Positions 1 to 64,000 of a stretch of 64,000 nt of DNA are shown in pieces. Below the pieces are notes generated by a model. That model did not search any database. It saw nothing but the letters and a program-made list of their open reading frames with translations, and was not told where the DNA came from. Position 1 is the stretch's first letter. Every line of letters begins with the position of its first letter. The position numbers and the translations under genes are program-made. Origin of the DNA: an uncultured virus (IMG/VR IMGVR_UViG_3300012147_001294) (lineage: Duplodnaviria; Heunggongvirae; Uroviricota; Caudoviricetes); the IMG/VR virus record IMGVR_UViG_3300012147_001294. One strand, given 5' to 3'.

Positions 1-41
1 AATTGCAGTTGGGCTTAATTCAATAATTTTATTGATATCCA

Positions 42-476
42 CTATTTAGTTATTGATGAAGATTCATCCTCAGCTTGTTTTTCAACATTGTAAAGAGTTT
101 TTATTGTTTCACTTAGAATATTCCAAGTTTCATAAGTATATTTTGATAATACACCACTATAAGTAACAACATCTGGTTTGGTGATAATAATTTTATCTTT
201 TTCACTATCATAATGAATATTTGCTAATGCTTCTTCAACAACAATGTGTCTTTGAAGCTCGGTTAATTGTTCAAAGATGTTTTCATTTAAAAAGATAACA
301 ATATCGTCACCAGCCCTATATTGTAAAAGAGGACTTGCTTTGGTTACATTGGTAATTTTTTTTAGTTTATTATCTACTATGATAGTAATAGTCATTACTT
401 GGTCTAATCCAGTTTTAACTATTAGTTCACTAAATAAATCTGTTGTTTCCTCGAAAGGTTGTTCGTACTTGGCCAT
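42..476 (-). CDS. hypothetical phage protein
   Basis: 144-aa ORF with a TAnnTTTG promoter upstream; no motif recognised. Confidence 0.6.
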   Translation of the reverse strand: MAKYEQPFEETTDLFSELIVKTGLDQVMTITIIVDNKLKKITNVTKASPLLQYRAGDDIVIFLNENIFEQLTELQRHIVVEEALANIHYDSEKDKIIITKPDVVTYSGVLSKYTYETWNILSETIKTLYNVEKQAEDESSSITK

Positions 477-494
477 ATTTTATATTTATTTGTT

Positions 495-502
495 CAAAGA
501 TA
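495..502 (-). promoter_or_regulatory. Bacteroidota-type -7 promoter element (TATCTTTG)
   Basis: Matches TAnnTTTG on the coding strand, 18 nt upstream of the ATG at 476. Confidence 0.65.
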
Positions 503-525
503 CTACATTAAGTTAATATAACAAG

Positions 526-1572
526 TTATTCTATCGTAGTCTTTTCAAAAATTTCTTTTAACGCATTAACAGCCGTTTTAAGCTCTTGATTTATGTTTTT
601 TGGTATGTTCACGCTTAGTGTTATAATAACGTCACCACGTCCTTGTTTACCATATTGTGTTATACCTTTAAAAGGGATTTTCAGATTTGAACCCACATCA
701 CTACCCTCTGGGATATTAATTCTAATTTTAGTCTCTTCAATTGTTTTTATTTCCACTTTATCACCAAAAACTAATTGATGATAATCTAGTTTAAGTGCTA
801 ATTTTAAGTCTTTACCTAATCTAGTATAATATTCATGGGGTTTTTCAAAAATTTTAATATGTAAATCCCCATACCCACCAGACTTTATCGCATTACCTTT
901 ACCTTCATTGACCAACACCATACCATTCATAACACCACTAGGGATTGTTATTTCAACAGTTTCTTCTGTAGTGACTAAACCTGTTGAATTACAAGTTTTA
1001 CAAGAAACTTTAGTTTTAATTCCAGTTCCATTACATGAGTTACAAGTTTGTTCTTGTTGTATATAACCCATTGGAGTATGATAAACTTTATTAACTATAC
1101 CAGTACCATCACATTCAGGACAGTCGTATGCGTCACTACCTCCATGTCCTCCACAATCTGTGCAAGATGTTTCTCGCTTGTAAGTGTAGGTTTTATTAAC
1201 CCCAGAAAATATCTCTTCTAAAGTTAAAGTAATAGCAATACTTAAATTGGACCCCACCCTAATTTTTTTTCTATTAAAAAAATTATTAAAACTATCACGC
1301 ATAGATTGATTAAACCCCTGACTTTGATTTTTACTTCCACCATTGGCTTTATATTGTTTATGTCCAATCTGGTCATATAAAGCTTTTTTATCCTTATTAC
1401 TTAGCACTTCATAGGCTTCAGCAATAATTTTAAAGTTTTCTTCGGCTTCTTTTACATCTGGGTTTTTATCTGGATGGTATTCAATGGCTTTTTTTCGATA
1501 AGCTTTTTTTATTTCAGCACTATTTGATTGTTTTGTTACCTCTAGTACTTCATAATAATCTTTATTTGTCAT
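526..1572 (-). CDS. dnaJ: DnaJ molecular chaperone
   Basis: J domain (DYYEVLEV...HPDKNP), four CxxCxGxG zinc motifs, C-terminal substrate-binding domain. Confidence 0.95.
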
Positions 1573-1628
1573 ATGTTCTTTATTTTGACGTAAAAGTACG
1601 TAACTTTATTCAATAAAACAAACATTTA

Positions 1629-2282
1629 ATGGATTTTAGTATTATTTTACTTTCTAACGGCATACACAAAAAAACGTTACATACATCAAAAAAAAGAAAA
1701 ACAGCGTTTATTAATTTTAATCGATTGGTGGAAAACAATAAGGTATTATTCCCAAAGAGATATCTGAATAGTGTTGTGATTAAAAAAGTTAAATATGAAA
1801 TTTGTTTAACCAAAAAAACTGAACCAGATGATGTAAATAGATTACTTCGTGACGATTACGGTAAATTATATGTGGAAAAGAATATTGGTGATTTAACTGT
1901 AATTACTTCTAGTAAATATGAAGTCGAGGAAACATTCTATATCTATGGTTTTGTAGGTGATTCCAGACCAACTATTACTGAAGTAATTAAAAGGTTAATG
2001 GTTAATGTATATGCTAAGAATTCAGTAAAGCAAATAATAGTAGTTAATAATAAACTGATTATTTATACTGAAAGTCAATTTGATATGGTTATATGTAAAA
2101 ATAAAAATGAAGCTCAAAGACTACATCATACTTTAGCAAAAATAGCAAATAAACAGAAAATAAAGAATTTATTGTTTATGGGTACAGCTGGTCCAGCAAC
2201 TACTACTTTATTATATAATATGATAGCCGATAAAACTGGTTGGGGTAATCTAAAAATAAGAAGAACCAGTACACGCCCGTAA
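1629..2282 (+). CDS. hypothetical protein
   Basis: 217-aa ORF divergent from dnaJ. Confidence 0.7.
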   Translation: MDFSIILLSNGIHKKTLHTSKKRKTAFINFNRLVENNKVLFPKRYLNSVVIKKVKYEICLTKKTEPDDVNRLLRDDYGKLYVEKNIGDLTVITSSKYEVEETFYIYGFVGDSRPTITEVIKRLMVNVYAKNSVKQIIVVNNKLIIYTESQFDMVICKNKNEAQRLHHTLAKIANKQKIKNLLFMGTAGPATTTLLYNMIADKTGWGNLKIRRTSTRP

Positions 2283-2298
2283 TTGGTTCTTCTTGTGT

Positions 2299-2487
2299 TT
2301 ATTTAAATAAATTTTCTAATTTTAAAACTAGTTTACTTATTTTCTCATTATTTTTATCTATTGTCTCTTGCAATTCCGAAGGAATGTTAGTAACATATTG
2401 TGCTTTTATTTTACTGTTAATATTCTGTAATTTATCGCTTTCCCTTATACATTCATCGTAAATTTCTGCTTTTTGTTGATTATCCAT
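2299..2487 (-). CDS. small coiled-coil hypothetical protein
   Basis: 62-aa ORF in operon-like spacing. Confidence 0.6.
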   Translation of the reverse strand: MDNQQKAEIYDECIRESDKLQNINSKIKAQYVTNIPSELQETIDKNNEKISKLVLKLENLFK

Positions 2488-2511
2488 TTTTTTTATTTGT
2501 TTAATTATATT

Positions 2512-3000
2512 TTACTTTTCAGTACCGATTGAAAATTGCTTTTTAATATCATCAATCATGTTATTTATTTTATTCATATCTAGTTCTGGAACTAAAATAG
2601 GGTTAATACACTCAACACGTTCTTCACCGTTTGTAGGGAGAAATAAGGCAATTGCGTTAGCTTTTTTAAAATCTAGTAGGTTGTTTACAGCCTCAACAAA
2701 TGGTGTGATAATAGCCGAGTTTTTCATTAAATCAACATCTAAATAAAAGACAATAATCAATGGATAATCTTTAATTGGTTCTTTAATTCTTTCATAGGTT
2801 ACATTATTTGTATCTAACAAAAACTGATTAAATAATGTTAATAATGTTTCATCTAACTCCGTTTCCCCATAAACTTCATGACATTCAATATTCTTGTTAT
2901 CAATTAATAAATAAACTAGATATTCTGATGTTGTTAACCCATCATCCTTTAATATTCTAGAAATCTCTTTTACCTTTATATCCATTTTATATGTTTTCAT
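2512..3000 (-). CDS. hypothetical protein
   Basis: 162-aa ORF. Confidence 0.65.
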   Translation of the reverse strand: MKTYKMDIKVKEISRILKDDGLTTSEYLVYLLIDNKNIECHEVYGETELDETLLTLFNQFLLDTNNVTYERIKEPIKDYPLIIVFYLDVDLMKNSAIITPFVEAVNNLLDFKKANAIALFLPTNGEERVECINPILVPELDMNKINNMIDDIKKQFSIGTEK

Positions 3001-3040
3001 AAAAATAACGATTTATATTTGATATGTAAAGACCATAAAC

Positions 3041-3072
3041 AAAAAAATCCCCAAATATTTGGGGATTTTTTT
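3041..3072. terminator. intrinsic terminator (perfect palindrome, probably bidirectional)
   Basis: aaaaaaatccccaaat|atttggggattttttt. Confidence 0.85.
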
Positions 3073-3089
3073 TGTTTATAATTGATTTA

Positions 3090-4520
3090 TTATATCGAAA
3101 CTTTTGAATATCTTTCTTCTCCAATTACGGACATCATCATAGATAATGGTGTCATAGATTGACCAGATAATAAACTCTTTAAAATAGAAGTGGAAAAACC
3201 TGAAACTAAACATGTTCCTTTTTCGTCAAATTTAACTGGAGAATTTGAATTTGATGAATTTAAATCCCAAAAAGAAATTTTAGGTGTCTTATACCCAGCT
3301 TTTTCAAAGTTAGAGTTTATCATATCTAAAGCTGTGTCGTTATTATTAGAACTACAATAGTCAAATTCCATATCTGATAAAATAATAATCATAGTTGGCA
3401 TTTCACTCTCTGGTACATTACCCTCAATAGCTTTTTCTAATATTAAGTTAAATGTAGCTTCGATATTTGTGTTCATACCCCAATCACTTAACTTTAATTG
3501 GTTATGACGCTCTAGTAAAGACCCTTTAAGGACTTGTAGTGTTGGTGAACTAGAAAATGTGATGAAAGAATCTTTAAACACACCTATGTTTCTTTCAGAA
3601 ATATATAAACCTAGTGAAATAGCGACATCCATACAACTTATAGAATCACTACCACCAGCTGAACAAGACATAGACCCAGAAACATCTACGATTGGTAATA
3701 ATCTTTCTAACGAACCTTCCATATAGTTAGGTAAAGCATTCCATTGTGAATTAGCACCAATAAAATTACCTTGTTTAAGGTTTTTTATTACATCATATGG
3801 GTATAACGCATCAGCATTTATTTTACTTTCCCCTTTATTAACACTTTCCAAGTAATTTTTAAAACGAACATAATCGTTTCTATAGAAAGTTTTCATTAAA
3901 TCACTCATCGCTTTAGATGGTAATTTAGAATACTCTATTTTATCAAATTCTTTACCACACATTAATTGTTCTACTGTGTTTGAATTTTCAGCTAACATTT
4001 TACGATATTCTTTAGGTGATAAACGTAAATGATTTCTTAACGTATTTGCTTGAGTTCTTTTAATCAATACATTAGAATTTGGTCTTGGCATCCATTTTGA
4101 ACAAAGAGAATCTTTATTGATTAAAGCTTCTTCAATTAAGGTCAAAGCGTTTAGTTGTAATGGTGTTCCAAATAGAGGTAATAAATCATCCCATCTACCA
4201 AATTCACTAACTAAACTTAAGTTTTTACCCATAACGTTAGTGCGATTCAAAGCCAAATAAACCATAATATCCTTAAATATCTGACGCTCACCAGCACCGC
4301 TTCTAACGTCTCTAACCCAAAATAATAAACGCATAGCGGTTAAAGGGTCTTCATCATAGGCTTTTACAAACAAGTTAATCAACCTATTTTTATCCTTACC
4401 TCTCATTGAACCAAAATTAAAAAATAAATCAACACAATGGTTTAATGATGTAGAATTAGTTACCATACCGTTAGAGGTAAGTTTATCCTTTGTTTGCATA
4501 GCAGATAATAATGTACTCAT
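3090..4520 (-). CDS. TROVE/Ro60-like protein with C-terminal vWA domain (DUF2828-like)
   Basis: RDVRSGAGER, GRWDDL, KWMPR motifs and vWA MIDAS DVSGSM ... ILSDMEFD. Confidence 0.85.
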   Translation of the reverse strand: MSTLLSAMQTKDKLTSNGMVTNSTSLNHCVDLFFNFGSMRGKDKNRLINLFVKAYDEDPLTAMRLLFWVRDVRSGAGERQIFKDIMVYLALNRTNVMGKNLSLVSEFGRWDDLLPLFGTPLQLNALTLIEEALINKDSLCSKWMPRPNSNVLIKRTQANTLRNHLRLSPKEYRKMLAENSNTVEQLMCGKEFDKIEYSKLPSKAMSDLMKTFYRNDYVRFKNYLESVNKGESKINADALYPYDVIKNLKQGNFIGANSQWNALPNYMEGSLERLLPIVDVSGSMSCSAGGSDSISCMDVAISLGLYISERNIGVFKDSFITFSSSPTLQVLKGSLLERHNQLKLSDWGMNTNIEATFNLILEKAIEGNVPESEMPTMIIILSDMEFDYCSSNNNDTALDMINSNFEKAGYKTPKISFWDLNSSNSNSPVKFDEKGTCLVSGFSTSILKSLLSGQSMTPLSMMMSVIGEERYSKVSI

Positions 4521-4544
4521 AATTTATTTTTTAAGTTATTTCAA

Positions 4545-4552
4545 CAAATGTA
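4545..4552 (-). promoter_or_regulatory. Bacteroidota-type -7 element (TACATTTG)
   Basis: TAnnTTTG upstream of the ATG at 4520. Confidence 0.65.
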
Positions 4553-4577
4553 CTATTTTTTTTTTGATTAACAAGTT

Positions 4578-5198
4578 TTATTTAACGAAATTTCTAACGA
4601 ATTTTTTTCTGTGGTATTTATTAACTCCAATCTTACTAATAGCTGTTATATGTTCTGCTGTTAGATATCCTTTATTTTTATCCCATCTATATTCTGTAAA
4701 TTGTTTAGATAATGTAATCATATATTCATCACGTTTTACTTTAGCGATTATAGAAGCTGCCGCTATACATGAATAGCTATCGTCACCCTTAACTACTAAG
4801 GAAACAATATTAACAAATTTAATTTTTCCTTCATCATCCCATCGGTTTCCATCAACTAAAACATGGTCTGGTTTTATGTGTAATTCATTTAATGATTTAT
4901 TAAAACTAATGAAGATTGCTTTATCTATCCCATGATTGTTAATTGTCACAACAGAACTAGCAGTACAAGAAAAACTTATACAATTTTTAATTATTAAATC
5001 ATAAGCTTCTTGTCTTTGTTTATCGTTTAATTTTTTGGAATCTCTTAGTAAATTTGATTCAAAATTTTTAGGTAAAATAACAGCAGCAGTAACTATTGGA
5101 CCAGCACCGCAACCTCTACCCGATTCATCAACACCAGCAATAAAATTAAAGTCTTGACAATAGTCTGGGTGGTTAGGTAATATTTTACTTAATTTCAT
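4578..5198 (-). CDS. rnhB: ribonuclease HII
   Basis: GVDESGRG, DSKKL, VDGN, KGD...IAAASIIAKVKRD, NKGY motifs. Confidence 0.95.
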   Translation of the reverse strand: MKLSKILPNHPDYCQDFNFIAGVDESGRGCGAGPIVTAAVILPKNFESNLLRDSKKLNDKQRQEAYDLIIKNCISFSCTASSVVTINNHGIDKAIFISFNKSLNELHIKPDHVLVDGNRWDDEGKIKFVNIVSLVVKGDDSYSCIAAASIIAKVKRDEYMITLSKQFTEYRWDKNKGYLTAEHITAISKIGVNKYHRKKFVRNFVK

Positions 5199-5231
5199 GT
5201 TTTATATAGTTTAATCACAAAATTAAATATT

Positions 5232-5468
5232 TTAATTTACCTCCACAACTTTTTTAACAAATTTAACAACAATACCAGAATAAGATATCTCAAATTCTTT
5301 GTCTGGTATAAATTCTTCTGTCATTCTGTTAAACATATAAAAAACTTCTTCGTTAAGGTTTCTATGGTCTTCTTCATTTAATTCATAAGTTAATAGTAAC
5401 CCTTCTTTTATTATTTTTTCGTCTATTAATATAGATGAAATAGAGTTAAGTAAATCTTGGTATTTCAT
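5232..5468 (-). CDS. hypothetical protein
   Basis: 78-aa ORF coupled to upstream gene. Confidence 0.6.
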   Translation of the reverse strand: MKYQDLLNSISSILIDEKIIKEGLLLTYELNEEDHRNLNEEVFYMFNRMTEEFIPDKEFEISYSGIVVKFVKKVVEVN

Positions 5469-5469
5469 A

Positions 5470-5685
5470 TTAAAATTTTGTAAACATATTTCTTAAGGTA
5501 ACCATTAATTTATCTAAAAACGATATTTTCTTTAATTTAATTTTTCTTGGATTTTTTTTAATCTCAACACCTAAACTACCTCTTAAGTCTCTAATTAATT
5601 TAGCATTGTTTAATTCAGTTTTGAATTTTTCCATCAAAACCTCATTTTCTAATTTTGATATTTCGGATTCTATTGCTTTACCCAT
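5470..5685 (-). CDS. hypothetical protein
   Basis: 71-aa ORF. Confidence 0.6.
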   Translation of the reverse strand: MGKAIESEISKLENEVLMEKFKTELNNAKLIRDLRGSLGVEIKKNPRKIKLKKISFLDKLMVTLRNMFTKF

Positions 5686-5743
5686 TTTTATTTTGTTTTT
5701 TATTTACATTTCACCATTATTACATTATCTTTAAGTAAAAATT

Positions 5744-6073
5744 ATGAATGCAATTATTTTTATTATAATATGTTACGGTGCGACTAATAACTTAATTTAT
5801 GGCTCTATTTTTGAAGGTTATAGGAACTTTTTAAAACGTTTTGGTACTGGTGGTTATAGCTTATATAAGTTGTTTACTTGTTTTATGTGTTTATCTACTT
5901 GGATAGGCTTTGTTGTTTCGGGTACATTAATCTATTTTAATACTAAAACACCAATAACAACCGACAACATTTATTTAACAATTTTTTTATGTGGTTTACT
6001 TAGTAGTGGAAGTGTATGGTTGATTCATACCTTACAAGAAGCTTTAGAAAGAGTATTTACCGAAAATAATTAA
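5744..6073 (+). CDS. small membrane protein (DUF1360-like)
   Basis: Hydrophobic segments with a CxxCLSxW motif; followed by a terminator. Confidence 0.6.
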   Translation: MNAIIFIIICYGATNNLIYGSIFEGYRNFLKRFGTGGYSLYKLFTCFMCLSTWIGFVVSGTLIYFNTKTPITTDNIYLTIFLCGLLSSGSVWLIHTLQEALERVFTENN

Positions 6074-6076
6074 TAT

Positions 6077-6102
6077 AAAATAGCCTCGTTTGAGGCTATT
6101 TT
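6077..6102. terminator. bidirectional intrinsic terminator
   Basis: aaaatagcctc-gttt-gaggctatttt between convergent genes. Confidence 0.85.
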
Positions 6103-6166
6103 TATTACCTATATATCCATGCATCTCTCGCAGCCTACATTCTTTATACGATTTATTTTATTATAA

Positions 6167-6838
6167 TTATTTTTTTGGTGGTAATTCCACTTTTTGCCTT
6201 AAAGATTTATTAATCGATTTTTCTTTTTGTAACTCAATGTTTCTTTTACCTCTAGCTTCTTCTTCCATTTCTTCTAATTCCTCGCTTGTAAATTTAATTG
6301 GTTGATTATTTTCATCTAAATATTCAATAACTTTTAATTTTGGGGTATCTTTAGGTTCTTCAAGTAAAACATTTTCCTCAACGTAATCAACCTTTGGTGT
6401 CAAATCATAGCTTTCATCAACGTTTGTATCGAAGGCATCGAATTCATTAAAGCTATTAAGGTCCTCACCAAAATCTTCTTCTACAATAGATATTTTTAAT
6501 CGTTTTAATTCAGTTAACGAATGTTTTTTAAATAAGTTTTTCAAATCATTTACCGTTTCTTTAAACATCTCATGTTTTTTTTCACGTTCTTGATTAATTT
6601 CTATCACTAAAGTAACATTCGCTAATAAGTCATCTATACCTATATTATCTGTTTCACCAAATAACATATAATAGTTTAAGTTAAGTTTATTCTCCCCTTT
6701 AACCATTTTAATGTTCTTATCTGAAACTATTGTCCAGCCGTCTTTATATACGACATCAATTACTGGTGTTGATTCCACATATCTAATCCCAACCACATAT
6801 GGTTGTAGGGCTTCTAAGGTTTGTTGTAAATCTGACAT
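6167..6838 (-). CDS. hypothetical protein (possible frameshifted C-terminal tail to 6109)
   Basis: 223-aa ORF ending in an A7 run. Confidence 0.7.
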   Translation of the reverse strand: MSDLQQTLEALQPYVVGIRYVESTPVIDVVYKDGWTIVSDKNIKMVKGENKLNLNYYMLFGETDNIGIDDLLANVTLVIEINQEREKKHEMFKETVNDLKNLFKKHSLTELKRLKISIVEEDFGEDLNSFNEFDAFDTNVDESYDLTPKVDYVEENVLLEEPKDTPKLKVIEYLDENNQPIKFTSEELEEMEEEARGKRNIELQKEKSINKSLRQKVELPPKK

Positions 6839-6841
6839 TTT

Positions 6842-7048
6842 TTATATATTTGTGAATATGAATGTTAATATGAAGGATATCGATAACCCCAATAAACATA
6901 AACTATTATTGGATATTATATATCTTATCGGATATTCCTTTGTCGATAATAAAAAAGTTTGGATTAAATAATACATGTGTCTAATTGTATTTAAAAGACT
7001 TAAAAAAAATAACATAATTAAAAGTTTATCCAACATTTCTGTAATCAT
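6842..7048 (-). CDS. small two-TM membrane protein
   Basis: Two hydrophobic stretches; start overlaps the upstream stop. Confidence 0.55.
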   Translation of the reverse strand: MITEMLDKLLIMLFFLSLLNTIRHMYYLIQTFLLSTKEYPIRYIISNNSLCLLGLSISFILTFIFTNI

Positions 7049-7239
7049 TATAATTTATTTTTTTTATCTTCTTTATTTTTTGCTGACACTTCTAACCTAA
7101 TTTCTTGGGTTAATGCTTTAATTAATAATAATTCTTTTCTAATTCTAACCCCAGCGGATTTATTACCTTTAAGGTAATAATTTGTGGTGTCGTTTTCCAT
7201 ATTTTCAACAAGGCTTTTTAGTTTATTAAATTTTTCCAT
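7048..7239 (-). CDS. histone H1-like (Hc1-type, Bacteroidota) small DNA-binding protein
   Basis: KGNKSAGVRIRKEL...IKALTQEIRLEV pattern typical of Bacteroidota Hc1-like proteins. Confidence 0.75.
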   Translation of the reverse strand: MEKFNKLKSLVENMENDTTNYYLKGNKSAGVRIRKELLLIKALTQEIRLEVSAKNKEDKKNKL

Positions 7240-7243
7240 AGTT

Positions 7244-7465
7244 TTATTGTTCTTTTATTTTATTTTCATTTGTGTTAATCATTGTATTAAATTTCTCAAT
7301 GTTTAATTCTATCATTAATAGTTTGTTTACTAATTTTCTAATTAGTTTAGATTTTTTTTTTGTTTTTTGATTGGAATTAACAATAGATTGCAGGTCAATA
7401 TCTATTTTCATTTTTTCGGTTGTCCAATCTAAAATAATTACGTTAAAAAGTTTATCTGTTTCCAT
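7244..7465 (-). CDS. hypothetical protein (start revised to ATG at 7465)
   Basis: ATG of METDK lies 3 nt after a TATACTTG promoter-like element. Confidence 0.5.
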   Translation of the reverse strand: METDKLFNVIILDWTTEKMKIDIDLQSIVNSNQKTKKKSKLIRKLVNKLLMIELNIEKFNTMINTNENKIKEQ

Positions 7466-7500
7466 ACACAAGTATACTAATGTTTTTAAAAAAATAAACA

Positions 7501-7962
7501 TTATTTTAATGAATTTTCAAATAATTTGTATATTTCGACCAAAGCGTCTAGTTCTGAATTTGTTTTTAAATTGGTAAAGTTAAACAATTCAACCCATATG
7601 TTTAATATAGCTTGGTCTTTATAATAAAATGGTGTTTTATCTGGATAAAGGTAGAAGACCTCAAAAGTGAATTCTAAAAAGTAATTATAAAGTTTAGGGT
7701 TATCGATTCGAACCCCCTCTAATTCAAAATCTTTAACGACTTTGTTCCAACACCATTCAAAATGCTTAAACTGGTTGTCGTAATTTAATGCGTCATCACC
7801 CAAATATGTATCAAATACTACTAACAACAACGACTGTACAAAATCACCGTACAATTCACATTTTTCTGAATATATGTTGTTAGTAGTATATGTTACACGA
7901 ATGTCTTCCAACGACATCGGTTTGTTTATATAATCTAAGAAACTTGAATTATTTTTATTCAT
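7501..7962 (-). CDS. hypothetical protein
   Basis: 153-aa ORF. Confidence 0.7.
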   Translation of the reverse strand: MNKNNSSFLDYINKPMSLEDIRVTYTTNNIYSEKCELYGDFVQSLLLVVFDTYLGDDALNYDNQFKHFEWCWNKVVKDFELEGVRIDNPKLYNYFLEFTFEVFYLYPDKTPFYYKDQAILNIWVELFNFTNLKTNSELDALVEIYKLFENSLK

Positions 7963-8011
7963 TTTAATATAATATATGACTAAAAATTAAAAAATAAATA
8001 GTTACTATTTT

Positions 8012-8626
8012 TTAGTCAACCAACCAACCATGATACCTGTTAGTTTTTTCGATTCTATCTTCTAAACCATTAATACCACCGTTTATTCTCCTACTTAAAG
8101 CTGTAATGCTTTTATCACTTACATCTTTACTACAGATTGACCATAACTTGTTTCTTTTGAAAAAAAACATTGCTGATTCAAAAGCATATTCAGTGGTTAC
8201 CAAATCTGGTTCGGTAACTACAGATGGGTTTTCTAAATATTTTGAAAAAGCAATATAATTTAATTTTCCAGTTAATTGTAAGGCCCCTCGGCCTCTAAAA
8301 AAAAATCCTTCTTTTGATTCTTCATTCCCGTTACCCATTCTATTGGCGTAAACTCTTGAGCCAATCTTCTCTGGGTTTCTGGCGTATAGTTCGGCTAGTT
8401 TACCAGGAAAGTATTTTCTAAAAGTTTTTCTTAAACCACTTGCTGAGTAGTTTAAGTTTTCTGTAAATAACCTAAAATTTCCAGTTTCATGACTTACTTG
8501 TCCAAAAAAATGGGCAGCGGTTATTGGTGTTAACTTATAAAATTCCATAGCTTTTCTTAATGTATTTGGTCCAAACACACCATCTGCTTTTGCACCAATT
8601 TTAGTTTGTAAATTTATTAAACTCAT
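8012..8626 (-). CDS. GH19 (chitinase-like) endolysin with N-terminal peptidoglycan-binding remnant
   Basis: ADGVFGPNT; FFGQVSHETG, ENLNYS, FRGRGALQLTG, INGGINGLEDR. Confidence 0.9.
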   Translation of the reverse strand: MSLINLQTKIGAKADGVFGPNTLRKAMEFYKLTPITAAHFFGQVSHETGNFRLFTENLNYSASGLRKTFRKYFPGKLAELYARNPEKIGSRVYANRMGNGNEESKEGFFFRGRGALQLTGKLNYIAFSKYLENPSVVTEPDLVTTEYAFESAMFFFKRNKLWSICSKDVSDKSITALSRRINGGINGLEDRIEKTNRYHGWLVD

Positions 8627-8673
8627 TTTGTTTTTTATTTGATTATATTATTTAACCATAAATATAATCAAAT

Positions 8674-8705
8674 AAAAAAAGGTACTAATGTTAGTACCTT
8701 TTTTT
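8674..8705 (-). terminator. intrinsic terminator
   Basis: aaaaaaaggtactaa-tg-ttagtaccttttttt. Confidence 0.85.
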
Positions 8706-8709
8706 TGTT

Positions 8710-8799
8710 TTATTTTCTAAGTTCTTCAAAATCGTTAGCGTCAATATCACCATCTCCACCTTCTGGTTCAACATCTAACTCATCTTGGTTACCAGTCAA
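8710..8799 (-). pseudogene. in-frame coding remnant or read-through tail of the 8800..10959 gene
   Basis: LTGNQDELDVEPEGGDGDIDANDFEELRK* follows the TAA in frame and ends just before the terminator. Confidence 0.6.
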
Positions 8800-10959
8800 T
8801 TATTCAGTACCTTCATACATCTGCTTTTTTTTACCAAGGTAATAAACACTTGCTAATATCGCTGCTATAGCGGCAGAAGCAAAAGTAATCAACATTAAAT
8901 CACCTTTGTCACTTACCATCTCAACTGCATCTGTCCATGTGTCAGTTCTTGGTAATCTGATAATATAATGACCTAATGTACCACCAACAATACCACCTAA
9001 CAGCCCTGCGTTTATAATTTTATTACCAACTCCAACTTTTTCTTCTTCATTTAACCCACCTAAAGTTTTACTCAAAGCCATTGCTACTTGTTGTGTGTTG
9101 ATATCAGCATTTTCGTTCAATGGTAAATTTATTTTATCCGCTAACACTTTTAATTCAGCCATTGCTTTTGGGTCATTCATAATTTGTTTTACCACTTGAG
9201 GTAGCTTTGGGTCATTTTCAATTTCAGCAACAGCACGGGCTAAGATTTGTTCTTCTGTCTCCGACCCACTGGAAGTTGCCAATTCTTCTTCTTCATACAT
9301 CGTTTCAAAAATCATCCCATTTAACTCTAATTTCTCCATCATATTGACATGTTTTTTAGCGTCATTAGCTTGTGGTACAGAAATTTTATCCCACATACCA
9401 GTTGTTGGTGTTTTTGCATACGTTGTTGATTGAACGGTCCCATGAGCAGCACCTTGTGGTGTATCTATATCACTCCACTCACCTTCTGGTGCTTCAACAC
9501 CTAACCCCATACCTATTTTGGAATCTACACTACCTTGAACGTGTTTCTTAGCTTCTGGGGCTTGACTTTTTACTGTTTGTAAGGATTTCATATTACCAGT
9601 TTTAGGTGCTGGTGCCTTCGTTCCTTTATCTTTTGAAACACTACCTTGGATGTGTTTTTGTGCCTCTGGTGCTTTTTTTACAGCTTTGTTCAAATCACCT
9701 TCTTTAGCTGTATGACCTTCAATATTTTCATTTTCAAACAAGTTTTTAATAGTTTTATATGAAGTATCAAATACTTTGTTCTCTAACAATCTAGCACCAC
9801 CTTTAACTAAACCTAAAGTGTCTTTTGATTTGTAATGCATGAAGTGTTTGATTCTTTGTAAGTCTTCGTTTACAATTTGATTATCAGAAGCTTTTAATAT
9901 GATTGCTTTACCTTCAGATAATGTACCTTCCCAACGGATAGTATAATTTTCGTTACCATCAGTCATTTTAAAAGTTTTGTTATCTATTTTATAACTTTCT
10001 GGTATTAATTTTAATGCGTTACCAAATCCATTGAATTCTTTTTTAAATTTAAGTCTTTTCATTGCTTCCTTTACTTTTGTTTTTTTATTGTTGTCAGTTT
10101 CCAATGGTTTTTTTGCATCATCACTGTTATTAAATTCGTATTCTTCTTCAGAACCATAAGGAGAAGTTTCTTCATTAGAAACCTCATTTATATTAGCTTT
10201 TTTAAGTACCCAATTGCTACCCATACCACTAGTGGTAACCCAATCACCAGCTTTATTTTTAAATCTGTGTATTCCATCTACAGTGTCAACAAAAGTAGCT
10301 TGATAGGCTTTATCGCTATTTTTATTGGTCATGTTTACTAAATCACCTTTTTCAAAAGTTAAACCCATAAGGTTTTCATCAAGCAAGTCGTTAAACATTT
10401 CTTTTAATGCTGAAAATTTAGTCATAGGAGCATAACCTTTAGGTACCATTTCAATGTCATCACCGAAACTAGTAACACCTTTAGCGGCATCTTGTCTTTT
10501 TTTCATAGAAGAAGATGCGTTTTTAACTAATTTTTCACCAAAATCATCTGATGAAACACCTTCCATTGCTTCAGCGTTACCCATACCCTCACCACCTTTA
10601 TTTCCCATTCTAGAACTACCTACAATAGCTTCTTTGGCCCTATCTTTGAACTCTTGTGATGGGTCTCTATCATATTGGTTCATTATTAAACCATTCATAA
10701 TTTCCATTTGTTCATGAAATTCAACCTCATCTTCACCTTCATAATTCATTTTGTTTCTAGGTACTTTTGAAGTTTCAGAATCTTGTTTTGATTTTTTATC
10801 ATAAGTGGTTACATCTTTAGCTATAGCTTTAAGACCAACTTTGTTTTCAGTACCAGATTTTTTATGAATAGCATTGGTAACAGTAATTCCTGGGGTTGTA
10901 TCCGCTATTTCTTTAATGAGTTTTCTAGTCACCCCATTTTTAATTATGTTTTTATCCAT
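8800..10959 (-). CDS. large putative internal virion/head protein
   Basis: 719 aa, charged, repeated APEAxKHxQGSV units, many (I/L)xE sites, late-type promoter. Confidence 0.6.
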   Translation of the reverse strand: MDKNIIKNGVTRKLIKEIADTTPGITVTNAIHKKSGTENKVGLKAIAKDVTTYDKKSKQDSETSKVPRNKMNYEGEDEVEFHEQMEIMNGLIMNQYDRDPSQEFKDRAKEAIVGSSRMGNKGGEGMGNAEAMEGVSSDDFGEKLVKNASSSMKKRQDAAKGVTSFGDDIEMVPKGYAPMTKFSALKEMFNDLLDENLMGLTFEKGDLVNMTNKNSDKAYQATFVDTVDGIHRFKNKAGDWVTTSGMGSNWVLKKANINEVSNEETSPYGSEEEYEFNNSDDAKKPLETDNNKKTKVKEAMKRLKFKKEFNGFGNALKLIPESYKIDNKTFKMTDGNENYTIRWEGTLSEGKAIILKASDNQIVNEDLQRIKHFMHYKSKDTLGLVKGGARLLENKVFDTSYKTIKNLFENENIEGHTAKEGDLNKAVKKAPEAQKHIQGSVSKDKGTKAPAPKTGNMKSLQTVKSQAPEAKKHVQGSVDSKIGMGLGVEAPEGEWSDIDTPQGAAHGTVQSTTYAKTPTTGMWDKISVPQANDAKKHVNMMEKLELNGMIFETMYEEEELATSSGSETEEQILARAVAEIENDPKLPQVVKQIMNDPKAMAELKVLADKINLPLNENADINTQQVAMALSKTLGGLNEEEKVGVGNKIINAGLLGGIVGGTLGHYIIRLPRTDTWTDAVEMVSDKGDLMLITFASAAIAAILASVYYLGKKKQMYEGTE

Positions 10960-10972
10960 GTTATAATTTAAT

Positions 10973-10980
10973 TATAAATA
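10973..10980 (-). promoter_or_regulatory. putative late promoter TATTTATA
   Basis: Recurrent motif, 13 nt upstream of the ATG. Confidence 0.6.
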
Positions 10981-11005
10981 TGTTATTTTTTAGTAAAAAT
11001 TAATC

Positions 11006-12745
11006 TTATTTATTTTTTTTATTTACAATATTCATAACCTGACGAACGCTTTTACCAGTTTTTTTAGCGATTAGTTGTAAAATTTTACTTTCGTGTAATG
11101 AAGGGGCATTTATATTCCCGTTAGTTTTTTTTAATTTTACTACATTGTCTACGGCACCACTACTACAACCAGTAGAAGCTACTTCATTGTTGAATTTAGT
11201 ACAATCATTAAATTCAACAAAAGAACCACCAGCATATTGTGTTTTTTTCTCAGCTTTAGATTTAGCGTTGTTTTTACCTAAATCCATTGTCAAACCACCA
11301 GGACTATCATAATCAAAATTCCCAGCACCAGCAATATCTGATTCATCTAAATTATATTTATACCAATTATTAGTATCGTTCGAGTTGATACCTTTTTTGT
11401 TTAAGTAATTTAAAGTAACTATTTTAAAGTCACTTAATTTATTATCAGGGAAATCATTAAACATATCTTCTCTAGCATATTCTAAAACACTATCATCATC
11501 ATAACTTTTTGAGTCTTTGTCATATAAACTACTATAATCCCAACCGTTAGCTATTTTAGTATCGCTTTTAAATATCGCAAAGTGTGTGTAACCTTTACCT
11601 AAATCCTTTTCTTCTCTAATTATTGGGGTATTCGGCATTGATTTTCTCATCACATTCTCACCACCAAAAGAAGCAGTGTAACTACCACCAACAGAACCAG
11701 TAGAAGACATTTCATCTAATTCTTCATCACTTGTTTTTTCTAAATCTCTTCTTGCTAATTCTTCAGCTCTAATCGCATTAAGTTTATCTAAAATCCTTTT
11801 TTTATCTATTGGGGCTTTTGGTAAATCAAAACCTCTTTGGTTATCTTTTTTAAACATTGCAGTAGTATCAATTAATCTGTCATCGTCCATTTCAGTTAAA
11901 GAGTTTAATACTACTTGATTCTTGTCATACATGTTTTTAATGAAATCTTTTAATTCTTCATCTACTTTAACCAATGGAAAATTACCGCTTTCCCAGTCAC
12001 TTAGTCCTTCACCCGTCTCAACGTTACCATAATTATCATCAAGAAAACCATTAATTGAATTTTCATCTAATTCGAAATAGTCATCGTAATCGATGTCGTA
12101 ACCACCATCAGTATTTGGATATTTATCTAAAACTTCTCTTTCAGAGTATTCTTTAAATTCTTCTCTATCAATTGCTAAATAATCAAATATAAATAACTCA
12201 CCATTGTTTGTTTTAAGTATTACGAATTCATCATTCATAGCAATTGCCTTAAAACTAATATTGTTTGTAGGATTACCTCTATTATTGTTTTCAGATGTAG
12301 AATTCATTGAGTAATTCTCTTCTTCTAACTCTGTTTTAGTATTGGGTAACATACTTTGTAGTTCAGTTTTTATTTTATCTTTAACTTCTTCAGCTGAACC
12401 TACTTTATTTACAGAATATAAACCATTTTTACTCGTAATTAGTTTCGCCTTTTCTAATTTAGAAATAATATCATTATATTCAACCCCATTTTCTTCCCAA
12501 AAAGTAGAAAGAACATTTGATTCACGATATAAAAATTGTAGCAATTTAGTTACCTCTTGAGATAAATCGTTAGAATCTAGTAACCCTTCATTTGTTGAGA
12601 CAATACCTTTTCCTTTGGTTTGGTTTTTAAATGCATCTGCAACTCTATTAACACCACCTTTAACTAAATTTTCGTTAATTACTCCATTTGCAAATATCCT
12701 ATTATATTGCTGTTTTGATATTTTTAATTTTTTAATATTACCCAT
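11006..12745 (-). CDS. putative internal virion protein
   Basis: 579 aa, acidic, modular, with INE/LTE/LDE/LHE sites. Confidence 0.55.
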   Translation of the reverse strand: MGNIKKLKISKQQYNRIFANGVINENLVKGGVNRVADAFKNQTKGKGIVSTNEGLLDSNDLSQEVTKLLQFLYRESNVLSTFWEENGVEYNDIISKLEKAKLITSKNGLYSVNKVGSAEEVKDKIKTELQSMLPNTKTELEEENYSMNSTSENNNRGNPTNNISFKAIAMNDEFVILKTNNGELFIFDYLAIDREEFKEYSEREVLDKYPNTDGGYDIDYDDYFELDENSINGFLDDNYGNVETGEGLSDWESGNFPLVKVDEELKDFIKNMYDKNQVVLNSLTEMDDDRLIDTTAMFKKDNQRGFDLPKAPIDKKRILDKLNAIRAEELARRDLEKTSDEELDEMSSTGSVGGSYTASFGGENVMRKSMPNTPIIREEKDLGKGYTHFAIFKSDTKIANGWDYSSLYDKDSKSYDDDSVLEYAREDMFNDFPDNKLSDFKIVTLNYLNKKGINSNDTNNWYKYNLDESDIAGAGNFDYDSPGGLTMDLGKNNAKSKAEKKTQYAGGSFVEFNDCTKFNNEVASTGCSSGAVDNVVKLKKTNGNINAPSLHESKILQLIAKKTGKSVRQVMNIVNKKNK

Positions 12746-12746
12746 T

Positions 12747-12986
12747 TTAATTTTGTTTGTTATTTAAATTATCTCGCCAAAAACTTTTTTTAACCCAAAG
12801 AGCTTTAAATAATTGAGTTAAAACATTTTTGGTTATTTCAACCACTTTGTCCTCAAGTTCTTTTTCGTTTTTGATTCTGTCTTTTACTATTTTTTCTATT
12901 TTAAGTTTAAATGCATCAGAATCCATATAAATCTTAATCTCTTTAGAAGTATTTACTGTACTACTGTTGTTTTTTGTTTTATCCAC
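12747..12986 (-). CDS. hypothetical protein
   Basis: 79 aa, GTG start, TATTTATA at 12998-13005. Confidence 0.6.
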   Translation of the reverse strand: MDKTKNNSSTVNTSKEIKIYMDSDAFKLKIEKIVKDRIKNEKELEDKVVEITKNVLTQLFKALWVKKSFWRDNLNNKQN

Positions 12987-13018
12987 TGTTATTTAAATAT
13001 AAATAGTAATAAATAATA

Positions 13019-13043
13019 AAAAAACCCTATATTAGGGTTTTTT
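13019..13043 (-). terminator. intrinsic terminator
   Basis: aaaaaacccta-tat-tagggtttttt. Confidence 0.8.
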
Positions 13044-13052
13044 ATTTATTGT

Positions 13053-13502
13053 TTATAAGGTTAAATGTTCTACGTTAATAACCAATTTATATTTAAGTTT
13101 TTTTGTGGGTAAATGGTTTAACGAAACGAAACTACAACCACTATATTTTATTTTTCTATTAATAACTAAATCTTTAGATTTAAAGATTGCATAGATGTCA
13201 AATTTTTTAAATTTATTAGTTATTAAATTTTCCATTATGATGTCAAATATAGGGCTTTTACCATCTATTAAGATATTAAAAGATAAATAACCTATTTCAG
13301 GTGAACTCATATAGTTTTTTGTCGTAATGGTAGGTAGATATATGTTTGAGACGAACTCTGGTTTTAAACCTAATTCTTCTGGAAATTCTAATGTTAAATG
13401 TTTTTTAAGAAATATATCTGAACCAATTGAGGACGCATTTTTACTCTTATTTTTAGGTTTTATTACCTTATTAACGTTTCTTCTAATGTATTCTCTTATC
13501 AT
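13053..13502 (-). CDS. hypothetical protein
   Basis: 149-aa ORF overlapping the upstream stop. Confidence 0.6.
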   Translation of the reverse strand: MIREYIRRNVNKVIKPKNKSKNASSIGSDIFLKKHLTLEFPEELGLKPEFVSNIYLPTITTKNYMSSPEIGYLSFNILIDGKSPIFDIIMENLITNKFKKFDIYAIFKSKDLVINRKIKYSGCSFVSLNHLPTKKLKYKLVINVEHLTL

Positions 13503-13969
13503 GGTATTAAAAATGAGATTGCTACTATTATTGGTAATAAAATTGCTGCTGAAAAACCTAACACCTTTAGAGATGATTGTTTTTTGACCTCTTTTTTATA
13601 ACCTATTATTTCTACTTCAAGTTCTTTTGTTATTATTTGGTAGTTGACTAACATTTTTTCATTGTTGGATATTTCTACAGCTTTTTTATTATTTTTTTTC
13701 ACCAATGCGTTTATTTCACTTAATTGTAATTCAACTACACCTCTATTCATTATATCTCTATCAATTAATACCTCAACTAAACTATCTGACACTTTTTTAT
13801 TTAATACATCAGATAAAATAAGTTTAGCATCTGAAAGTTTAAATTGAATTAGAGTGTCGCCTTGTTTGGTTATAATCGTGGTTACCCTATTTTCTTTCTT
13901 CAAGGTATTTTGAGAAGTCATCTGCAACATCGTTAGCAGACAAGCTATTAACATAATAATTTGTTTCAT
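13499..13969 (-). CDS. exported coiled-coil protein with C-terminal TM (spanin-like candidate)
   Basis: N-terminal signal-like segment, coiled coil, C-terminal hydrophobic anchor; overlaps the upstream gene. Confidence 0.5.
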   Translation of the reverse strand: MKQIIMLIACLLTMLQMTSQNTLKKENRVTTIITKQGDTLIQFKLSDAKLILSDVLNKKVSDSLVEVLIDRDIMNRGVVELQLSEINALVKKNNKKAVEISNNEKMLVNYQIITKELEVEIIGYKKEVKKQSSLKVLGFSAAILLPIIVAISFLIP

Positions 13970-14243
13970 TTTTTTTATTTTTTAATTTATTAATTAATTT
14001 TTCGTTATCTTTAAGTTCTAAATCTTTTAAAATTCTTTGTTTCCGTATTCCTAAAATTAAAGAATCAATTTTTTTATACTCAATTTTTAAACTATCGTTT
14101 TCAACACGTAAATTATTATTTATAGTGTTTAAACCAGAACTTCTCATTATTTTATTTGGTTTTTGACTTAGATAAAATATAACACCAATTAATAATATGA
14201 TAATTGCAATAAAAATATATTCGTTTTTGTTTTTTATCTTCAT
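13887..14243 (-). CDS. N-terminally anchored coiled-coil protein (i-spanin-like candidate)
   Basis: Single N-terminal TM followed by a coiled coil; near the amidase-like gene. Confidence 0.5.
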   Translation of the reverse strand: MKIKNKNEYIFIAIIILLIGVIFYLSQKPNKIMRSSGLNTINNNLRVENDSLKIEYKKIDSLILGIRKQRILKDLELKDNEKLINKLKNKKNETNYYVNSLSANDVADDFSKYLEERK

Positions 14244-14248
14244 CTATT

Positions 14249-14695
14249 TTATTCTGTTTTAGGTCTATATTCAGTAGGTAATTTTTTACCCCATTCGATT
14301 CTAAAGTTTTCGTAATAACCTTTTAATTTTTTTAATAATGTACTAACGTTATCATTCAGTTCGACATCATTCATAGTGGTTTCAATTTCACCAGCAGCTA
14401 GAGACATTTTAAAAATAATACCAGACCCTTCATTTTCTTTGTATTCCATCACCCCCTCAATAATCACATTTTCATCTATTGGATAAATCTTAAATTTAGT
14501 AATCTTTATTCTAGGGCTAACAGTATCTCTTAATTTTTGTAGTTCATCATTGAATACTGCATCACCTATCACTGGGGTTACAGTGTCTTTTTCTTTTCTC
14601 ATTGAATCATCCTCAAACAAAGCTTTCTTATAACCGCTTCTAATCATTTCAGTCATTTTCTTTGTCATGTCGTATTCATTAATTCTGTCTTTCAT
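14249..14695 (-). CDS. hypothetical protein
   Basis: 148-aa ORF. Confidence 0.65.
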   Translation of the reverse strand: MKDRINEYDMTKKMTEMIRSGYKKALFEDDSMRKEKDTVTPVIGDAVFNDELQKLRDTVSPRIKITKFKIYPIDENVIIEGVMEYKENEGSGIIFKMSLAAGEIETTMNDVELNDNVSTLLKKLKGYYENFRIEWGKKLPTEYRPKTE

Positions 14696-15296
14696 CTTCT
14701 ACGTTTTTTTTAAATTCTTGATAATCCCACGATGGGTTTAAATCAATATAATGTTTCCCTAAATTCCCTTTGTAACAAACCCCATTAAACTCTTCAATAA
14801 AATTAACTTTTACGTTATGTTCCATAACATTAAAAGGAATGTTAAAATCTAAGCACAATTTTTTAGTTAGTTCAATAGCACTTTTTAATTGTTTTTTATT
14901 ATAAATAGACCAGTATTCTTTATTACGCCATTTTTTGGTAAATACTTTGGTCTGATGTTTATAAATATCTCCAAACCAATTAACGAATTTATTTTTTTCG
15001 TTAAGATGTAACCACCCATCATTTTCGATTAAAATAACTATGGATTTTTTGTCTAGTGTTTGATTATCTAAATAATTTGAATAATAGATAGGGTTAAAGT
15101 GTTTGTGTATAACACCAGCAACGTCTATTGTAAATGCAGCTGTTTTAGTGTATTCCCCATTCAATCTATTAGACCAACCAATAACATGTCGCATATCGTG
15201 ATTAAACGAATTAGATAAAATTATTTGTTTTTTTTCTGTCTCATTTTGAACAAAATTTCTATCTGACAGTAAATATTTATTTTCTTCAATCTTCAT
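14679..15296 (-). CDS. N-acetylmuramoyl-L-alanine amidase-like protein (start probably MKIEENK)
   Basis: KKQIIL..., AFTID..G.I, KQLKSAIELTKKLC, DLNP pattern of Amidase_2 proteins. Confidence 0.6.
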   Translation of the reverse strand: MKIEENKYLLSDRNFVQNETEKKQIILSNSFNHDMRHVIGWSNRLNGEYTKTAAFTIDVAGVIHKHFNPIYYSNYLDNQTLDKKSIVILIENDGWLHLNEKNKFVNWFGDIYKHQTKVFTKKWRNKEYWSIYNKKQLKSAIELTKKLCLDFNIPFNVMEHNVKVNFIEEFNGVCYKGNLGKHYIDLNPSWDYQEFKKNVEDERQN

Positions 15297-16335
15297 ATCC
15301 ACGATTATAATAAACTTTGTTATTATCTCCATCTTTTAGGATTTTATTTGAACCAATTCGTTCTACTGAATTTGCTGGTTTTGGGATGTTAACGGAAAAA
15401 CCTCGATTACTTTCTCTTATCTCTTTGATATCTTGTAGTTCTATTTTCTTCCTAATATCTGAACTACCCCCCTCAACGGAATTTGTTAGTGATTCTTTAT
15501 TTAAGTTGGGTGTAGATATGTTATAATTTCTTTCTAAGTATAATTCAGATTCTATCATAAAGATTTTATTGGTCATTATAACTAACGCAACAGCCAATGG
15601 GTCAAAAACAAAAATAATCAAAAGAATCATATAATTAACTATATTTGCCATGGACATACCAGACAATTCAGCGATATATTTTAATGGACCAACTTCACCA
15701 GAAATTTCACTATTAGAGTTCAATTCTAACGATTTAACAGCATAGGAACTTATTGAGTCTGATAAAACACCGTTTTTGATATTCAACTCATCAATTTCGT
15801 TTGTTAGTTTTTGTATTTCAGTATTAGCGATTGTGATATCACCACGAGCATTACTCTTGGCTCTATTTGACTTGTTATTATCGAGTCTAGTTTCTTGTGT
15901 TAATCTAAGGCTTGATAATTGATTAATGCGTATTGTTTTGTTATCAATTATTATTTGATTACTTAAAACTTTTTTATCGAAGACTTCTTTTTTATCACTT
16001 AAAATACTTAGTTCTGCATCTTGTATTTCTAATTTATTTGCTGTCATTTGATAAGCATTTGATAAAAAACCATAAATACCAGCTGATGTTATTAACATTA
16101 AAATACCAACACTTAGTGTTAAATAAATCCTTAAACCTTTAGATAATTTACCCCAATAAGTATGTAAAGCAGTCGTTGTAGCTATTTTACCTACCTCTAG
16201 TACAGTCGCCATTATTATGACTGCCGTACTAGCACCAGCGAATAGCTGACTTAATCCCCAAACCGAAAAATAAGCCGCACAACCAGCAACTGATAGTGCT
16301 AAAATTAATGTTATGTATTTAAATTTGATTTTCAT
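15286..16335 (-). CDS. membrane protein with long coiled coil
   Basis: Three N-terminal TMs, coiled coil, then IIFVFDPLAV TM. Confidence 0.7.
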   Translation of the reverse strand: MKIKFKYITLILALSVAGCAAYFSVWGLSQLFAGASTAVIIMATVLEVGKIATTTALHTYWGKLSKGLRIYLTLSVGILMLITSAGIYGFLSNAYQMTANKLEIQDAELSILSDKKEVFDKKVLSNQIIIDNKTIRINQLSSLRLTQETRLDNNKSNRAKSNARGDITIANTEIQKLTNEIDELNIKNGVLSDSISSYAVKSLELNSNSEISGEVGPLKYIAELSGMSMANIVNYMILLIIFVFDPLAVALVIMTNKIFMIESELYLERNYNISTPNLNKESLTNSVEGGSSDIRKKIELQDIKEIRESNRGFSVNIPKPANSVERIGSNKILKDGDNNKVYYNRGYED

Positions 16336-16342
16336 TTTTTTT

Positions 16343-17170
16343 TTACTTTTTAATTAATAGTTGTAAACTACTTGAGTTAAATCTTAATTTCCTAATCGCT
16401 TTTTCTTTTATTTGACGAATTCGTTCTTTAGTTAAATCGTATGTTTCACCTATTTTTTCTAATGTCATTTCTTCTTCATTTAAATTGATACCAAAATAAG
16501 ATTGAATTATAATTCTTTCTCTTTCATCTAAGATAAGCAACGTTTTTTTTAATTCGTTTCTTACATCATCTTTAATTTCTAAATCATCTTCTTCGTCTTC
16601 TATTTGAATAAGTTCAATTAACTCATCACCATCTTCGTTTATTACTTGGTTTAGAGAACTTGCTTTTGGGAAGAACACCATTTTATCCATTAGGGTCCCA
16701 TCACTCAGCATTTCTTGGTAAATTGGTTCTCTCTCGTTCGTATTCTCAAATTTAGATATTTCTTTATTTAATTTGTTTATTTTATTTATAACATTTGTTG
16801 GTAATCTAACAACTCTAGCATTGTCGTTTAAACTTTTAATTATTGATTGTTTAACCCACCAAACAGCATACGAAATAAATCTAAAACCCTTATCGTGGTC
16901 AAATCTATGTGCTGCTTTTATTAAACCATAATTTCCCTCGTTGATTAAATCTTGTAGGTCCAAACCTTGATTTTGATAGTCTTTTGCGACAGATATAACA
17001 AATTTCAAATTAGAACTAACTAATTCATCTACTGCTTTATTATCACCATTTCTAATTCTAATAGCCAACTCAATTTCTTTTTCTTGTGTTAAAATATTTG
17101 TTTTTTTAACTTCTTTAAAATATTTTGATATACTGTCCTCAATATCAAAATTCAAAAATCTCTTATTCAT
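16343..17170 (-). CDS. RpoD/SigA-family sigma factor lacking region 1.1 (Bacteroidota-like)
   Basis: NLKFVISVAK, DLINEGNYGLIKAA, FISYAVWW, VRLP, TLEKIG...TKERIRQI. Confidence 0.92.
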   Translation of the reverse strand: MNKRFLNFDIEDSISKYFKEVKKTNILTQEKEIELAIRIRNGDNKAVDELVSSNLKFVISVAKDYQNQGLDLQDLINEGNYGLIKAAHRFDHDKGFRFISYAVWWVKQSIIKSLNDNARVVRLPTNVINKINKLNKEISKFENTNEREPIYQEMLSDGTLMDKMVFFPKASSLNQVINEDGDELIELIQIEDEEDDLEIKDDVRNELKKTLLILDERERIIIQSYFGINLNEEEMTLEKIGETYDLTKERIRQIKEKAIRKLRFNSSSLQLLIKK

Positions 17171-17209
17171 TAATAATTATTTGTTAATTTTTTTTTATTA
17201 TATTTTACA

Positions 17210-17229
17210 TATAAATATAACTATAAATA
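17210..17229 (-). promoter_or_regulatory. two TATTTATA motifs upstream of the sigma gene
   Basis: TATAAATA on + strand at 17210-17217 and 17222-17229. Confidence 0.55.
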
Positions 17230-17252
17230 CTTTAAAGTAAATGGGTTATATA

Positions 17253-17741
17253 TTATTTACTTAAATACATCATTATTTTTTTATCATAATCTGTCATGTT
17301 TACTACTCCTTTATCCATGATTTCATTTAACATATTTTCTTTTTCTTTTTCTGACATTACACTAATATCACCCTCTATGTCTTGTATTTCTATTATTTTA
17401 TTGTTTTTATCATTTATTTCACTTAGTAAATCATTTGTTTTGTTAATTAAGTCATTATTGTTGGTTTGTTTACTAATAAAACCAAATAACCCATCATAGA
17501 CTTTTTTATTAGTGATAAAAACACCAGAATTTTCTGGGTTTAAATCAAAGACTAAAAAACTTCTATTGTTTAATGTAAACCAAGCCGTTAATTCTTTCAC
17601 ATCAACAAAAGTTGTTATTGTGGCTATAATTATTCCTTTTGCGTTTAATATGTTTGGTTTTGTTTCGCTTACTTTTTCTATTTCACTAACAGCATTTTCT
17701 GTTTCACCCATTATTACAATACAATAATTTTTAAAGTTCAT
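17253..17741 (-). CDS. hypothetical protein
   Basis: 162-aa ORF. Confidence 0.65.
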   Translation of the reverse strand: MNFKNYCIVIMGETENAVSEIEKVSETKPNILNAKGIIIATITTFVDVKELTAWFTLNNRSFLVFDLNPENSGVFITNKKVYDGLFGFISKQTNNNDLINKTNDLLSEINDKNNKIIEIQDIEGDISVMSEKEKENMLNEIMDKGVVNMTDYDKKIMMYLSK

Positions 17742-17748
17742 TTTTTTT

Positions 17749-20550
17749 TTATTTTATATTAATACTAGAGATATTATCTTTTTTAATTACAGTGATAATG
17801 TTTTTTGTCCAATCTTTGACCAAGTCGTTGTGAGTAATAAAAAATACAATATCATACATGTCTTTAATTTTATCAAATAACAATCTTAACTTTTCTAAAT
17901 TTACTGGGGCTATTTTACCTAATACTTCATCAAAGGTAATAAAGTTTGGCATTGGAAGGGAAGAAATTTTACCCAAAACAGCTCTAAGTGCAAGACTAGC
18001 TATCGTTTTTTCTAAACCAGACCCAGATTTCAATAAATTAGATACCTCATCTTTTACTATTAGAAACTGAACATCGTTTTTATCATTAATGAAAATCTCG
18101 ACCTCAAAATCTACGATATCCTCTAATAATCTTTGAACTTCAGAGTTAATAATAGGTAAAACAGAACGTAAGACTAATTTGCTAATACCTTTTTTACCAA
18201 CTAGTTCAATGTAAAATTTAAATATTTTTTCTACTTCCTCTTCTTTCTTAATTACTTCAATCAAATCGGTTTTAATGATTATTGACTCAGCAGCTGATTT
18301 TGTATCAATGGATATTCTTTGAATACTATTCATTGTATCATCTTTTGAGCGTTCCAGAACGATTAATTCGGTCTTGATGTAACTTATCTCGATATCTAAT
18401 TTTTTGTTTAAACTGATAGCGTCTAAATTCATGTTATACTTCTTAAAGTCATTCATTTTAGACACAACATCATTACGCAATGCTCCCAAATCAACACTAT
18501 ATCTATCTATTGTTAATTCTAATTTATTTTTATCATCAACACTTTTTTTAATATCATTAAACGCCAATAAAGATAAATTTGTGTTATAAACTTCTTTTTC
18601 TATTTTAGATAGTTTAGATATTAACAGATTTAGTTCTATTTCATGTTTGTTGATGTGTGCTGTGTTGTCAATGTCATCTAATTTTCTCTCACAAGTTTGA
18701 CAGATACCACTACTAATTAAATTACTAACAACTTTTCGAATGCGTGTAATATCGGAAGTAGTAAGTACTTTTTGAGTTATTAATTCATTATATTTTTTGT
18801 TTACTTCAATATGTTCGTCTTCATCGTAAATAATAGTACCAACATTCGTTAAGTTTTCTTTTAAGTTAGAGATGGTAAAATTTAGAAGTTTTCCCTTTTC
18901 TGTAATTATTTTAATGTCGGCTTCCAAAGATTCTGGATTCATATTAGTTATCGTAACATCAATCTTTTCTTTATTATTAATGTGACTTTCAACTTTTTTC
19001 ACACTATTTTCTATATTTAACTTTGTGTCAGTTAGTTTATTTGACAACTCAACATTTAATTTCTCTAATTCTATTAACTTTAGATTAGTGTCTTCAATGT
19101 CCGTGGTTAAAGTAACAACGTCAAAATCATTAGACTTTTTTTTCTTAGAAAAAAGATTGTACATTTCTCTAACAACTTTTTCTTTATGTTCTAATACTTC
19201 TAAACCAATAAGTCTAGTTAACAATTTACCAGATTCAGTAGTTGTAAGTCCTATAAGGTCCTCTAAATTTTTTTCTGTAGCTAAAACTAACATTTCAAAG
19301 TCTTTTTCAGAACCAATAGATTCCCTTATCTTTTTATTTGTCTGAATAGCATTTTCTTCGTTTAATTCTTCTTCTTCACCATCTGGTAGTAATTTATAAT
19401 ATTTAACTTTGTTAGTTATTGTCCAACCACCACCTTTTTTAGCATTACGTTTTAGTTTTCTTTCAATAATTACTTCATCGCTATCTATTTCAACCATACC
19501 CCTAACAGTAAATTCATTTTTACCACTGAACGAATTAAATATTTGCTCATTAGTATCTGTTTTAGTTGTATTACCGTGTAATAAAAACTTTATTGCATCT
19601 ATTGTCAAAGTTGTGTTATGTGAAACAATACCATTACTATAATACTGATGTACCTCAGCTACTTGAATGTCATAAAGGGTATCTTTAAAATCCATTAATT
19701 CTATCGATTTAACTTTACTTAACCCATCAATAGTTTGTATCGGTGTTCCAATTTCTATTTCTTTTAAAACAACAAAATCCCCATCTTCTTTTTTTAACCT
19801 ATGGTAATCAGCACCCTCTACATACTTTCCATCCTCAAGTTCACATCTATATACATCAGCATTTTCTTCTGTTATACCACACCAAGTAATATCTTTAAAA
19901 CCATAAGGTGTATCTACCTTAAACCCTAAATCTCCATATTTTTCATAAATAGCGTTTAATTCACCTATCGTTATTTCTTCGTTTAATTCATCTGGTAAAA
20001 AACCTAATTTTTTTATTATTTCATCTTTATCATATCTTATCGTTATGTCAGTATTTTCTCGCAAACACTTACCACCTTGATTTTCTGGAATTGAATTTAC
20101 AATAGTTAAACCATTTAGTTTGCTGAATTGAATAAAATTTTCATCACCAAAAGATAAAAAGTTATCAATCATTAACCATTTAATAGACCAACTTTTTTGA
20201 CTTGTAGAATTTAAATCTAAATTTAATTCACCATTAACTTTATCATCTAATGCTAATATGCGTTTAAAATCAATAGTTTTACCATCTCTAGTTACCAATT
20301 CTAACATTAGTGACCTTTGATAGTTGATGTCCATGATATTGTCAATACCAGCACCAGTTATTTCAATAACTTCACCATTTTCATTTATCTTAATAGGTCG
20401 ATAAATGATAGTTATGTTGTTTTTATTAACACCATATTTATTCGCAATTGAATTTCTTATTTTTATCTTAGCTTCTTTACTGTAATTGTGTGGTTGGTCA
20501 TCCCAGTACACTTTAATTTTAGAAGAAGGAGAAATTAAATTATTCACCAT
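17749..20550 (-). CDS. sbcC: SbcC/Rad50/gp46-like SMC ATPase with intein and N-terminal extension
   Basis: IDNFLSF, Walker A NQGGK/TT split by an intein, coiled coils, CQTC zinc hook, FITFDE Walker B, ITH. Confidence 0.9.
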   Translation of the reverse strand: MVNNLISPSSKIKVYWDDQPHNYSKEAKIKIRNSIANKYGVNKNNITIIYRPIKINENGEVIEITGAGIDNIMDINYQRSLMLELVTRDGKTIDFKRILALDDKVNGELNLDLNSTSQKSWSIKWLMIDNFLSFGDENFIQFSKLNGLTIVNSIPENQGGKCLRENTDITIRYDKDEIIKKLGFLPDELNEEITIGELNAIYEKYGDLGFKVDTPYGFKDITWCGITEENADVYRCELEDGKYVEGADYHRLKKEDGDFVVLKEIEIGTPIQTIDGLSKVKSIELMDFKDTLYDIQVAEVHQYYSNGIVSHNTTLTIDAIKFLLHGNTTKTDTNEQIFNSFSGKNEFTVRGMVEIDSDEVIIERKLKRNAKKGGGWTITNKVKYYKLLPDGEEEELNEENAIQTNKKIRESIGSEKDFEMLVLATEKNLEDLIGLTTTESGKLLTRLIGLEVLEHKEKVVREMYNLFSKKKKSNDFDVVTLTTDIEDTNLKLIELEKLNVELSNKLTDTKLNIENSVKKVESHINNKEKIDVTITNMNPESLEADIKIITEKGKLLNFTISNLKENLTNVGTIIYDEDEHIEVNKKYNELITQKVLTTSDITRIRKVVSNLISSGICQTCERKLDDIDNTAHINKHEIELNLLISKLSKIEKEVYNTNLSLLAFNDIKKSVDDKNKLELTIDRYSVDLGALRNDVVSKMNDFKKYNMNLDAISLNKKLDIEISYIKTELIVLERSKDDTMNSIQRISIDTKSAAESIIIKTDLIEVIKKEEEVEKIFKFYIELVGKKGISKLVLRSVLPIINSEVQRLLEDIVDFEVEIFINDKNDVQFLIVKDEVSNLLKSGSGLEKTIASLALRAVLGKISSLPMPNFITFDEVLGKIAPVNLEKLRLLFDKIKDMYDIVFFITHNDLVKDWTKNIITVIKKDNISSINIK
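19615..20067 (-). mobile_element. contiguous mini-intein (151 aa) in SbcC Walker A
   Basis: CLRENT... to ...YDIQV...GIVSHN followed by Thr; no endonuclease domain. Confidence 0.9.
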
Positions 20551-20881
20551 ATATATCTTTTTTATTTTTTTCTTTTACTAATTCAATTTTAACATTTTCT
20601 AATTTTTCAAGTGTTTCTTTTAATTCTTTTTCTAAGGAATTAATTGTCTTATTTAACGTTTTATTTTCTTTGTCGTTAGGTTTAACTATTTCTTCTTTAA
20701 CTTCTATTTTTTTATCTAAGTTATTATCTTTAAACATTGGTACGGAACCAAATTTTTCAGCAGTGAAACCTTGTTGTAAAATTTTGTTAATAAAAGCTTC
20801 TATATTTGTTATATTATTTGCTCGACAAAACTCCCAAATATCAGCGTTTAATTTTTCTGGAATCGTTATATTATTAATCAT
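20540..20881 (-). CDS. hypothetical protein
   Basis: 113 aa with C-terminal coiled coil. Confidence 0.6.
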   Translation of the reverse strand: MINNITIPEKLNADIWEFCRANNITNIEAFINKILQQGFTAEKFGSVPMFKDNNLDKKIEVKEEIVKPNDKENKTLNKTINSLEKELKETLEKLENVKIELVKEKNKKDIYGE

Positions 20882-21098
20882 TTATATCAAATAAAATATC
20901 TTTAACATCTTTTTCTGTTTGGTGAAGTAATTGTATTTCCGAATTATTTATATCAACGTATACCGTCATAACTTCATGGTTTTTCATTACAAAGGTGTTA
21001 CCATCTTTATCCATACCAAATTCACCGTTAACCACAAGTAACTCATCGTATTCGTCACTTAACGTGTTTAAATATTGTTTAAATTCTATTAGTTTCAT
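20874..21098 (-). CDS. hypothetical protein
   Basis: 74-aa ORF, translationally coupled. Confidence 0.6.
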   Translation of the reverse strand: MKLIEFKQYLNTLSDEYDELLVVNGEFGMDKDGNTFVMKNHEVMTVYVDINNSEIQLLHQTEKDVKDILFDIND

Positions 21099-21328
21099 TA
21101 TAAGTTTGTTATTTTTTCTAATCCGTTTTCTATGTCATCAGAAGACGTGATTTTAAATTGATAATAAGGTGAATTGTTTGCGACTTCATGTTCTGTAAAT
21201 GTTTTTGTTTGTACATCCCATAACAAAAAACCATGATTGGAAATTTTTTCACCAAAATTTTGCTGAATTAAAGAACCACTATAACATATTGGGATTATTT
21301 TCTTAATTTTTATTTTTTTCTTTTCCAT
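21098..21328 (-). CDS. sbcD: SbcD/Mre11 nuclease, second fragment
   Basis: YSGSLIQQNFGE..HGFLLWD motif that normally follows GDIH; own ATG 4 nt after the upstream stop. Confidence 0.8.
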   Translation of the reverse strand: MEKKKIKIKKIIPICYSGSLIQQNFGEKISNHGFLLWDVQTKTFTEHEVANNSPYYQFKITSSDDIENGLEKITNL

Positions 21329-21332
21329 ATTT

Positions 21333-22028
21333 TTAATCGTTATCAATTTCCCAACCCATTTCCATATATTTACTTAAATCATCTTCATAAATTTCTAATG
21401 TTTCTTGATGTAAAAATAAATTTCTTTTATGTATATCACCTAACATCACCAAATCACATCCTTCAAAGATAGATAAACTGGCCCCATGATTTATTTCATA
21501 ACCTATATCCGTTTTAGCATTCATTACTGCTGCATGGTACAAACCAATATATGTTTTATCATCACCAAATTCCAATCTAGCAGCCTCAATGTTTGGTCTA
21601 GTATTACCCTCAAAAATAGAGTAAACACACCAAACGATATTGTTATCTAAATAAGCTTTTGTTTCTTTAAAAAAACTTATTTCTTTATCTGGCAAAAATT
21701 GAACCATTGGCGAGATGCTATCCATTCTATCTTTATTGTTCTCTAATAAATCATGGTTTCCAGCAATAATAATTAATGGGGCTATTTTTTCTAATTCTCT
21801 TAAGAACCAAGTACCTATCATTAACTGTTCGTTGGAAATGACAATCTTCTGGTGAACAAGGTCTCCAGCAATTACAATTCTAATTTCTTCTCTAACATAG
21901 CTATTTAGTAGTTGGTTTAAGTCAACTAAAAGTGTTTGAAACACTTCTTTATATTCATCATGCATTCTATATGTTCTAAGATGAATATCTGCTAAATGAA
22001 TTACTTTTTTTATCTTATTATTTTCCAT
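21333..22028 (-). CDS. sbcD: SbcD/Mre11/gp47-like metallophosphoesterase, N-terminal fragment
   Basis: HLADIH, AGDLVH, AGNHD, LYH, LGDIHKR motifs. Confidence 0.88.
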   Translation of the reverse strand: MENNKIKKVIHLADIHLRTYRMHDEYKEVFQTLLVDLNQLLNSYVREEIRIVIAGDLVHQKIVISNEQLMIGTWFLRELEKIAPLIIIAGNHDLLENNKDRMDSISPMVQFLPDKEISFFKETKAYLDNNIVWCVYSIFEGNTRPNIEAARLEFGDDKTYIGLYHAAVMNAKTDIGYEINHGASLSIFEGCDLVMLGDIHKRNLFLHQETLEIYEDDLSKYMEMGWEIDND

Positions 22029-22043
22029 GTGGTTTATTTATTA

Positions 22044-22051
22044 CAAAAGTA
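22044..22051 (-). promoter_or_regulatory. Bacteroidota-type -7 element (TACTTTTG)
   Basis: TAnnTTTG 15 nt upstream of the sbcD ATG. Confidence 0.65.
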
Positions 22052-22063
22052 CAAATATTATAA

Positions 22064-23458
22064 TTAAATAACAAATAATTTATCTTTTGCTCTGGTTACA
22101 GCAGTATATAATAATTTATCTTTTTCTAACTTGTTTTTCAACCTTTTAATGTCGCATTCAATTACGATTGCGTTATCAAAAGTACTACCTTGTGATTTAT
22201 GTACTGTCAACGCATAGTTGTATTTAACATCAGCATATCGTTCTTTTAAGGCGTAAAACTTAGTCCAAGCATTTCTTTTAAGCATAGGGTGAGCCTCTAC
22301 AGCAGTTTTTTCTAACGACTTTAATTCTTTATCATAACTAATTTCTGATTCTTCTGCTAGGATTTTAATTATGATAGGTTCTTTTTTATCGCATTTAGCT
22401 TTGACTTCATAATAATAAAAAGTAAACGCTCTGTTTTCTTTTTTCTTGATGAAAGATAATACTTCAAATTCATCATTATTATTCATTAAAACTCTTTTTG
22501 TTGTGTTTACAATTGGTTTATTACAGACCATCTTTTCACCAACACATAACCTACCAATGTCTTCACCGTAAATCATTTCTCTTATTTTGTCATTATAATA
22601 ATTTACGGCATTATTTGTCCAAGCTAAAACTTTGACAAAATTTGCATCTTTATTAAAATTTTTAGAAGTGAAATAAGTCTTTAATAGTTTGTCTTCTGTA
22701 TTTATTTTCATAAAAACAACCCCTTGATTATTTTCATTTATGTTTAATTCTCTATTAAAAGTTTGGTTAGTTCTGATTAATTGAGCTAATTCAATTATTG
22801 GGTTATCATTAGCTTGTCTTATTATTTTAGTTAGATTATAATTATTATTCAACTTATGACTAAATAAAACTGATTCACCACCATTTACTGGCGGTATTTG
22901 ACCCCTATCACCGATAAATAAGACTACGATGGCATTCATTTTAGTTTCAGTTTTTAAAATGGTGTACAACTCATTATCCAACATGGAGACTTCATCCACT
23001 AAAACAATATTATAAGATTCCACACCACTTTCACCGTAAGTAGGACTAAAAATTTCTTTACCATCTTGAGTAATGACACGTTTTAGACCTAACAAAGAAT
23101 GTAGTGTTATAAAATCCACATTTTCACTATCTTCGCTTATTTGAGATAACTCTTTCAATACACGAACAGCTTTGTTCGTTGGAGCTGTAATAGCTATCTT
23201 TAATTTTTTGTTTTTCCATAACATTTGTTCTATTATTTTAGAAACTAAAAAGCTCTTACCAGTACCAGAGTAACCAGTTAATAAAGATTGTGAAAAAACA
23301 CCTAAAGGTAGTTCTGTTATCTCATTGAAAATAAGTAGCTGTTCTTCAGTTAACGTATCTATGTTAGGTTTTGTTATAATTTTCTTTTTCACAATATCTT
23401 CTTTTGTGACAAGTTCTGGTAATTTATAAAAGTTTTCTTCTAATGATATTTCGTTCAT
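22064..23458 (-). CDS. dda: Dda/RecD-like SF1B helicase
   Basis: GYSGTGKS, APTNKA, VDEVSM, GDRGQIPPV, IIRQ, TVHKSQGSTF, YTAVTRA. Confidence 0.92.
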   Translation of the reverse strand: MNEISLEENFYKLPELVTKEDIVKKKIITKPNIDTLTEEQLLIFNEITELPLGVFSQSLLTGYSGTGKSFLVSKIIEQMLWKNKKLKIAITAPTNKAVRVLKELSQISEDSENVDFITLHSLLGLKRVITQDGKEIFSPTYGESGVESYNIVLVDEVSMLDNELYTILKTETKMNAIVVLFIGDRGQIPPVNGGESVLFSHKLNNNYNLTKIIRQANDNPIIELAQLIRTNQTFNRELNINENNQGVVFMKINTEDKLLKTYFTSKNFNKDANFVKVLAWTNNAVNYYNDKIREMIYGEDIGRLCVGEKMVCNKPIVNTTKRVLMNNNDEFEVLSFIKKKENRAFTFYYYEVKAKCDKKEPIIIKILAEESEISYDKELKSLEKTAVEAHPMLKRNAWTKFYALKERYADVKYNYALTVHKSQGSTFDNAIVIECDIKRLKNKLEKDKLLYTAVTRAKDKLFVI

Positions 23459-23461
23459 ATG

Positions 23462-24241
23462 TTATCTGTTTTTAATAAGGTTATAGTGATGTAATTCAAT
23501 TAATTGTTTTGCTTCTTTTTTCAAATACATAATAGGGATACGACTAAATTTTGAGGTTTCTTTTGTCCAATACCCAATTGTTATATCCCTACATTTTTTA
23601 CCCGTTTCAAGCTCATACATGTAAGCATAAACACTTAATTGCAATGTGTATATACTGTAGTGGCAAGCTTGCAAATGGTTGAAAGGTTTAAATAGTGTTT
23701 GATTTCCAAATTCGTTAAAAAAGTTAAATACTCTATTTGTTTTCCAGTCCCAAACTGAGAAAAATTCTTCATCTAAATCTATTATTAAATCGGCCATACC
23801 CGCTAGTTCATGTTCTTCGCTAAACATAATTCTTTCTGGCCACATGGCTATACCTTCATCAATATTTAATTCACCTAAACTTTCAATTACTTTTTGTTCA
23901 AATAAACCATTTTCAGTATCATCTGGGAAATACCATTTATTAGCTAGTAAGTATCTTTCAACAACATCATGTACTTTCGTCCCATAGACGTTTGCATCAT
24001 CATTTAATTTTTGCCAATATTCTAAAATTTGTGGTTGACTTAAACCGATATAACGTTCTTGCTTAGATGAATTCGATTGTTTTGCGATAGCCGAGGCTAC
24101 TGATTCAGAATCAAAGTGTGGTTCGATAGATGATAGAGTGGTAGTAACTGATTTATATATTTTACCAGTAACTCTATGGTGGTACTTGTGTTCAATTGGT
24201 TCTAAATAACATGGACCTACCCATAATTTTGCTTTACTCAT
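23462..24241 (-). CDS. PD-(D/E)XK exonuclease
   Basis: SVTT, GTKVH, AGMADL, WDWKT, QLSVY. Confidence 0.85.
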   Translation of the reverse strand: MSKAKLWVGPCYLEPIEHKYHHRVTGKIYKSVTTTLSSIEPHFDSESVASAIAKQSNSSKQERYIGLSQPQILEYWQKLNDDANVYGTKVHDVVERYLLANKWYFPDDTENGLFEQKVIESLGELNIDEGIAMWPERIMFSEEHELAGMADLIIDLDEEFFSVWDWKTNRVFNFFNEFGNQTLFKPFNHLQACHYSIYTLQLSVYAYMYELETGKKCRDITIGYWTKETSKFSRIPIMYLKKEAKQLIELHHYNLIKNR

Positions 24242-24255
24242 TTTATCTTTTTTTA

Positions 24256-24263
24256 CAAAAGTA
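24256..24263 (-). promoter_or_regulatory. Bacteroidota-type -7 element (TACTTTTG)
   Basis: TAnnTTTG upstream of the ATG at 24241. Confidence 0.65.
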
Positions 24264-24327
24264 CTATTTTTTAATCGCTATTAAAGCTTTATTTTTGAAA
24301 TAGACTATTTATTATCAAAATAAACTT

Positions 24328-24834
24328 ATGAAAGAAGAGATAAAAAAATTGCTAAAAGAATTAGTTGCAACAAATGACAGAAAAGATGAATACGCTTATT
24401 GGGTTAACAATAAAGTAATTACCGAAAATAATCGAATAGATGTATCACATTCAGAAGAACTGGATGAAGATTTGCAAGAAGTTTTAGGTGGTATAAACAT
24501 ATATGAAAGTATGTGTTTCCATAATGCGTTATCAATTTTAAAAACACTTATCGTAAAAGCACCAGAACTTAAGGTAGAAGTCGTTCTTGGGATGATTGGA
24601 ATAGGAAAAACGTATTGTGGTCATGCTTGGAATACTATCAACGGAGTTAATTTTGACTTGACTGCTGAATATTTAGCTGCCGATGATTTTAAATATTATC
24701 CAGCTGCATATTTTAACCAACCAGCTTCATTTAGTAGACAAGGAGTTTTTACACCAACTGGAAATTGTGAGAACGAAACTTTTGACGTTAATGGAGATTG
24801 TAGTGTGTATGTTTATTTTATCGACAATCTTTAA
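24328..24834 (+). CDS. putative Cys-His (transglutaminase/papain-like) protein
   Basis: CFHNA ... HAWN ... FDLT; TATTTAT motif upstream. Confidence 0.5.
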   Translation: MKEEIKKLLKELVATNDRKDEYAYWVNNKVITENNRIDVSHSEELDEDLQEVLGGINIYESMCFHNALSILKTLIVKAPELKVEVVLGMIGIGKTYCGHAWNTINGVNFDLTAEYLAADDFKYYPAAYFNQPASFSRQGVFTPTGNCENETFDVNGDCSVYVYFIDNL

Positions 24835-25784
24835 TAATCTCCTTCATTTAATTTTTTACTGGTACGTAATAAATTAATAATACCTTTACTACCTTCTTTT
24901 TCATATATAAGGCTAGGGTCATATTCTTTTGGTGTTTCTATTATACGAATTCTATGTCTTAAATTCCCAAAATTTAATTTCCAATATAATAATTTAGCGT
25001 CTAGATATGCATCACCATCTAGACAAATAACTATTAAACCATTTGACTTATCATGTAAGAAAGATAATAGGTTTACTGATAGAACTTTACCTAAAAGAGG
25101 TATTGAATTTGGTATAATTATATGTTCCATAACACCCTCTACAATGTAGATTGTTGCATCTAGATTTAATAACCCTTCGTTAAAAATATTTTCTTGTTTT
25201 TCCGCATCTGGGTTTAGGTATTTTAGGTTTGTTTTTTGTTTGTCAAACCATCTAGCAATAAAATAATTTAATACCCCATCAGAATCGTATGACGGAATTA
25301 TTATTCTATTAAAAAAATCACCCTTATAAGTATAACCAATGTCAAATTCATCGATTATTTCATCAGTAATCCCTCTTTTTTTTAAATAACTTAAAGCTAT
25401 GTCTGATTTAAAATCTTCTTTAGTGCAATCAGTTAATCTTTTATAACCAATCGGTAATTTTAATATGGGTCTTTCTCTATAAACACCAACAAAGCTATCA
25501 GCATCTGGTTTAACAAGTAGATAGTCACGTATATTTTTAGGTGTAGCATATTTTTTTAATAGCTTCATTATTGAACCCTTCATGTTGTTTGTGTCACCAC
25601 ATACCCAACATTTAAAGACGTTACGATGATAATTGATTTCTAAGTTTCCCTTACCATCACCTTCGACCATACCTTTTTCATGAGAACATGCTGGACAATC
25701 AAATTGAATTTGTCCAGTTTCTTCGTTTAATTTTCTATTATCCCCTAGAAAACTCTCTAATACATTTACTATAAAAAAATCCAT
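24831..25784 (-). CDS. dnaG: DNA primase (zinc finger + Toprim)
   Basis: CPAC/CWVC, RIIIP, KYLNP, IVEG, LDGD. Confidence 0.88.
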   Translation of the reverse strand: MDFFIVNVLESFLGDNRKLNEETGQIQFDCPACSHEKGMVEGDGKGNLEINYHRNVFKCWVCGDTNNMKGSIMKLLKKYATPKNIRDYLLVKPDADSFVGVYRERPILKLPIGYKRLTDCTKEDFKSDIALSYLKKRGITDEIIDEFDIGYTYKGDFFNRIIIPSYDSDGVLNYFIARWFDKQKTNLKYLNPDAEKQENIFNEGLLNLDATIYIVEGVMEHIIIPNSIPLLGKVLSVNLLSFLHDKSNGLIVICLDGDAYLDAKLLYWKLNFGNLRHRIRIIETPKEYDPSLIYEKEGSKGIINLLRTSKKLNEGDY

Positions 25785-25788
25785 ACCG

Positions 25789-25796
25789 CAAAGGTA
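25789..25796 (-). promoter_or_regulatory. -7 element (TACCTTTG) 4 nt from the primase ATG
   Basis: AGTACCTTTG-CGGT-ATG on the coding strand. Confidence 0.6.
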
Positions 25797-25802
25797 CTGA
25801 TT

Positions 25803-26456
25803 TTAATTGATTAAATTTAATTTTCTCATGTTAAAAAAAGCCAACCCAACAGCATAACTATCTGTCATGTCAAAGTTTTCTTTCTTAAGTTTATTGTATT
25901 TATCATAAAACCACATTATTTGTGGTTCTAAATCACACACTTTTTCGAAAATAACATATTTTTTATCTACATTAAATGGGTAACCACCAAATAACACAGG
26001 GGTGTTTTTAGCTATTTGTTTTTCAGTTAGAGGTGTTCCATCCTTTTTAGCGATTCTAACCCCCATAAGTTCTGGAAATGCGTATTTACGTGCATCGTAA
26101 GAAGAAATGAAATCTGGTACTACCCCTAAAACATCATAAATTGATTTTGAGATGATTCCATTAAATTTTAATAAGGTAGCAACCGTATAAATATTATTTG
26201 ATTGTAATAAAGGTTCTTCGATTATTACTCTAGTTATACCGAAATCTTTATAATTTAATAAAAATTCTTTTTCAAATAATTCAACTTTTAAAAATAACTC
26301 TTCTAGTTTTGTTTTTGGTTTCGGTTTTACTTTAGGTGATACATGGTGTAATAGTTTAATTACCCCTTTACTACCTAAGTCTTCAAAAATAGAAATACCT
26401 ATTGTTGTTGATGATACATCTAATGCTAGGATATACTCTTTTTTATTTGGTTCCAT
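25803..26456 (-). CDS. RuvC-like Holliday junction resolvase
   Basis: ILALDVSSTTIG, VIIEEP, DMTDSYAVG. Confidence 0.8.
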   Translation of the reverse strand: MEPNKKEYILALDVSSTTIGISIFEDLGSKGVIKLLHHVSPKVKPKPKTKLEELFLKVELFEKEFLLNYKDFGITRVIIEEPLLQSNNIYTVATLLKFNGIISKSIYDVLGVVPDFISSYDARKYAFPELMGVRIAKKDGTPLTEKQIAKNTPVLFGGYPFNVDKKYVIFEKVCDLEPQIMWFYDKYNKLKKENFDMTDSYAVGLAFFNMRKLNLIN

Positions 26457-26507
26457 TTGTGTTGTAAATTTTTATTAATGTTAACATTTTATTTTAAAAA
26501 ATAAAGA

Positions 26508-27701
26508 TTAAACTACAATTTTAACACCAATCGCTAAAAATTCGTTTATGTTTTTAATAACATGTCTGTCGGGTTTAGCAATCGCAATTAAGTTATCTAA
26601 CTCATCATATAACCCAACCTCACTAATTCTAGGTGTGTCACCTAAATTGAATGTTCTATTGTTTGATAATCCAAATTCACCTCTATCTGCAATACATATA
26701 ATGTTTTGGTTAATATTAGTTGATACACTATTAAATTCAATTGTGGTTCCATTTGCGGTTGAAATATCAAAATGGTTAACAATTACTTGGTTGGTAATAA
26801 CAACGAAGCCTTTATCTAAGTAAACTACACCCACCGATTCATCCACAACAACACCCAAATTTGGTAATGATTGGAAATTATAACTTTTTTTATTATTTTG
26901 TGAGAACGGTTTCGTATTACCATATCCAGTCGCCCAACTCATATCAGCATTGCCACTAGGTTTTTTTATTGCATCACAAAATAACATTGCTACGTTATCT
27001 CCTTGATTTTTAGTTTGTGGTGATGTATCAGCGATTAACGCATCCATCTTGTTTGGTGTGTTTACCCCAGATTGGAAAGTAGAATAAATCGTATATGTTC
27101 CAGCTGATGTTGGTATATCTATCTTCACAGTTTTACCATCAATACATTCACCATATTCTGAGTTATTAATTCCAATAACTAAAATTTTAGAAACACCTAA
27201 ACCACTCAAAGCGGTGTCACCAAAACCACCTTGTCTATTTAATCTTGTTGTATAGTTAAAATCTTCTGTAGCATTCAAAGGTAAACCGAAAGTATAGTAT
27301 AAATTAACAAGACTATCTGTCGTAGAAGACCTATCGATTACGTCTTGTCTTAATAGTCCAGAACCAATAATATTTACACCATTTGAAACCACTTCCGATG
27401 AAACGTCAATACTATTATTTGAAATTGGTTTCATAGAAATACCATTAGAGTTTAAGATTAACTTTGATTTAATGTTAATAGTTTGTGTTGTACTATTACT
27501 TATTGTTGAGTTTGTCCCTATGTTTCCAGCGGAACTAGGTATATCACCACTAGTAAGTACTTCTGGTATGTTGTAATTTGCGTCAGAATCACCCAAGACG
27601 AATGAATTTATTTTTCCCGTACCAGACATCATTCTACTTCTACCTAAAGGTGTTAGTTTAGCTGTTAAGGTAATATTTGGTGTTAAGCTATTGTATCCCA
27701 T
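26508..27701 (-). CDS. tail/baseplate structural protein (tail-collar-fibre-like termini)
   Basis: KLTPLGR N-terminus and ISEVGLYD...LIAIAK C-terminus; paralogous to the adjacent gene. Confidence 0.65.
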   Translation of the reverse strand: MGYNSLTPNITLTAKLTPLGRSRMMSGTGKINSFVLGDSDANYNIPEVLTSGDIPSSAGNIGTNSTISNSTTQTINIKSKLILNSNGISMKPISNNSIDVSSEVVSNGVNIIGSGLLRQDVIDRSSTTDSLVNLYYTFGLPLNATEDFNYTTRLNRQGGFGDTALSGLGVSKILVIGINNSEYGECIDGKTVKIDIPTSAGTYTIYSTFQSGVNTPNKMDALIADTSPQTKNQGDNVAMLFCDAIKKPSGNADMSWATGYGNTKPFSQNNKKSYNFQSLPNLGVVVDESVGVVYLDKGFVVITNQVIVNHFDISTANGTTIEFNSVSTNINQNIICIADRGEFGLSNNRTFNLGDTPRISEVGLYDELDNLIAIAKPDRHVIKNINEFLAIGVKIVV

Positions 27702-27722
27702 ATTAAAAATCTATTATTATTA

Positions 27723-27730
27723 TATAAATA
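27723..27730 (-). promoter_or_regulatory. putative late promoter TATTTATA
   Basis: Recurrent motif upstream of the ATG at 27701. Confidence 0.6.
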
Positions 27731-27760
27731 TATTGTATTTACCGTTTTGGTTAATTATTG

Positions 27761-29905
27761 TTAAAAGTCCATACTAATTTCAAGCATTATTGTGTTGTTA
27801 CCAATTAACGAAACTGGGTTTGATAGTTTACCAATACAAACAAGTGTATTAGTAGAATCATAAACCCCTACTTCCGATATTTTAATATTCGGTGGGTTTG
27901 TCAAAGGGTTTTTACTCCTAGTTGGATTACTAGTTGTATTGAATTCACTTCCATTTACTCGTATATCAAAAATCGTTTTATAGATTGTGGCCCCAATATG
28001 TGTTGTTAAATTCCCGTAAAAGAATTTTTCATCACCAAATTGTAAATAATCTGGTTCTGTGTTTGGTGGTAAGTTTAGTTTTTCAATAATACTAAATGGA
28101 ATGGCTGTATCATTCTTGGTAGAATCTAAAACAAATCCAGTAATTAACGGGTTTTGATTCTCTAATAATATAGGGTCAATAAATTCTCCAGCCCCAACAG
28201 TTATTGCATTAGAAGTGAAATCAACTTCACTCCATTGCGTAGGGTCTGGTCTATCATTAGCATTTTGAACAATTTGATAAATAAATTTGAATTTATTTGC
28301 ATAGAAACCTAAACCGTCTGATGATGTTTCTTTTTTACGCATATATGGTAACAAATCAATTTCACTAATTTTAAATGAAACGTTCTTACTTGATGCGGTG
28401 TTGTTAGTTACTTTAGTGTATTTTTGACAAGGCATTGCTGTCAATAAACCAGAATTATCTGAATTTTCTAAAATATATGTCATATACATTGTTTGAGTAC
28501 TGCCAAGAACACCAGTATTTATCCCAGTTGATGGAGATTCTAAATTTGCACTCAATTCTGGTAATGTCCAATTTCTATTTGATTTATATGAATTGGCCAT
28601 AACGATTTCATCATCATGAATTACACAAGTTTTAAGTTGTGGGTAAATTCGACCAATAACCAAAGGTGTAGCCGATGTTGGAATAAGTGATGGTTTTTCT
28701 ATTAAATCGATGTACTCAATATCAGAATTAGGTATCAATTTAGTTGGACCAGTAGCAACGAAGGTCATTCCCATCGTAGTACCTGTGCTTCCAATAGCTC
28801 TGTGGTACATTAGGGTTGGCATATATAAACTCAAATATTTACCGTTTGGTACGTCAGTATAGAAAAATTCACCATATAAATTAGAAATCGAATTATTAGT
28901 ATAATGTATTATAGAAATCGATTTATTTGTATTATCTAAATAACTACTAGTGGTTAAATCACAATTAGTAGGTGTTGAAGAATCTTCTGTAGAACTAGCG
29001 AAATATTCCAAATACGGTCTTTTAGTCCCTAAGTATTTATAAGAACCAAACTTAGTGAAATCTTCAAATAAATTTGTTGACGTTAAACCCGTAACACCAG
29101 CTAAGTTTTCACTCCATACATTATTCATATTCCAAACTGGAATATCGCTACAATTAATATTGATATTTGAATTAAAAGACAATGTTCCAGAATCCCATTG
29201 TGCTGTTGTTGTTTCACTATTTGATACTTCATGGACTTCACCACCTTTATAGAAAACCAATACTGACTCTGCTGTATCGTTCTCCATATTTGGTAGGTTT
29301 CTATCAAGCCCAATTGTTAACTCTCCACCACTAGTTGATGTTGATTGTACTTTAAACCAAAGATTTGGTAAAGCTCTTAAGTTTTCTAATGTGTTAACAT
29401 TACCTGTTGTTTCGTTACCCAATTTTAATAGCAATAAATCACCAGTGTTAATTGTGTTTCCAGCCGTTACTGGAAATACAATATTCATAGTTCCATCGAT
29501 GGTCGAATTATTTACTATAATTGAATCTTGGTAATAATCAATTACCGTTAAAGTGCTAACATCTAAATCACCAACTCGAATAAAGAACCCTCTTTCCTTT
29601 GCTTGGTTGTTTACCACCGCTTTAACTACACTCATCACTGAACTATTAATTTCTTGAAACGGTACGGATGTACCTCTAGTTATAAATGATTTGATGTTCG
29701 GTTGTCTATCAAAAGGTTTTAACACCATACTAGAACCTAACATACCTTCATTCCCATCTATAATCGATTCTCTACTGTAGTTAATTTCAGAATCACCAAT
29801 AACCCAAGATTTAAAATTTAAATTTCCTAAAGCTAATTTTTCACGACCCTTTTCTGTTAGTTTTATACTAACGAACGGTGATGTTGATTTAATAATATAT
29901 GACAT
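27761..29905 (-). CDS. tail/baseplate structural protein
   Basis: KLTEKGR N-terminus, GDSEINY, ISEVGVYD...LVCIGK C-terminus. Confidence 0.65.
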   Translation of the reverse strand: MSYIIKSTSPFVSIKLTEKGREKLALGNLNFKSWVIGDSEINYSRESIIDGNEGMLGSSMVLKPFDRQPNIKSFITRGTSVPFQEINSSVMSVVKAVVNNQAKERGFFIRVGDLDVSTLTVIDYYQDSIIVNNSTIDGTMNIVFPVTAGNTINTGDLLLLKLGNETTGNVNTLENLRALPNLWFKVQSTSTSGGELTIGLDRNLPNMENDTAESVLVFYKGGEVHEVSNSETTTAQWDSGTLSFNSNININCSDIPVWNMNNVWSENLAGVTGLTSTNLFEDFTKFGSYKYLGTKRPYLEYFASSTEDSSTPTNCDLTTSSYLDNTNKSISIIHYTNNSISNLYGEFFYTDVPNGKYLSLYMPTLMYHRAIGSTGTTMGMTFVATGPTKLIPNSDIEYIDLIEKPSLIPTSATPLVIGRIYPQLKTCVIHDDEIVMANSYKSNRNWTLPELSANLESPSTGINTGVLGSTQTMYMTYILENSDNSGLLTAMPCQKYTKVTNNTASSKNVSFKISEIDLLPYMRKKETSSDGLGFYANKFKFIYQIVQNANDRPDPTQWSEVDFTSNAITVGAGEFIDPILLENQNPLITGFVLDSTKNDTAIPFSIIEKLNLPPNTEPDYLQFGDEKFFYGNLTTHIGATIYKTIFDIRVNGSEFNTTSNPTRSKNPLTNPPNIKISEVGVYDSTNTLVCIGKLSNPVSLIGNNTIMLEISMDF

Positions 29906-29943
29906 AATTTTGTTTGTTTTAATTTATTTTTATAAGACCTTTT

Positions 29944-29970
29944 GGTTATCATGGTTATCATGGTTATCAT
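29944..29970. repeat. 9-nt tandem repeat GGTTATCAT x3
   Basis: Seen directly in an intergenic leader. Confidence 0.9.
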
Positions 29971-29998
29971 AGTCATAAATATTCAATAGTAAATAATT

Positions 29999-31417
29999 TT
30001 AATATGAATTTATCGAATTAGTGGCAATAACTATTGAAATAATCTCACTCACGATTGAATCGTCAATTATTTCACCACAAATCGTTTCATATCTTTTATT
30101 GTTAATTACTCTATAATATAACTTGGTACCAAATTGCCCTTGAAGGTCAAAAACATGACTATAATAATTTGAACCGATAACATACTCAGTTTCCCCACTA
30201 TAATGTATGTTAGAAAATTCTTTGTCTAACGCTACTTCAAGTATAAAAAAACCATTAATTTTTGATGGTGCTTTATCTATTTTCCACGTTATTTCTGGTG
30301 TCCTAGTAGACAAACCCATTGACACGCCAGTATTAGGGTAATAAATCATCGTAACTATATCACCAAAAAGTAAATCCCCATTAAAAATTAGTCTATTTGG
30401 GTTTGTTATTGATTTATAGTAATCTAAGTTTTCAGCTAGCGTAACACCATTCAAAATCACCATTACGCTACCGTTTGAATTAATTGATGTATATATTTCA
30501 TATTTTTCACTAGTAGTGTTGAAATATACTAACTCAAATCCTTGATTATCCGTAATACCACTCAATATTGGTGACTCAATAACTATGGAATCACTAACTA
30601 GTTTAATTCCACCTACTGATGAATAGACAATTGAGATAATATCATCTGGGTATGTTGGTTCATTCAGTGTAATCAAGTTGTCGCTATAGCTATAATCATA
30701 ACCTAAAGATAAAACCAACCCATTTAATGTAACTATAAATTGACTACTAAGACCAGTTTGACTTAAAAATTGTGTTTGACCATCCGTTGGGATGAAAACT
30801 TGTTGGGTTAATCCACCAATTTGCGGTGAATCACTATTATTTTGCGTAAATAGTGGTATTTGAGCTTGATTTATTGCCGCAAAATAGTAATCGTATTCGC
30901 TGTTATAAATTCCGTACTCTTTTCCATGTATATAGCTTCTTGTATCAACAGTTTTACCTATTTTTTTCAGAAAATCAGTGTGATTTTCAAAACGATAATA
31001 ACCTTTTATTAGATATTCTCCATCGATACCTAATTTATCAATGGGGATATCATCGGATAGTGTATTTAGCGAGGTAAAAGAGTCTTGTTCAAACTCAATT
31101 GATTTATAAACTGGTGTTGCAGAAAATTCATTTAATAAATCTGAATACTTGTAGACCTCATACCTAAACTTAGCGTTTGTATCAATAATACTATCGAAAT
31201 TGTTTGTTATATTAAAATTAATGGAGATTGTAGTTAAAGTAGGGTTTAATATGTGAATACCACCCGTAACACTACCACCACAATTAATTTTAATTGCGTT
31301 GTCCATATTATAGATAGGTGTTTCGAATATATACATATCCGAACTCATATTTACGTTTGATGTAGTTCTATTTGTATAAATACCACTATTGGTATATATT
31401 GGTTCTTGATATCTCAT
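29999..31417 (-). CDS. virion structural protein
   Basis: Two V.LNG..L....DY beta-rich repeats; structural module. Confidence 0.6.
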   Translation of the reverse strand: MRYQEPIYTNSGIYTNRTTSNVNMSSDMYIFETPIYNMDNAIKINCGGSVTGGIHILNPTLTTISINFNITNNFDSIIDTNAKFRYEVYKYSDLLNEFSATPVYKSIEFEQDSFTSLNTLSDDIPIDKLGIDGEYLIKGYYRFENHTDFLKKIGKTVDTRSYIHGKEYGIYNSEYDYYFAAINQAQIPLFTQNNSDSPQIGGLTQQVFIPTDGQTQFLSQTGLSSQFIVTLNGLVLSLGYDYSYSDNLITLNEPTYPDDIISIVYSSVGGIKLVSDSIVIESPILSGITDNQGFELVYFNTTSEKYEIYTSINSNGSVMVILNGVTLAENLDYYKSITNPNRLIFNGDLLFGDIVTMIYYPNTGVSMGLSTRTPEITWKIDKAPSKINGFFILEVALDKEFSNIHYSGETEYVIGSNYYSHVFDLQGQFGTKLYYRVINNKRYETICGEIIDDSIVSEIISIVIATNSINSY

Positions 31418-31659
31418 TAGTAATTCATTTCAATTATTATCATCTCTAAGTTCTTTTCGTTCGGTAAACCGAAAATTACAGGTGTATTAATCGCACTAGT
31501 TTTTTCAGTATTTCTTAGGTCTTGTAAAACACCCATAAAACCAGAAATGTTGATGAGGATACCATCTTGTAACTCCCCAGTAATACCTGTTAAATAATTT
31601 GTGTTCGTAACCACATGATTTAAAATATTACCCTCTATTCTATTAACTAATTTAGCCAT
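31417..31659 (-). CDS. hypothetical protein
   Basis: 80-aa ORF with stop/start overlap. Confidence 0.6.
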   Translation of the reverse strand: MAKLVNRIEGNILNHVVTNTNYLTGITGELQDGILINISGFMGVLQDLRNTEKTSAINTPVIFGLPNEKNLEMIIIEMNY

Positions 31660-31680
31660 TATACTTATTTTTTTTATGTT

Positions 31681-32283
<603 letters not shown>

Positions 32284-34035
32284 CTACGGACATTCGTCTA
32301 TAAAAGTATCTAATAAATTACCTAAACATTCATTTACTAAATTTAAATTATTTAACACTAGATTACAACCACTACTAGGTCTAGCTTCAACACAAGAAAA
32401 TAAAGTACTTTGTTTATAAGTAAATTTTTGTTGGTCAAAAATAGTGTTACCGTAAATTTTAACACTACCCCAAATTGTCGTTGATGGAATAACTTGTTCT
32501 ATTAAGTCCACCCAATAGTCACCCATTAGTTTAGCAAACTCTTCTATTGTATAATAATTAAAACCAGAAGTAATTACACCACATTCGTTGTTGTTATTAT
32601 ACCTATCGTAAAGTGTTCTTAGTGTTGCATAAGAATTAATTGTTTGCCTATTTTTTACATCAATCAATTCTTTACTAAAAAATTCTCTTATTTTACTAAG
32701 ACTTTGTTCTTCGTCAAAGTTAATAGAAACTAAATTGTTAAAGTCAACGTAATCACCACAACCCTTGTTAGAAACCTCATTGTTACAAGTATCTGTACTA
32801 ATTTCTGGATTTAAAATACATGGGTTATTTAAAATGGATTTCCATACATCATACTCAATTGCTTTCGCAATGTTAATATCTAAATCAATTTCCTTTGAGT
32901 TAATAATTAACCTATCGTCTGGAACCACATAATCAGTTATTCTAATAACTTCAGTATTGTTTACATTTTTAATCTCAAATTCTCTATCATCCGAACTACC
33001 GTCTACCCAAGATTTCTTGTTGTCAATTACCCTAGTTAAATTAAATCCAGGTGATTCTGTAATCAAAATATCTTCACGCTCAACTTGAACACATTCTTTA
33101 TTAATTGAAATGTTATCAATCAAAACACAAAATTCGCCATAACTATCATTTAACGTTAAGGATAATTTAATTTTCTTATTTTCTATCCTACGAATAACCG
33201 CTTGGTCAGTAATTAAAGTACTATGGTTCAACCAAGTAGACCCCATTATTGTAGATGCTAATGATTTATTAAAAACTGATTCACCGTTTGATTGAGTAAC
33301 TAACCCAGATTCATCAAATAATTCTCGTAATATGATTAGTTTTACTACCGAACAAACATTTGGGTTTGAGTCCTCAATAGTAGTTTCGCCAGTAAATGTT
33401 AATTCATTAAAAATAATAGATTGCGTACTATTGGTTGGTGAAATAAAAAAACCACTATTATTAGGGTGAATCGTAAGGTAATCATACATGTTACCAGAAC
33501 CAATTTTGCTAAAAACAGAACTTGAGTCAACTGAAACTAAATCATCGTTTTCTATAATCTCAAGCGACATTGTTAAGTTTATTGATTCTAATATACGTAA
33601 TATTGACCTAGGGAGTGATTGATTACGAACTAAATTATTTAAACTTTCACATTTTAATTTAAATAAGTAATCAAAATCAATTCTCAATGAACAGTTATCG
33701 TTAATATCAGATGAATACAATGTTCCATCTTCCTCTTTTGTGTTTAATATTATTTTAATTTGTTCTGGAACAGCACATTCTACTTCTGGTTCTTCTTTTG
33801 TTTTCCACATACACGTTTGTGCATCTAAATCGTAATGGAGCACACCTTTGACAAGTTCTGAACCATTTAAGAATAAACAACATTCTTCGGAAACAACTCT
33901 AGGTGTTAATATACCATCACCATTTGGTAAATAAATTGATATCGACCCATTTGGGTTATAAACCAAATACTCACCACGGTTTTCCATAACAGTAGACCAT
34001 AAATCATCACACCAATTTTTTCCCCCTTCAATCAT
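32284..34035 (-). CDS. Cys-rich structural protein
   Basis: 583 aa in the baseplate/tail module; WVDLIEQVIPSTTIW. Confidence 0.65.
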   Translation of the reverse strand: MIEGGKNWCDDLWSTVMENRGEYLVYNPNGSISIYLPNGDGILTPRVVSEECCLFLNGSELVKGVLHYDLDAQTCMWKTKEEPEVECAVPEQIKIILNTKEEDGTLYSSDINDNCSLRIDFDYLFKLKCESLNNLVRNQSLPRSILRILESINLTMSLEIIENDDLVSVDSSSVFSKIGSGNMYDYLTIHPNNSGFFISPTNSTQSIIFNELTFTGETTIEDSNPNVCSVVKLIILRELFDESGLVTQSNGESVFNKSLASTIMGSTWLNHSTLITDQAVIRRIENKKIKLSLTLNDSYGEFCVLIDNISINKECVQVEREDILITESPGFNLTRVIDNKKSWVDGSSDDREFEIKNVNNTEVIRITDYVVPDDRLIINSKEIDLDINIAKAIEYDVWKSILNNPCILNPEISTDTCNNEVSNKGCGDYVDFNNLVSINFDEEQSLSKIREFFSKELIDVKNRQTINSYATLRTLYDRYNNNNECGVITSGFNYYTIEEFAKLMGDYWVDLIEQVIPSTTIWGSVKIYGNTIFDQQKFTYKQSTLFSCVEARPSSGCNLVLNNLNLVNECLGNLLDTFIDECP

Positions 34036-34063
34036 TTTATTTATTTATTTATTTATTTATTTA
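34036..34063. repeat. (TTTA)7 microsatellite
   Basis: Seven perfect copies abutting the ATG at 34035. Confidence 0.9.
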
Positions 34064-34096
34064 TTTTATTATGGTGCACAATAATAATTACCATTA

Positions 34097-34124
34097 GGTC
34101 AAATACCGCCAGTAAATGGTGGTG
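34097..34124. repeat. 28-nt perfect inverted copy of 22876-22903 (dda motif III)
   Basis: GGTCAAATACCGCCAGTAAATGGTGGTG is the reverse complement of CACCACCATTTACTGGCGGTATTTGACC. Confidence 0.95.
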
Positions 34125-34125
34125 G

Positions 34126-37100
34126 TTATTCTAGACAATGGCTTATATCAAAATCACCATTAGGTCCCTCACAACCTCTTGGTGGTGGTTCTGTTTCTGT
34201 ACAACAATTGTTAGTATTTACTTCTATTGTTCCATTACCGTTAGGCTCATCTATTGTTCCATTACCGTTACGCTCATCTAATGCTATCGCAACACCTTGT
34301 GGACGAGCTGATACACAAACAGTTTCATCAAGTAAAACAAATATAGATTCCGCTACATCCTGTCCACATCTATAGACAGTAAATCTAGTCCCAAAAGGTT
34401 GTGTTTGGGTTGGGTCTGCTATTGGAATAGAAGTTAAATCGTAACATACACAATTTGGTTCTACTGGTTGTGTTCCTGTTACTTCCCAAGCACAAGTTGT
34501 ATCGTTAAAGCTTCTAGTTTCCCAACTGTCTAATGCAGTTGTTGGTTCTACTGGTTGTGTTCCTGTTACTTCCCAAGCACAAGTTGTATCGTTAAACCCT
34601 CTAGTTTCCCAACATTCTAATGCAGTTGTTGGTTCTACTGGTTGTGTTCCTGTTACTTCCCAAGCACAAGTTGTATTATTGAATATTGCTGTTTCGTAAC
34701 AAGCTGTTGTTGGTTCTACTGGTTGAGCTTGCTCTGTAACGGTTACTGTTGCCGTTGCATTTACACAAGGAGCGACTCCAGTGACTGTATAGGTATAAAC
34801 CAATCCAACATTACTCCACGTGCCACCAGATGCTGGTGTTCCTAACAATGCTGCAAATAAATCTGCATTTGTTGGGGTAGTTCCTACACAAACTACCCCA
34901 ACTGTTAGTGTTCCGTTTGTCCCTGCATTTGGTTGGACCACACAACCAATTTCTGGGTCTGGTATTACTATACAACAATTGTTAATACTTAGTCCTATCT
35001 CTGCACCACCATTAACACTAATAACTGGTGACGATAAACAAACATTAATACTTTGACCAAATTCAATAGCCATAACCTCCGCTACATCCTCTCCACATCT
35101 AGTGAAAGTAAATATTCTACCAGAAATTAGTGGTTCGTCCTGACCCTCAGTCGGAGTTAAAGTGTAACATAAACAACTTGGTTCTACTGGTTGAGGTGGT
35201 TGAAAAGTAAAATCACAACAATCAGTTGAACGCCTTCTAATTTCGTATTCGGTTCTTAATAAGTCAATATTTTCAGTAAAACCATCAGATGGTATAATTA
35301 TTCTACACCCAATACCTATAACTCCAGTAGTTGGGTCGGTTACACCAGACTCTGCAACAGACCATAATGGTGGACAAAATGAATTATTAGGCACAAGAAT
35401 TGTCTCAATTCTAAACCCAGAATTATCTACAATATCAGTTATAAAAATTAAAAATTCGCTACCTATATTTATTTCATCAGAAAGTAACCACCCACATTGA
35501 CAACCTGTTACTTGTGGTGGTTGAAAAGTAAAATCACAACAATCAGGTAAACTACTTCGTCTTTCGTATTCGATTCTTAATAAGGCAATATTTTCAGTAA
35601 AACCATCAGATGGTATAGTTATTCGACAAGCAATACCTGTAAATCCAGTGCTTGGTTCGGTTACATCAACTTCCGCATTAGACCATAATAGTGGACAAAA
35701 TGAATTATTAGGTACAAGAATTGTCTCAATCCCAGAATTATCTACGAAAACTAAAAAGTCGTTATACGTATTTATTTTATCAGAAAGTAACCAACCACAT
35801 TTACAATCCACTTGAACGTTACAGTTTGGTCCAGTGCAACAAATGTAGCCGTTTATTCTTTCATCGGTTACTTGATTATAATATTCAACTAATGTGGGTA
35901 AACCACCCAAAAATTCACAACACGCTCTATCAATGAAATTAGTTACGAACGGGACTACAGCACCATTAACCATAAAAATAGACCCATCAGAATTGTATTG
36001 ATATTTTTCAAAAACATACATGTCCGTATCGGTATTATTTGTTGGGGGGCTAACTAAGTTATCACAAAGTAAGGTTGGTTCAACAAGCCTAAGTGTCGCT
36101 TTGATACAAATACTTAAAGCGTCATCACTAAGACCAGTAGGGCAGCCACATAAGTCCAAATTCTCCTCTGATATTGGGTCGGAAACTATTTCTATAATAA
36201 CCTCCGTACAATCAGTTAACTCACTTCCATCAACGTTAACAACATTGACAAACGTTTCGCCACTATATCCAGTTATCTCACCCATAGAATAATTCAAGAA
36301 TAAATTAGTTGTTTCCGTTGAAGATGTTTCACCACTAATCGTAACAGCCGAAAAATTAGGTATTAAATTTTTTAATTGATTAATGTATGTACTCCCACCA
36401 TCGTAAGGACCTGAATGTGGGTTATTACCAGATGAAATATCTATAGTAGAACCACTACCGCCAGTTTCTCTATACCATAAACCTTTATTCTGAAAATATA
36501 AGTCTGGTGTATTACTTGAAAAGAAAGGAAAGCCTTCAGAATCAATAGGATAAAAACTTAACTCTGTATCTAACCCATTTAATTCTAAGACTTTACTAAA
36601 AATTTCTAAATCTAATGGTTTATCTACAACATAGACATATTCGTTAAATTCGATTAATCCTTGCGGTGCTCCAATAAATTTTAATAGAAATTCAATTGTT
36701 TTTCTAGTACCTTTTGATTTCCAAATCCAAGGCGTATTTAATATAATCCTTCTCCAAAGTTCAATGTCTGCATCTACTGGTGATAAGCCAACTGATTCAC
36801 CCCCGTATTGTTTGTCTGATGTCGCAATATAGTTAGTCAGTAAGTTATTATCTAATACAGGTGCAACCAATTCCCACCCTAAAACCTTTGCTAGGGTCTT
36901 TAAGTATTTATCTGGTGTATTATCTAATTTATTATAAGTTACTGTATTAGCAAATGAAATACCAGTAATAAATTTATTTATTTCATCAAAACTAACCCCA
37001 TATATTTGTAGCGTTTTATTAACTTTTTGTCCTGAAGTATCAATGTGTTCTTCAGCTAAATGAACGGGTACCGTGTCAAAAGCTGATATAGATTCTGACA

Positions 37101-38130
37101 CTAAAAACCTAGTCATTAAATTACTATTAATTGAATCACTATTTTCTGCAATATTAAATAATTTTGAAGCGAAAGAAATGTACTCAGTACTATCGTAATC
37201 AATATTATACCCATCGGTAACTGGCCATGTTAAAGATTCATTAGAATAAATAACCAAACCACTATCGGTTCTCTTTGGGGTATTAAAGTAAGATTTATAT
37301 TTTGGAAACGAATATCTATTTAATAAATAGCCATTAAATTCACTTAAATCGTTGTAAAATAACCCTTCAATTAATTTATTAGGTTTTATATGGTAACTAA
37401 TTTTAGTGCTTTTGTCCTTCAATACATCACCTTTTACTGTTAAAGACAAAAAATCTGAAGAAACATTATTTGAACCAACAAACCCAATAATGGGAAATTC
37501 AACACCATTAACCAGTATCACATAAGACCTATAATTACTTACTAAATTCCTTAAATCATTAGTCTCACTAAATGTTTCGACAATAGACCCACTTTTTAAG
37601 TAATTTATTATAAATTTATTTGTTATTAAATTAGTATTTACTAAAAAAGTAGAAGTATCGGTGATGTTATCATACAAATAGTCACCCATAGTATCTAGAT
37701 TCTCAACTAAACCAAGAGTGTTTGTATTTAAAGAAGTTACATATAATGAAGCTGGCCATTTAGTGATTACTTCTTCTAAATTCACTCTAATAAATTCAGT
37801 TAAAGAACCAAATAAAGCATAATATTTTAATTTAGTTTTATCTAAGTTTAAATAAGTTCCAGTATTATTAGCCAGTAACATTTTTGTCTGTTCTTCAGTT
37901 ACGTCTAATGTAGATAAAGAATAAAAATCAGAAAATTTATCCACATTAAAAATTTTCGTATTTTTAGCTTCCATGTTTGTGGTAATAGAAAAATTACCCA
38001 TAGTAAACAATGGGGTACCACCATCACTAGTTAGTTGTAAACCAACTAAGTCTGGTGTAAAATTTCTATATTCAATGTTACCGTTATATACATGTTTTTT
38101 TACATACCCAACAGCTTTAAATTTCTCCAT
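34126..38130 (-). CDS. large baseplate/tail protein with Cys-rich and adhesin-like repeats
   Basis: LAKVLGWE...WKSKGTRKTIEFLL (P2 gpI/gp7-like baseplate motif); duplicated Cys-rich domains in the C-terminal half. Confidence 0.7.
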   Translation of the reverse strand: MEKFKAVGYVKKHVYNGNIEYRNFTPDLVGLQLTSDGGTPLFTMGNFSITTNMEAKNTKIFNVDKFSDFYSLSTLDVTEEQTKMLLANNTGTYLNLDKTKLKYYALFGSLTEFIRVNLEEVITKWPASLYVTSLNTNTLGLVENLDTMGDYLYDNITDTSTFLVNTNLITNKFIINYLKSGSIVETFSETNDLRNLVSNYRSYVILVNGVEFPIIGFVGSNNVSSDFLSLTVKGDVLKDKSTKISYHIKPNKLIEGLFYNDLSEFNGYLLNRYSFPKYKSYFNTPKRTDSGLVIYSNESLTWPVTDGYNIDYDSTEYISFASKLFNIAENSDSINSNLMTRFLVSESISAFDTVPVHLAEEHIDTSGQKVNKTLQIYGVSFDEINKFITGISFANTVTYNKLDNTPDKYLKTLAKVLGWELVAPVLDNNLLTNYIATSDKQYGGESVGLSPVDADIELWRRIILNTPWIWKSKGTRKTIEFLLKFIGAPQGLIEFNEYVYVVDKPLDLEIFSKVLELNGLDTELSFYPIDSEGFPFFSSNTPDLYFQNKGLWYRETGGSGSTIDISSGNNPHSGPYDGGSTYINQLKNLIPNFSAVTISGETSSTETTNLFLNYSMGEITGYSGETFVNVVNVDGSELTDCTEVIIEIVSDPISEENLDLCGCPTGLSDDALSICIKATLRLVEPTLLCDNLVSPPTNNTDTDMYVFEKYQYNSDGSIFMVNGAVVPFVTNFIDRACCEFLGGLPTLVEYYNQVTDERINGYICCTGPNCNVQVDCKCGWLLSDKINTYNDFLVFVDNSGIETILVPNNSFCPLLWSNAEVDVTEPSTGFTGIACRITIPSDGFTENIALLRIEYERRSSLPDCCDFTFQPPQVTGCQCGWLLSDEINIGSEFLIFITDIVDNSGFRIETILVPNNSFCPPLWSVAESGVTDPTTGVIGIGCRIIIPSDGFTENIDLLRTEYEIRRRSTDCCDFTFQPPQPVEPSCLCYTLTPTEGQDEPLISGRIFTFTRCGEDVAEVMAIEFGQSINVCLSSPVISVNGGAEIGLSINNCCIVIPDPEIGCVVQPNAGTNGTLTVGVVCVGTTPTNADLFAALLGTPASGGTWSNVGLVYTYTVTGVAPCVNATATVTVTEQAQPVEPTTACYETAIFNNTTCAWEVTGTQPVEPTTALECWETRGFNDTTCAWEVTGTQPVEPTTALDSWETRSFNDTTCAWEVTGTQPVEPNCVCYDLTSIPIADPTQTQPFGTRFTVYRCGQDVAESIFVLLDETVCVSARPQGVAIALDERNGNGTIDEPNGNGTIEVNTNNCCTETEPPPRGCEGPNGDFDISHCLE
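34457..34725 (-). repeat. coding tandem repeats (87, 87, 81 nt; QPVEPTT..C.ET..FN.TTCAWEVTGT)
   Basis: Near-identical DNA units starting at 34457, 34544, 34631, 34712. Confidence 0.9.
35191..35806 (-). repeat. tandem duplication of a ~100-aa Cys-rich domain
   Basis: C.CGWLLSD...ETILVPNNSFCP..WS...IPSDGFTENI...DCCDFTFQPPQ occurs twice. Confidence 0.9.
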
Positions 38131-38136
38131 TTATTT

Positions 38137-39063
38137 TTATATATTAGTAACATTATTAAATGTTTTAGTAAAATCAATTCCAGTTCTTTCTTCTCTAACT
38201 TCGAACAATGGTTTACCAGTAAATCTATCTTTTATTTCATACAAATTAAATTGCTTATAAATATCATTATTAAAATTGTATATAGTATAAATACCATCAT
38301 CAAGGCTTTTTGTTTGATTTCCTAATAAAGCATACGCTAAAGTTTCAATATCGTGTTCAACCATCTCAACCTCAATCATTATTGGATTAAATAATGTGTT
38401 GGTTAAAATTATTTGTTGGTCAGGTTGACCAATAAATGGTAAAGCGTTTGGTCTTACATTAGACGCAGACGCTGGTGATACAGTACAAAAGGAAAGTGAA
38501 GAACTATCATTAAAACGATACCTAATCGCTTTTTGCATTACGTTACTTAAATTCTGGTTTACTGGTTCCGCTCTGTTATTCGAGGTTATTACTCTAAATA
38601 ACCCGTTTAATTTAGCATCTGAAGTACTATTGGGGTTATCGCTTTTCAAATATTCTATTCTATAACCAACTAAACCATCATTTTCGAATTTACTGAGAAA
38701 TTGTGCTGGTAAATTAGAGATGTCAAAAACAAGTCCTTTTATATCTGGATATGCTGATAATACACCAACGTCAACTATTTTTGTTCTGATTTCAACAGGT
38801 TTAATAATTATTGAATAAAAACCTTTAGCACCAAATGTTGCTACTGGTAATTTTAAAGTATACATACCACCAAATACCTCAAAACCAGTAACAGTTTTGT
38901 TTGGGTGGTCAATTTTAATTAATACCTCTGATGGTACTAATCTATTTAAAGTTGTTTCTCCTTGAGAATCCCTAGAAGGGCTGTAGTGATAAAATATCTC
39001 AACATCTTCTGGAGATATATCTGCTGGTCTTACTACGCCATAATTTCCTGTTGCAAAATACAT
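38137..39063 (-). CDS. virion structural protein
   Basis: 308 aa in the structural module. Confidence 0.65.
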   Translation of the reverse strand: MYFATGNYGVVRPADISPEDVEIFYHYSPSRDSQGETTLNRLVPSEVLIKIDHPNKTVTGFEVFGGMYTLKLPVATFGAKGFYSIIIKPVEIRTKIVDVGVLSAYPDIKGLVFDISNLPAQFLSKFENDGLVGYRIEYLKSDNPNSTSDAKLNGLFRVITSNNRAEPVNQNLSNVMQKAIRYRFNDSSSLSFCTVSPASASNVRPNALPFIGQPDQQIILTNTLFNPIMIEVEMVEHDIETLAYALLGNQTKSLDDGIYTIYNFNNDIYKQFNLYEIKDRFTGKPLFEVREERTGIDFTKTFNNVTNI

Positions 39064-39091
39064 GTTTGTTTCTGTTTTTATTTAACATAAC

Positions 39092-39127
39092 TCTTTTTAA
39101 TTAAAAATACATGTTTAATTAAAAAGA
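39092..39127. terminator. AT-rich 14-bp hairpin (terminator or processing site)
   Basis: tctttttaattaaa-aatacatg-tttaattaaaaaga. Confidence 0.5.
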
Positions 39128-39139
39128 TTCATTTGTTGT

Positions 39140-40000
39140 TTATTTATTTATATTATAATAACCATTACCGTATCTAACTAGTTCTGAGATGTTTCCTATT
39201 TCTGCTAATCTTAAATGTGGTCCTAAAAGGTTTATTGCCCCTCTATCTATAAAGATATCGTTTTTTATTTCTGGCGTAGAAATAATGCCAAATAAATAAT
39301 TTTTTTTAATTAATGCAGATAATGAAGTATTCGTCATATTCCAACCTTCATTAACAAACATAAAAGTACTATAGGGGATATTTCTGTTCGTATTGGGATT
39401 TTGAGGTTCACTATAAAAATCCATGTATTGAATACCGTTAGTTTGCTCTAAAGTACCTATTTTATCGTCATCTACTGTATCAAATACATATATTTTAGGT
39501 TCATTCATTGAAATAATCCTATTTACACCTATAACACTTAAATCCTTATAGTTAACATAGGTTTCACTCCCTACGTTAAAATTTGTTCTAAATGGGTCTG
39601 ATGTTTTATATGTTCTTAAGTCCTCTAATTTACTATCAGTCGTCCCGCTTAATCTTTTATTTAAAGTTGAGTAGTAAGACGTTTCGTCAATACTTGGGAC
39701 CCTTAAAGTCACTTTTTCTGTTTCACTTAGATTAATTGGGTATCTAGTTGGTACACTCATAAATGGAAACGTTAAATTTGATTCATTTAGTTTTGAAACC
39801 AAAATAGAATAGTCTGGGATTTCATTTACCTTGTTTTTAGGAATAAAATCAATATCGGTAAATAAACCCATATCATCTATATTTTGAGTCAACATAACTT
39901 TAATATAGAATGTAGTTGCTGTTAAAGTTCCCCAATTTTCACTTCCTGCTTCTCTATTTATGCTAGACTCCAAATGTATTTTTCTTTTAATTGTTTCCAT
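39140..40000 (-). CDS. virion structural protein
   Basis: 286 aa, coupled; IFIDRG...VRYGNGYY C-terminus. Confidence 0.6.
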   Translation of the reverse strand: METIKRKIHLESSINREAGSENWGTLTATTFYIKVMLTQNIDDMGLFTDIDFIPKNKVNEIPDYSILVSKLNESNLTFPFMSVPTRYPINLSETEKVTLRVPSIDETSYYSTLNKRLSGTTDSKLEDLRTYKTSDPFRTNFNVGSETYVNYKDLSVIGVNRIISMNEPKIYVFDTVDDDKIGTLEQTNGIQYMDFYSEPQNPNTNRNIPYSTFMFVNEGWNMTNTSLSALIKKNYLFGIISTPEIKNDIFIDRGAINLLGPHLRLAEIGNISELVRYGNGYYNINK

Positions 40001-40848
40001 TATAATGCATTTATTTGATATAAATTTATTATTGTATTTTTAGTCGTGTGTTCAACATTAGTGAACGCACCAACACTAAGATTACCTTGATAAGTAGAAT
40101 CAACTTCGTAAAAGTATCCCTTACTAGTTCTAGTCAATATAAATCTAGTATAAAGTTCGTGTAATAATTTATCTATAAATTGTGGTGTGTTTTTAACCAT
40201 TAAGTTAGTTGACTTACCTGTTTTAGCATTTTTAAAACCAGCTCTCATGTAAAGATATTTTTCTTCACCTATTTTTAAACTATCTTTATAATCGTATAAA
40301 TAATAACCTTCTGCGAAACCTCTTGGTGAAGTTAATGGGTTGTCCAATATAAAATTTATTGGTATATTTGATACGTCTTTTGGTTGTCCTGAACTTGAGA
40401 TAGATTGACTAGATGGTAAAAAATCTCCAGTGTTTAAATTAGCATACAAACTTGCATTGGTTACTATATTTTGAGTCATTGGATTATCACTATCATAAAA
40501 AAGTAAACTTAAAAATGTTTGTTTAAATGAACTTTTTCTGAATTTAATATCTTCGTTATCGAAACCAATAAGACCAAATGTATCCACATATTGTCCTTCA
40601 TTTAACATATTAATTTTATAGATAATTTTATCTAAAGGTCTACCACTTGAATTTATTGGTGAAAACCTAGTTCTATCATAATCTAATATCGAATTAATCG
40701 CTTTTTCAACTTCAACTTCAACAAATTCTTTTTCAATTAACTCAGAATTATCAACTACTTGATATTCCATTGGTATCGTGAAATTTATTGTTGTCGCTGA
40801 GACCCCATTAAATGAAGATAGAGGTATCTTAAATTTATTAACATTCAT
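40000..40848 (-). CDS. virion structural protein
   Basis: 282 aa, coupled. Confidence 0.6.
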   Translation of the reverse strand: MNVNKFKIPLSSFNGVSATTINFTIPMEYQVVDNSELIEKEFVEVEVEKAINSILDYDRTRFSPINSSGRPLDKIIYKINMLNEGQYVDTFGLIGFDNEDIKFRKSSFKQTFLSLLFYDSDNPMTQNIVTNASLYANLNTGDFLPSSQSISSSGQPKDVSNIPINFILDNPLTSPRGFAEGYYLYDYKDSLKIGEEKYLYMRAGFKNAKTGKSTNLMVKNTPQFIDKLLHELYTRFILTRTSKGYFYEVDSTYQGNLSVGAFTNVEHTTKNTIINLYQINAL

Positions 40849-42631
40849 CTGCTGTACTTTCTGTATTAATTGAAAATCTATCTGTTATTCTATCACCAGT
40901 AGGGTCGGCTGGGAATTTACTGTAGTAAAGTTTCCATAACCCAAATTGGTCTTGTCTTGTTAATGCAAAGGTTTGACTATTATATAAATAGTGAACACCA
41001 TTTAAAAATGGGTAATCAATCGATTGAGAATCCGTTTCGTTAAAACCAATATCTAATAAATCCCTCCATAAAATTCTACCATCATCCATTTCTTTAGCAT
41101 ATAATGGAATCCCATCCGTATCCGAATCACCCTCTTCTATGTAATTGGAAAACTCCCTAATTTTTATTTTATGATGCGGTTGATAAAAATATCCTTCTTG
41201 TCTTGGTCCTAGGTTTATTTGTTCGTTAGTGTTAAATAACTTATTTTTTAAGTAGGTGATAGGTGATGACGATTCTCTATTTATTGTGTTAAATCTATGT
41301 GAAATAACAGCTAAAATAGTTTCATCCAATAATGTTTCATTGTACTCCACTAAATCCCCATAAAATTCGTTATTATTCGTAAACCCATTATTATTATCTA
41401 TCATAACGTTATTTTCAAATGGTGTATGTGATTTAAAAGGAATAGAACCACCATTATGAATTTTGTTTATAACTGGAACTGATTGTAAATACTCATGAAA
41501 CCCACTATCGTTTAATCTTTCTAAAAAGGGTGTTTCAATCCCAGAAGATACATTCGTAAATAAACCATTACTAGAGGTTTTTATAGTAGTAACGTAAATC
41601 TCGCTAATAGGTCTACCTAGATTATCGGTTAAACCATTAACATCAATATCTTCATTTAAAACATATTGAACTATTTGGTCATTAAAGATATTTTGACTAA
41701 AACCTAATTGATAAGATTCATAATCATCTGATTCCATATATTCCGACAATCTAGTTTTTATTTTTGAAAATTTTCTAAAATAATATTCAGATTCTGATTC
41801 GTTTACTATTTTTTTAAACCTAGATGAATTACTTATCGCACCTGTATTTGGAGCATTAATTGTAAAATAATAATTTTTGTAATCACCATTATCTAAACCA
41901 ACTGAAACCACTTCGTGAATACCATTATACCCACTAGTTCCAGTAATTTTAACGGTATCCCCAATAGTTAAATTATGGTTACAAGCTATCCCAAATGCAG
42001 TCATTTCTTTTGTTGAAACAGTTACTGTTTTAGTTTCAATAATTAGAAGACCACCGTTAACCATTGGGTGTGCTCTATCAGCCGATTTTGGATATGTTAT
42101 CACAATTTCCCAGTTTTTTACTGGAGTATTTTCTGATGTTTTTATTAGTGGGTTATTGTCTGGTAGAAACGAAAATCTACTTCTTTTTGGCTCCATATCA
42201 TTAAAACCACAAACCCCCTTTATATTTTTGTTTGGTTCGTAATAACCGAACCAACCATCTTTTTCTTTTAGATTATTAGTAATGGATTCATTAAAATATA
42301 AATCGTTACTATCCATTATGCTGTTATTTTTAGGTAATGTTTTATCTAAAAATTCAATTTTATTAAACCCAGCTATGGTGTTTTTATCTAATAAAATTGA
42401 ATTAGTTAAATTAAACAATGGGTTAGAAACCAATGGGTTTATTGTTCCAATTAAACGATAGAAACTACATCTTTGTCTTTCAGTATTAAACCTATCTGCA
42501 AGATTTACTATTCGATTTATCTCGTTAGTTGGTAGAAGTTTATTTTTACCACTAATATTTAAATTTAATAAAACATCTTTATTAACGGAATCTTTTGATT
42601 TCTCATTATTTAATCTTTGTTGAATTCTCAT
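40838..42631 (-). CDS. virion structural protein
   Basis: 597 aa; HNLTIGDTVKI beta-barrel insert; WRDLLDIGF...YPFLNG. Confidence 0.6.
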   Translation of the reverse strand: MRIQQRLNNEKSKDSVNKDVLLNLNISGKNKLLPTNEINRIVNLADRFNTERQRCSFYRLIGTINPLVSNPLFNLTNSILLDKNTIAGFNKIEFLDKTLPKNNSIMDSNDLYFNESITNNLKEKDGWFGYYEPNKNIKGVCGFNDMEPKRSRFSFLPDNNPLIKTSENTPVKNWEIVITYPKSADRAHPMVNGGLLIIETKTVTVSTKEMTAFGIACNHNLTIGDTVKITGTSGYNGIHEVVSVGLDNGDYKNYYFTINAPNTGAISNSSRFKKIVNESESEYYFRKFSKIKTRLSEYMESDDYESYQLGFSQNIFNDQIVQYVLNEDIDVNGLTDNLGRPISEIYVTTIKTSSNGLFTNVSSGIETPFLERLNDSGFHEYLQSVPVINKIHNGGSIPFKSHTPFENNVMIDNNNGFTNNNEFYGDLVEYNETLLDETILAVISHRFNTINRESSSPITYLKNKLFNTNEQINLGPRQEGYFYQPHHKIKIREFSNYIEEGDSDTDGIPLYAKEMDDGRILWRDLLDIGFNETDSQSIDYPFLNGVHYLYNSQTFALTRQDQFGLWKLYYSKFPADPTGDRITDRFSINTESTADEC

Positions 42632-45600
42632 TGTGGTAGGGTTATGTTAATGGATATGGTATTTGAAACACAACCCTTATTATCTATTACTCTTACTTTT
42701 ACTGTACAGTTAGTGGCGTTTTGACCATTAACTTGTGCAACGTTTCCAGTAATTAATTGTTCGTTAGTAATCATTGTTGTTGTTTGTTCAGAACCAATAA
42801 CTTGACTAGGTGTTTGACCACCAATTAGTCTTCTTGCTGTTACTTGATATTTCACCTCGTAAGGTCCTCTATTTACTTCATTTGACAATAAATGACTAAT
42901 ATTAAATTTAAACTTAACTGTTGAATTTGAAAGTTGTATAACTTGGTTACCCGCAACTATCATTAATGGAACTAATGGGAGTATCATTTCTGAAGTATCA
43001 ATTTCTATTATTTCACTAAAGCATGTATATTCAATGTTGGCCATCCTTAGTTCCATACCACCAAACGGGAGTTTAGTTCTTGGTATGTTAAAGGTTAAAA
43101 CACTATCACTATCAATGTAACCATTAACAGTTATTCGTTTCCAATCTTCAGAAGAATTTAATGAATACTGAATATAAACTTGTGACCCACTGTAAGGTGA
43201 AGTAACTTTAAATTTAATAACATACTCAGTTGCACTACATTGACGAGCTAGTGTAGTCTCATCTGCTTTTTCTATTTCCATAAATGGTGTAATACTGATA
43301 ATTTCTATCTCTTCTTGTACAGTCGTATTAAAATTATCAGTAACCTTAATGGTGTATCGACCATTTGCTAAATTTTGATTAGACAAATCAAAATTCTCGT
43401 AACCATTATCAGCAGTCACATAGGTAACAAACGGTCGTTGACCACCTACTATTAAAGTGTTTATTATACCGATTGTATCACCAAAACAAAGATTATCCTG
43501 TTTAGTGAGTGCTAACGTAAATAATGATGCACCTGAAACAACTAAACCCGTAATTATTATCGACCCACCAACTGAATCAAAAACAATTAATCTATAATCA
43601 TCTTGGGGTAAATCACGTATAGTTATAGGTGACACATAGAGTTCATTAGTAATTATATTATCACCACTACTATTTTTTAAAGTATAAGTATATGGGGAAG
43701 TACCACCACCAATATTAGATAAACTAATTTCTCCATCGGGAGATAAAACACTTGTACTATTTTTATTAACACTTGCGTCAGCAAATAAACTAAGTGGGTT
43801 ACTAATAGTAAACGATTGATTTACAGGTACACCGTTTGAATCACTAGAAGATATTGTATATATTCCTATAGTTAAACCAGTAATTGTTACAGTTGATTCA
43901 GTTGAACCACTAAAACTATACCCATTCGGGCCACTTAAAACAAAAGTATAGTTTGGTGAACCACCAACAAATGTTATTACAACTGTACCATCTAATGTCC
44001 CGATTGCCGAAACCGCAGTAGTTGAAATTAAAATATTGAATTCAGAGACAATTGTTGGGTCACAATAATTAAAAAATGATTGTTTCAATTTACCTAAACT
44101 ATTTTTTCTTGGAGATAAACCAAAATAAAAATAATATGAGTTTTCGTATTGTCCAAAGTTCTTATCACCCACAATCACACCACCTTTTCTGTAGTTTCTA
44201 AAATCAATATATTCAAAACCGTTTACCTTTTCTCCAGTTACTTGATTTACAGCTGTGAAATCATAAATAGAGTCATTTAAAAGGTTAAAATTTGTGTTAA
44301 AACCACTTCCATATAATTCTTCAAGTTTCCATTTTTTTCGGTCTTTATTTAATGCATAAAAAGCGTCTCTAAACCATTTTACTCTTGAACCATCAGTTAC
44401 GTCAATGTCGTCAATACCAATGTTTGTATCAGCTTTGCTACCACCTTCATCTTCTCTATTTTTGTCATTTTCAACTCCGTATTCGCATATATGTCTCATA
44501 TTTAGACATTGTCTATAGTCGCTTCGTAAACCAAAACAGTCTATGTTGAAAAATAAACTTCTATCTTCTCCGTTACCAACTTTGACTTGACCAGTCTCAC
44601 TTACTTTATCATTTTCAATTAAATTTATGTCTGGTGGTAGTTTATATGTTGTTGAAACTAAATCATTAACTAAGTTTGGAACACCTTGCCAATCGCATTC
44701 AAATACTGACCCCAATAAAATAATATCAGTGGCAAATAATTTCAAACTACCATCGTGCGTTGACCCAGCATAAAAGAATTCATCGTTTTTCTTTTTAACT
44801 AAACCTTCCCTTATTGATGACGATTGTTCAGCCTCTTCAGAACGTTTACCACCAGAAAAACAACTATCCACTAACCTATTATTAAAACATTTATTGTCAG
44901 GGATACCATCTTCATTGTTGTCAACTCCACCAGCACTTATACCAAAATCTCGACAATCATACTCGCAGAATAGTTCACGTCCTTTATTTCTTTTTGATTT
45001 TGAAATAACAAATGAATATAAAGAACCATTAATCCAATCATTATAAAAATCGAATTTAAATAACTCTAAAGATTTAGCCATTTCAAAAGCGACACAATCA
45101 GATAAACCACATAAATCAAATATGTCATTAGTGCCATGACATATATCATCAACACCTTCCAAAGTACTTAACGTAGTTTTACCTAAACCTATTGGTATGC
45201 GTCCTCCTAAACAACCAGGTGCATAAATCCTAGCATTTTCGCCACAAGTAGCATGTAGACAAGGAACATACTTTAATGGGGTTATTGGTTTAAAACACAG
45301 AATCTTAAGCAACCTAATGATTCTAGCAGCACGACATAAGCTACCAGTAATAAGGTTTATAATACGAATTATCGTAATATTTAATGTGTAAATCAACGTA
45401 TTAATAATAGTGATTATTGCTGAGTTGATTATAAACATTATATAACCAACAATTTGGATTAATAGACAGATAATGAAAAACAAAGCAGTAAATTTTACGT
45501 TCACTTTATTATACGGGAACGGTGTTTTATCTCCTATGCAATCATCCACATTCTTTATTCCAGTTATTTGTCTTCCACCACCTGAAAACCCACTAGTTTG

Positions 45601-46854
45601 GAACCTTGAAATATAATTTGATACCGAATATATTTTATTCCAATATAAATCCCTAAAACTAGTTTCTTTTGTTAATACACCAAACTCATAATCTACTTCA
45701 TCTGATTTTGTTGGGTTATTCGGAACTAAATATTTAGCTCTAGCGTTCTGATTAGGATTAATAGAATCATCCATACTAATTTTAAATCTAACCGAAGCCT
45801 TGGTAGGGATACCCTTATTTGGGTCGTCAGAAAGCGTAAGTTCGCCAAATTCATCAGTAATCACATAATCTAAATTCATTGGTACTTGATAAGCCCAAGA
45901 ACCATTTTCATCAATAAGTTGTCCACCGTTTACTGTAAATTCTTCAATCTCACCATTAATTGTTTTACGAATCATATCAATAGTCCCTTCACTACTTATT
46001 TGACGACACAAAATACCTAATCCTTTTCTAGGTGTACAACTTTGAGTTACTGCTGCTTGTTCTTGGTCCCCAAATATACTACCCATAAAGATAGCTGATG
46101 GTTGTATGGTGTAATTTAAATCTAAATCAACTCTTGTTATACCTATCTCGCAATTGTCTATATCACCCCAAAAAGGTTGTACGTTAACACCAATATTAGC
46201 TGATTTTACCTGAACTAATTTATCTAAATTGGTCCCACCCTTAAATTTTGTTGTTGTTTCGAATAAGTTAACTTGTGCTCCTTGAGAAATACTATCATAA
46301 GGTCTTTGAGATGCTATACCAATATCTGATATATCAGCATCTACATGAATTGTATGGTTACCAACTGGTACACCAAAAATCATGAAATCTCCAGCGTAAT
46401 TTGTTGTTGTGGTAAATTTATAATATTTTGAATAAATTTCAAATGTTTCTGGGTTATCTAAAATTTCTCTTTTTGATGGGAAAGTACCAATTGGTGTAAA
46501 ACAAGGGTTTCCGTTGTCTGAATTGGTTGGAAGTAAATTATATCTAACCCCAAAAAAATCCTTGTCACTAACTATGTCATAAGGATAAAGGTTTTTAATT
46601 TCTGAATTTTCATTATCGATTTCATCTATTGGTATAAAAACACTAACCTTGGCGTTTGGAACACCAAAACCACTATTCATTATCACCCTACCAGTAACAA
46701 CACCGTAATCAGAACAAAAGTTTCTATACGCATCTTCTTGTGATATTTTTAGTGAAAGAATCTCAATAAAATCAAAATCTTGTTCTAGTTTTACCTTTAA
46801 ATATTTATCCCCTCCATTAGGCTTAGTCCTAATCCTAACAGTGTTGTTAGACAT
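42628..46854 (-). CDS. large structural protein with hydrophobic segment and SprB-like repeats
   Basis: 1408 aa; GGSPNYTF, GGTSPYTY, CFGD..G.I...GGQRPF...Y.I.V.D repeats. Confidence 0.65.
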   Translation of the reverse strand: MSNNTVRIRTKPNGGDKYLKVKLEQDFDFIEILSLKISQEDAYRNFCSDYGVVTGRVIMNSGFGVPNAKVSVFIPIDEIDNENSEIKNLYPYDIVSDKDFFGVRYNLLPTNSDNGNPCFTPIGTFPSKREILDNPETFEIYSKYYKFTTTTNYAGDFMIFGVPVGNHTIHVDADISDIGIASQRPYDSISQGAQVNLFETTTKFKGGTNLDKLVQVKSANIGVNVQPFWGDIDNCEIGITRVDLDLNYTIQPSAIFMGSIFGDQEQAAVTQSCTPRKGLGILCRQISSEGTIDMIRKTINGEIEEFTVNGGQLIDENGSWAYQVPMNLDYVITDEFGELTLSDDPNKGIPTKASVRFKISMDDSINPNQNARAKYLVPNNPTKSDEVDYEFGVLTKETSFRDLYWNKIYSVSNYISRFQTSGFSGGGRQITGIKNVDDCIGDKTPFPYNKVNVKFTALFFIICLLIQIVGYIMFIINSAIITIINTLIYTLNITIIRIINLITGSLCRAARIIRLLKILCFKPITPLKYVPCLHATCGENARIYAPGCLGGRIPIGLGKTTLSTLEGVDDICHGTNDIFDLCGLSDCVAFEMAKSLELFKFDFYNDWINGSLYSFVISKSKRNKGRELFCEYDCRDFGISAGGVDNNEDGIPDNKCFNNRLVDSCFSGGKRSEEAEQSSSIREGLVKKKNDEFFYAGSTHDGSLKLFATDIILLGSVFECDWQGVPNLVNDLVSTTYKLPPDINLIENDKVSETGQVKVGNGEDRSLFFNIDCFGLRSDYRQCLNMRHICEYGVENDKNREDEGGSKADTNIGIDDIDVTDGSRVKWFRDAFYALNKDRKKWKLEELYGSGFNTNFNLLNDSIYDFTAVNQVTGEKVNGFEYIDFRNYRKGGVIVGDKNFGQYENSYYFYFGLSPRKNSLGKLKQSFFNYCDPTIVSEFNILISTTAVSAIGTLDGTVVITFVGGSPNYTFVLSGPNGYSFSGSTESTVTITGLTIGIYTISSSDSNGVPVNQSFTISNPLSLFADASVNKNSTSVLSPDGEISLSNIGGGTSPYTYTLKNSSGDNIITNELYVSPITIRDLPQDDYRLIVFDSVGGSIIITGLVVSGASLFTLALTKQDNLCFGDTIGIINTLIVGGQRPFVTYVTADNGYENFDLSNQNLANGRYTIKVTDNFNTTVQEEIEIISITPFMEIEKADETTLARQCSATEYVIKFKVTSPYSGSQVYIQYSLNSSEDWKRITVNGYIDSDSVLTFNIPRTKLPFGGMELRMANIEYTCFSEIIEIDTSEMILPLVPLMIVAGNQVIQLSNSTVKFKFNISHLLSNEVNRGPYEVKYQVTARRLIGGQTPSQVIGSEQTTTMITNEQLITGNVAQVNGQNATNCTVKVRVIDNKGCVSNTISINITLPQ

Positions 46855-46866
46855 ATTTTGTTTTTT

Positions 46867-47205
46867 TTATTTATTCGTTATATCCTCAACGTTTAACATT
46901 AAATATTCGTCATCGTCATCATCTTCGTCATCGTAATAATCGTCTTCGTTATTTTTATCTTTTTTATTATAAAGTTTTTTCCATTTATTAATACTTTGAA
47001 CGAAATCAACTTTTTTATTTAAAACAATCACATCAAACATAAACCATATAACCGCCAACATTATTATCGGTAATAACATTAAACCAATCAAAAATCCGAT
47101 AAATTTAATAATATATTTAATTATATTGGAGTCATCCCCCCTCATTTTTTTATCCGACACTACAAGATTATCACTAATAGTATCACTTTTACATCCACAA
47201 CCCAT
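46867..47205 (-). CDS. small membrane protein (MGCGCK N-terminus, acidic tail)
   Basis: One long hydrophobic segment. Confidence 0.6.
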   Translation of the reverse strand: MGCGCKSDTISDNLVVSDKKMRGDDSNIIKYIIKFIGFLIGLMLLPIIMLAVIWFMFDVIVLNKKVDFVQSINKWKKLYNKKDKNNEDDYYDDEDDDDDEYLMLNVEDITNK

Positions 47206-47250
47206 ATTTTTTTTTATTAAATATAATGTTTATTTTACAAAAGGAAAATA

Positions 47251-49068
47251 TTACCTAACACGAATTTGAATATCTTTTGATGGGTTCTTAATTTCAAACA
47301 TTGTTGTTGGTTCGCCAAATACAGTAGCGTCACTAGATAAAGATATTTCTCTAGTCTGCTGGTCAATATATTCTTGAGAAATTTCATTTAAACTATACTC
47401 ACCTCCAACCTTATTTATTACTCTAATATCCATAACGTTTAACACACCACCAACATTGTTAATTAGTTCTATTAATTGAGACATATATATATTATCACCC
47501 ATTTGAAATTTATTTATATCCATATAATTTCTAATCTCAGTTATGACTTGACTCATAATTTGAGCTTGTGGGAATTGTTTGTCGATGTATAAATCAACCT
47601 CAAAAGCTAAATTAACAATTCTACCATTACTAACCTGAATATAATCATTAAGCATTTTATAGTCAGCTAAATAGGTTACAATATTTTCATTTAGAACACT
47701 AGTAGAATTATTTGATAATTTACCGTTACTATCTAGACCTAAAATATATATTTTTATTTTATTTTGTTCTTCTAACACACCGCATCTAAAGGGTATACCG
47801 AATTTTCCTGGCATTTTAGATATTCTGGTCTGGTAATCTTTAATTGTAACCGCTCTATTTTGAGAAGCAAAATTATAACGTACCATGTGTTTTATTTCAT
47901 CTACACTTGGTGCATCTTTACCACCTAAAGCTGGAAATAAATTGTTTACCTTTAATGAATCCCTTACAGCTTTATTTTTTGCTTGGTCAACACCGTTAAT
48001 GATTAGATTTAAAATACCTAGACTATTAATTATGTTTGGACCTAAATTAGTGTTAGCACCACCACCTACTCTGTATCTAATAAACATAGTATTGTTAGCA
48101 CTCGGAACGGTACCCAATGACAAATTATTAATAAAATTACCAATTTGATTCACTAAAGCCGCATTTGAATCGAATTCATTTAAACTACTAGTATCTTGCG
48201 TACCAGCACCGAATATTAACTTTGTAAAACCTAAATCAGTGTATTCACTGATGAATTTTTTTGTGACTGAAATCCATTTTCCTGGTCTTGCCATAGAAGC
48301 GTCAGATATTTTAGTTATATCTTCTACAAATATTTTATCTTCAGCCAACGCATCTACTTCATACCATCTATTGTTAGCATCAACAAATTTATCTATTGTT
48401 GGTTCTGAACTAAAACTAGTGCCTTGTAAGGTAATAACTGAATCAATTGATAGAACATTGTCCTCTGGTAATATTATCTCAAGAAAAGGTCTCACATCAC
48501 CTTGCGTTAACACTCTTTTTAAAATTCTAGTATAACCGTTAGTTACTATTTCTCTTTTTATTAAAGTATAGTTAATTAAATTACCATTTGAATTAAAATT
48601 TGGTATTATTAATCTGTTTGGAATACCACCAAGTGTAAATGGATTAGAAAAATCAATGTCTGATGTGGTTTCAAATACTTTACCACCACCAGAAACTTGA
48701 GCACCACTTTTAATTATTGGTGTGTATGATAGGTCAAAAGTATCACCGTTTATTGGAACAGTTATGTTAAAATCAACAATAGTAACACTAGGTCTTTTTC
48801 CAGGTATCTTTAACCCAAAAGTTCTAGCCATTGACAAAACTGACTTTCTTTCTCTAGCATAGTCTATTTGCGTTTCTTGGAACATCCTATCAGTATTTAC
48901 CGATAACATATCTCCAACGGCAGCGTTTAATTCTAAAAGCATCATACCTACTGATGCATCATTAAAATCGTTAAAAATATCTGGATAATATTGTCTAACC
49001 ATACTTACTAATTCAGTACGTATATCTGCGAAATTTCTTGCCGTATAACCGATTCCCTTATTTGCCAT
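47251..49068 (-). CDS. baseplate wedge subunit (T4 gp6 / Baseplate J-like)
   Basis: RNFADIRTEL, DFNDASVG, YRVGGG, GGKD, QNRAVTIKDY. Confidence 0.88.
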   Translation of the reverse strand: MANKGIGYTARNFADIRTELVSMVRQYYPDIFNDFNDASVGMMLLELNAAVGDMLSVNTDRMFQETQIDYARERKSVLSMARTFGLKIPGKRPSVTIVDFNITVPINGDTFDLSYTPIIKSGAQVSGGGKVFETTSDIDFSNPFTLGGIPNRLIIPNFNSNGNLINYTLIKREIVTNGYTRILKRVLTQGDVRPFLEIILPEDNVLSIDSVITLQGTSFSSEPTIDKFVDANNRWYEVDALAEDKIFVEDITKISDASMARPGKWISVTKKFISEYTDLGFTKLIFGAGTQDTSSLNEFDSNAALVNQIGNFINNLSLGTVPSANNTMFIRYRVGGGANTNLGPNIINSLGILNLIINGVDQAKNKAVRDSLKVNNLFPALGGKDAPSVDEIKHMVRYNFASQNRAVTIKDYQTRISKMPGKFGIPFRCGVLEEQNKIKIYILGLDSNGKLSNNSTSVLNENIVTYLADYKMLNDYIQVSNGRIVNLAFEVDLYIDKQFPQAQIMSQVITEIRNYMDINKFQMGDNIYMSQLIELINNVGGVLNVMDIRVINKVGGEYSLNEISQEYIDQQTREISLSSDATVFGEPTTMFEIKNPSKDIQIRVR

Positions 49069-49078
49069 CTTAATTATT

Positions 49079-49086
49079 TATAAATA
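49079..49086 (-). promoter_or_regulatory. putative late promoter TATTTATA
   Basis: 10 nt upstream of the baseplate ATG. Confidence 0.6.
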
Positions 49087-49150
49087 AATATAATCATTTA
49101 ACTTTATTTGTAAATAATTGTTTATTTACAAATAATTAATTATTTTTTCG

Positions 49151-49158
49151 TACATTTG
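49151..49158 (+). promoter_or_regulatory. Bacteroidota-type -7 element (TACATTTG) for the endonuclease gene
   Basis: TAnnTTTG on + strand upstream of the ATG at 49186. Confidence 0.65.
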
Positions 49159-49185
49159 CGTAGTTATAATAAAGAAACAATAAGT

Positions 49186-50868
49186 ATGAAAAAAAAGACA
49201 ATAGAAGATTTTATTTTAGAATCAAATAAAATACATAACAGTAAATATGATTATACTAATTCAGTTTATATAGATAATAACACTAAACTTAAGATAATAT
49301 GTAGTGAGCATGGTGAATTTGAACAGAAACCTAATAAACACATTTGTAATAAACAAGGTTGTCCAAAATGTGGTTCAAGTAAAACTAGTGATAAACAGAA
49401 GAACACAATCGAATTCTTTATTCAAAAGGCTAATGAGGTACATAGTGATAAATATGATTACTCAAAGGTTATATATAAGAACACTAAAACTAAGGTTATA
49501 ATAATTTGTCCTATCCATGGTGAATTCGAACAAACGCCAGATAATCATTTATCTGGTAGAGGATGTATGTACTGTGGTGGTACAATTAAAATGGATGGAA
49601 AGTTATTTATATCTAAAGCTCAAAAAATACATAACAATAAATACGATTATTCAAAAGTTGTTTATACTAATTCTAGAACTAAAGTCACTATAATTTGTGC
49701 TATTCATGGTGAATTCGAACAAACACCAAATAACCATCTATCCAAAGAGCAAGGTTGTTTTGAATGTTTAGGTAAAATATACAATACCGACACTTTTAAA
49801 ACTATATGTAGTATAGTTCATAATAATAAATATGATTACTCAAAAGTAATCTACAATAACTCTCAGGGTGAAGTCGAAATAATTTGTCCTATTCATGGTG
49901 AATTTAATCAAAGGGTTGATTCACATAGACAAGGAAATGGTTGTATTAAATGTTCAAATAATGGTACATCGTCTCATGAAATTGAAATAAAGACTTTTAT
50001 AAAATCACTTGACGTTAAAATTATAGAGAATACTAGAAAAATAATAAAATCATTTGAATTAGATATTTATTTACCAGACCATAAAATAGCTATTGAATAT
50101 AATGGGTTATATTGGCATTCCGAAATATATAAAGATAAAAATTACCACCTCAATAAAACACAATTATGTTCAGAACAAGATATTCAATTAATACACATAT
50201 TTGAGGATGAATGGTTAAATAAACAAGATATTGTTAAATCTAGACTTAAAAATATTCTTGGTTTAACACAAAAAAGAGTTTATGGTAGAAAATGTGAAAT
50301 AAAAGAGGTATCAACAAAACAAGTCAGAGAATTTTTAATTAATAATCATTTACAAGGATATAGTAATTCAAGTATTAGGTTAGGGTTATATTATGAAAAC
50401 AAGTTAGTTTCTTTAATGACTTTTGGTAATTTAAGAAAGATTTTAGGTCAAAATAAAAAAGAAAACTCATATGAATTACTTAGATTTGTCAATGAGTTAG
50501 ATACGAGTGTAATTGGTGGGGCCGATAAATTATTTAAATATTTTATAAAAAATTATAACCCAAAAGAAGTTATTAGTTATGCCGATAAACGATGGAGTGT
50601 TGGTAATTTATATGAAAAATTAGGTTTTGAATTTATTCATGACTCGAAACCTAGCTATTTTTATATTATAAATAAAGAAAGGAAATATAGGTTTAATTAC
50701 CGAAAAGATTTGTTAGTTAAAGATGGTTATGATAAAACCAAGTCAGAACATGACATAATGTTAGAAAGAGGTATTTATCGAATTTATGACTCTGGTAATA
50801 AAAAATATATTTTAAAATTTTTTACTATTTTGTTTATATGTTTACAACAATCATATCTGATGTTGTAA
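49186..50868 (+). CDS. free-standing homing endonuclease-like protein (DUF723-like zinc repeats + PD-(D/E)XK/Hef-like domain)
   Basis: Four H..KYDYSKV.Y....KV.IIC..HGEF.Q....H....GC..C repeats; ELDIYLPDHKIAIEYNGLYWH; RIYDSG; antisense insertion in the baseplate operon. Confidence 0.8.
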   Translation: MKKKTIEDFILESNKIHNSKYDYTNSVYIDNNTKLKIICSEHGEFEQKPNKHICNKQGCPKCGSSKTSDKQKNTIEFFIQKANEVHSDKYDYSKVIYKNTKTKVIIICPIHGEFEQTPDNHLSGRGCMYCGGTIKMDGKLFISKAQKIHNNKYDYSKVVYTNSRTKVTIICAIHGEFEQTPNNHLSKEQGCFECLGKIYNTDTFKTICSIVHNNKYDYSKVIYNNSQGEVEIICPIHGEFNQRVDSHRQGNGCIKCSNNGTSSHEIEIKTFIKSLDVKIIENTRKIIKSFELDIYLPDHKIAIEYNGLYWHSEIYKDKNYHLNKTQLCSEQDIQLIHIFEDEWLNKQDIVKSRLKNILGLTQKRVYGRKCEIKEVSTKQVREFLINNHLQGYSNSSIRLGLYYENKLVSLMTFGNLRKILGQNKKENSYELLRFVNELDTSVIGGADKLFKYFIKNYNPKEVISYADKRWSVGNLYEKLGFEFIHDSKPSYFYIINKERKYRFNYRKDLLVKDGYDKTKSEHDIMLERGIYRIYDSGNKKYILKFFTILFICLQQSYLML

Positions 50869-51214
50869 ATACATCGTCTGTTATTGAATATCTTATTGTT
50901 AGTGTTGCCGCATGGTCACTTTCTTCTGATTCAACAATTGAAAGTTCATCAATTGTCAATTGGGGGAAATATGCTTTTATTACGTTGTGGATTTCTTCTT
51001 TAATTCCGCTCATTGTTAATTCGTCATTTGGTTCGAATATAAACTTCATTAAATCTGTACCAAAATCTGGTTTATAAAGTCTTTGACCTCTTCTAGTAAG
51101 AATTAGATGTAGTAGGTCAGCTTTTACTGCTTGGGTATCATTATCATTCAAAGCCAAAAAATGTCCTTTATCGCTATCTTTAAACGGGTAGTTTATATTT
51201 ATAAATCTTGCCAT
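50834..51214 (-). CDS. baseplate wedge protein (T4 gp25-like)
   Basis: LLHLILTRRGQRLYKPDFGTDLMKFIFEP. Confidence 0.9.
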   Translation of the reverse strand: MARFININYPFKDSDKGHFLALNDNDTQAVKADLLHLILTRRGQRLYKPDFGTDLMKFIFEPNDELTMSGIKEEIHNVIKAYFPQLTIDELSIVESEESDHAATLTIRYSITDDVFTTSDMIVVNI

Positions 51215-51228
51215 ATTATTCTTTAATT

Positions 51229-51236
51229 TATAAATA
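51229..51236 (-). promoter_or_regulatory. putative late promoter TATTTATA
   Basis: 14 nt upstream of the gp25-like ATG. Confidence 0.6.
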
Positions 51237-51275
51237 TAATAACATTTAATTTTTATAAGTAAATATAGGAATTAA

Positions 51276-51301
51276 AAAAGGGAGCCAATTGGTTCCCTTT
51301 T
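51276..51301 (-). terminator. intrinsic terminator after the nrdA cluster
   Basis: aaaagggagcc-aatt-ggttccctttt. Confidence 0.8.
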
Positions 51302-51316
51302 ACTTTTTGTTTTATT

Positions 51317-51934
51317 TTACGTAGAACAACCTTCACACTCAAATTGACTTTCTGTCGGTTTTTCTGGTTGTTTTACTTTACTCATGTCAATAGCTAAGTG
51401 TTTAGCTTTCATTTCAACTGGTTGACTTCTTAAATAGTATTGTCCAGTTTTTAACCCTAATCTCCAAGCTAGAAAATGTGCTGTTGTTAATTTACCTACC
51501 GTTGGAGTAGCGAAGAATAAATTTAAACTCTGTGATTGGTCAATAAATGGACCTCTTTCAGCTGACATTTCTATTAAAGATTTTTGTGACAACTCCCAAA
51601 CTGTTTTGTAAATGTCTTTTAAATCTTGACTAATTGCTGAAATATTTTGAACACTTCCTTCACTTTTAATTAATTCTTGTAAAATATCTCTATTCCATAA
51701 TCCTTCAGCTTCTAAGTCCCTTACTAGATGTTTATTTACCATCGCAAATTCACCACCAGTTACTTTTCTAACATAAAGATTTGACGTAAATGGTTCAAAT
51801 GCTTCGTTTGCCCCAATTACTCTAGCTGAGTTATGACTAACACAACCGTTTTCCATTATATAATGATTTACATTAGGTACTTCAATATCCCATGTTGGTT
51901 TTACTTCTCCTTTAGATATTTTTTTTATTTTCAT
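51317..51934 (-). CDS. nrdA: ribonucleotide reductase alpha, fragment 3 (IntC2 + C-terminal extein)
   Basis: Intein C-part ...VSHN then SARVIGANEAFEP, IDQSQSLN, GLKTGQYYLRS, terminal CEGCST. Confidence 0.92.
   Translation of the reverse strand: MKIKKISKGEVKPTWDIEVPNVNHYIMENGCVSHNSARVIGANEAFEPFTSNLYVRKVTGGEFAMVNKHLVRDLEAEGLWNRDILQELIKSEGSVQNISAISQDLKDIYKTVWELSQKSLIEMSAERGPFIDQSQSLNLFFATPTVGKLTTAHFLAWRLGLKTGQYYLRSQPVEMKAKHLAIDMSKVKQPEKPTESQFECEGCST
51830..51934 (-). mobile_element. split intein 2, C-part (35 aa)
   Basis: MKIKKISK...WDIEV...GCVSHN, +1 Ser. Confidence 0.92.
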
Positions 51935-51987
51935 TTTTTTTTTCTTAATTTATTAATATTTTTTATTTGATAACAAAACATCGAGGG

Positions 51988-52971
51988 TTATTCGAAAATA
52001 TTTAAAATATCGTCATCTAATAAGAGGTCTTTAACTTCAACCCAAGTTTCTTGACCATCTCTATTTACCTTAAACTTATGGTTTGGTGTTGCCTCAAAAA
52101 TAGAACCATCTTCCATTTCTATTTTGTACACTTCTGAATACGCATTGTATTTAATTTTATCAACTTCTTCGTAACCATTAGTGGTTTTTACATTAAAAGG
52201 TTTTAATGGTAACCATTGTTGTAAATTGTTGTCCTCTAAAGCTGACCAATCGATATTATTTTCTTCCAATATATCTTTAAAGGATTTAACACCGTTTTCG
52301 GTTTGTATTCTAGTTCCAATAACTTGACAACTAGCAGTTGGTGGTGCTGTTGTTACTAAAGAATTTCTAACACCATATTTAATTATGTCTTCTCTTAATT
52401 GTTTCCAATCATGAAGACCAGATAAATCTTCTTCATTTATTCCCCACATTTCCCATTGGAAAACACCCTCAGAAATAGGTGAACCTTCATACCCATGATA
52501 TTTTAAACCACTTGATTTAGCTAAATTACAAGATTCCTTAAGTGCATTATAATAAATGGTTTCAAAAATGTTTTTATTTAATTTCCTTGCACTTTCTGAA
52601 GTAAAAGGAAGTTTTAATATCGCATATGTGTCGGCTAATCCTTGAATACCAATTCCTAATGCTCTTTGCTCTAAACCACCTTTTCTACCTTCTTTTGTAG
52701 AATATTCATTGACCTCAATTGCGATATTAAGTGATTTAGTTATTGAACGAGCAACCCTTCCTAACTCAATAAAGTCATATTTACCATCTTTAATAAATTT
52801 ATGTACTGGGATACTTGTAAGCGTACAAATCGCAGTTGTCTGATAATCAGTCGATTCCATAATTTCTGCACAATTATGTACTAAGATACCGTTCCCAAAG
52901 AAATTACTATTACCTTCAACTGTAATGTCATACACCTTTTTATTTTCTTTTAATTTTTCTATTTTTATCAT
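51988..52971 (-). CDS. nrdA: ribonucleotide reductase alpha, fragment 2 (IntC1 + extein + IntN2)
   Basis: HN/CAEI, TAICTLTS, RALGIGIQGLAD, GVRNS..APPTAS/C. Confidence 0.92.
   Translation of the reverse strand: MIKIEKLKENKKVYDITVEGNSNFFGNGILVHNCAEIMESTDYQTTAICTLTSIPVHKFIKDGKYDFIELGRVARSITKSLNIAIEVNEYSTKEGRKGGLEQRALGIGIQGLADTYAILKLPFTSESARKLNKNIFETIYYNALKESCNLAKSSGLKYHGYEGSPISEGVFQWEMWGINEEDLSGLHDWKQLREDIIKYGVRNSLVTTAPPTASCQVIGTRIQTENGVKSFKDILEENNIDWSALEDNNLQQWLPLKPFNVKTTNGYEEVDKIKYNAYSEVYKIEMEDGSIFEATPNHKFKVNRDGQETWVEVKDLLLDDDILNIFE
51991..52329 (-). mobile_element. split intein 2, N-part (113 aa)
   Basis: CQVIGTRIQT...EATPNHKF (block B)...DLLLDDDI then stop. Confidence 0.9.
52873..52971 (-). 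mobile_element. split intein 1, C-part (33 aa)
   Basis: MIKIEK...VYDITVEGNSNFFGNGILVHN, +1 Cys. Confidence 0.93.
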
Positions 52972-52972
52972 T

Positions 52973-54559
52973 TTACGTTTTTGTATTTAATATTTCTAAT
53001 ACATCAGTCTCAACTAAATCTTTAGCTAACACATATCCTCTATTTTTTGTGAATATTTGGTGTTCTGGTGTGCAAATAATATGTTTACCAGTTTCCTCAT
53101 CAGTTATCTTTAAAACATCAGCTGACTCATTCATTAAGGCAGCATTTGTTATCTTTTTATATTCTGGTTTATTTGTTTCAATATTATAACTTAATACTTC
53201 TATACCGTGTTCTACATTAAAATCGTTAACAACATCGGAAATATTAAAATCAACTTCCTTACCATGATATTTTGTTTTAATAATTGTTTCACCATCAACA
53301 CACAAATTACTTGAATGAATCATACCAACGTTTTTTTGGTTCGATTTTTTATTAGCATGGTCTTTGTGACACATGTAAGGCATACCAGTCTCAATTTGGG
53401 CTTCTAATATTTTTAACCATAAATCATAAGCTTTTATCTTGGTTCCAATACCTAAAGCCACAGCTTTGTCGTATTCTTCTTCAAATTCAACACCATATAT
53501 TTCATAAAATGGTTTTAGACCAGCTTCTTTTATGTCATCTGGGCAAAATAGATACCAATCTCCTCCAGATTCAACTGCTCTCATGAAATTATCTGTATTC
53601 CATAAGGCCGAAAATAAATCTCTGGCCCTCATTGTTTCATCACCTGTTTTTTTTCTAATATCTAAAACATCAAATACATCTTTATGCCATGGTTCGATGT
53701 AGATTGCACAGGAACCTGGTCGTTTACCACGTTGATTCCAAAACCTAAGTGTTTCATTAACAATTTTTAAATATTTCAAAATACCACCAGCTTTTCCGTT
53801 AGATTTACCAACGTTACTTTCTTTAGAACGCATGTTAGAAACAGCTAATCCGATACCCTCTGCCTTTGACGATGAAATTGCAATTCTAGATAAAATATTT
53901 AATAAACCATCAGTTGAATCCTCTGGAATTATTGATAAGTTACATGATGCAATTTGTCCAATTGTGGTACCAATGTTAATTTTTAAAGGTGTTGCTGGAC
54001 TTTCTTTTTGAAAGCTTAAATCATCATACTTCTCTAAAAAGTCTTCTGGTGTTCCCGTTATCATTAAAGCAACCCTAACATATAAGTGTTGTGGTCGTTC
54101 AACGATTGAACCGTTTTTCAATTTTAGAAGATAAATATCTTTTAAAGAACACCACCCAAAATAATCAAAATGAAAATCTCTTTTATAATCAATTGCTGAC
54201 TCAATTAATTCGATATTATCTTTTACTTTATTGAAGTAAACCTCACTTAATAGACCAGCGTTATACATCTTTTTAGTCGCTTTCATAAACGATTCCTCAG
54301 TTTCCTTATGAAGTTTAGTTATTGAAATATTAGCGGCTAATATTGAGTAATCTGGATGATTCATTGCTAAAGATTCGGCCACAACAGAAATTAAGTCATC
54401 TAATTGATTAGTTGTCATTAAATCCGCAATACCTTGTGTTACTTTAATAAATACATCATCCGCATTTACTTTTAATCCTTCTGATTGTTTTTTAATTCTT
54501 GTTAGAATTTTATTCGGGTTAAAATCAATCTTATTCCCGTTTCTTTTAATTACTTGCAT
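52973..54559 (-). CDS. nrdA: ribonucleotide reductase alpha, fragment 1 (ATP cone + extein + IntN1)
   Basis: VIKRNG ATP cone, ERPQHLY, QIASC, NQRGKRPGS, ETGMPY, SSNL/C. Confidence 0.93.
   Translation of the reverse strand: MQVIKRNGNKIDFNPNKILTRIKKQSEGLKVNADDVFIKVTQGIADLMTTNQLDDLISVVAESLAMNHPDYSILAANISITKLHKETEESFMKATKKMYNAGLLSEVYFNKVKDNIELIESAIDYKRDFHFDYFGWCSLKDIYLLKLKNGSIVERPQHLYVRVALMITGTPEDFLEKYDDLSFQKESPATPLKINIGTTIGQIASCNLSIIPEDSTDGLLNILSRIAISSSKAEGIGLAVSNMRSKESNVGKSNGKAGGILKYLKIVNETLRFWNQRGKRPGSCAIYIEPWHKDVFDVLDIRKKTGDETMRARDLFSALWNTDNFMRAVESGGDWYLFCPDDIKEAGLKPFYEIYGVEFEEEYDKAVALGIGTKIKAYDLWLKILEAQIETGMPYMCHKDHANKKSNQKNVGMIHSSNLCVDGETIIKTKYHGKEVDFNISDVVNDFNVEHGIEVLSYNIETNKPEYKKITNAALMNESADVLKITDEETGKHIICTPEHQIFTKNRGYVLAKDLVETDVLEILNTKT
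52976..53302 (-). mobile_element. split intein 1, N-part (109 aa)
   Basis: CVDGET...ICTPEHQIFTKNRGYVLAKDL then stop. Confidence 0.93.
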
Positions 54560-54570
54560 ATTTTTTTTTA

Positions 54571-55548
54571 TTAAATTTCTTCATCAAATGAAATAGGTCC
54601 ACTTAAATCAGCTGATTTGTACTCTGTTGAACGACCTTCAAAAAAGTTTTGTTTTGTTTTTAAAGCAATTTGGTTCATAAATTCAAATGGGTTTTTAGTG
54701 TTAAAAACTTTGTCGCATTCAAGTTGAACCAATAAACCATCAACAACAAATTCTAAATATCTTTTCATTAATTCAGAATTCATACCAATAAGAGAAACTG
54801 GTAAAGATTCGGTAATAAACTCTTTTTCAATTTCTAATGCTGACAAGAAAATTTCTTTAATTCTTTCGTTAGATGGTTTGTTTACGATGTGATTATTCAA
54901 TAAGTGAATAGCAAAATCACAATGTAGTGCTTCATCTCTTGAAATGAATGCGTTGCTATCACATAATCCAGGCATCAAACCTCTTGATTTCAAATAAAAT
55001 ATACTACAAAAAGAACCACTGAAAAATATTCCTTCAACAGCAGCAAAAGCCACCAATCTTTCAGCAAATGATTCGGATTCAATCCATTTTAAAGCCCAAT
55101 CAGCCTTCTTCTTGACTGGTTCCATATATTCTATCGCCTTAAAGCATTCATTTCGCTCTTTGGTGTCTTTGATGTACGTATCAATCAATAGTGAATACAT
55201 ATTACTGTGTATATTTTCCATCATAATTTGAAAACCATAAAAGAATGATGCTTCAGTATACTGAACTTCTTTTAAAAAATTTTCTGCCAAGTTTTCATTT
55301 ACGATACCATCTGAGGCAGCAAAAAAAGCTAATACGTTTTTAATGAAAAACCTTTCATTTTCAGTTAATTTATTATTCCAATCGTCAATATCTTTAGATA
55401 AATCAACTTCTTTTACCGTCCACATTGATTCTAAAGATATTTCATAATATTTCCAAATATCTTCATGTTCAATTGGGAAAATAACAAAACGGTCCGAATT
55501 TTTAACTAAGATTGGTTCTATTTCTTCTACTCCACTAATATTACTCAT
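54571..55548 (-). CDS. nrdB: ribonucleotide reductase class Ia beta subunit
   Basis: [38 protein letters not shown]. Confidence 0.95.
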
Positions 55549-55577
55549 TTTTTGTTTGTTTGTTTGTTTTTATTTAT

Positions 55578-56078
55578 TTATACTGGGACTATTAACCCCT
55601 CCATTACTTCGGTCTTTGTTTTTTGTGCCTTAGCCGCTGCAAATAATGTATTAACTCTTAATTGCTGTTTTACACTTTTATCTTCAGTATGCTCTTTTTT
55701 TGTCCTAGCACCTTTACTTTCACCCATATCGATTTGAATCCTTGAATTATCAAATTTAATATCCTGAAATATAACACCATCTTTACCAAAACGAGATTTA
55801 AGTATTGCCATAGTTGCTGTACCATCATCTTTTTGGTCTAAAGTTTTAGCGATTGACACGATAAAGTGACCAATCTGACCTTTTTTAATAGAACCACCCA
55901 TTTGGTTTGCTTCCACCACTTCTGCTGAAAGAGAACTATTGTGTGTATAGATATCATTAGCGTAAAACATATGTGTTTCCTCTACTGTTATATCAATGGT
56001 GTCCTCTTCTCCGATTAATTCTATTGATTCAATTTCATCTAACTCAAAATCGTCTAAGTTTAAATTGTGTTCTATCAT
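55578..56078 (-). CDS. dnaB: replicative helicase, C-terminal fragment (IntC + extein)
   Basis: ...YANDIYTHN/SSLSAEVV, MGGSIKKGQIGHFI, ILKSRFG. Confidence 0.9.
   Translation of the reverse strand: MIEHNLNLDDFELDEIESIELIGEEDTIDITVEETHMFYANDIYTHNSSLSAEVVEANQMGGSIKKGQIGHFIVSIAKTLDQKDDGTATMAILKSRFGKDGVIFQDIKFDNSRIQIDMGESKGARTKKEHTEDKSVKQQLRVNTLFAAAKAQKTKTEVMEGLIVPV
55938..56078 (-). mobile_element. split intein 3, C-part (47 aa, acidic)
   Basis: DEIESIE..GEEDTIDITV...FYANDIYTHN, +1 Ser. Confidence 0.92.
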
Positions 56079-56141
56079 TTATTTTTTTTTAACTCCATAA
56101 TCCTTACTAATTAAATAGTAACAGAAATAGAAATATTTACA

Positions 56142-58463
56142 CTATTTTTTAGTTAATAATTTATCACCAACACTTAACCCAGTAGATATTGACCTTAATT
56201 TACCACATTTAACTGGGAATTCATGTTTACTAGAAACAAATATTTCCTTACCAGACTTTAATTTAATTTTATAAACTGGTTGTTTTTCTATTGGAAAAAC
56301 AGTAGTAATTTTTTTATACCCATCATTTGTTAATATTTCATCACCCTCAATAACATTCTTTATTTCTGTTTTACCCAACCTAATTATTTGAACCTCAGTA
56401 TCTATTCGCACGCAACGATTTCCTTGAACCGCTGTCCAACCAGCCATATCTAGTTCAGATAACAACGTCTCAAATTGTCTCATTACACTTCCTTCACCAG
56501 CGTTTATATCATCAAATTTTCTTGATGGTTCAACGCAATCTATGTAGTCTAATAAGATTAAGTCTGGTCTAAACCCTTGTGCGATTAATTTTCGGATATA
56601 TTGTCTAATCATAGGTATTGTTGTCCCATCGCTTGAAAATTTTACTAATCTTAAATCACCTAGCTTTTGTTTTTCAGCGACAATCGTCATAACTTCATCA
56701 TGATGTGACGACAAATCATTTAGAGGGATGCCTGTCCAACAAGATAAGTGTTTTCTTTGAATAACTTTTGGGTTATCTTCGAAAAATATTTGTAAAACAT
56801 TATAACCATCATTAGCTCCAGTATTCGCTATTTTTGTCATCATTGTTGTATTATGTGTGACGATAAAATCGTCTGTAACATATAAATGCTCTGGGTCATC
56901 AACCATAATACATTTAGCTTCTTCATCATGTGAATATTCAATACTTTCTATGAACTTATTGTCAGAGTGGTTATCGTTATTAACCACTCTGACTAACTTA
57001 CTGTTTAATTTAAATGGAACTACACCATTTTCTTTAGGAAATGAAATAACTAATCTATAAGTTAATTCCCCTACTTTATTAGAAACTAAACAAGAACCAC
57101 CCAAAGATAGAACTAATTCTTTAACGTCATCACATAGCTGTTTAGAAACGGTATTATATCCAACACTACCATCTTTTCCAACACTACCATCGTTATCTAA
57201 TAACCCTTGTAGAATCTCTTGTCTATTGTTAATTGAGTTATATAGATATTCTTTAGGTATAAATTTATTATTAGATGACGAATCAAATAACCCAAGTTTT
57301 TTTATTACATCGGTGATTTGATTTATGGTTACGATAACATCATCTTTATACATTTCAACACCGTATGTTGAATCACCACTCATACTTTGTTTAATGTATT
57401 CTATCAGTTCAAAATCTTTAGTTACTATTATAGAAGACTTGAAGTATTCATCACCTATTAATAACCCCAAAAGGTATGGGTTTAACGGTAATTCTTTTTC
57501 GTCAAAAATAACTGGTTTAACTGTTGGAATCTTATAGTTAAACTCACCTTTAGGGTCAGAATTTAACTTTTCAATAATATCACTGGTTTTCATAACAGTA
57601 AAATCATCGTTTGGGTCCAATTTAGTTTGTTGATTAACTGACCATAAGTGTTCTTTATCACACATTGTTGATGTTCCATCATTAAACTTTACTTGGTAAA
57701 TTGGTCTGATACCTTGTGGGTAAACCCCAGTAACATTTGTTTGTCTACCTAACCTATTAATTACCCTATCACCAACTTTAATATCACCCATTAAACAATA
57801 ACCACTTGGAGTATAAATTTTACTCGAAACACCTTGTGCTTTACCAACACCAAATGGTGCTAATATAACACCTAATTCACCTTTGGATAGACCACCATCC
57901 ATTATTTCGTCTAACCCAGAAATACCAGTTGGTATTGGTTTCCTAAAATCAACATCTAAAACACTACTTATGTTGTCATAGACACTCATTCCTTGGTCTT
58001 TGTTATCACCAACTTCGAGTGATTTTCTTAACATAGCTTCGATTTGGTCGAAATTATCCAATCCACCACTTTTATTTAGTTTTTCAACATTCACTAAAGT
58101 CTTCAACATGTCTTGCTGTTTACAAAACCTCATAGCCATGTCTTGGACTTTTAATGTATCATTTAAATCGGCTTCTTGTATTTTTCTAAGTTGTGCAATG
58201 ACGTATTTTTGTTGTATATCGTCTTTAACTTCTTCTAATAATCTAAATTGTAGACTACCAATATCTGGTACTATGTTATCAATTCTATGTGCATCTTTAA
58301 TTGTAGCAACAATTATTTTCAAATACGAGTCAGCAAAATAATTTGGGTCAACGATATCTAAAATAGATTCACTAAATTTTCTATCCGTTATAAATTGTGC
58401 AATTAGTCTAATTTGATAATCGTAACCTAAATAACCAAAACTATCTCTATCTAACACCGCCAT
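56142..58463 (-). CDS. dnaB: replicative DnaB/gp41-like helicase, N-terminal fragment with two inteins
   Basis: IPTGISGLD, LAPFGVGK/TT, FFED, LDYID, WTAVQGNR/C. Confidence 0.92.
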   Translation of the reverse strand: MAVLDRDSFGYLGYDYQIRLIAQFITDRKFSESILDIVDPNYFADSYLKIIVATIKDAHRIDNIVPDIGSLQFRLLEEVKDDIQQKYVIAQLRKIQEADLNDTLKVQDMAMRFCKQQDMLKTLVNVEKLNKSGGLDNFDQIEAMLRKSLEVGDNKDQGMSVYDNISSVLDVDFRKPIPTGISGLDEIMDGGLSKGELGVILAPFGVGKAQGVSSKIYTPSGYCLMGDIKVGDRVINRLGRQTNVTGVYPQGIRPIYQVKFNDGTSTMCDKEHLWSVNQQTKLDPNDDFTVMKTSDIIEKLNSDPKGEFNYKIPTVKPVIFDEKELPLNPYLLGLLIGDEYFKSSIIVTKDFELIEYIKQSMSGDSTYGVEMYKDDVIVTINQITDVIKKLGLFDSSSNNKFIPKEYLYNSINNRQEILQGLLDNDGSVGKDGSVGYNTVSKQLCDDVKELVLSLGGSCLVSNKVGELTYRLVISFPKENGVVPFKLNSKLVRVVNNDNHSDNKFIESIEYSHDEEAKCIMVDDPEHLYVTDDFIVTHNTTMMTKIANTGANDGYNVLQIFFEDNPKVIQRKHLSCWTGIPLNDLSSHHDEVMTIVAEKQKLGDLRLVKFSSDGTTIPMIRQYIRKLIAQGFRPDLILLDYIDCVEPSRKFDDINAGEGSVMRQFETLLSELDMAGWTAVQGNRCVRIDTEVQIIRLGKTEIKNVIEGDEILTNDGYKKITTVFPIEKQPVYKIKLKSGKEIFVSSKHEFPVKCGKLRSISTGLSVGDKLLTKK
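56145..56414 (-). mobile_element. split intein 3, N-part (90 aa, basic)
   Basis: CVRIDT...VSSKHEFP...GLSVGDKL then stop. Confidence 0.92.
56850..57839 (-). mobile_element. contiguous class 3 intein (330 aa) with LAGLIDADG domain in DnaB Walker A
   Basis: Starts with Ala; EHLW, AKCIMV, VTHN/T; LLGLLIGDE and LQGLLDNDG motifs. Confidence 0.9.
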
Positions 58464-58504
58464 TTATCATTTTTTTAATTATTAATTCAAACTTTGATAT
58501 AAAT

Positions 58505-58978
58505 TTATCTTTTATTAGTAAATTTTCTATTACTAAAACATTCTCTAATTTCATAAATTATTTCTGGGATTATCTCTTTTATGTTTACATTCACTTTTAA
58601 TGATAAGTGAAAAAACTCATTTGGAAAGATTGATTCCCCACGAACTTCTTTATCTAAAAGAAATTGAAACTTAAACTCATCCATTTTTTTTGGTGGTGAT
58701 TTATAAGTTTCTTGCGATTGGTCAATGTACGGGTTGTAATTGGACCACATATAATCATTCGATTGTTTTTTTAAAAATGTAGGGATTATACCTAATCTAC
58801 CTAAATCGTTTAAATGCATACCTGAAACTTCATCTAACATTTCTTTCATGTTTGTCATGTTTTCATCAAAATCAAAAATATGAAAACCTCGTTGACAAAC
58901 AATATTATTGTTTACATAAAGGATAAATTCAAACCTATCATTGTCGAATTTTTTAAACGCTTCTTTGTTATTTTCCAT
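58505..58978 (-). CDS. hypothetical protein
   Basis: 157-aa ORF in the replication operon. Confidence 0.7.
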   Translation of the reverse strand: MENNKEAFKKFDNDRFEFILYVNNNIVCQRGFHIFDFDENMTNMKEMLDEVSGMHLNDLGRLGIIPTFLKKQSNDYMWSNYNPYIDQSQETYKSPPKKMDEFKFQFLLDKEVRGESIFPNEFFHLSLKVNVNIKEIIPEIIYEIRECFSNRKFTNKR

Positions 58979-59001
58979 TTGTTTATTATTAATTATTTAT
59001 A

Positions 59002-60054
59002 TTAAAATTTTATTTTTTCTCTTGCAATTAAGTTCTTAAACGGAACTAAATAATCAGGATATCTATATTCACCAATTACTATATCTAAACCATCTCTTTT
59101 CATAAAAGATAGTACGTTTTTTAATTCTCTACCACTATCATCTAATGTCCCTTCAATCAAGGTTTCTAAATTAGCTATTCCTTTATTAGTCATCATTGGA
59201 GAACTAAGGTCAACTAATTGTTTATTTATTTCATATACCTTAGTACCTTGAACACCATCTGTAATGGAATATAGTAAGTTTTCTAAAACCAATAAAGGTT
59301 TCTTTTTAGTTAAAACTCTTTCATCGCTTAATATCTTAGCCTCAACTAATAACTCTTCAATAGAGAACTTTCGGTTAGTTATTTCTGGGAATAATTTTAT
59401 TAGCGTTTTTTCCCCAACACCTTTTATACCTTTAATTGAATCAGAATTGTCGCCAATTATTGTTTTCATTAGTACAGCATTGTCTCTATGGTAACAAAAG
59501 TACGAAGAAAAATTGTCTATCCCAACGTATTTTTTCAAATCTAAGAAATAAATTTTTATTTTTTCCTTAACTAACTGAGCCATATCTCTATCGTTAGTCG
59601 CTATGGTTATTTTTTCGTTTTCTTTTTTATTTAAACAATAATAAGCGATAAAGTCATCACCCTCTATTATATCATCCTTTAACTGTCTGATATACATTTC
59701 ATTTAAATATTCCCAAACAACTTCTCTTTGTAATAGTTCGGATTCATCTATTGGTTTAGTGCCGTTGATGTAATCTTTACCTCTATCACTTTTGTATGGT
59801 TTGTATATATCATACCTTAGTTTACCACTGAAATTACCATCCCAGAAGACGTATACTCTATGATATACGTCTTCTGATAGTAACATCCTTAATATAGTAA
59901 TAAATTGGTAAATACCGCCTATATGTTGCCCATTATTATTATAACTATTTTTAGCTCCAAAAAAACTAGTTTTAAACAATGCTGAACCATCTATGAGTAA
60001 AGTGTTTTGTATTTTTTTTACTACTTCACCGTTTTTTGGTGGTCTTTTATTCAA
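59002..60054 (-). CDS. 5'-3' exonuclease / flap endonuclease (T4 RNase H-like)
   Basis: LLIDG, VFWDG, YKSDR, EGDD, DRD, GDNSDSIKGIKGVGEKT. Confidence 0.92.
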   Translation of the reverse strand: MNKRPPKNGEVVKKIQNTLLIDGSALFKTSFFGAKNSYNNNGQHIGGIYQFITILRMLLSEDVYHRVYVFWDGNFSGKLRYDIYKPYKSDRGKDYINGTKPIDESELLQREVVWEYLNEMYIRQLKDDIIEGDDFIAYYCLNKKENEKITIATNDRDMAQLVKEKIKIYFLDLKKYVGIDNFSSYFCYHRDNAVLMKTIIGDNSDSIKGIKGVGEKTLIKLFPEITNRKFSIEELLVEAKILSDERVLTKKKPLLVLENLLYSITDGVQGTKVYEINKQLVDLSSPMMTNKGIANLETLIEGTLDDSGRELKNVLSFMKRDGLDIVIGEYRYPDYLVPFKNLIAREKIKF

Positions 60055-60092
60055 AATAAATAATTTAAAAATTAATATTCTTTTGTTTTTTT

Positions 60093-61205
60093 TTATTTAC
60101 TGAAGCTTTCTTCAGGGATAGTTTCTTCCGTAACTTCGAATTCTTCAAAATTAGTACCTAACTTAGCATTGATAAAGTCTTTATTAACTTTAACATAATT
60201 GTTTTTTTCATCTGGATTTAAAAAACCGTGTGGTGTTGAACAAATAGAACCAGAATATTCGATTCCATTTACGTGGTTTTTAACACACTTAATATCAGTT
60301 CTGACACCAAAATTATAGCTTTGACCACCACTTACAGCATCTAATTTTTTACTTGATGAAGTTGTCATACCACCCATGTGGAAAATTAATCTTACACCGT
60401 ATTTAAATCCTTCACCACCATTATGCATAACCGTTGGTTGTCCGACCGCATTAGGTCTTAACCATATTTTTTGAACCGCAACAAATGTGTTTGTGTATAA
60501 AGAACTTTCACGTCTTGAAGCTGGTATTCTAAAATTTAATATTGATTCGAATTCTCTTTTAAGTGCTCCAGCAGTCCATTGATTGTTGTTCGTGTTTGAA
60601 ACCGCACCTTGATAACAACCTATAGAACCAATTGAATCCCAAAGAAAGACTAAATTGTATGGTAACTCACCTTTTTCTTGTTTATCTAACAACTCGTTTA
60701 TTAATTTTGCAACGTCTTCAACAACTGGGATATATCTTTGAGGTGTAGTTTTCATTTTAGCGTCTTTATAATCAAAGTTTTGATATAATGCTAATAAATC
60801 ACTACCACCAAAATACATAAAGTCGTCACCATCGTAGTCTAAAATCTCACCCGTTTCTTCGTCTACTGTTTCATTAAAATTAAAACCAACTAGTCTGGCG
60901 TGTTCCCAATTAAAACTACCTTCAGTGTCTATGATTATACAATAGTCACCTATTTTTTGGGCACCAGCTAACGATTCATAAATTCCAGTTGATTTACCAA
61001 CGTCTGAAAACCCTCTAAATTGTGATGTATAACCTCTTGGTACTCCTGGTAATCCGACAGCGTCATGGAATGCTTTTTTGAAAGGTAACCATGTTAATTC
61101 TTTTTCCTTAACTACTTGTTCACCTAACCCAATACTTTTTTTGAAATCTTTGTTACTAAACCCAACTTTGGTTAATGGTTTCTTTTCTGGATGCTTTTTA
61201 ATCAT
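60093..61205 (-). CDS. recA: RecA/UvsX recombinase
   Basis: GFSDVGKST, IDTE, WDSIG, KNH. Confidence 0.85.
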   Translation of the reverse strand: MIKKHPEKKPLTKVGFSNKDFKKSIGLGEQVVKEKELTWLPFKKAFHDAVGLPGVPRGYTSQFRGFSDVGKSTGIYESLAGAQKIGDYCIIIDTEGSFNWEHARLVGFNFNETVDEETGEILDYDGDDFMYFGGSDLLALYQNFDYKDAKMKTTPQRYIPVVEDVAKLINELLDKQEKGELPYNLVFLWDSIGSIGCYQGAVSNTNNNQWTAGALKREFESILNFRIPASRRESSLYTNTFVAVQKIWLRPNAVGQPTVMHNGGEGFKYGVRLIFHMGGMTTSSSKKLDAVSGGQSYNFGVRTDIKCVKNHVNGIEYSGSICSTPHGFLNPDEKNNYVKVNKDFINAKLGTNFEEFEVTEETIPEESFSK

Positions 61206-61238
61206 TTAACTTATTTTTAAAATTTAATTATTTTAGAT

Positions 61239-61267
61239 AAAAAAAGAGGTTATACACCTCTTTTTTT
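61239..61267 (-). terminator. intrinsic terminator
   Basis: aaaaaaagaggt-tatac-acctcttttttt. Confidence 0.85.
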
Positions 61268-61289
61268 GTTTTATTTTATTTTAGGTTCA

Positions 61290-62171
61290 CTAAAATGGTA
61301 AATCATCATTTTCATCTACATCAACTTTATTTTCTTCTACAGCGGTAGTGGTAAGTTGCATTTTGTTTTTAACGCTTTCAATACCTGAATTAACATCTTT
61401 AGTTTCTTCTACCTTGTCTTTGGTTAAACTGTTTACGAATTTCTTTTCTTCTTTGTCCCATACAGGAATTCCACCATTTACTATAATTTCTAAATATTCG
61501 TAATTTCTTTCAGCGTAAACATCTCTCCAAGTTCTAGTATCATTTACCCACAATTCTTTAAGTGCTGGGTCTAAAGTTAATGGGGTTGGGTCCAAAGTAG
61601 CTATCCCAGATACGATTGCGATGTCTCTTGAGTTTCTAGTGATTGTTAATAATAAATCACGACCAGTTTCTTCGTCAGTAATATCTTTTTTAATCGCATT
61701 TAAAATACCGATAACTTTATCGTAAACACCATCTTTACTGTAACTGTGATTAAATCTCCAGAATTTAACTCCATCTGCTTCGTTCTCTCTATCAATTACT
61801 TTAACAATATACATTTGTTTTTGGTTGTACTTTTTTGCATATTCTCTATCAGAATCTTTACCAGTAGCCATCAATGCTTCTCGTGCTTCACAAAATGGAC
61901 ACGCTTCATTATTTTCGGCTTTTAAACATGCAAATGTTTTCCATTCACCATCTACTTGAACTTTATGTCCAAAAAAATCTTGAAAAGGTGAACCACTTTC
62001 CGTAGGGATAATTCTGATTTGTTTTGTGGCTGAGTTTGTTCCTTTTGGGAGATAAGTTGTAAAGTAGTTGGCTAAATCATAAACCTTTACTTCTTTTTTC
62101 TCAAACTTTGGTGAGTTGTTTTTTTCGTACTGTGCTATCATAGCTAGTAATTTGTCTTGTCCTGTGCTCAT
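61290..62171 (-). CDS. single-stranded DNA-binding protein (gp32-like)
   Basis: IRIIP, CPFCE, GVKFWRF, TGRDL, acidic DDLPF tail. Confidence 0.85.
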   Translation of the reverse strand: MSTGQDKLLAMIAQYEKNNSPKFEKKEVKVYDLANYFTTYLPKGTNSATKQIRIIPTESGSPFQDFFGHKVQVDGEWKTFACLKAENNEACPFCEAREALMATGKDSDREYAKKYNQKQMYIVKVIDRENEADGVKFWRFNHSYSKDGVYDKVIGILNAIKKDITDEETGRDLLLTITRNSRDIAIVSGIATLDPTPLTLDPALKELWVNDTRTWRDVYAERNYEYLEIIVNGGIPVWDKEEKKFVNSLTKDKVEETKDVNSGIESVKNKMQLTTTAVEENKVDVDENDDLPF

Positions 62172-62210
62172 GTTTTTTTGCTTTATTTGTTATGCTTATG
62201 TGTAATTACA

Positions 62211-62271
62211 TATAAATATAATTAATTTTATTTAAAAGTAAATCGTATCGTAATAATTACATACAAAGATA
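62211..62271 (-). promoter_or_regulatory. dual promoter: TATTTATA (62211-62218) and TATCTTTG (62264-62271)
   Basis: Both recurrent motifs lie upstream of the SSB gene. Confidence 0.6.
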
Positions 62272-62304
62272 CTAATAAAAATATTTTTAACAACTTTTTT
62301 TTAT

Positions 62305-63090
62305 TTAAAATTCGTTATCATCTTCTTCTTCGAATTTATTATCGTCAAAACCAAAACTTTTTTTAACGTTTGGTTCACTGTAAGAATAATCTACATCACT
62401 TTTTTTAAGAACGTATTCTTTCTTTTTTATTTCTTCATTACCCATAACATCATATGCTCCTTCTTTATCTTTCCAATAGTCAGTTAATTTCTGGCTGTAT
62501 GGAAATGAATCTAGTGAACGCATCTCTAGTTTTTCAACTGGTGTTGGGTTTCTTTTTATAATTTCTTTTTCTAAATTTTCAATTTTACTTGAAACGGCAT
62601 CCATTTTAGCAATTCTGTTTTCTAAATCACTTAATTTTGATAACAACATTTCTGAGTTTTTACTGGCTTCTTCTGCCGCTGATTTAGCTTCTTCTGAGCC
62701 TTGAACTAAAGAAGTAACGTCAATCTCTACTTCGTCATCAACTGGTTCTTCCATAGGTTCTCCTAATTCATCTGGAGTCTCTGGTTCTAACTCTCCTTCT
62801 GGTTCCGCTTCTGGTTCTGGGAGTTCTCCAACTGGGGCTTCTGGGTCAGCATCTAACCCTAGTTCATCACCAATTTCACCAGCAGCTGCCATATCTATGT
62901 CGCTATCAGGTTCATTATCTGTAGGTGGTAAATCCTCATTTGTTTCTTCTTCTTCTTCAGCTTCGTATAACCCCTCATCGTACTTTGGTTCTTCTTTCCT
63001 TTCTTGGTAGAAATCATAACTTTCTAATACTTTAAAACGTTTCAATTCTTCTTTCAGTAATTCTGGGTTTAGTTTAGTTTTTTTAAACAT
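62305..63090 (-). CDS. acidic coiled-coil protein (scaffold/internal head candidate)
   Basis: LLKEELKRF N-terminus, E/P-rich linker, coiled coil. Confidence 0.55.
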   Translation of the reverse strand: MFKKTKLNPELLKEELKRFKVLESYDFYQERKEEPKYDEGLYEAEEEEETNEDLPPTDNEPDSDIDMAAAGEIGDELGLDADPEAPVGELPEPEAEPEGELEPETPDELGEPMEEPVDDEVEIDVTSLVQGSEEAKSAAEEASKNSEMLLSKLSDLENRIAKMDAVSSKIENLEKEIIKRNPTPVEKLEMRSLDSFPYSQKLTDYWKDKEGAYDVMGNEEIKKKEYVLKKSDVDYSYSEPNVKKSFGFDDNKFEEEDDNEF

Positions 63091-63278
63091 TAGTATAATA
63101 GTTGTCTTCCGTCTTCTGTAATTATTTTTTTATTTATTCTTTCAACCAAACTTCTATCACCTTTGATAATGCAAACACCATCAGGACAATTTGGTTTATA
63201 TTCATTGGTAGTATCTAAAAATTCGTCTAAATCACTATTTAGTTGTGTTTTTTTGTTATTTTGTTTCTTATCTTCCAT
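63090..63278 (-). CDS. hypothetical protein
   Basis: 62 aa ending IITEDGRQLL; TATTTATA at 63313-63320. Confidence 0.65.
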   Translation of the reverse strand: MEDKKQNNKKTQLNSDLDEFLDTTNEYKPNCPDGVCIIKGDRSLVERINKKIITEDGRQLLY

Positions 63279-63327
63279 ATTAAATTAATTTTTTATTTAA
63301 ATTATTGTTATATATAAATATCTTAAT

Positions 63328-63732
63328 TTAATTAAAAACTCGACTTATACTTAAAATTTTAAGTTCTTTATTACTAATTAATATTATTTTATTATTGTAT
63401 TCACTCCAATTTAATTTTACTGTTTTGTTTTCAATAAAATCATAGGTGTCTGGATATTTTTCTTTTATTAAAAGATTTAAACCATTTATTGTGTATAAAA
63501 CGTTTAATCTTTTATGGATTATGATTGAATTTGGGAACATTTCTTTTATATTTATTGGTTCATCCTTCAATACGTTTACTCTAAAAGTAAAAATTAGTTT
63601 TGAGTCATCATCTATATTTTTAAATATAAAAACTTTATTTTTTTTTATATTAAAATCATTTTCTAAATAGTTTAGAAAATAATCGATTTTATTTGGATTT
63701 ATGAATGATGCTAGTAGGACTGTTTTCTTCAT
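63328..63732 (-). CDS. hypothetical protein
   Basis: 134-aa ORF; LYTINGLN. Confidence 0.65.
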   Translation of the reverse strand: MKKTVLLASFINPNKIDYFLNYLENDFNIKKNKVFIFKNIDDDSKLIFTFRVNVLKDEPINIKEMFPNSIIIHKRLNVLYTINGLNLLIKEKYPDTYDFIENKTVKLNWSEYNNKIILISNKELKILSISRVFN

Positions 63733-64000
63733 TGTTTGTTATTGAAAATAAAAATGGTGTATAACGAACATTATTTTCAAGTCCAGTTATATTAGTTTTA
63801 TCCTCTATAAATATGGTATCATCTGTGAAAAACACAGAACTTTTAGCCTTAATTTTATTTTTAATCTTAGAAACATTTATACCTACAAATCTCAATAATT
63901 TTAAATCTATCCCTAGTATAATATTTTCCGCATATATATAAATCATTTGACCATTTTGATAGCTTATTTTATTCTCCATATTAAAGAATTTTTTCACTAT
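63689..64000 (-). CDS. hypothetical protein, probably truncated by the window end
   Basis: ORF is open to the window edge. Confidence 0.5.
   Translation of the reverse strand: MVKKFFNMENKISYQNGQMIYIYAENIILGIDLKLLRFVGINVSKIKNKIKAKSSVFFTDDTIFIEDKTNITGLENNVRYTPFLFSITNNEENSPTSIIHKSK

What the first reader, a model, noticed from the sequence alone, without database searches (positions are those of the whole stretch)
51317..54559. Ribonucleotide reductase alpha built from three genes by two split inteins
Seen: ORF1 ends SSNL followed by a 109-aa intein N-part. ORF2 starts with a 33-aa intein C-part (HN/CAEI) and ends APPTAS followed by a 113-aa N-part. ORF3 starts with a 35-aa C-part (HN/SARVIG). 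Removing the intein parts gives 419+181+170 = 770 aa with continuous NrdA motifs (SNLCAEI, APPTASSAR..N..FEP, terminal CxxC). Established: the +1 Cys of junction 1 is the thiyl-radical cysteine of the NLCxE motif, and single split NrdA/NrdJ inteins are known from phage metagenomes. From memory, pair 1 resembles the NrdA-2 type. Inference: the enzyme needs two ordered trans-splicing reactions. The middle piece carries both an IntC and an IntN, so the pairs must be orthogonal, or it would circularise or be skipped. A natural three-piece trans-spliced protein is rare.
Basis: partly seen in the sequence, partly recalled or inferred. Interest (0 to 1): 0.88.

Follow-up and report, generated by a model that had tools for sequence, protein, structure and literature searches.

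The report
Three-gene phage RNR, two split inteins
An uncultured large phage encodes the big subunit of its DNA-precursor enzyme (ribonucleotide reductase) as three adjacent genes whose ends carry matching halves of two unrelated split inteins, so the enzyme is very probably stitched from three proteins, a layout common in phage metagenomes that I found in print only for engineered proteins.

Summary
Three minus-strand ORFs, in three different frames, give exteins of 419+181+170 = 770 aa and intein parts of 109/33 and 113/35 aa. Intein-less relatives about 80% identical are contiguous exactly across both junctions.

All canonical splicing residues are present. They are conserved in 56 middle-piece protein clusters.

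Pair 1 belongs to the published NrdA-1..7/NrdJ-1 split-intein family and sits before the thiyl-radical Cys. Pair 2 sits in the PTAS|S phosphate loop. I found no named or solved sequence relative of it.

Relatives show every state:
- no intein
- site 1 only
- site 2 only
- both sites
- a homing endonuclease gene, or a remnant of one, in either gap

A 98%-identical strain differs by a clean 1195-nt GIY-YIG endonuclease insertion at junction 1. The window is the endonuclease-free form at both sites.

"Ordered" splicing has no support. "Rare" is wrong for metagenomes. Six literature searches found no paper on a natural two-split-intein protein.

This scan noted the same layout before on other genomes. 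I class it as a new variant of a known kind.

The parts
54571..55548 (-). nrdB, the RNR small subunit. It is the partner gene, directly upstream in the same orientation.
   Evidence: Pfam Ribonuc_red_sm, E 1e-104.
53303..54559 (-). Extein 1 of NrdA (ORF1 aa 1-419): ATP-cone, all-alpha domain and the first part of the barrel. It ends in SSNL.
   Evidence: Pfam ATP-cone, Ribonuc_red_lgN and Ribonuc_red_lgC positions 1-213. It aligns with yeast Rnr1 residues 1-430. The boundary was computed and confirmed against intein-less relatives.
52973..53302 (-). IntN1: the 109-aa N half of split intein 1 plus its stop codon (ORF1 aa 420-528). It has Cys1 and a TPEH block B.
   Evidence: Pfam Intein_splicing. 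Residues 423-523 match the solved NrdJ-1 intein 8ubs at E 1.4e-11. By eye it is similar to the NrdA-1/-2/-4 N-inteins in supplementary Figure S1 of PMC2677866.
52873..52971 (-). IntC1: the 33-aa C half of split intein 1 (ORF2 aa 1-33), ending in HN. The next residue is the thiyl-radical Cys.
   Evidence: Pfam Intein_splicing positions 124-155. D15, H32 and N33 are each present in 56 of 56 middle-piece clusters.
52330..52872 (-). Extein 2 (ORF2 aa 34-214), from CAEI to APPTAS.
   Evidence: Pfam barrel positions 212-462. Aligns with human RRM1. dN/dS is 0.11-0.17 against four relatives.
51988..52329 (-). IntN2: the 113-aa N half of split intein 2 plus its stop codon (ORF2 aa 215-327). It has Cys1 and a TPNH block B.
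   Evidence: Cys1 is present in 56 of 56 clusters and the block B His in 54 of 56. No BLASTP similarity to IntN1. No significant solved relative by sequence. The complex model with IntC2 scores 0.81, best control 0.01.
51935..51987 (-). A 53-nt A-rich spacer between ORF2 and ORF3. Relatives carry a 353-359-aa endonuclease gene, or a 90-aa remnant of it, at this place.
51830..51934 (-). IntC2: the 35-aa C half of split intein 2 (ORF3 aa 1-35), ending in HN. The +1 residue is Ser.
   Evidence: Residues 12-22 and 25-35 are invariant in 5 lineages. dN/dS is 0.04-0.24.
51317..51829 (-). Extein 3 plus its stop codon (ORF3 aa 36-205), from SARVIG through the YY dyad to the C-terminal CxxC.
   Evidence: Pfam barrel positions 393-523. 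Aligns with human RRM1 605-769. Y166, Y167, C200 and C203 are invariant in 5 lineages.
51276..51301 (.). A terminator-like palindromic hairpin just after ORF3. It is the only such site between 50800 and 56200.

Best explanation
The phage's class Ia ribonucleotide reductase alpha subunit is made as three separate polypeptides from one nrdB-nrdA operon.

ORF1 carries extein 1 fused to IntN1. ORF2 carries IntC1, extein 2 and IntN2. ORF3 carries IntC2 and extein 3. IntN1 pairs with IntC1, and IntN2 pairs with IntC2. Each reconstituted HINT domain then carries out canonical class-1 protein trans-splicing: Cys1 acyl shift, transesterification to the +1 Cys (site 1) or +1 Ser (site 2), and cyclisation of the terminal Asn. 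The result is one 770-aa NrdA.

Both inteins sit in the active site. Site 1 is directly before the thiyl-radical Cys. Site 2 is in the PTAS|S(T) substrate-phosphate loop. No precursor should therefore be active.

The two inteins are unrelated in their N halves, so they should not cross-react. Cross-reaction would otherwise circularise or skip extein 2.

Each split intein is what remains of a 'fractured gene', meaning a free-standing homing endonuclease gene sitting between the intein halves. In this window both endonuclease genes are gone.

Shown here: the anatomy, the exact junctions, residue conservation, purifying selection, the series of states in relatives, and a predicted IntN2-IntC2 complex. 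Inferred: that splicing happens, that the pairs are orthogonal, and that the product is active.
For: 1. **Exact junctions.** Intein-less relatives about 80-85% identical (L013-L018) are contiguous precisely where the window's exteins end and begin.

2. **Canonical residues.**
 - Cys1 is present in both N parts, with block B TPEH and TPNH. Both C parts have the block F Asp and a terminal HN. The +1 residues are Cys and Ser.
 - In 56 middle-piece clusters (extein 2 identity 41-100%): D15 56/56, H32 56/56, N33 56/56, IntN2 Cys1 56/56, block B His 54/56.
 - The +1 Cys is present in 51/56. The 5 exceptions were not all inspected. One of them, P0005 (the L008 form), uses a site one residue downstream with Ser +1.

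3. **Purifying selection** between three-piece and other lineages: exteins dN/dS 0.05-0.17, IntC1 0.08-0.26, IntN2 0.09-0.25, IntC2 0.04-0.24.

4. **Every piece holds essential residues.** Extein 1 has the Cys aligned with yeast Rnr1 C218. Extein 2 has the Cys and Glu of NLCxE. Extein 3 has the YY dyad and the CxxC.

5. **Pair 1 belongs to a family shown to splice.** It has the same site as NrdA-1..7 and is similar to the Figure S1 sequences. NrdA-2 N2 x C2 gave 16,000-19,000 units in the reporter matrix of PMC7090010, against tens to hundreds for non-cognate pairs (supplementary dataset 1).

6. **Predicted IntN2-IntC2 complex.** ipSAE is 0.81 and the best of 3 controls is 0.01. That mark was reached by 116 of 157 solved complexes and 2 of 215 mismatched pairs. 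The runs agree in at least 95% of contacts and the partner's pLDDT is at least 80. My own alignments were used, and likeness to solved split inteins may drive the pass.

7. **Independent assemblies.**
 - Two IMG/VR contigs are 100% identical over 6.3 kb.
 - A 98% variant occurs in a third contig and in Logan contigs of an independent run, X4. Those contigs bridge the ORF2/ORF3 spacer and carry the 1195-nt insertion at junction 1.
 - Nine distinct contigs in three lineages carry both split inteins. Both junctions are visible in 7 of them; in 2, extein 1 runs off the contig end.

8. **One operon.** ORF1's stop and ORF2's ATG are 1 nt apart. The only terminator-like site follows ORF3.
Against: - No protein or RNA data exist. 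No RNA run holding the stretch was listed.
- Read laying returned only Logan contigs, not raw reads. X1, the run that may be the source of this DNA, laid only short pieces.
- Orthogonality rests on the lack of sequence similarity between the N parts. The two C parts share 13 of 35 residues. Both pairs have the same charge polarity: N parts -8 and -11, C parts +1 and +1. Electrostatics would therefore not keep them apart.
- dS values are mostly above 0.75 and partly saturated, so the dN/dS ratios are rough.
- The record is only about 30% complete. Another RNR elsewhere in the genome cannot be excluded: none was found in the 105.5 kb held.
Confidence: 0.85

Rival explanations
1. The three pieces assemble non-covalently into an active enzyme without protein splicing, as the two NrdA fragments of Aeromonas phage Aeh1 do. 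The intein halves would then serve only as docking domains.
For: A fragmented phage NrdA that works without splicing is documented. I saw this in the abstract of PMC3045599 and in passages of PMC2677866. Split-intein halves bind tightly, so docking alone is conceivable. The IntN2-IntC2 complex model shows docking, not chemistry.
Against: All nucleophiles and catalytic residues of both inteins are kept in 56 clusters spanning 41-100% extein identity. A mere docking role would not require that. An unspliced HINT domain would sit directly on the thiyl-radical Cys and inside the phosphate loop.
Confidence: 0.05
2. The stops and frame changes are sequencing or assembly errors, and the gene really carries two contiguous mini-inteins, or none.
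For: One related protein, P0064, has intein 2 as one continuous reading frame with a three-residue bridge before the Met of the C part. It is a single cluster with one member on one contig. No raw reads could be laid.
Against: Three different frames are involved, not just stops. Two other contigs are identical. A 98% variant has 1195 nt of endonuclease gene between the halves of intein 1, which cannot be read through. The same split points recur in lineages 74-80% identical. 56 middle-piece clusters come from several data sources.
Confidence: 0.02
3. The locus is a decaying nrdA that mobile elements have broken beyond use. The pieces are made, or not made, without giving an enzyme.
For: PMC3653736 suggests that nrdA of some Campylobacter phages is degenerating under intein load (passages). 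The record is incomplete, so a second RNR cannot be excluded.
Against: dN/dS is 0.05-0.17 for all three exteins and 0.26 or less for IntC1, IntN2 and IntC2. No catalytic residue is lost. An intact nrdB lies directly upstream.
Confidence: 0.03
4. Both inteins splice but are not fully orthogonal. A substantial share of ORF2 circularises (IntC1 with IntN2), or extein 1 is joined directly to extein 3 (IntN1 with IntC2), and the phage tolerates the loss.
For: The C parts share 13 of 35 residues. Both pairs have an acidic N part and a slightly basic C part.
Against: The N parts are not alignable (E 5.2). In the published matrix, NrdA-2 was orthogonal to the other split inteins tested (supplementary dataset 1 of PMC7090010). 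The same two intein families co-occur in 56 clusters with conserved exteins, which argues that the combination works.
Confidence: 0.1

Closest known systems
Fractured genes NrdA-1 to NrdA-7 of ocean metagenomes (Dassa, London, Stoddard, Schueler-Furman, Pietrokovski 2009, PMC2677866)
   Same: The host protein is the same. Site 1 is the same insertion point, directly N-terminal to the thiyl-radical Cys. The intein family is the same: IntC1 is identical to the NrdA-7 C part at about 22 of 33 positions, by eye from supplementary Figure S1, and IntN1 shares long motifs with NrdA-1/-2/-4. The charge polarity is also the same, with an acidic N part and a basic C part. A 98% identical strain (L001) has the defining GIY-YIG endonuclease gene, with an upstream hairpin, between the halves.
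   Different: Those loci have one split per gene, and the paper states one NrdA integration point. Here a second split intein, unrelated in its N half, sits about 180 residues downstream in the same protein. In the window neither gap holds an endonuclease gene.
NrdJ-1 split intein (solved structures 8ubs, 9omb)
   Same: It is the closest solved relative of IntN1 by sequence (E 1.4e-11). Its insertion point, one residue after the radical Cys with Ser +1, is the one used by the first intein of the related three-piece lineage L008.
   Different: The host is the class II enzyme NrdJ. The window's own intein 1 sits one residue upstream and uses Cys +1.
Engineered tandem trans-splicing with orthogonal split inteins (for example PMC7090010, PMC12707363)
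   Same: One chain is made from three pieces. The middle piece carries a C-intein at its N end and an N-intein of a second, orthogonal pair at its C end.
   Different: Those are designed constructs. This one is natural, under purifying selection and widespread. For PMC7090010 I saw passages and supplementary datasets. For PMC12707363 I saw only the search listing and the start of the abstract.
Aeromonas phage Aeh1 nrdA-a / mobE / nrdA-b 'gene in pieces' (PMC3045599; described in PMC2677866)
   Same: A phage class I NrdA is cut by a free-standing homing endonuclease gene inside one operon.
   Different: Aeh1 has no intein halves, and its fragments assemble non-covalently. Here complete split-intein halves with all catalytic residues flank each break.
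Trichodesmium erythraeum split dnaE with further contiguous inteins
   Same: One protein carries several inteins, one of them split. The window's own helicase gene shows this known pattern.
   Different: Only one of those inteins is split, so the protein is made from two pieces, not three.

Membership tests
Class Ia ribonucleotide reductase alpha subunit (NrdA / R1) | ATP-cone, all-alpha domain and ten-stranded barrel domain, in that order. | tested here: met
   Pfam finds PF03477, PF00317 and PF02867. The three exteins cover barrel profile positions 1-213, 212-462 and 393-523 of 523.
Class Ia ribonucleotide reductase alpha subunit (NrdA / R1) | Catalytic residues: the N-x-C-x-E finger loop, the redox Cys in the first half, the YY radical-transfer dyad and the C-terminal Cys pair. 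| tested here: met
   SSNL|CAEI aligns with SNLCTEI of human RRM1. ASCNL aligns with SSCFL of yeast Rnr1. GQYYLR aligns with GMYYLR. CEGC lies at the C end and is invariant in 5 lineages. The roles of these residues are established knowledge that I recalled.
Class Ia ribonucleotide reductase alpha subunit (NrdA / R1) | A partner small subunit NrdB. | tested here: met
   PF00268, E 1e-104, at 54571-55548, directly upstream.
Canonical (class 1) split intein | The N part starts with Cys or Ser and has a block B TxxH. The C part has the block F Asp, a terminal His-Asn and a Cys, Ser or Thr at +1. | tested here: met
   Both pairs have these residues. They are conserved in 54-56 of 56 clusters. The +1 Cys is present in 51 of 56 clusters. 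Of the other 5, the one inspected (P0005) has Ser +1 at a shifted site.
Canonical (class 1) split intein | The two halves lie on separate polypeptides, and removing them restores the uninterrupted host sequence. | tested here: met
   The ORFs are separate and in different frames. The exteins abut exactly in intein-less relatives.
Canonical (class 1) split intein | The halves associate into one HINT fold. | tested here: met
   Tested for pair 2 only: complex model 0.81, best control 0.01. The mark was reached by 116 of 157 solved complexes and 2 of 215 mismatches, the runs agree in at least 95% of contacts, and the partner's pLDDT is at least 80. This is a prediction and may reflect likeness to solved inteins. 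Pair 1 was not modelled.
Canonical (class 1) split intein | Trans-splicing activity. | not testable with these tools
   It needs expression and mass spectrometry. A family member of pair 1, NrdA-2, spliced in the assay of PMC7090010 (supplementary dataset 1).
NrdA-1..7 split-intein family (Dassa et al. 2009), for pair 1 | Insertion directly N-terminal to the thiyl-radical Cys of NrdA. | tested here: met
NrdA-1..7 split-intein family (Dassa et al. 2009), for pair 1 | Sequence similarity of both halves. | tested here: met
   I compared them by eye with supplementary Figure S1. This was not scored by a program, because paper sequences were not entered into tools. Independent support: IntN1 matches the solved NrdJ-1 intein at E 1.4e-11.
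'Fractured gene' arrangement (Dassa et al. 2009) | A free-standing homing endonuclease gene between the two split-intein halves. | tested here: not met
   The window's gaps are 1 nt and 53 nt. The feature is met in relatives. L001 has a 395-aa GIY-YIG/NUMOD ORF at site 1. L081 and L132 have 252-257-aa GIY-YIG ORFs. L004 and L012 have 353-359-aa ORFs at site 2. The L004 ORF matches PHROG 9084 'homing endonuclease' at E 5.6e-7; the L012 ORF does not match it. Both match PHROG 559 at E 1e-5. The paper itself lists one locus without the endonuclease, gp41-7.
NrdA-1..7 split-intein family, for pair 2 | The same insertion point and similar sequence. | tested here: not met
   Site 2 is 181 residues downstream. 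IntN2 shows no similarity to IntN1. It has no significant solved relative: DnaE inteins score only E 0.14-0.5. I saw nothing like it in Figure S1 (by eye).

The most novel reading that the evidence does not exclude
Natural tandem protein trans-splicing is an obligate and widespread way for phages to make an essential enzyme.

Two unrelated split inteins have been selected to work side by side on one middle fragment without circularising it. They would then be a ready-made, naturally tuned orthogonal pair.

Once the endonuclease genes are lost, as in this window, the split inteins are locked in. Each can be removed only by an exact deletion of both halves.

Because both sit in the active site and both start with Cys, splicing could also gate dNTP synthesis during infection, for example by redox state or by the relative supply of the three pieces.
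Probability: 0.45. Interest if true: 0.72.

Novelty: new variant of a known kind. Interest (0 to 1): 0.6.

Why it matters
Split inteins are the main tool for ligating proteins in cells. Joining three or more pieces needs pairs that do not cross-react, and such pairs are found today by screening.

This locus and its many relatives show that phages already run a three-piece ligation on an essential enzyme. Its middle fragment has exactly the design engineers use. It offers a second NrdA split-intein family, at site 2, with no published characterisation that I could find.

The relatives also give an unusually complete picture of the homing cycle at two sites of one gene. They include:
- empty sites
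- a split intein with an endonuclease gene
- a truncated endonuclease
- a remnant of an endonuclease
- the endonuclease-free split

A recently exchanged 405-nt module, made of the intein N half and the start of the endonuclease gene, adds to that picture.

Annotation pipelines call the pieces plain 'ribonucleotide reductase alpha subunit' or 'hypothetical protein'. The layout is therefore invisible in databases.

Tried and rejected
- **RNA evidence.** No RNA holder was listed for the stretch.
- **Read laying.** Only Logan contigs were available, not raw reads. X1 (a possible source of this DNA), X3 and X5 laid only short pieces. Only X4 gave bridging contigs. Per-read support for the stops could therefore not be obtained.
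- **AlphaFold2.** I folded the contiguous form of intein 2, a stretch of P0064, as a single sequence. Mean pLDDT was 39.1, so the model is unusable and no fold search was run.
- **Careful ML tree.** It did not finish within the time limit. Only the quick tree (SH-aLRT support) is reported.
- **Site-2 endonuclease.** Pfam gave no family for the gap ORFs of L004 and L012. PDB by sequence gave nothing. Only PHROGs matched. BLASTP of the L004 ORF against the window's own free-standing endonuclease (49156-50868) was not significant (E 0.21).
- **NrdA-2 sequence.** It was not in the supplements of PMC7090010 that I could search. I found it in the supplement of PMC2677866 and compared it by eye only.
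- **IntN1 of window against L008.** dN/dS was 0.70 at 38% identity. I rejected it as a measure, because these are different inteins at sites one residue apart.
- **Origin of the endonuclease-free junction 1.** I asked whether it arose by deletion. The window shares a 6-nt word with the 3' end of L001's endonuclease gene. That is too short, in AT-rich DNA, to decide.
- **Cross-pair complex prediction.** I did not run IntN2 with IntC1. The single job went to the cognate pair 2, and a negative result would not have counted as evidence.
- **Own assembly.** It is not held, so I used the virus record G001 instead.

Full report
**Observation**

Three ORFs lie head to tail on the minus strand directly downstream of nrdB (54571-55548).

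- ORF1, 52973-54559, 528 aa: extein 1 (419 aa, ending SSNL) plus IntN1 (109 aa).
- ORF2, 51988-52971, 327 aa: IntC1 (33 aa, ending HN), extein 2 (181 aa, CAEI...APPTAS) and IntN2 (113 aa).
- ORF3, 51317-51934, 205 aa: IntC2 (35 aa, ending HN) plus extein 3 (170 aa).

The three ORFs are in three different frames. ORF1's stop and ORF2's ATG are 1 nt apart, and ORF2 and ORF3 are 53 nt apart.

Pfam finds ATP-cone, the all-alpha domain and the barrel domain. The three exteins cover barrel profile positions 1-213, 212-462 and 393-523. Intein_splicing matches the tail of ORF1 and both ends of ORF2.

**Are the junctions right?**

A scan of IMG/VR with ORF2 returned 80 loci. tblastn with the seven parts showed that relatives L013-L018 have one uninterrupted nrdA. 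Their exteins are 75-88% identical to the window's, and the hits of extein 1, 2 and 3 abut without gap or overlap. That fixes both intein boundaries to the residue.

By alignment to solved structures:
- The +1 Cys of junction 1 is the Cys of SNLCTEI in human RRM1.
- Junction 2 lies between the Ser and Thr of PTAS|T, at 606|607 in 3hnc numbering.
- Extein 1 holds the Cys aligned with yeast C218.
- Extein 3 holds the YY dyad and the terminal CxxC.

Each piece therefore carries residues that the enzyme needs. The roles of these residues are established knowledge that I recalled.

**Is it an artefact?**

- Two other IMG/VR contigs are 100% identical over 6.3 kb.
- A third contig, L001, is 98% identical. 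It differs at junction 1 by a clean replacement of 12 nt (window 52977-52988) with 1195 nt.
- The same joint appears in a Logan contig of an independent run, X4. That contig also bridges the ORF2/ORF3 spacer.
- Only contigs, not raw reads, could be laid. The run that may be the source laid only short pieces.
- Three frames, an insertion that cannot be read through, and recurrence of the same split points in diverged lineages (below) make assembly error very unlikely.

**The two inteins**

Both N parts start with Cys and have a block B TxxH (TPEH, TPNH). Both C parts have the block F Asp and end in HN. The +1 residues are Cys and Ser.

Pair 1:
- IntN1 matches the solved NrdJ-1 intein at E 1.4e-11.
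- Passages of Dassa et al. 2009 (PMC2677866) say that all seven NrdA split inteins sit directly N-terminal to the thiyl-radical residue, which is site 1 here. They also say that NrdJ-1 sits one residue further on.
- Their supplementary Figure S1 prints the sequences. By eye, IntC1 is identical to the NrdA-7 C part at about 22 of 33 positions, and IntN1 shares long motifs with NrdA-1, -2 and -4.

Pair 2:
- IntN2 shows no BLASTP similarity to IntN1 (E 5.2).
- It has no significant solved relative by sequence.
- The two C parts share 13 of 35 residues.
- A complex model of IntN2 with IntC2 scored 0.81, against 0.01 for the best of 3 controls. That mark was reached by 116 of 157 solved complexes and 2 of 215 mismatched pairs. 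The runs agree in at least 95% of contacts, and the partner's pLDDT is at least 80.
- My own alignments were used, and the pass may reflect likeness to solved split inteins.

Both pairs have an acidic N part (-8, -11) and a slightly basic C part (+1, +1). Charge would therefore not keep them apart.

**How common is it?**

A search of 5.8 billion protein clusters with ORF2 gave 1941 hits at E <= 1e-10 among proteins of 179-573 aa. I classified the 120 listed by BLASTP with the window's parts:

| Clusters | Build |
|---|---|
| 56 | IntC1 + extein 2 + IntN2 (middle pieces) |
| 35 | IntC1 + extein 2 + extein 3 (site 1 only) |
| 17 | part of extein 1 + extein 2 + IntN2 |
| 4 | extein 2 + IntN2 |
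| 2 | extein 1 + extein 2 + extein 3 |
| 2 | extein 2 + extein 3 |
| 2 | a hit to extein 1 before IntC1 + extein 2 + IntN2 |
| 1 | IntC1 + extein 2 |
| 1 | P0064: site 1 split, intein 2 in one continuous frame |

In the 56 middle pieces (extein 2 identity 41-100%), conservation was as follows:
- block F Asp 56/56
- His-Asn 56/56
- IntN2 Cys1 56/56
- block B His 54/56
- +1 Cys 51/56

Some of these middle pieces sit on contigs of up to 565,891 bases. Where a source names them, they are called 'ribonucleotide reductase alpha subunit' or 'hypothetical protein'.

**Relatives show every state**

Two scans gave 154 loci, with duplicates between the scans. The classification was:

| Loci | State |
|---|---|
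| 114 | no intein at either site |
| 13 | both sites split |
| 8 | site 2 only |
| 1 | site 1 only (L081) |
| 3 | site 2 split, extein 1 off the contig end |
| 15 | one or both sites not scorable |

By contig name, the 13 loci with both splits are 7 distinct contigs. Two more contigs have extein 1 missing at the contig end. Together they fall into three lineages: the window's, L008's and L132's.

In the L008 lineage, the first intein sits one residue downstream (…SSNLC | intein | SEIME…), which is the NrdJ-1 point, with Ser +1. Three-piece genes are thus built with two different first inteins.

On a quick ML tree, the 'both' state needs at least 3 changes. The tree used 42 distinct concatenated exteins plus 3 outgroups, with SH-aLRT support only, because the careful search did not finish. 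On that tree, L081 (site 1 only) and L132 (both) have almost identical exteins. Their DNA is 97% identical up to the site.

**Endonuclease genes in the gaps**

Site 1:
- L001 has a 395-aa ORF with GIY-YIG and NUMOD domains. A 14-bp hairpin precedes it and covers a start codon.
- L081 and L132 have 252-257-aa versions.
- The window and L008 have none.

Site 2:
- L004 and L012 have 353-359-aa ORFs that overlap the start of the C part.
- Pfam finds no family for them.
- The L004 ORF matches PHROG 9084 'homing endonuclease' at E 5.6e-7. Both ORFs match PHROG 559 at E 1e-5.
- L132 keeps a 90-aa remnant made of that ORF's two ends.
- The window has 53 nt and L008 has 37 nt.

The window is therefore the endonuclease-free form at both sites.

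Between L001 and L132, a 405-nt tract has 3 mismatches, in a background of about 75-85% identity. The tract covers the last 9 nt of extein 1, all of IntN1, the hairpin and the start of the endonuclease gene. This indicates a recent exchange of that module.

**Selection**

Between the window's allele and four relatives, dN/dS was:
- exteins: 0.05-0.17
- IntC1: 0.08-0.26
- IntN2: 0.09-0.25
- IntC2: 0.04-0.24

dS is largely saturated, so the ratios are rough. They are still far from neutral.

**Expression signals**

The only terminator-like hairpin between 50800 and 56200 follows ORF3, at 51276-51301. The stop-N-ATG spacing at junction 1 fits translational coupling; that is my inference. No RNA data were available.

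**Mechanism**

The most likely course is as follows. Three polypeptides are made from one operon. Each intein half finds its partner. Two canonical trans-splicing reactions then give one 770-aa NrdA, which works with NrdB.

The anatomy, junctions, conservation and selection are shown here. Splicing itself, orthogonality and activity are inferred.

Nothing I saw speaks for a fixed order of the two reactions.

Orthogonality is expected for three reasons. The N halves are unrelated. The family of pair 1 was orthogonal to the other split inteins in the published matrix (supplementary dataset 1 of PMC7090010). The combination persists under selection in many lineages.

**Known or new?**

Single split NrdA and NrdJ inteins and the 'fractured gene' arrangement are published (PMC2677866). 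Three-piece ligation with orthogonal split inteins is published as engineering (PMC7090010, passages and supplements; PMC12707363, search listing only).

Six full-text searches found no description of a natural protein assembled by two split inteins. I also read passages of PMC2677866, PMC3653736, PMC7090010 and the preprint 10.1101/2025.01.02.630785 and found none there. The library lacks most subscription journals, so this does not prove absence.

Earlier agents of this scan reported the same layout on at least six other genomes, with the same reading. My own counts agree that it is common in metagenomes.

I rate it a new variant of a known kind. It is real, widespread and apparently undescribed. 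It is a combination of known parts, and it is no longer new to this scan.

Noticed in passing
window 55578-58463 (-): The DnaB/gp41-like helicase gene upstream of nrdB is also in pieces. ORF 56142-58463 (773 aa) holds a contiguous intein with a LAGLIDADG domain and ends in an N-intein half. ORF 55578-56078 (166 aa) starts with a C-intein half ending HN|S. By eye, the halves resemble the gp41-8 N-intein and the 'unknown host' C-intein in supplementary Figure S1 of PMC2677866.
   Followed up: partly
window 17749-20550 (-): A 933-aa SbcC-like protein (PHROG 77, E 8e-34) carries a weak Intein_splicing match at residues 196-312. This suggests a further, contiguous intein.
   Followed up: no
window 49156-50868 (+): A 570-aa free-standing homing endonuclease (PHROG 559, E 6e-144; PHROG 3339, E 8e-113) lies on the opposite strand between the gp25-like and the next baseplate wedge gene. 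In relative L132 those two genes are adjacent. L081 has a different 249-aa ORF at the same place, whose sequence looks GIY-YIG-like by eye; it was not scanned against any family library. The spot looks like a hot spot for endonuclease insertion.
   Followed up: partly
L001:2478-2882 against L132: A 405-nt tract (end of extein 1, IntN1, hairpin, start of the GIY-YIG gene) has 3 mismatches between two phage lineages whose flanks are about 75-85% identical. This looks like recent exchange of the module made of the intein N half and the endonuclease start. IntC1 is only 79% identical between the same two lineages.
   Followed up: yes
P0064 (567 aa, one Logan contig): Intein 2 is present as one continuous reading frame. 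The N part is joined to the Met of the C part by three residues, while site 1 of the same protein is split. It may be a re-fused or ancestral mini-intein, or an assembly error. It is a single member on a single contig.
   Followed up: partly
P0106 and P0112 (509 aa): These middle pieces start with a different C-intein-like segment ending HN. It is followed by GGGKRKG, further upstream in the barrel than site 1, so the +1 residue is Gly. They have no intein at site 1 and end in IntN2.
   Followed up: no
L008:2434-5636: This related three-piece nrdA has its first split intein one residue downstream of the window's site: after the radical Cys, with Ser +1, which is the NrdJ-1 point.
   Followed up: yes
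window 1-64000: The window is a T4-like replication and baseplate module of a low-GC (about 29%) phage. It encodes gp32, a RecA/UvsX-like protein, a 5'-3' exonuclease, primase, a Dda-like helicase, RNase HII, a sigma-70 factor and DnaJ. The record is 105.5 kb and is estimated to be about 30% complete. The nearest cultured-phage DNA matches are Tenacibaculum and Cellulophaga phages, at about 70-74% identity over short stretches.
   Followed up: no
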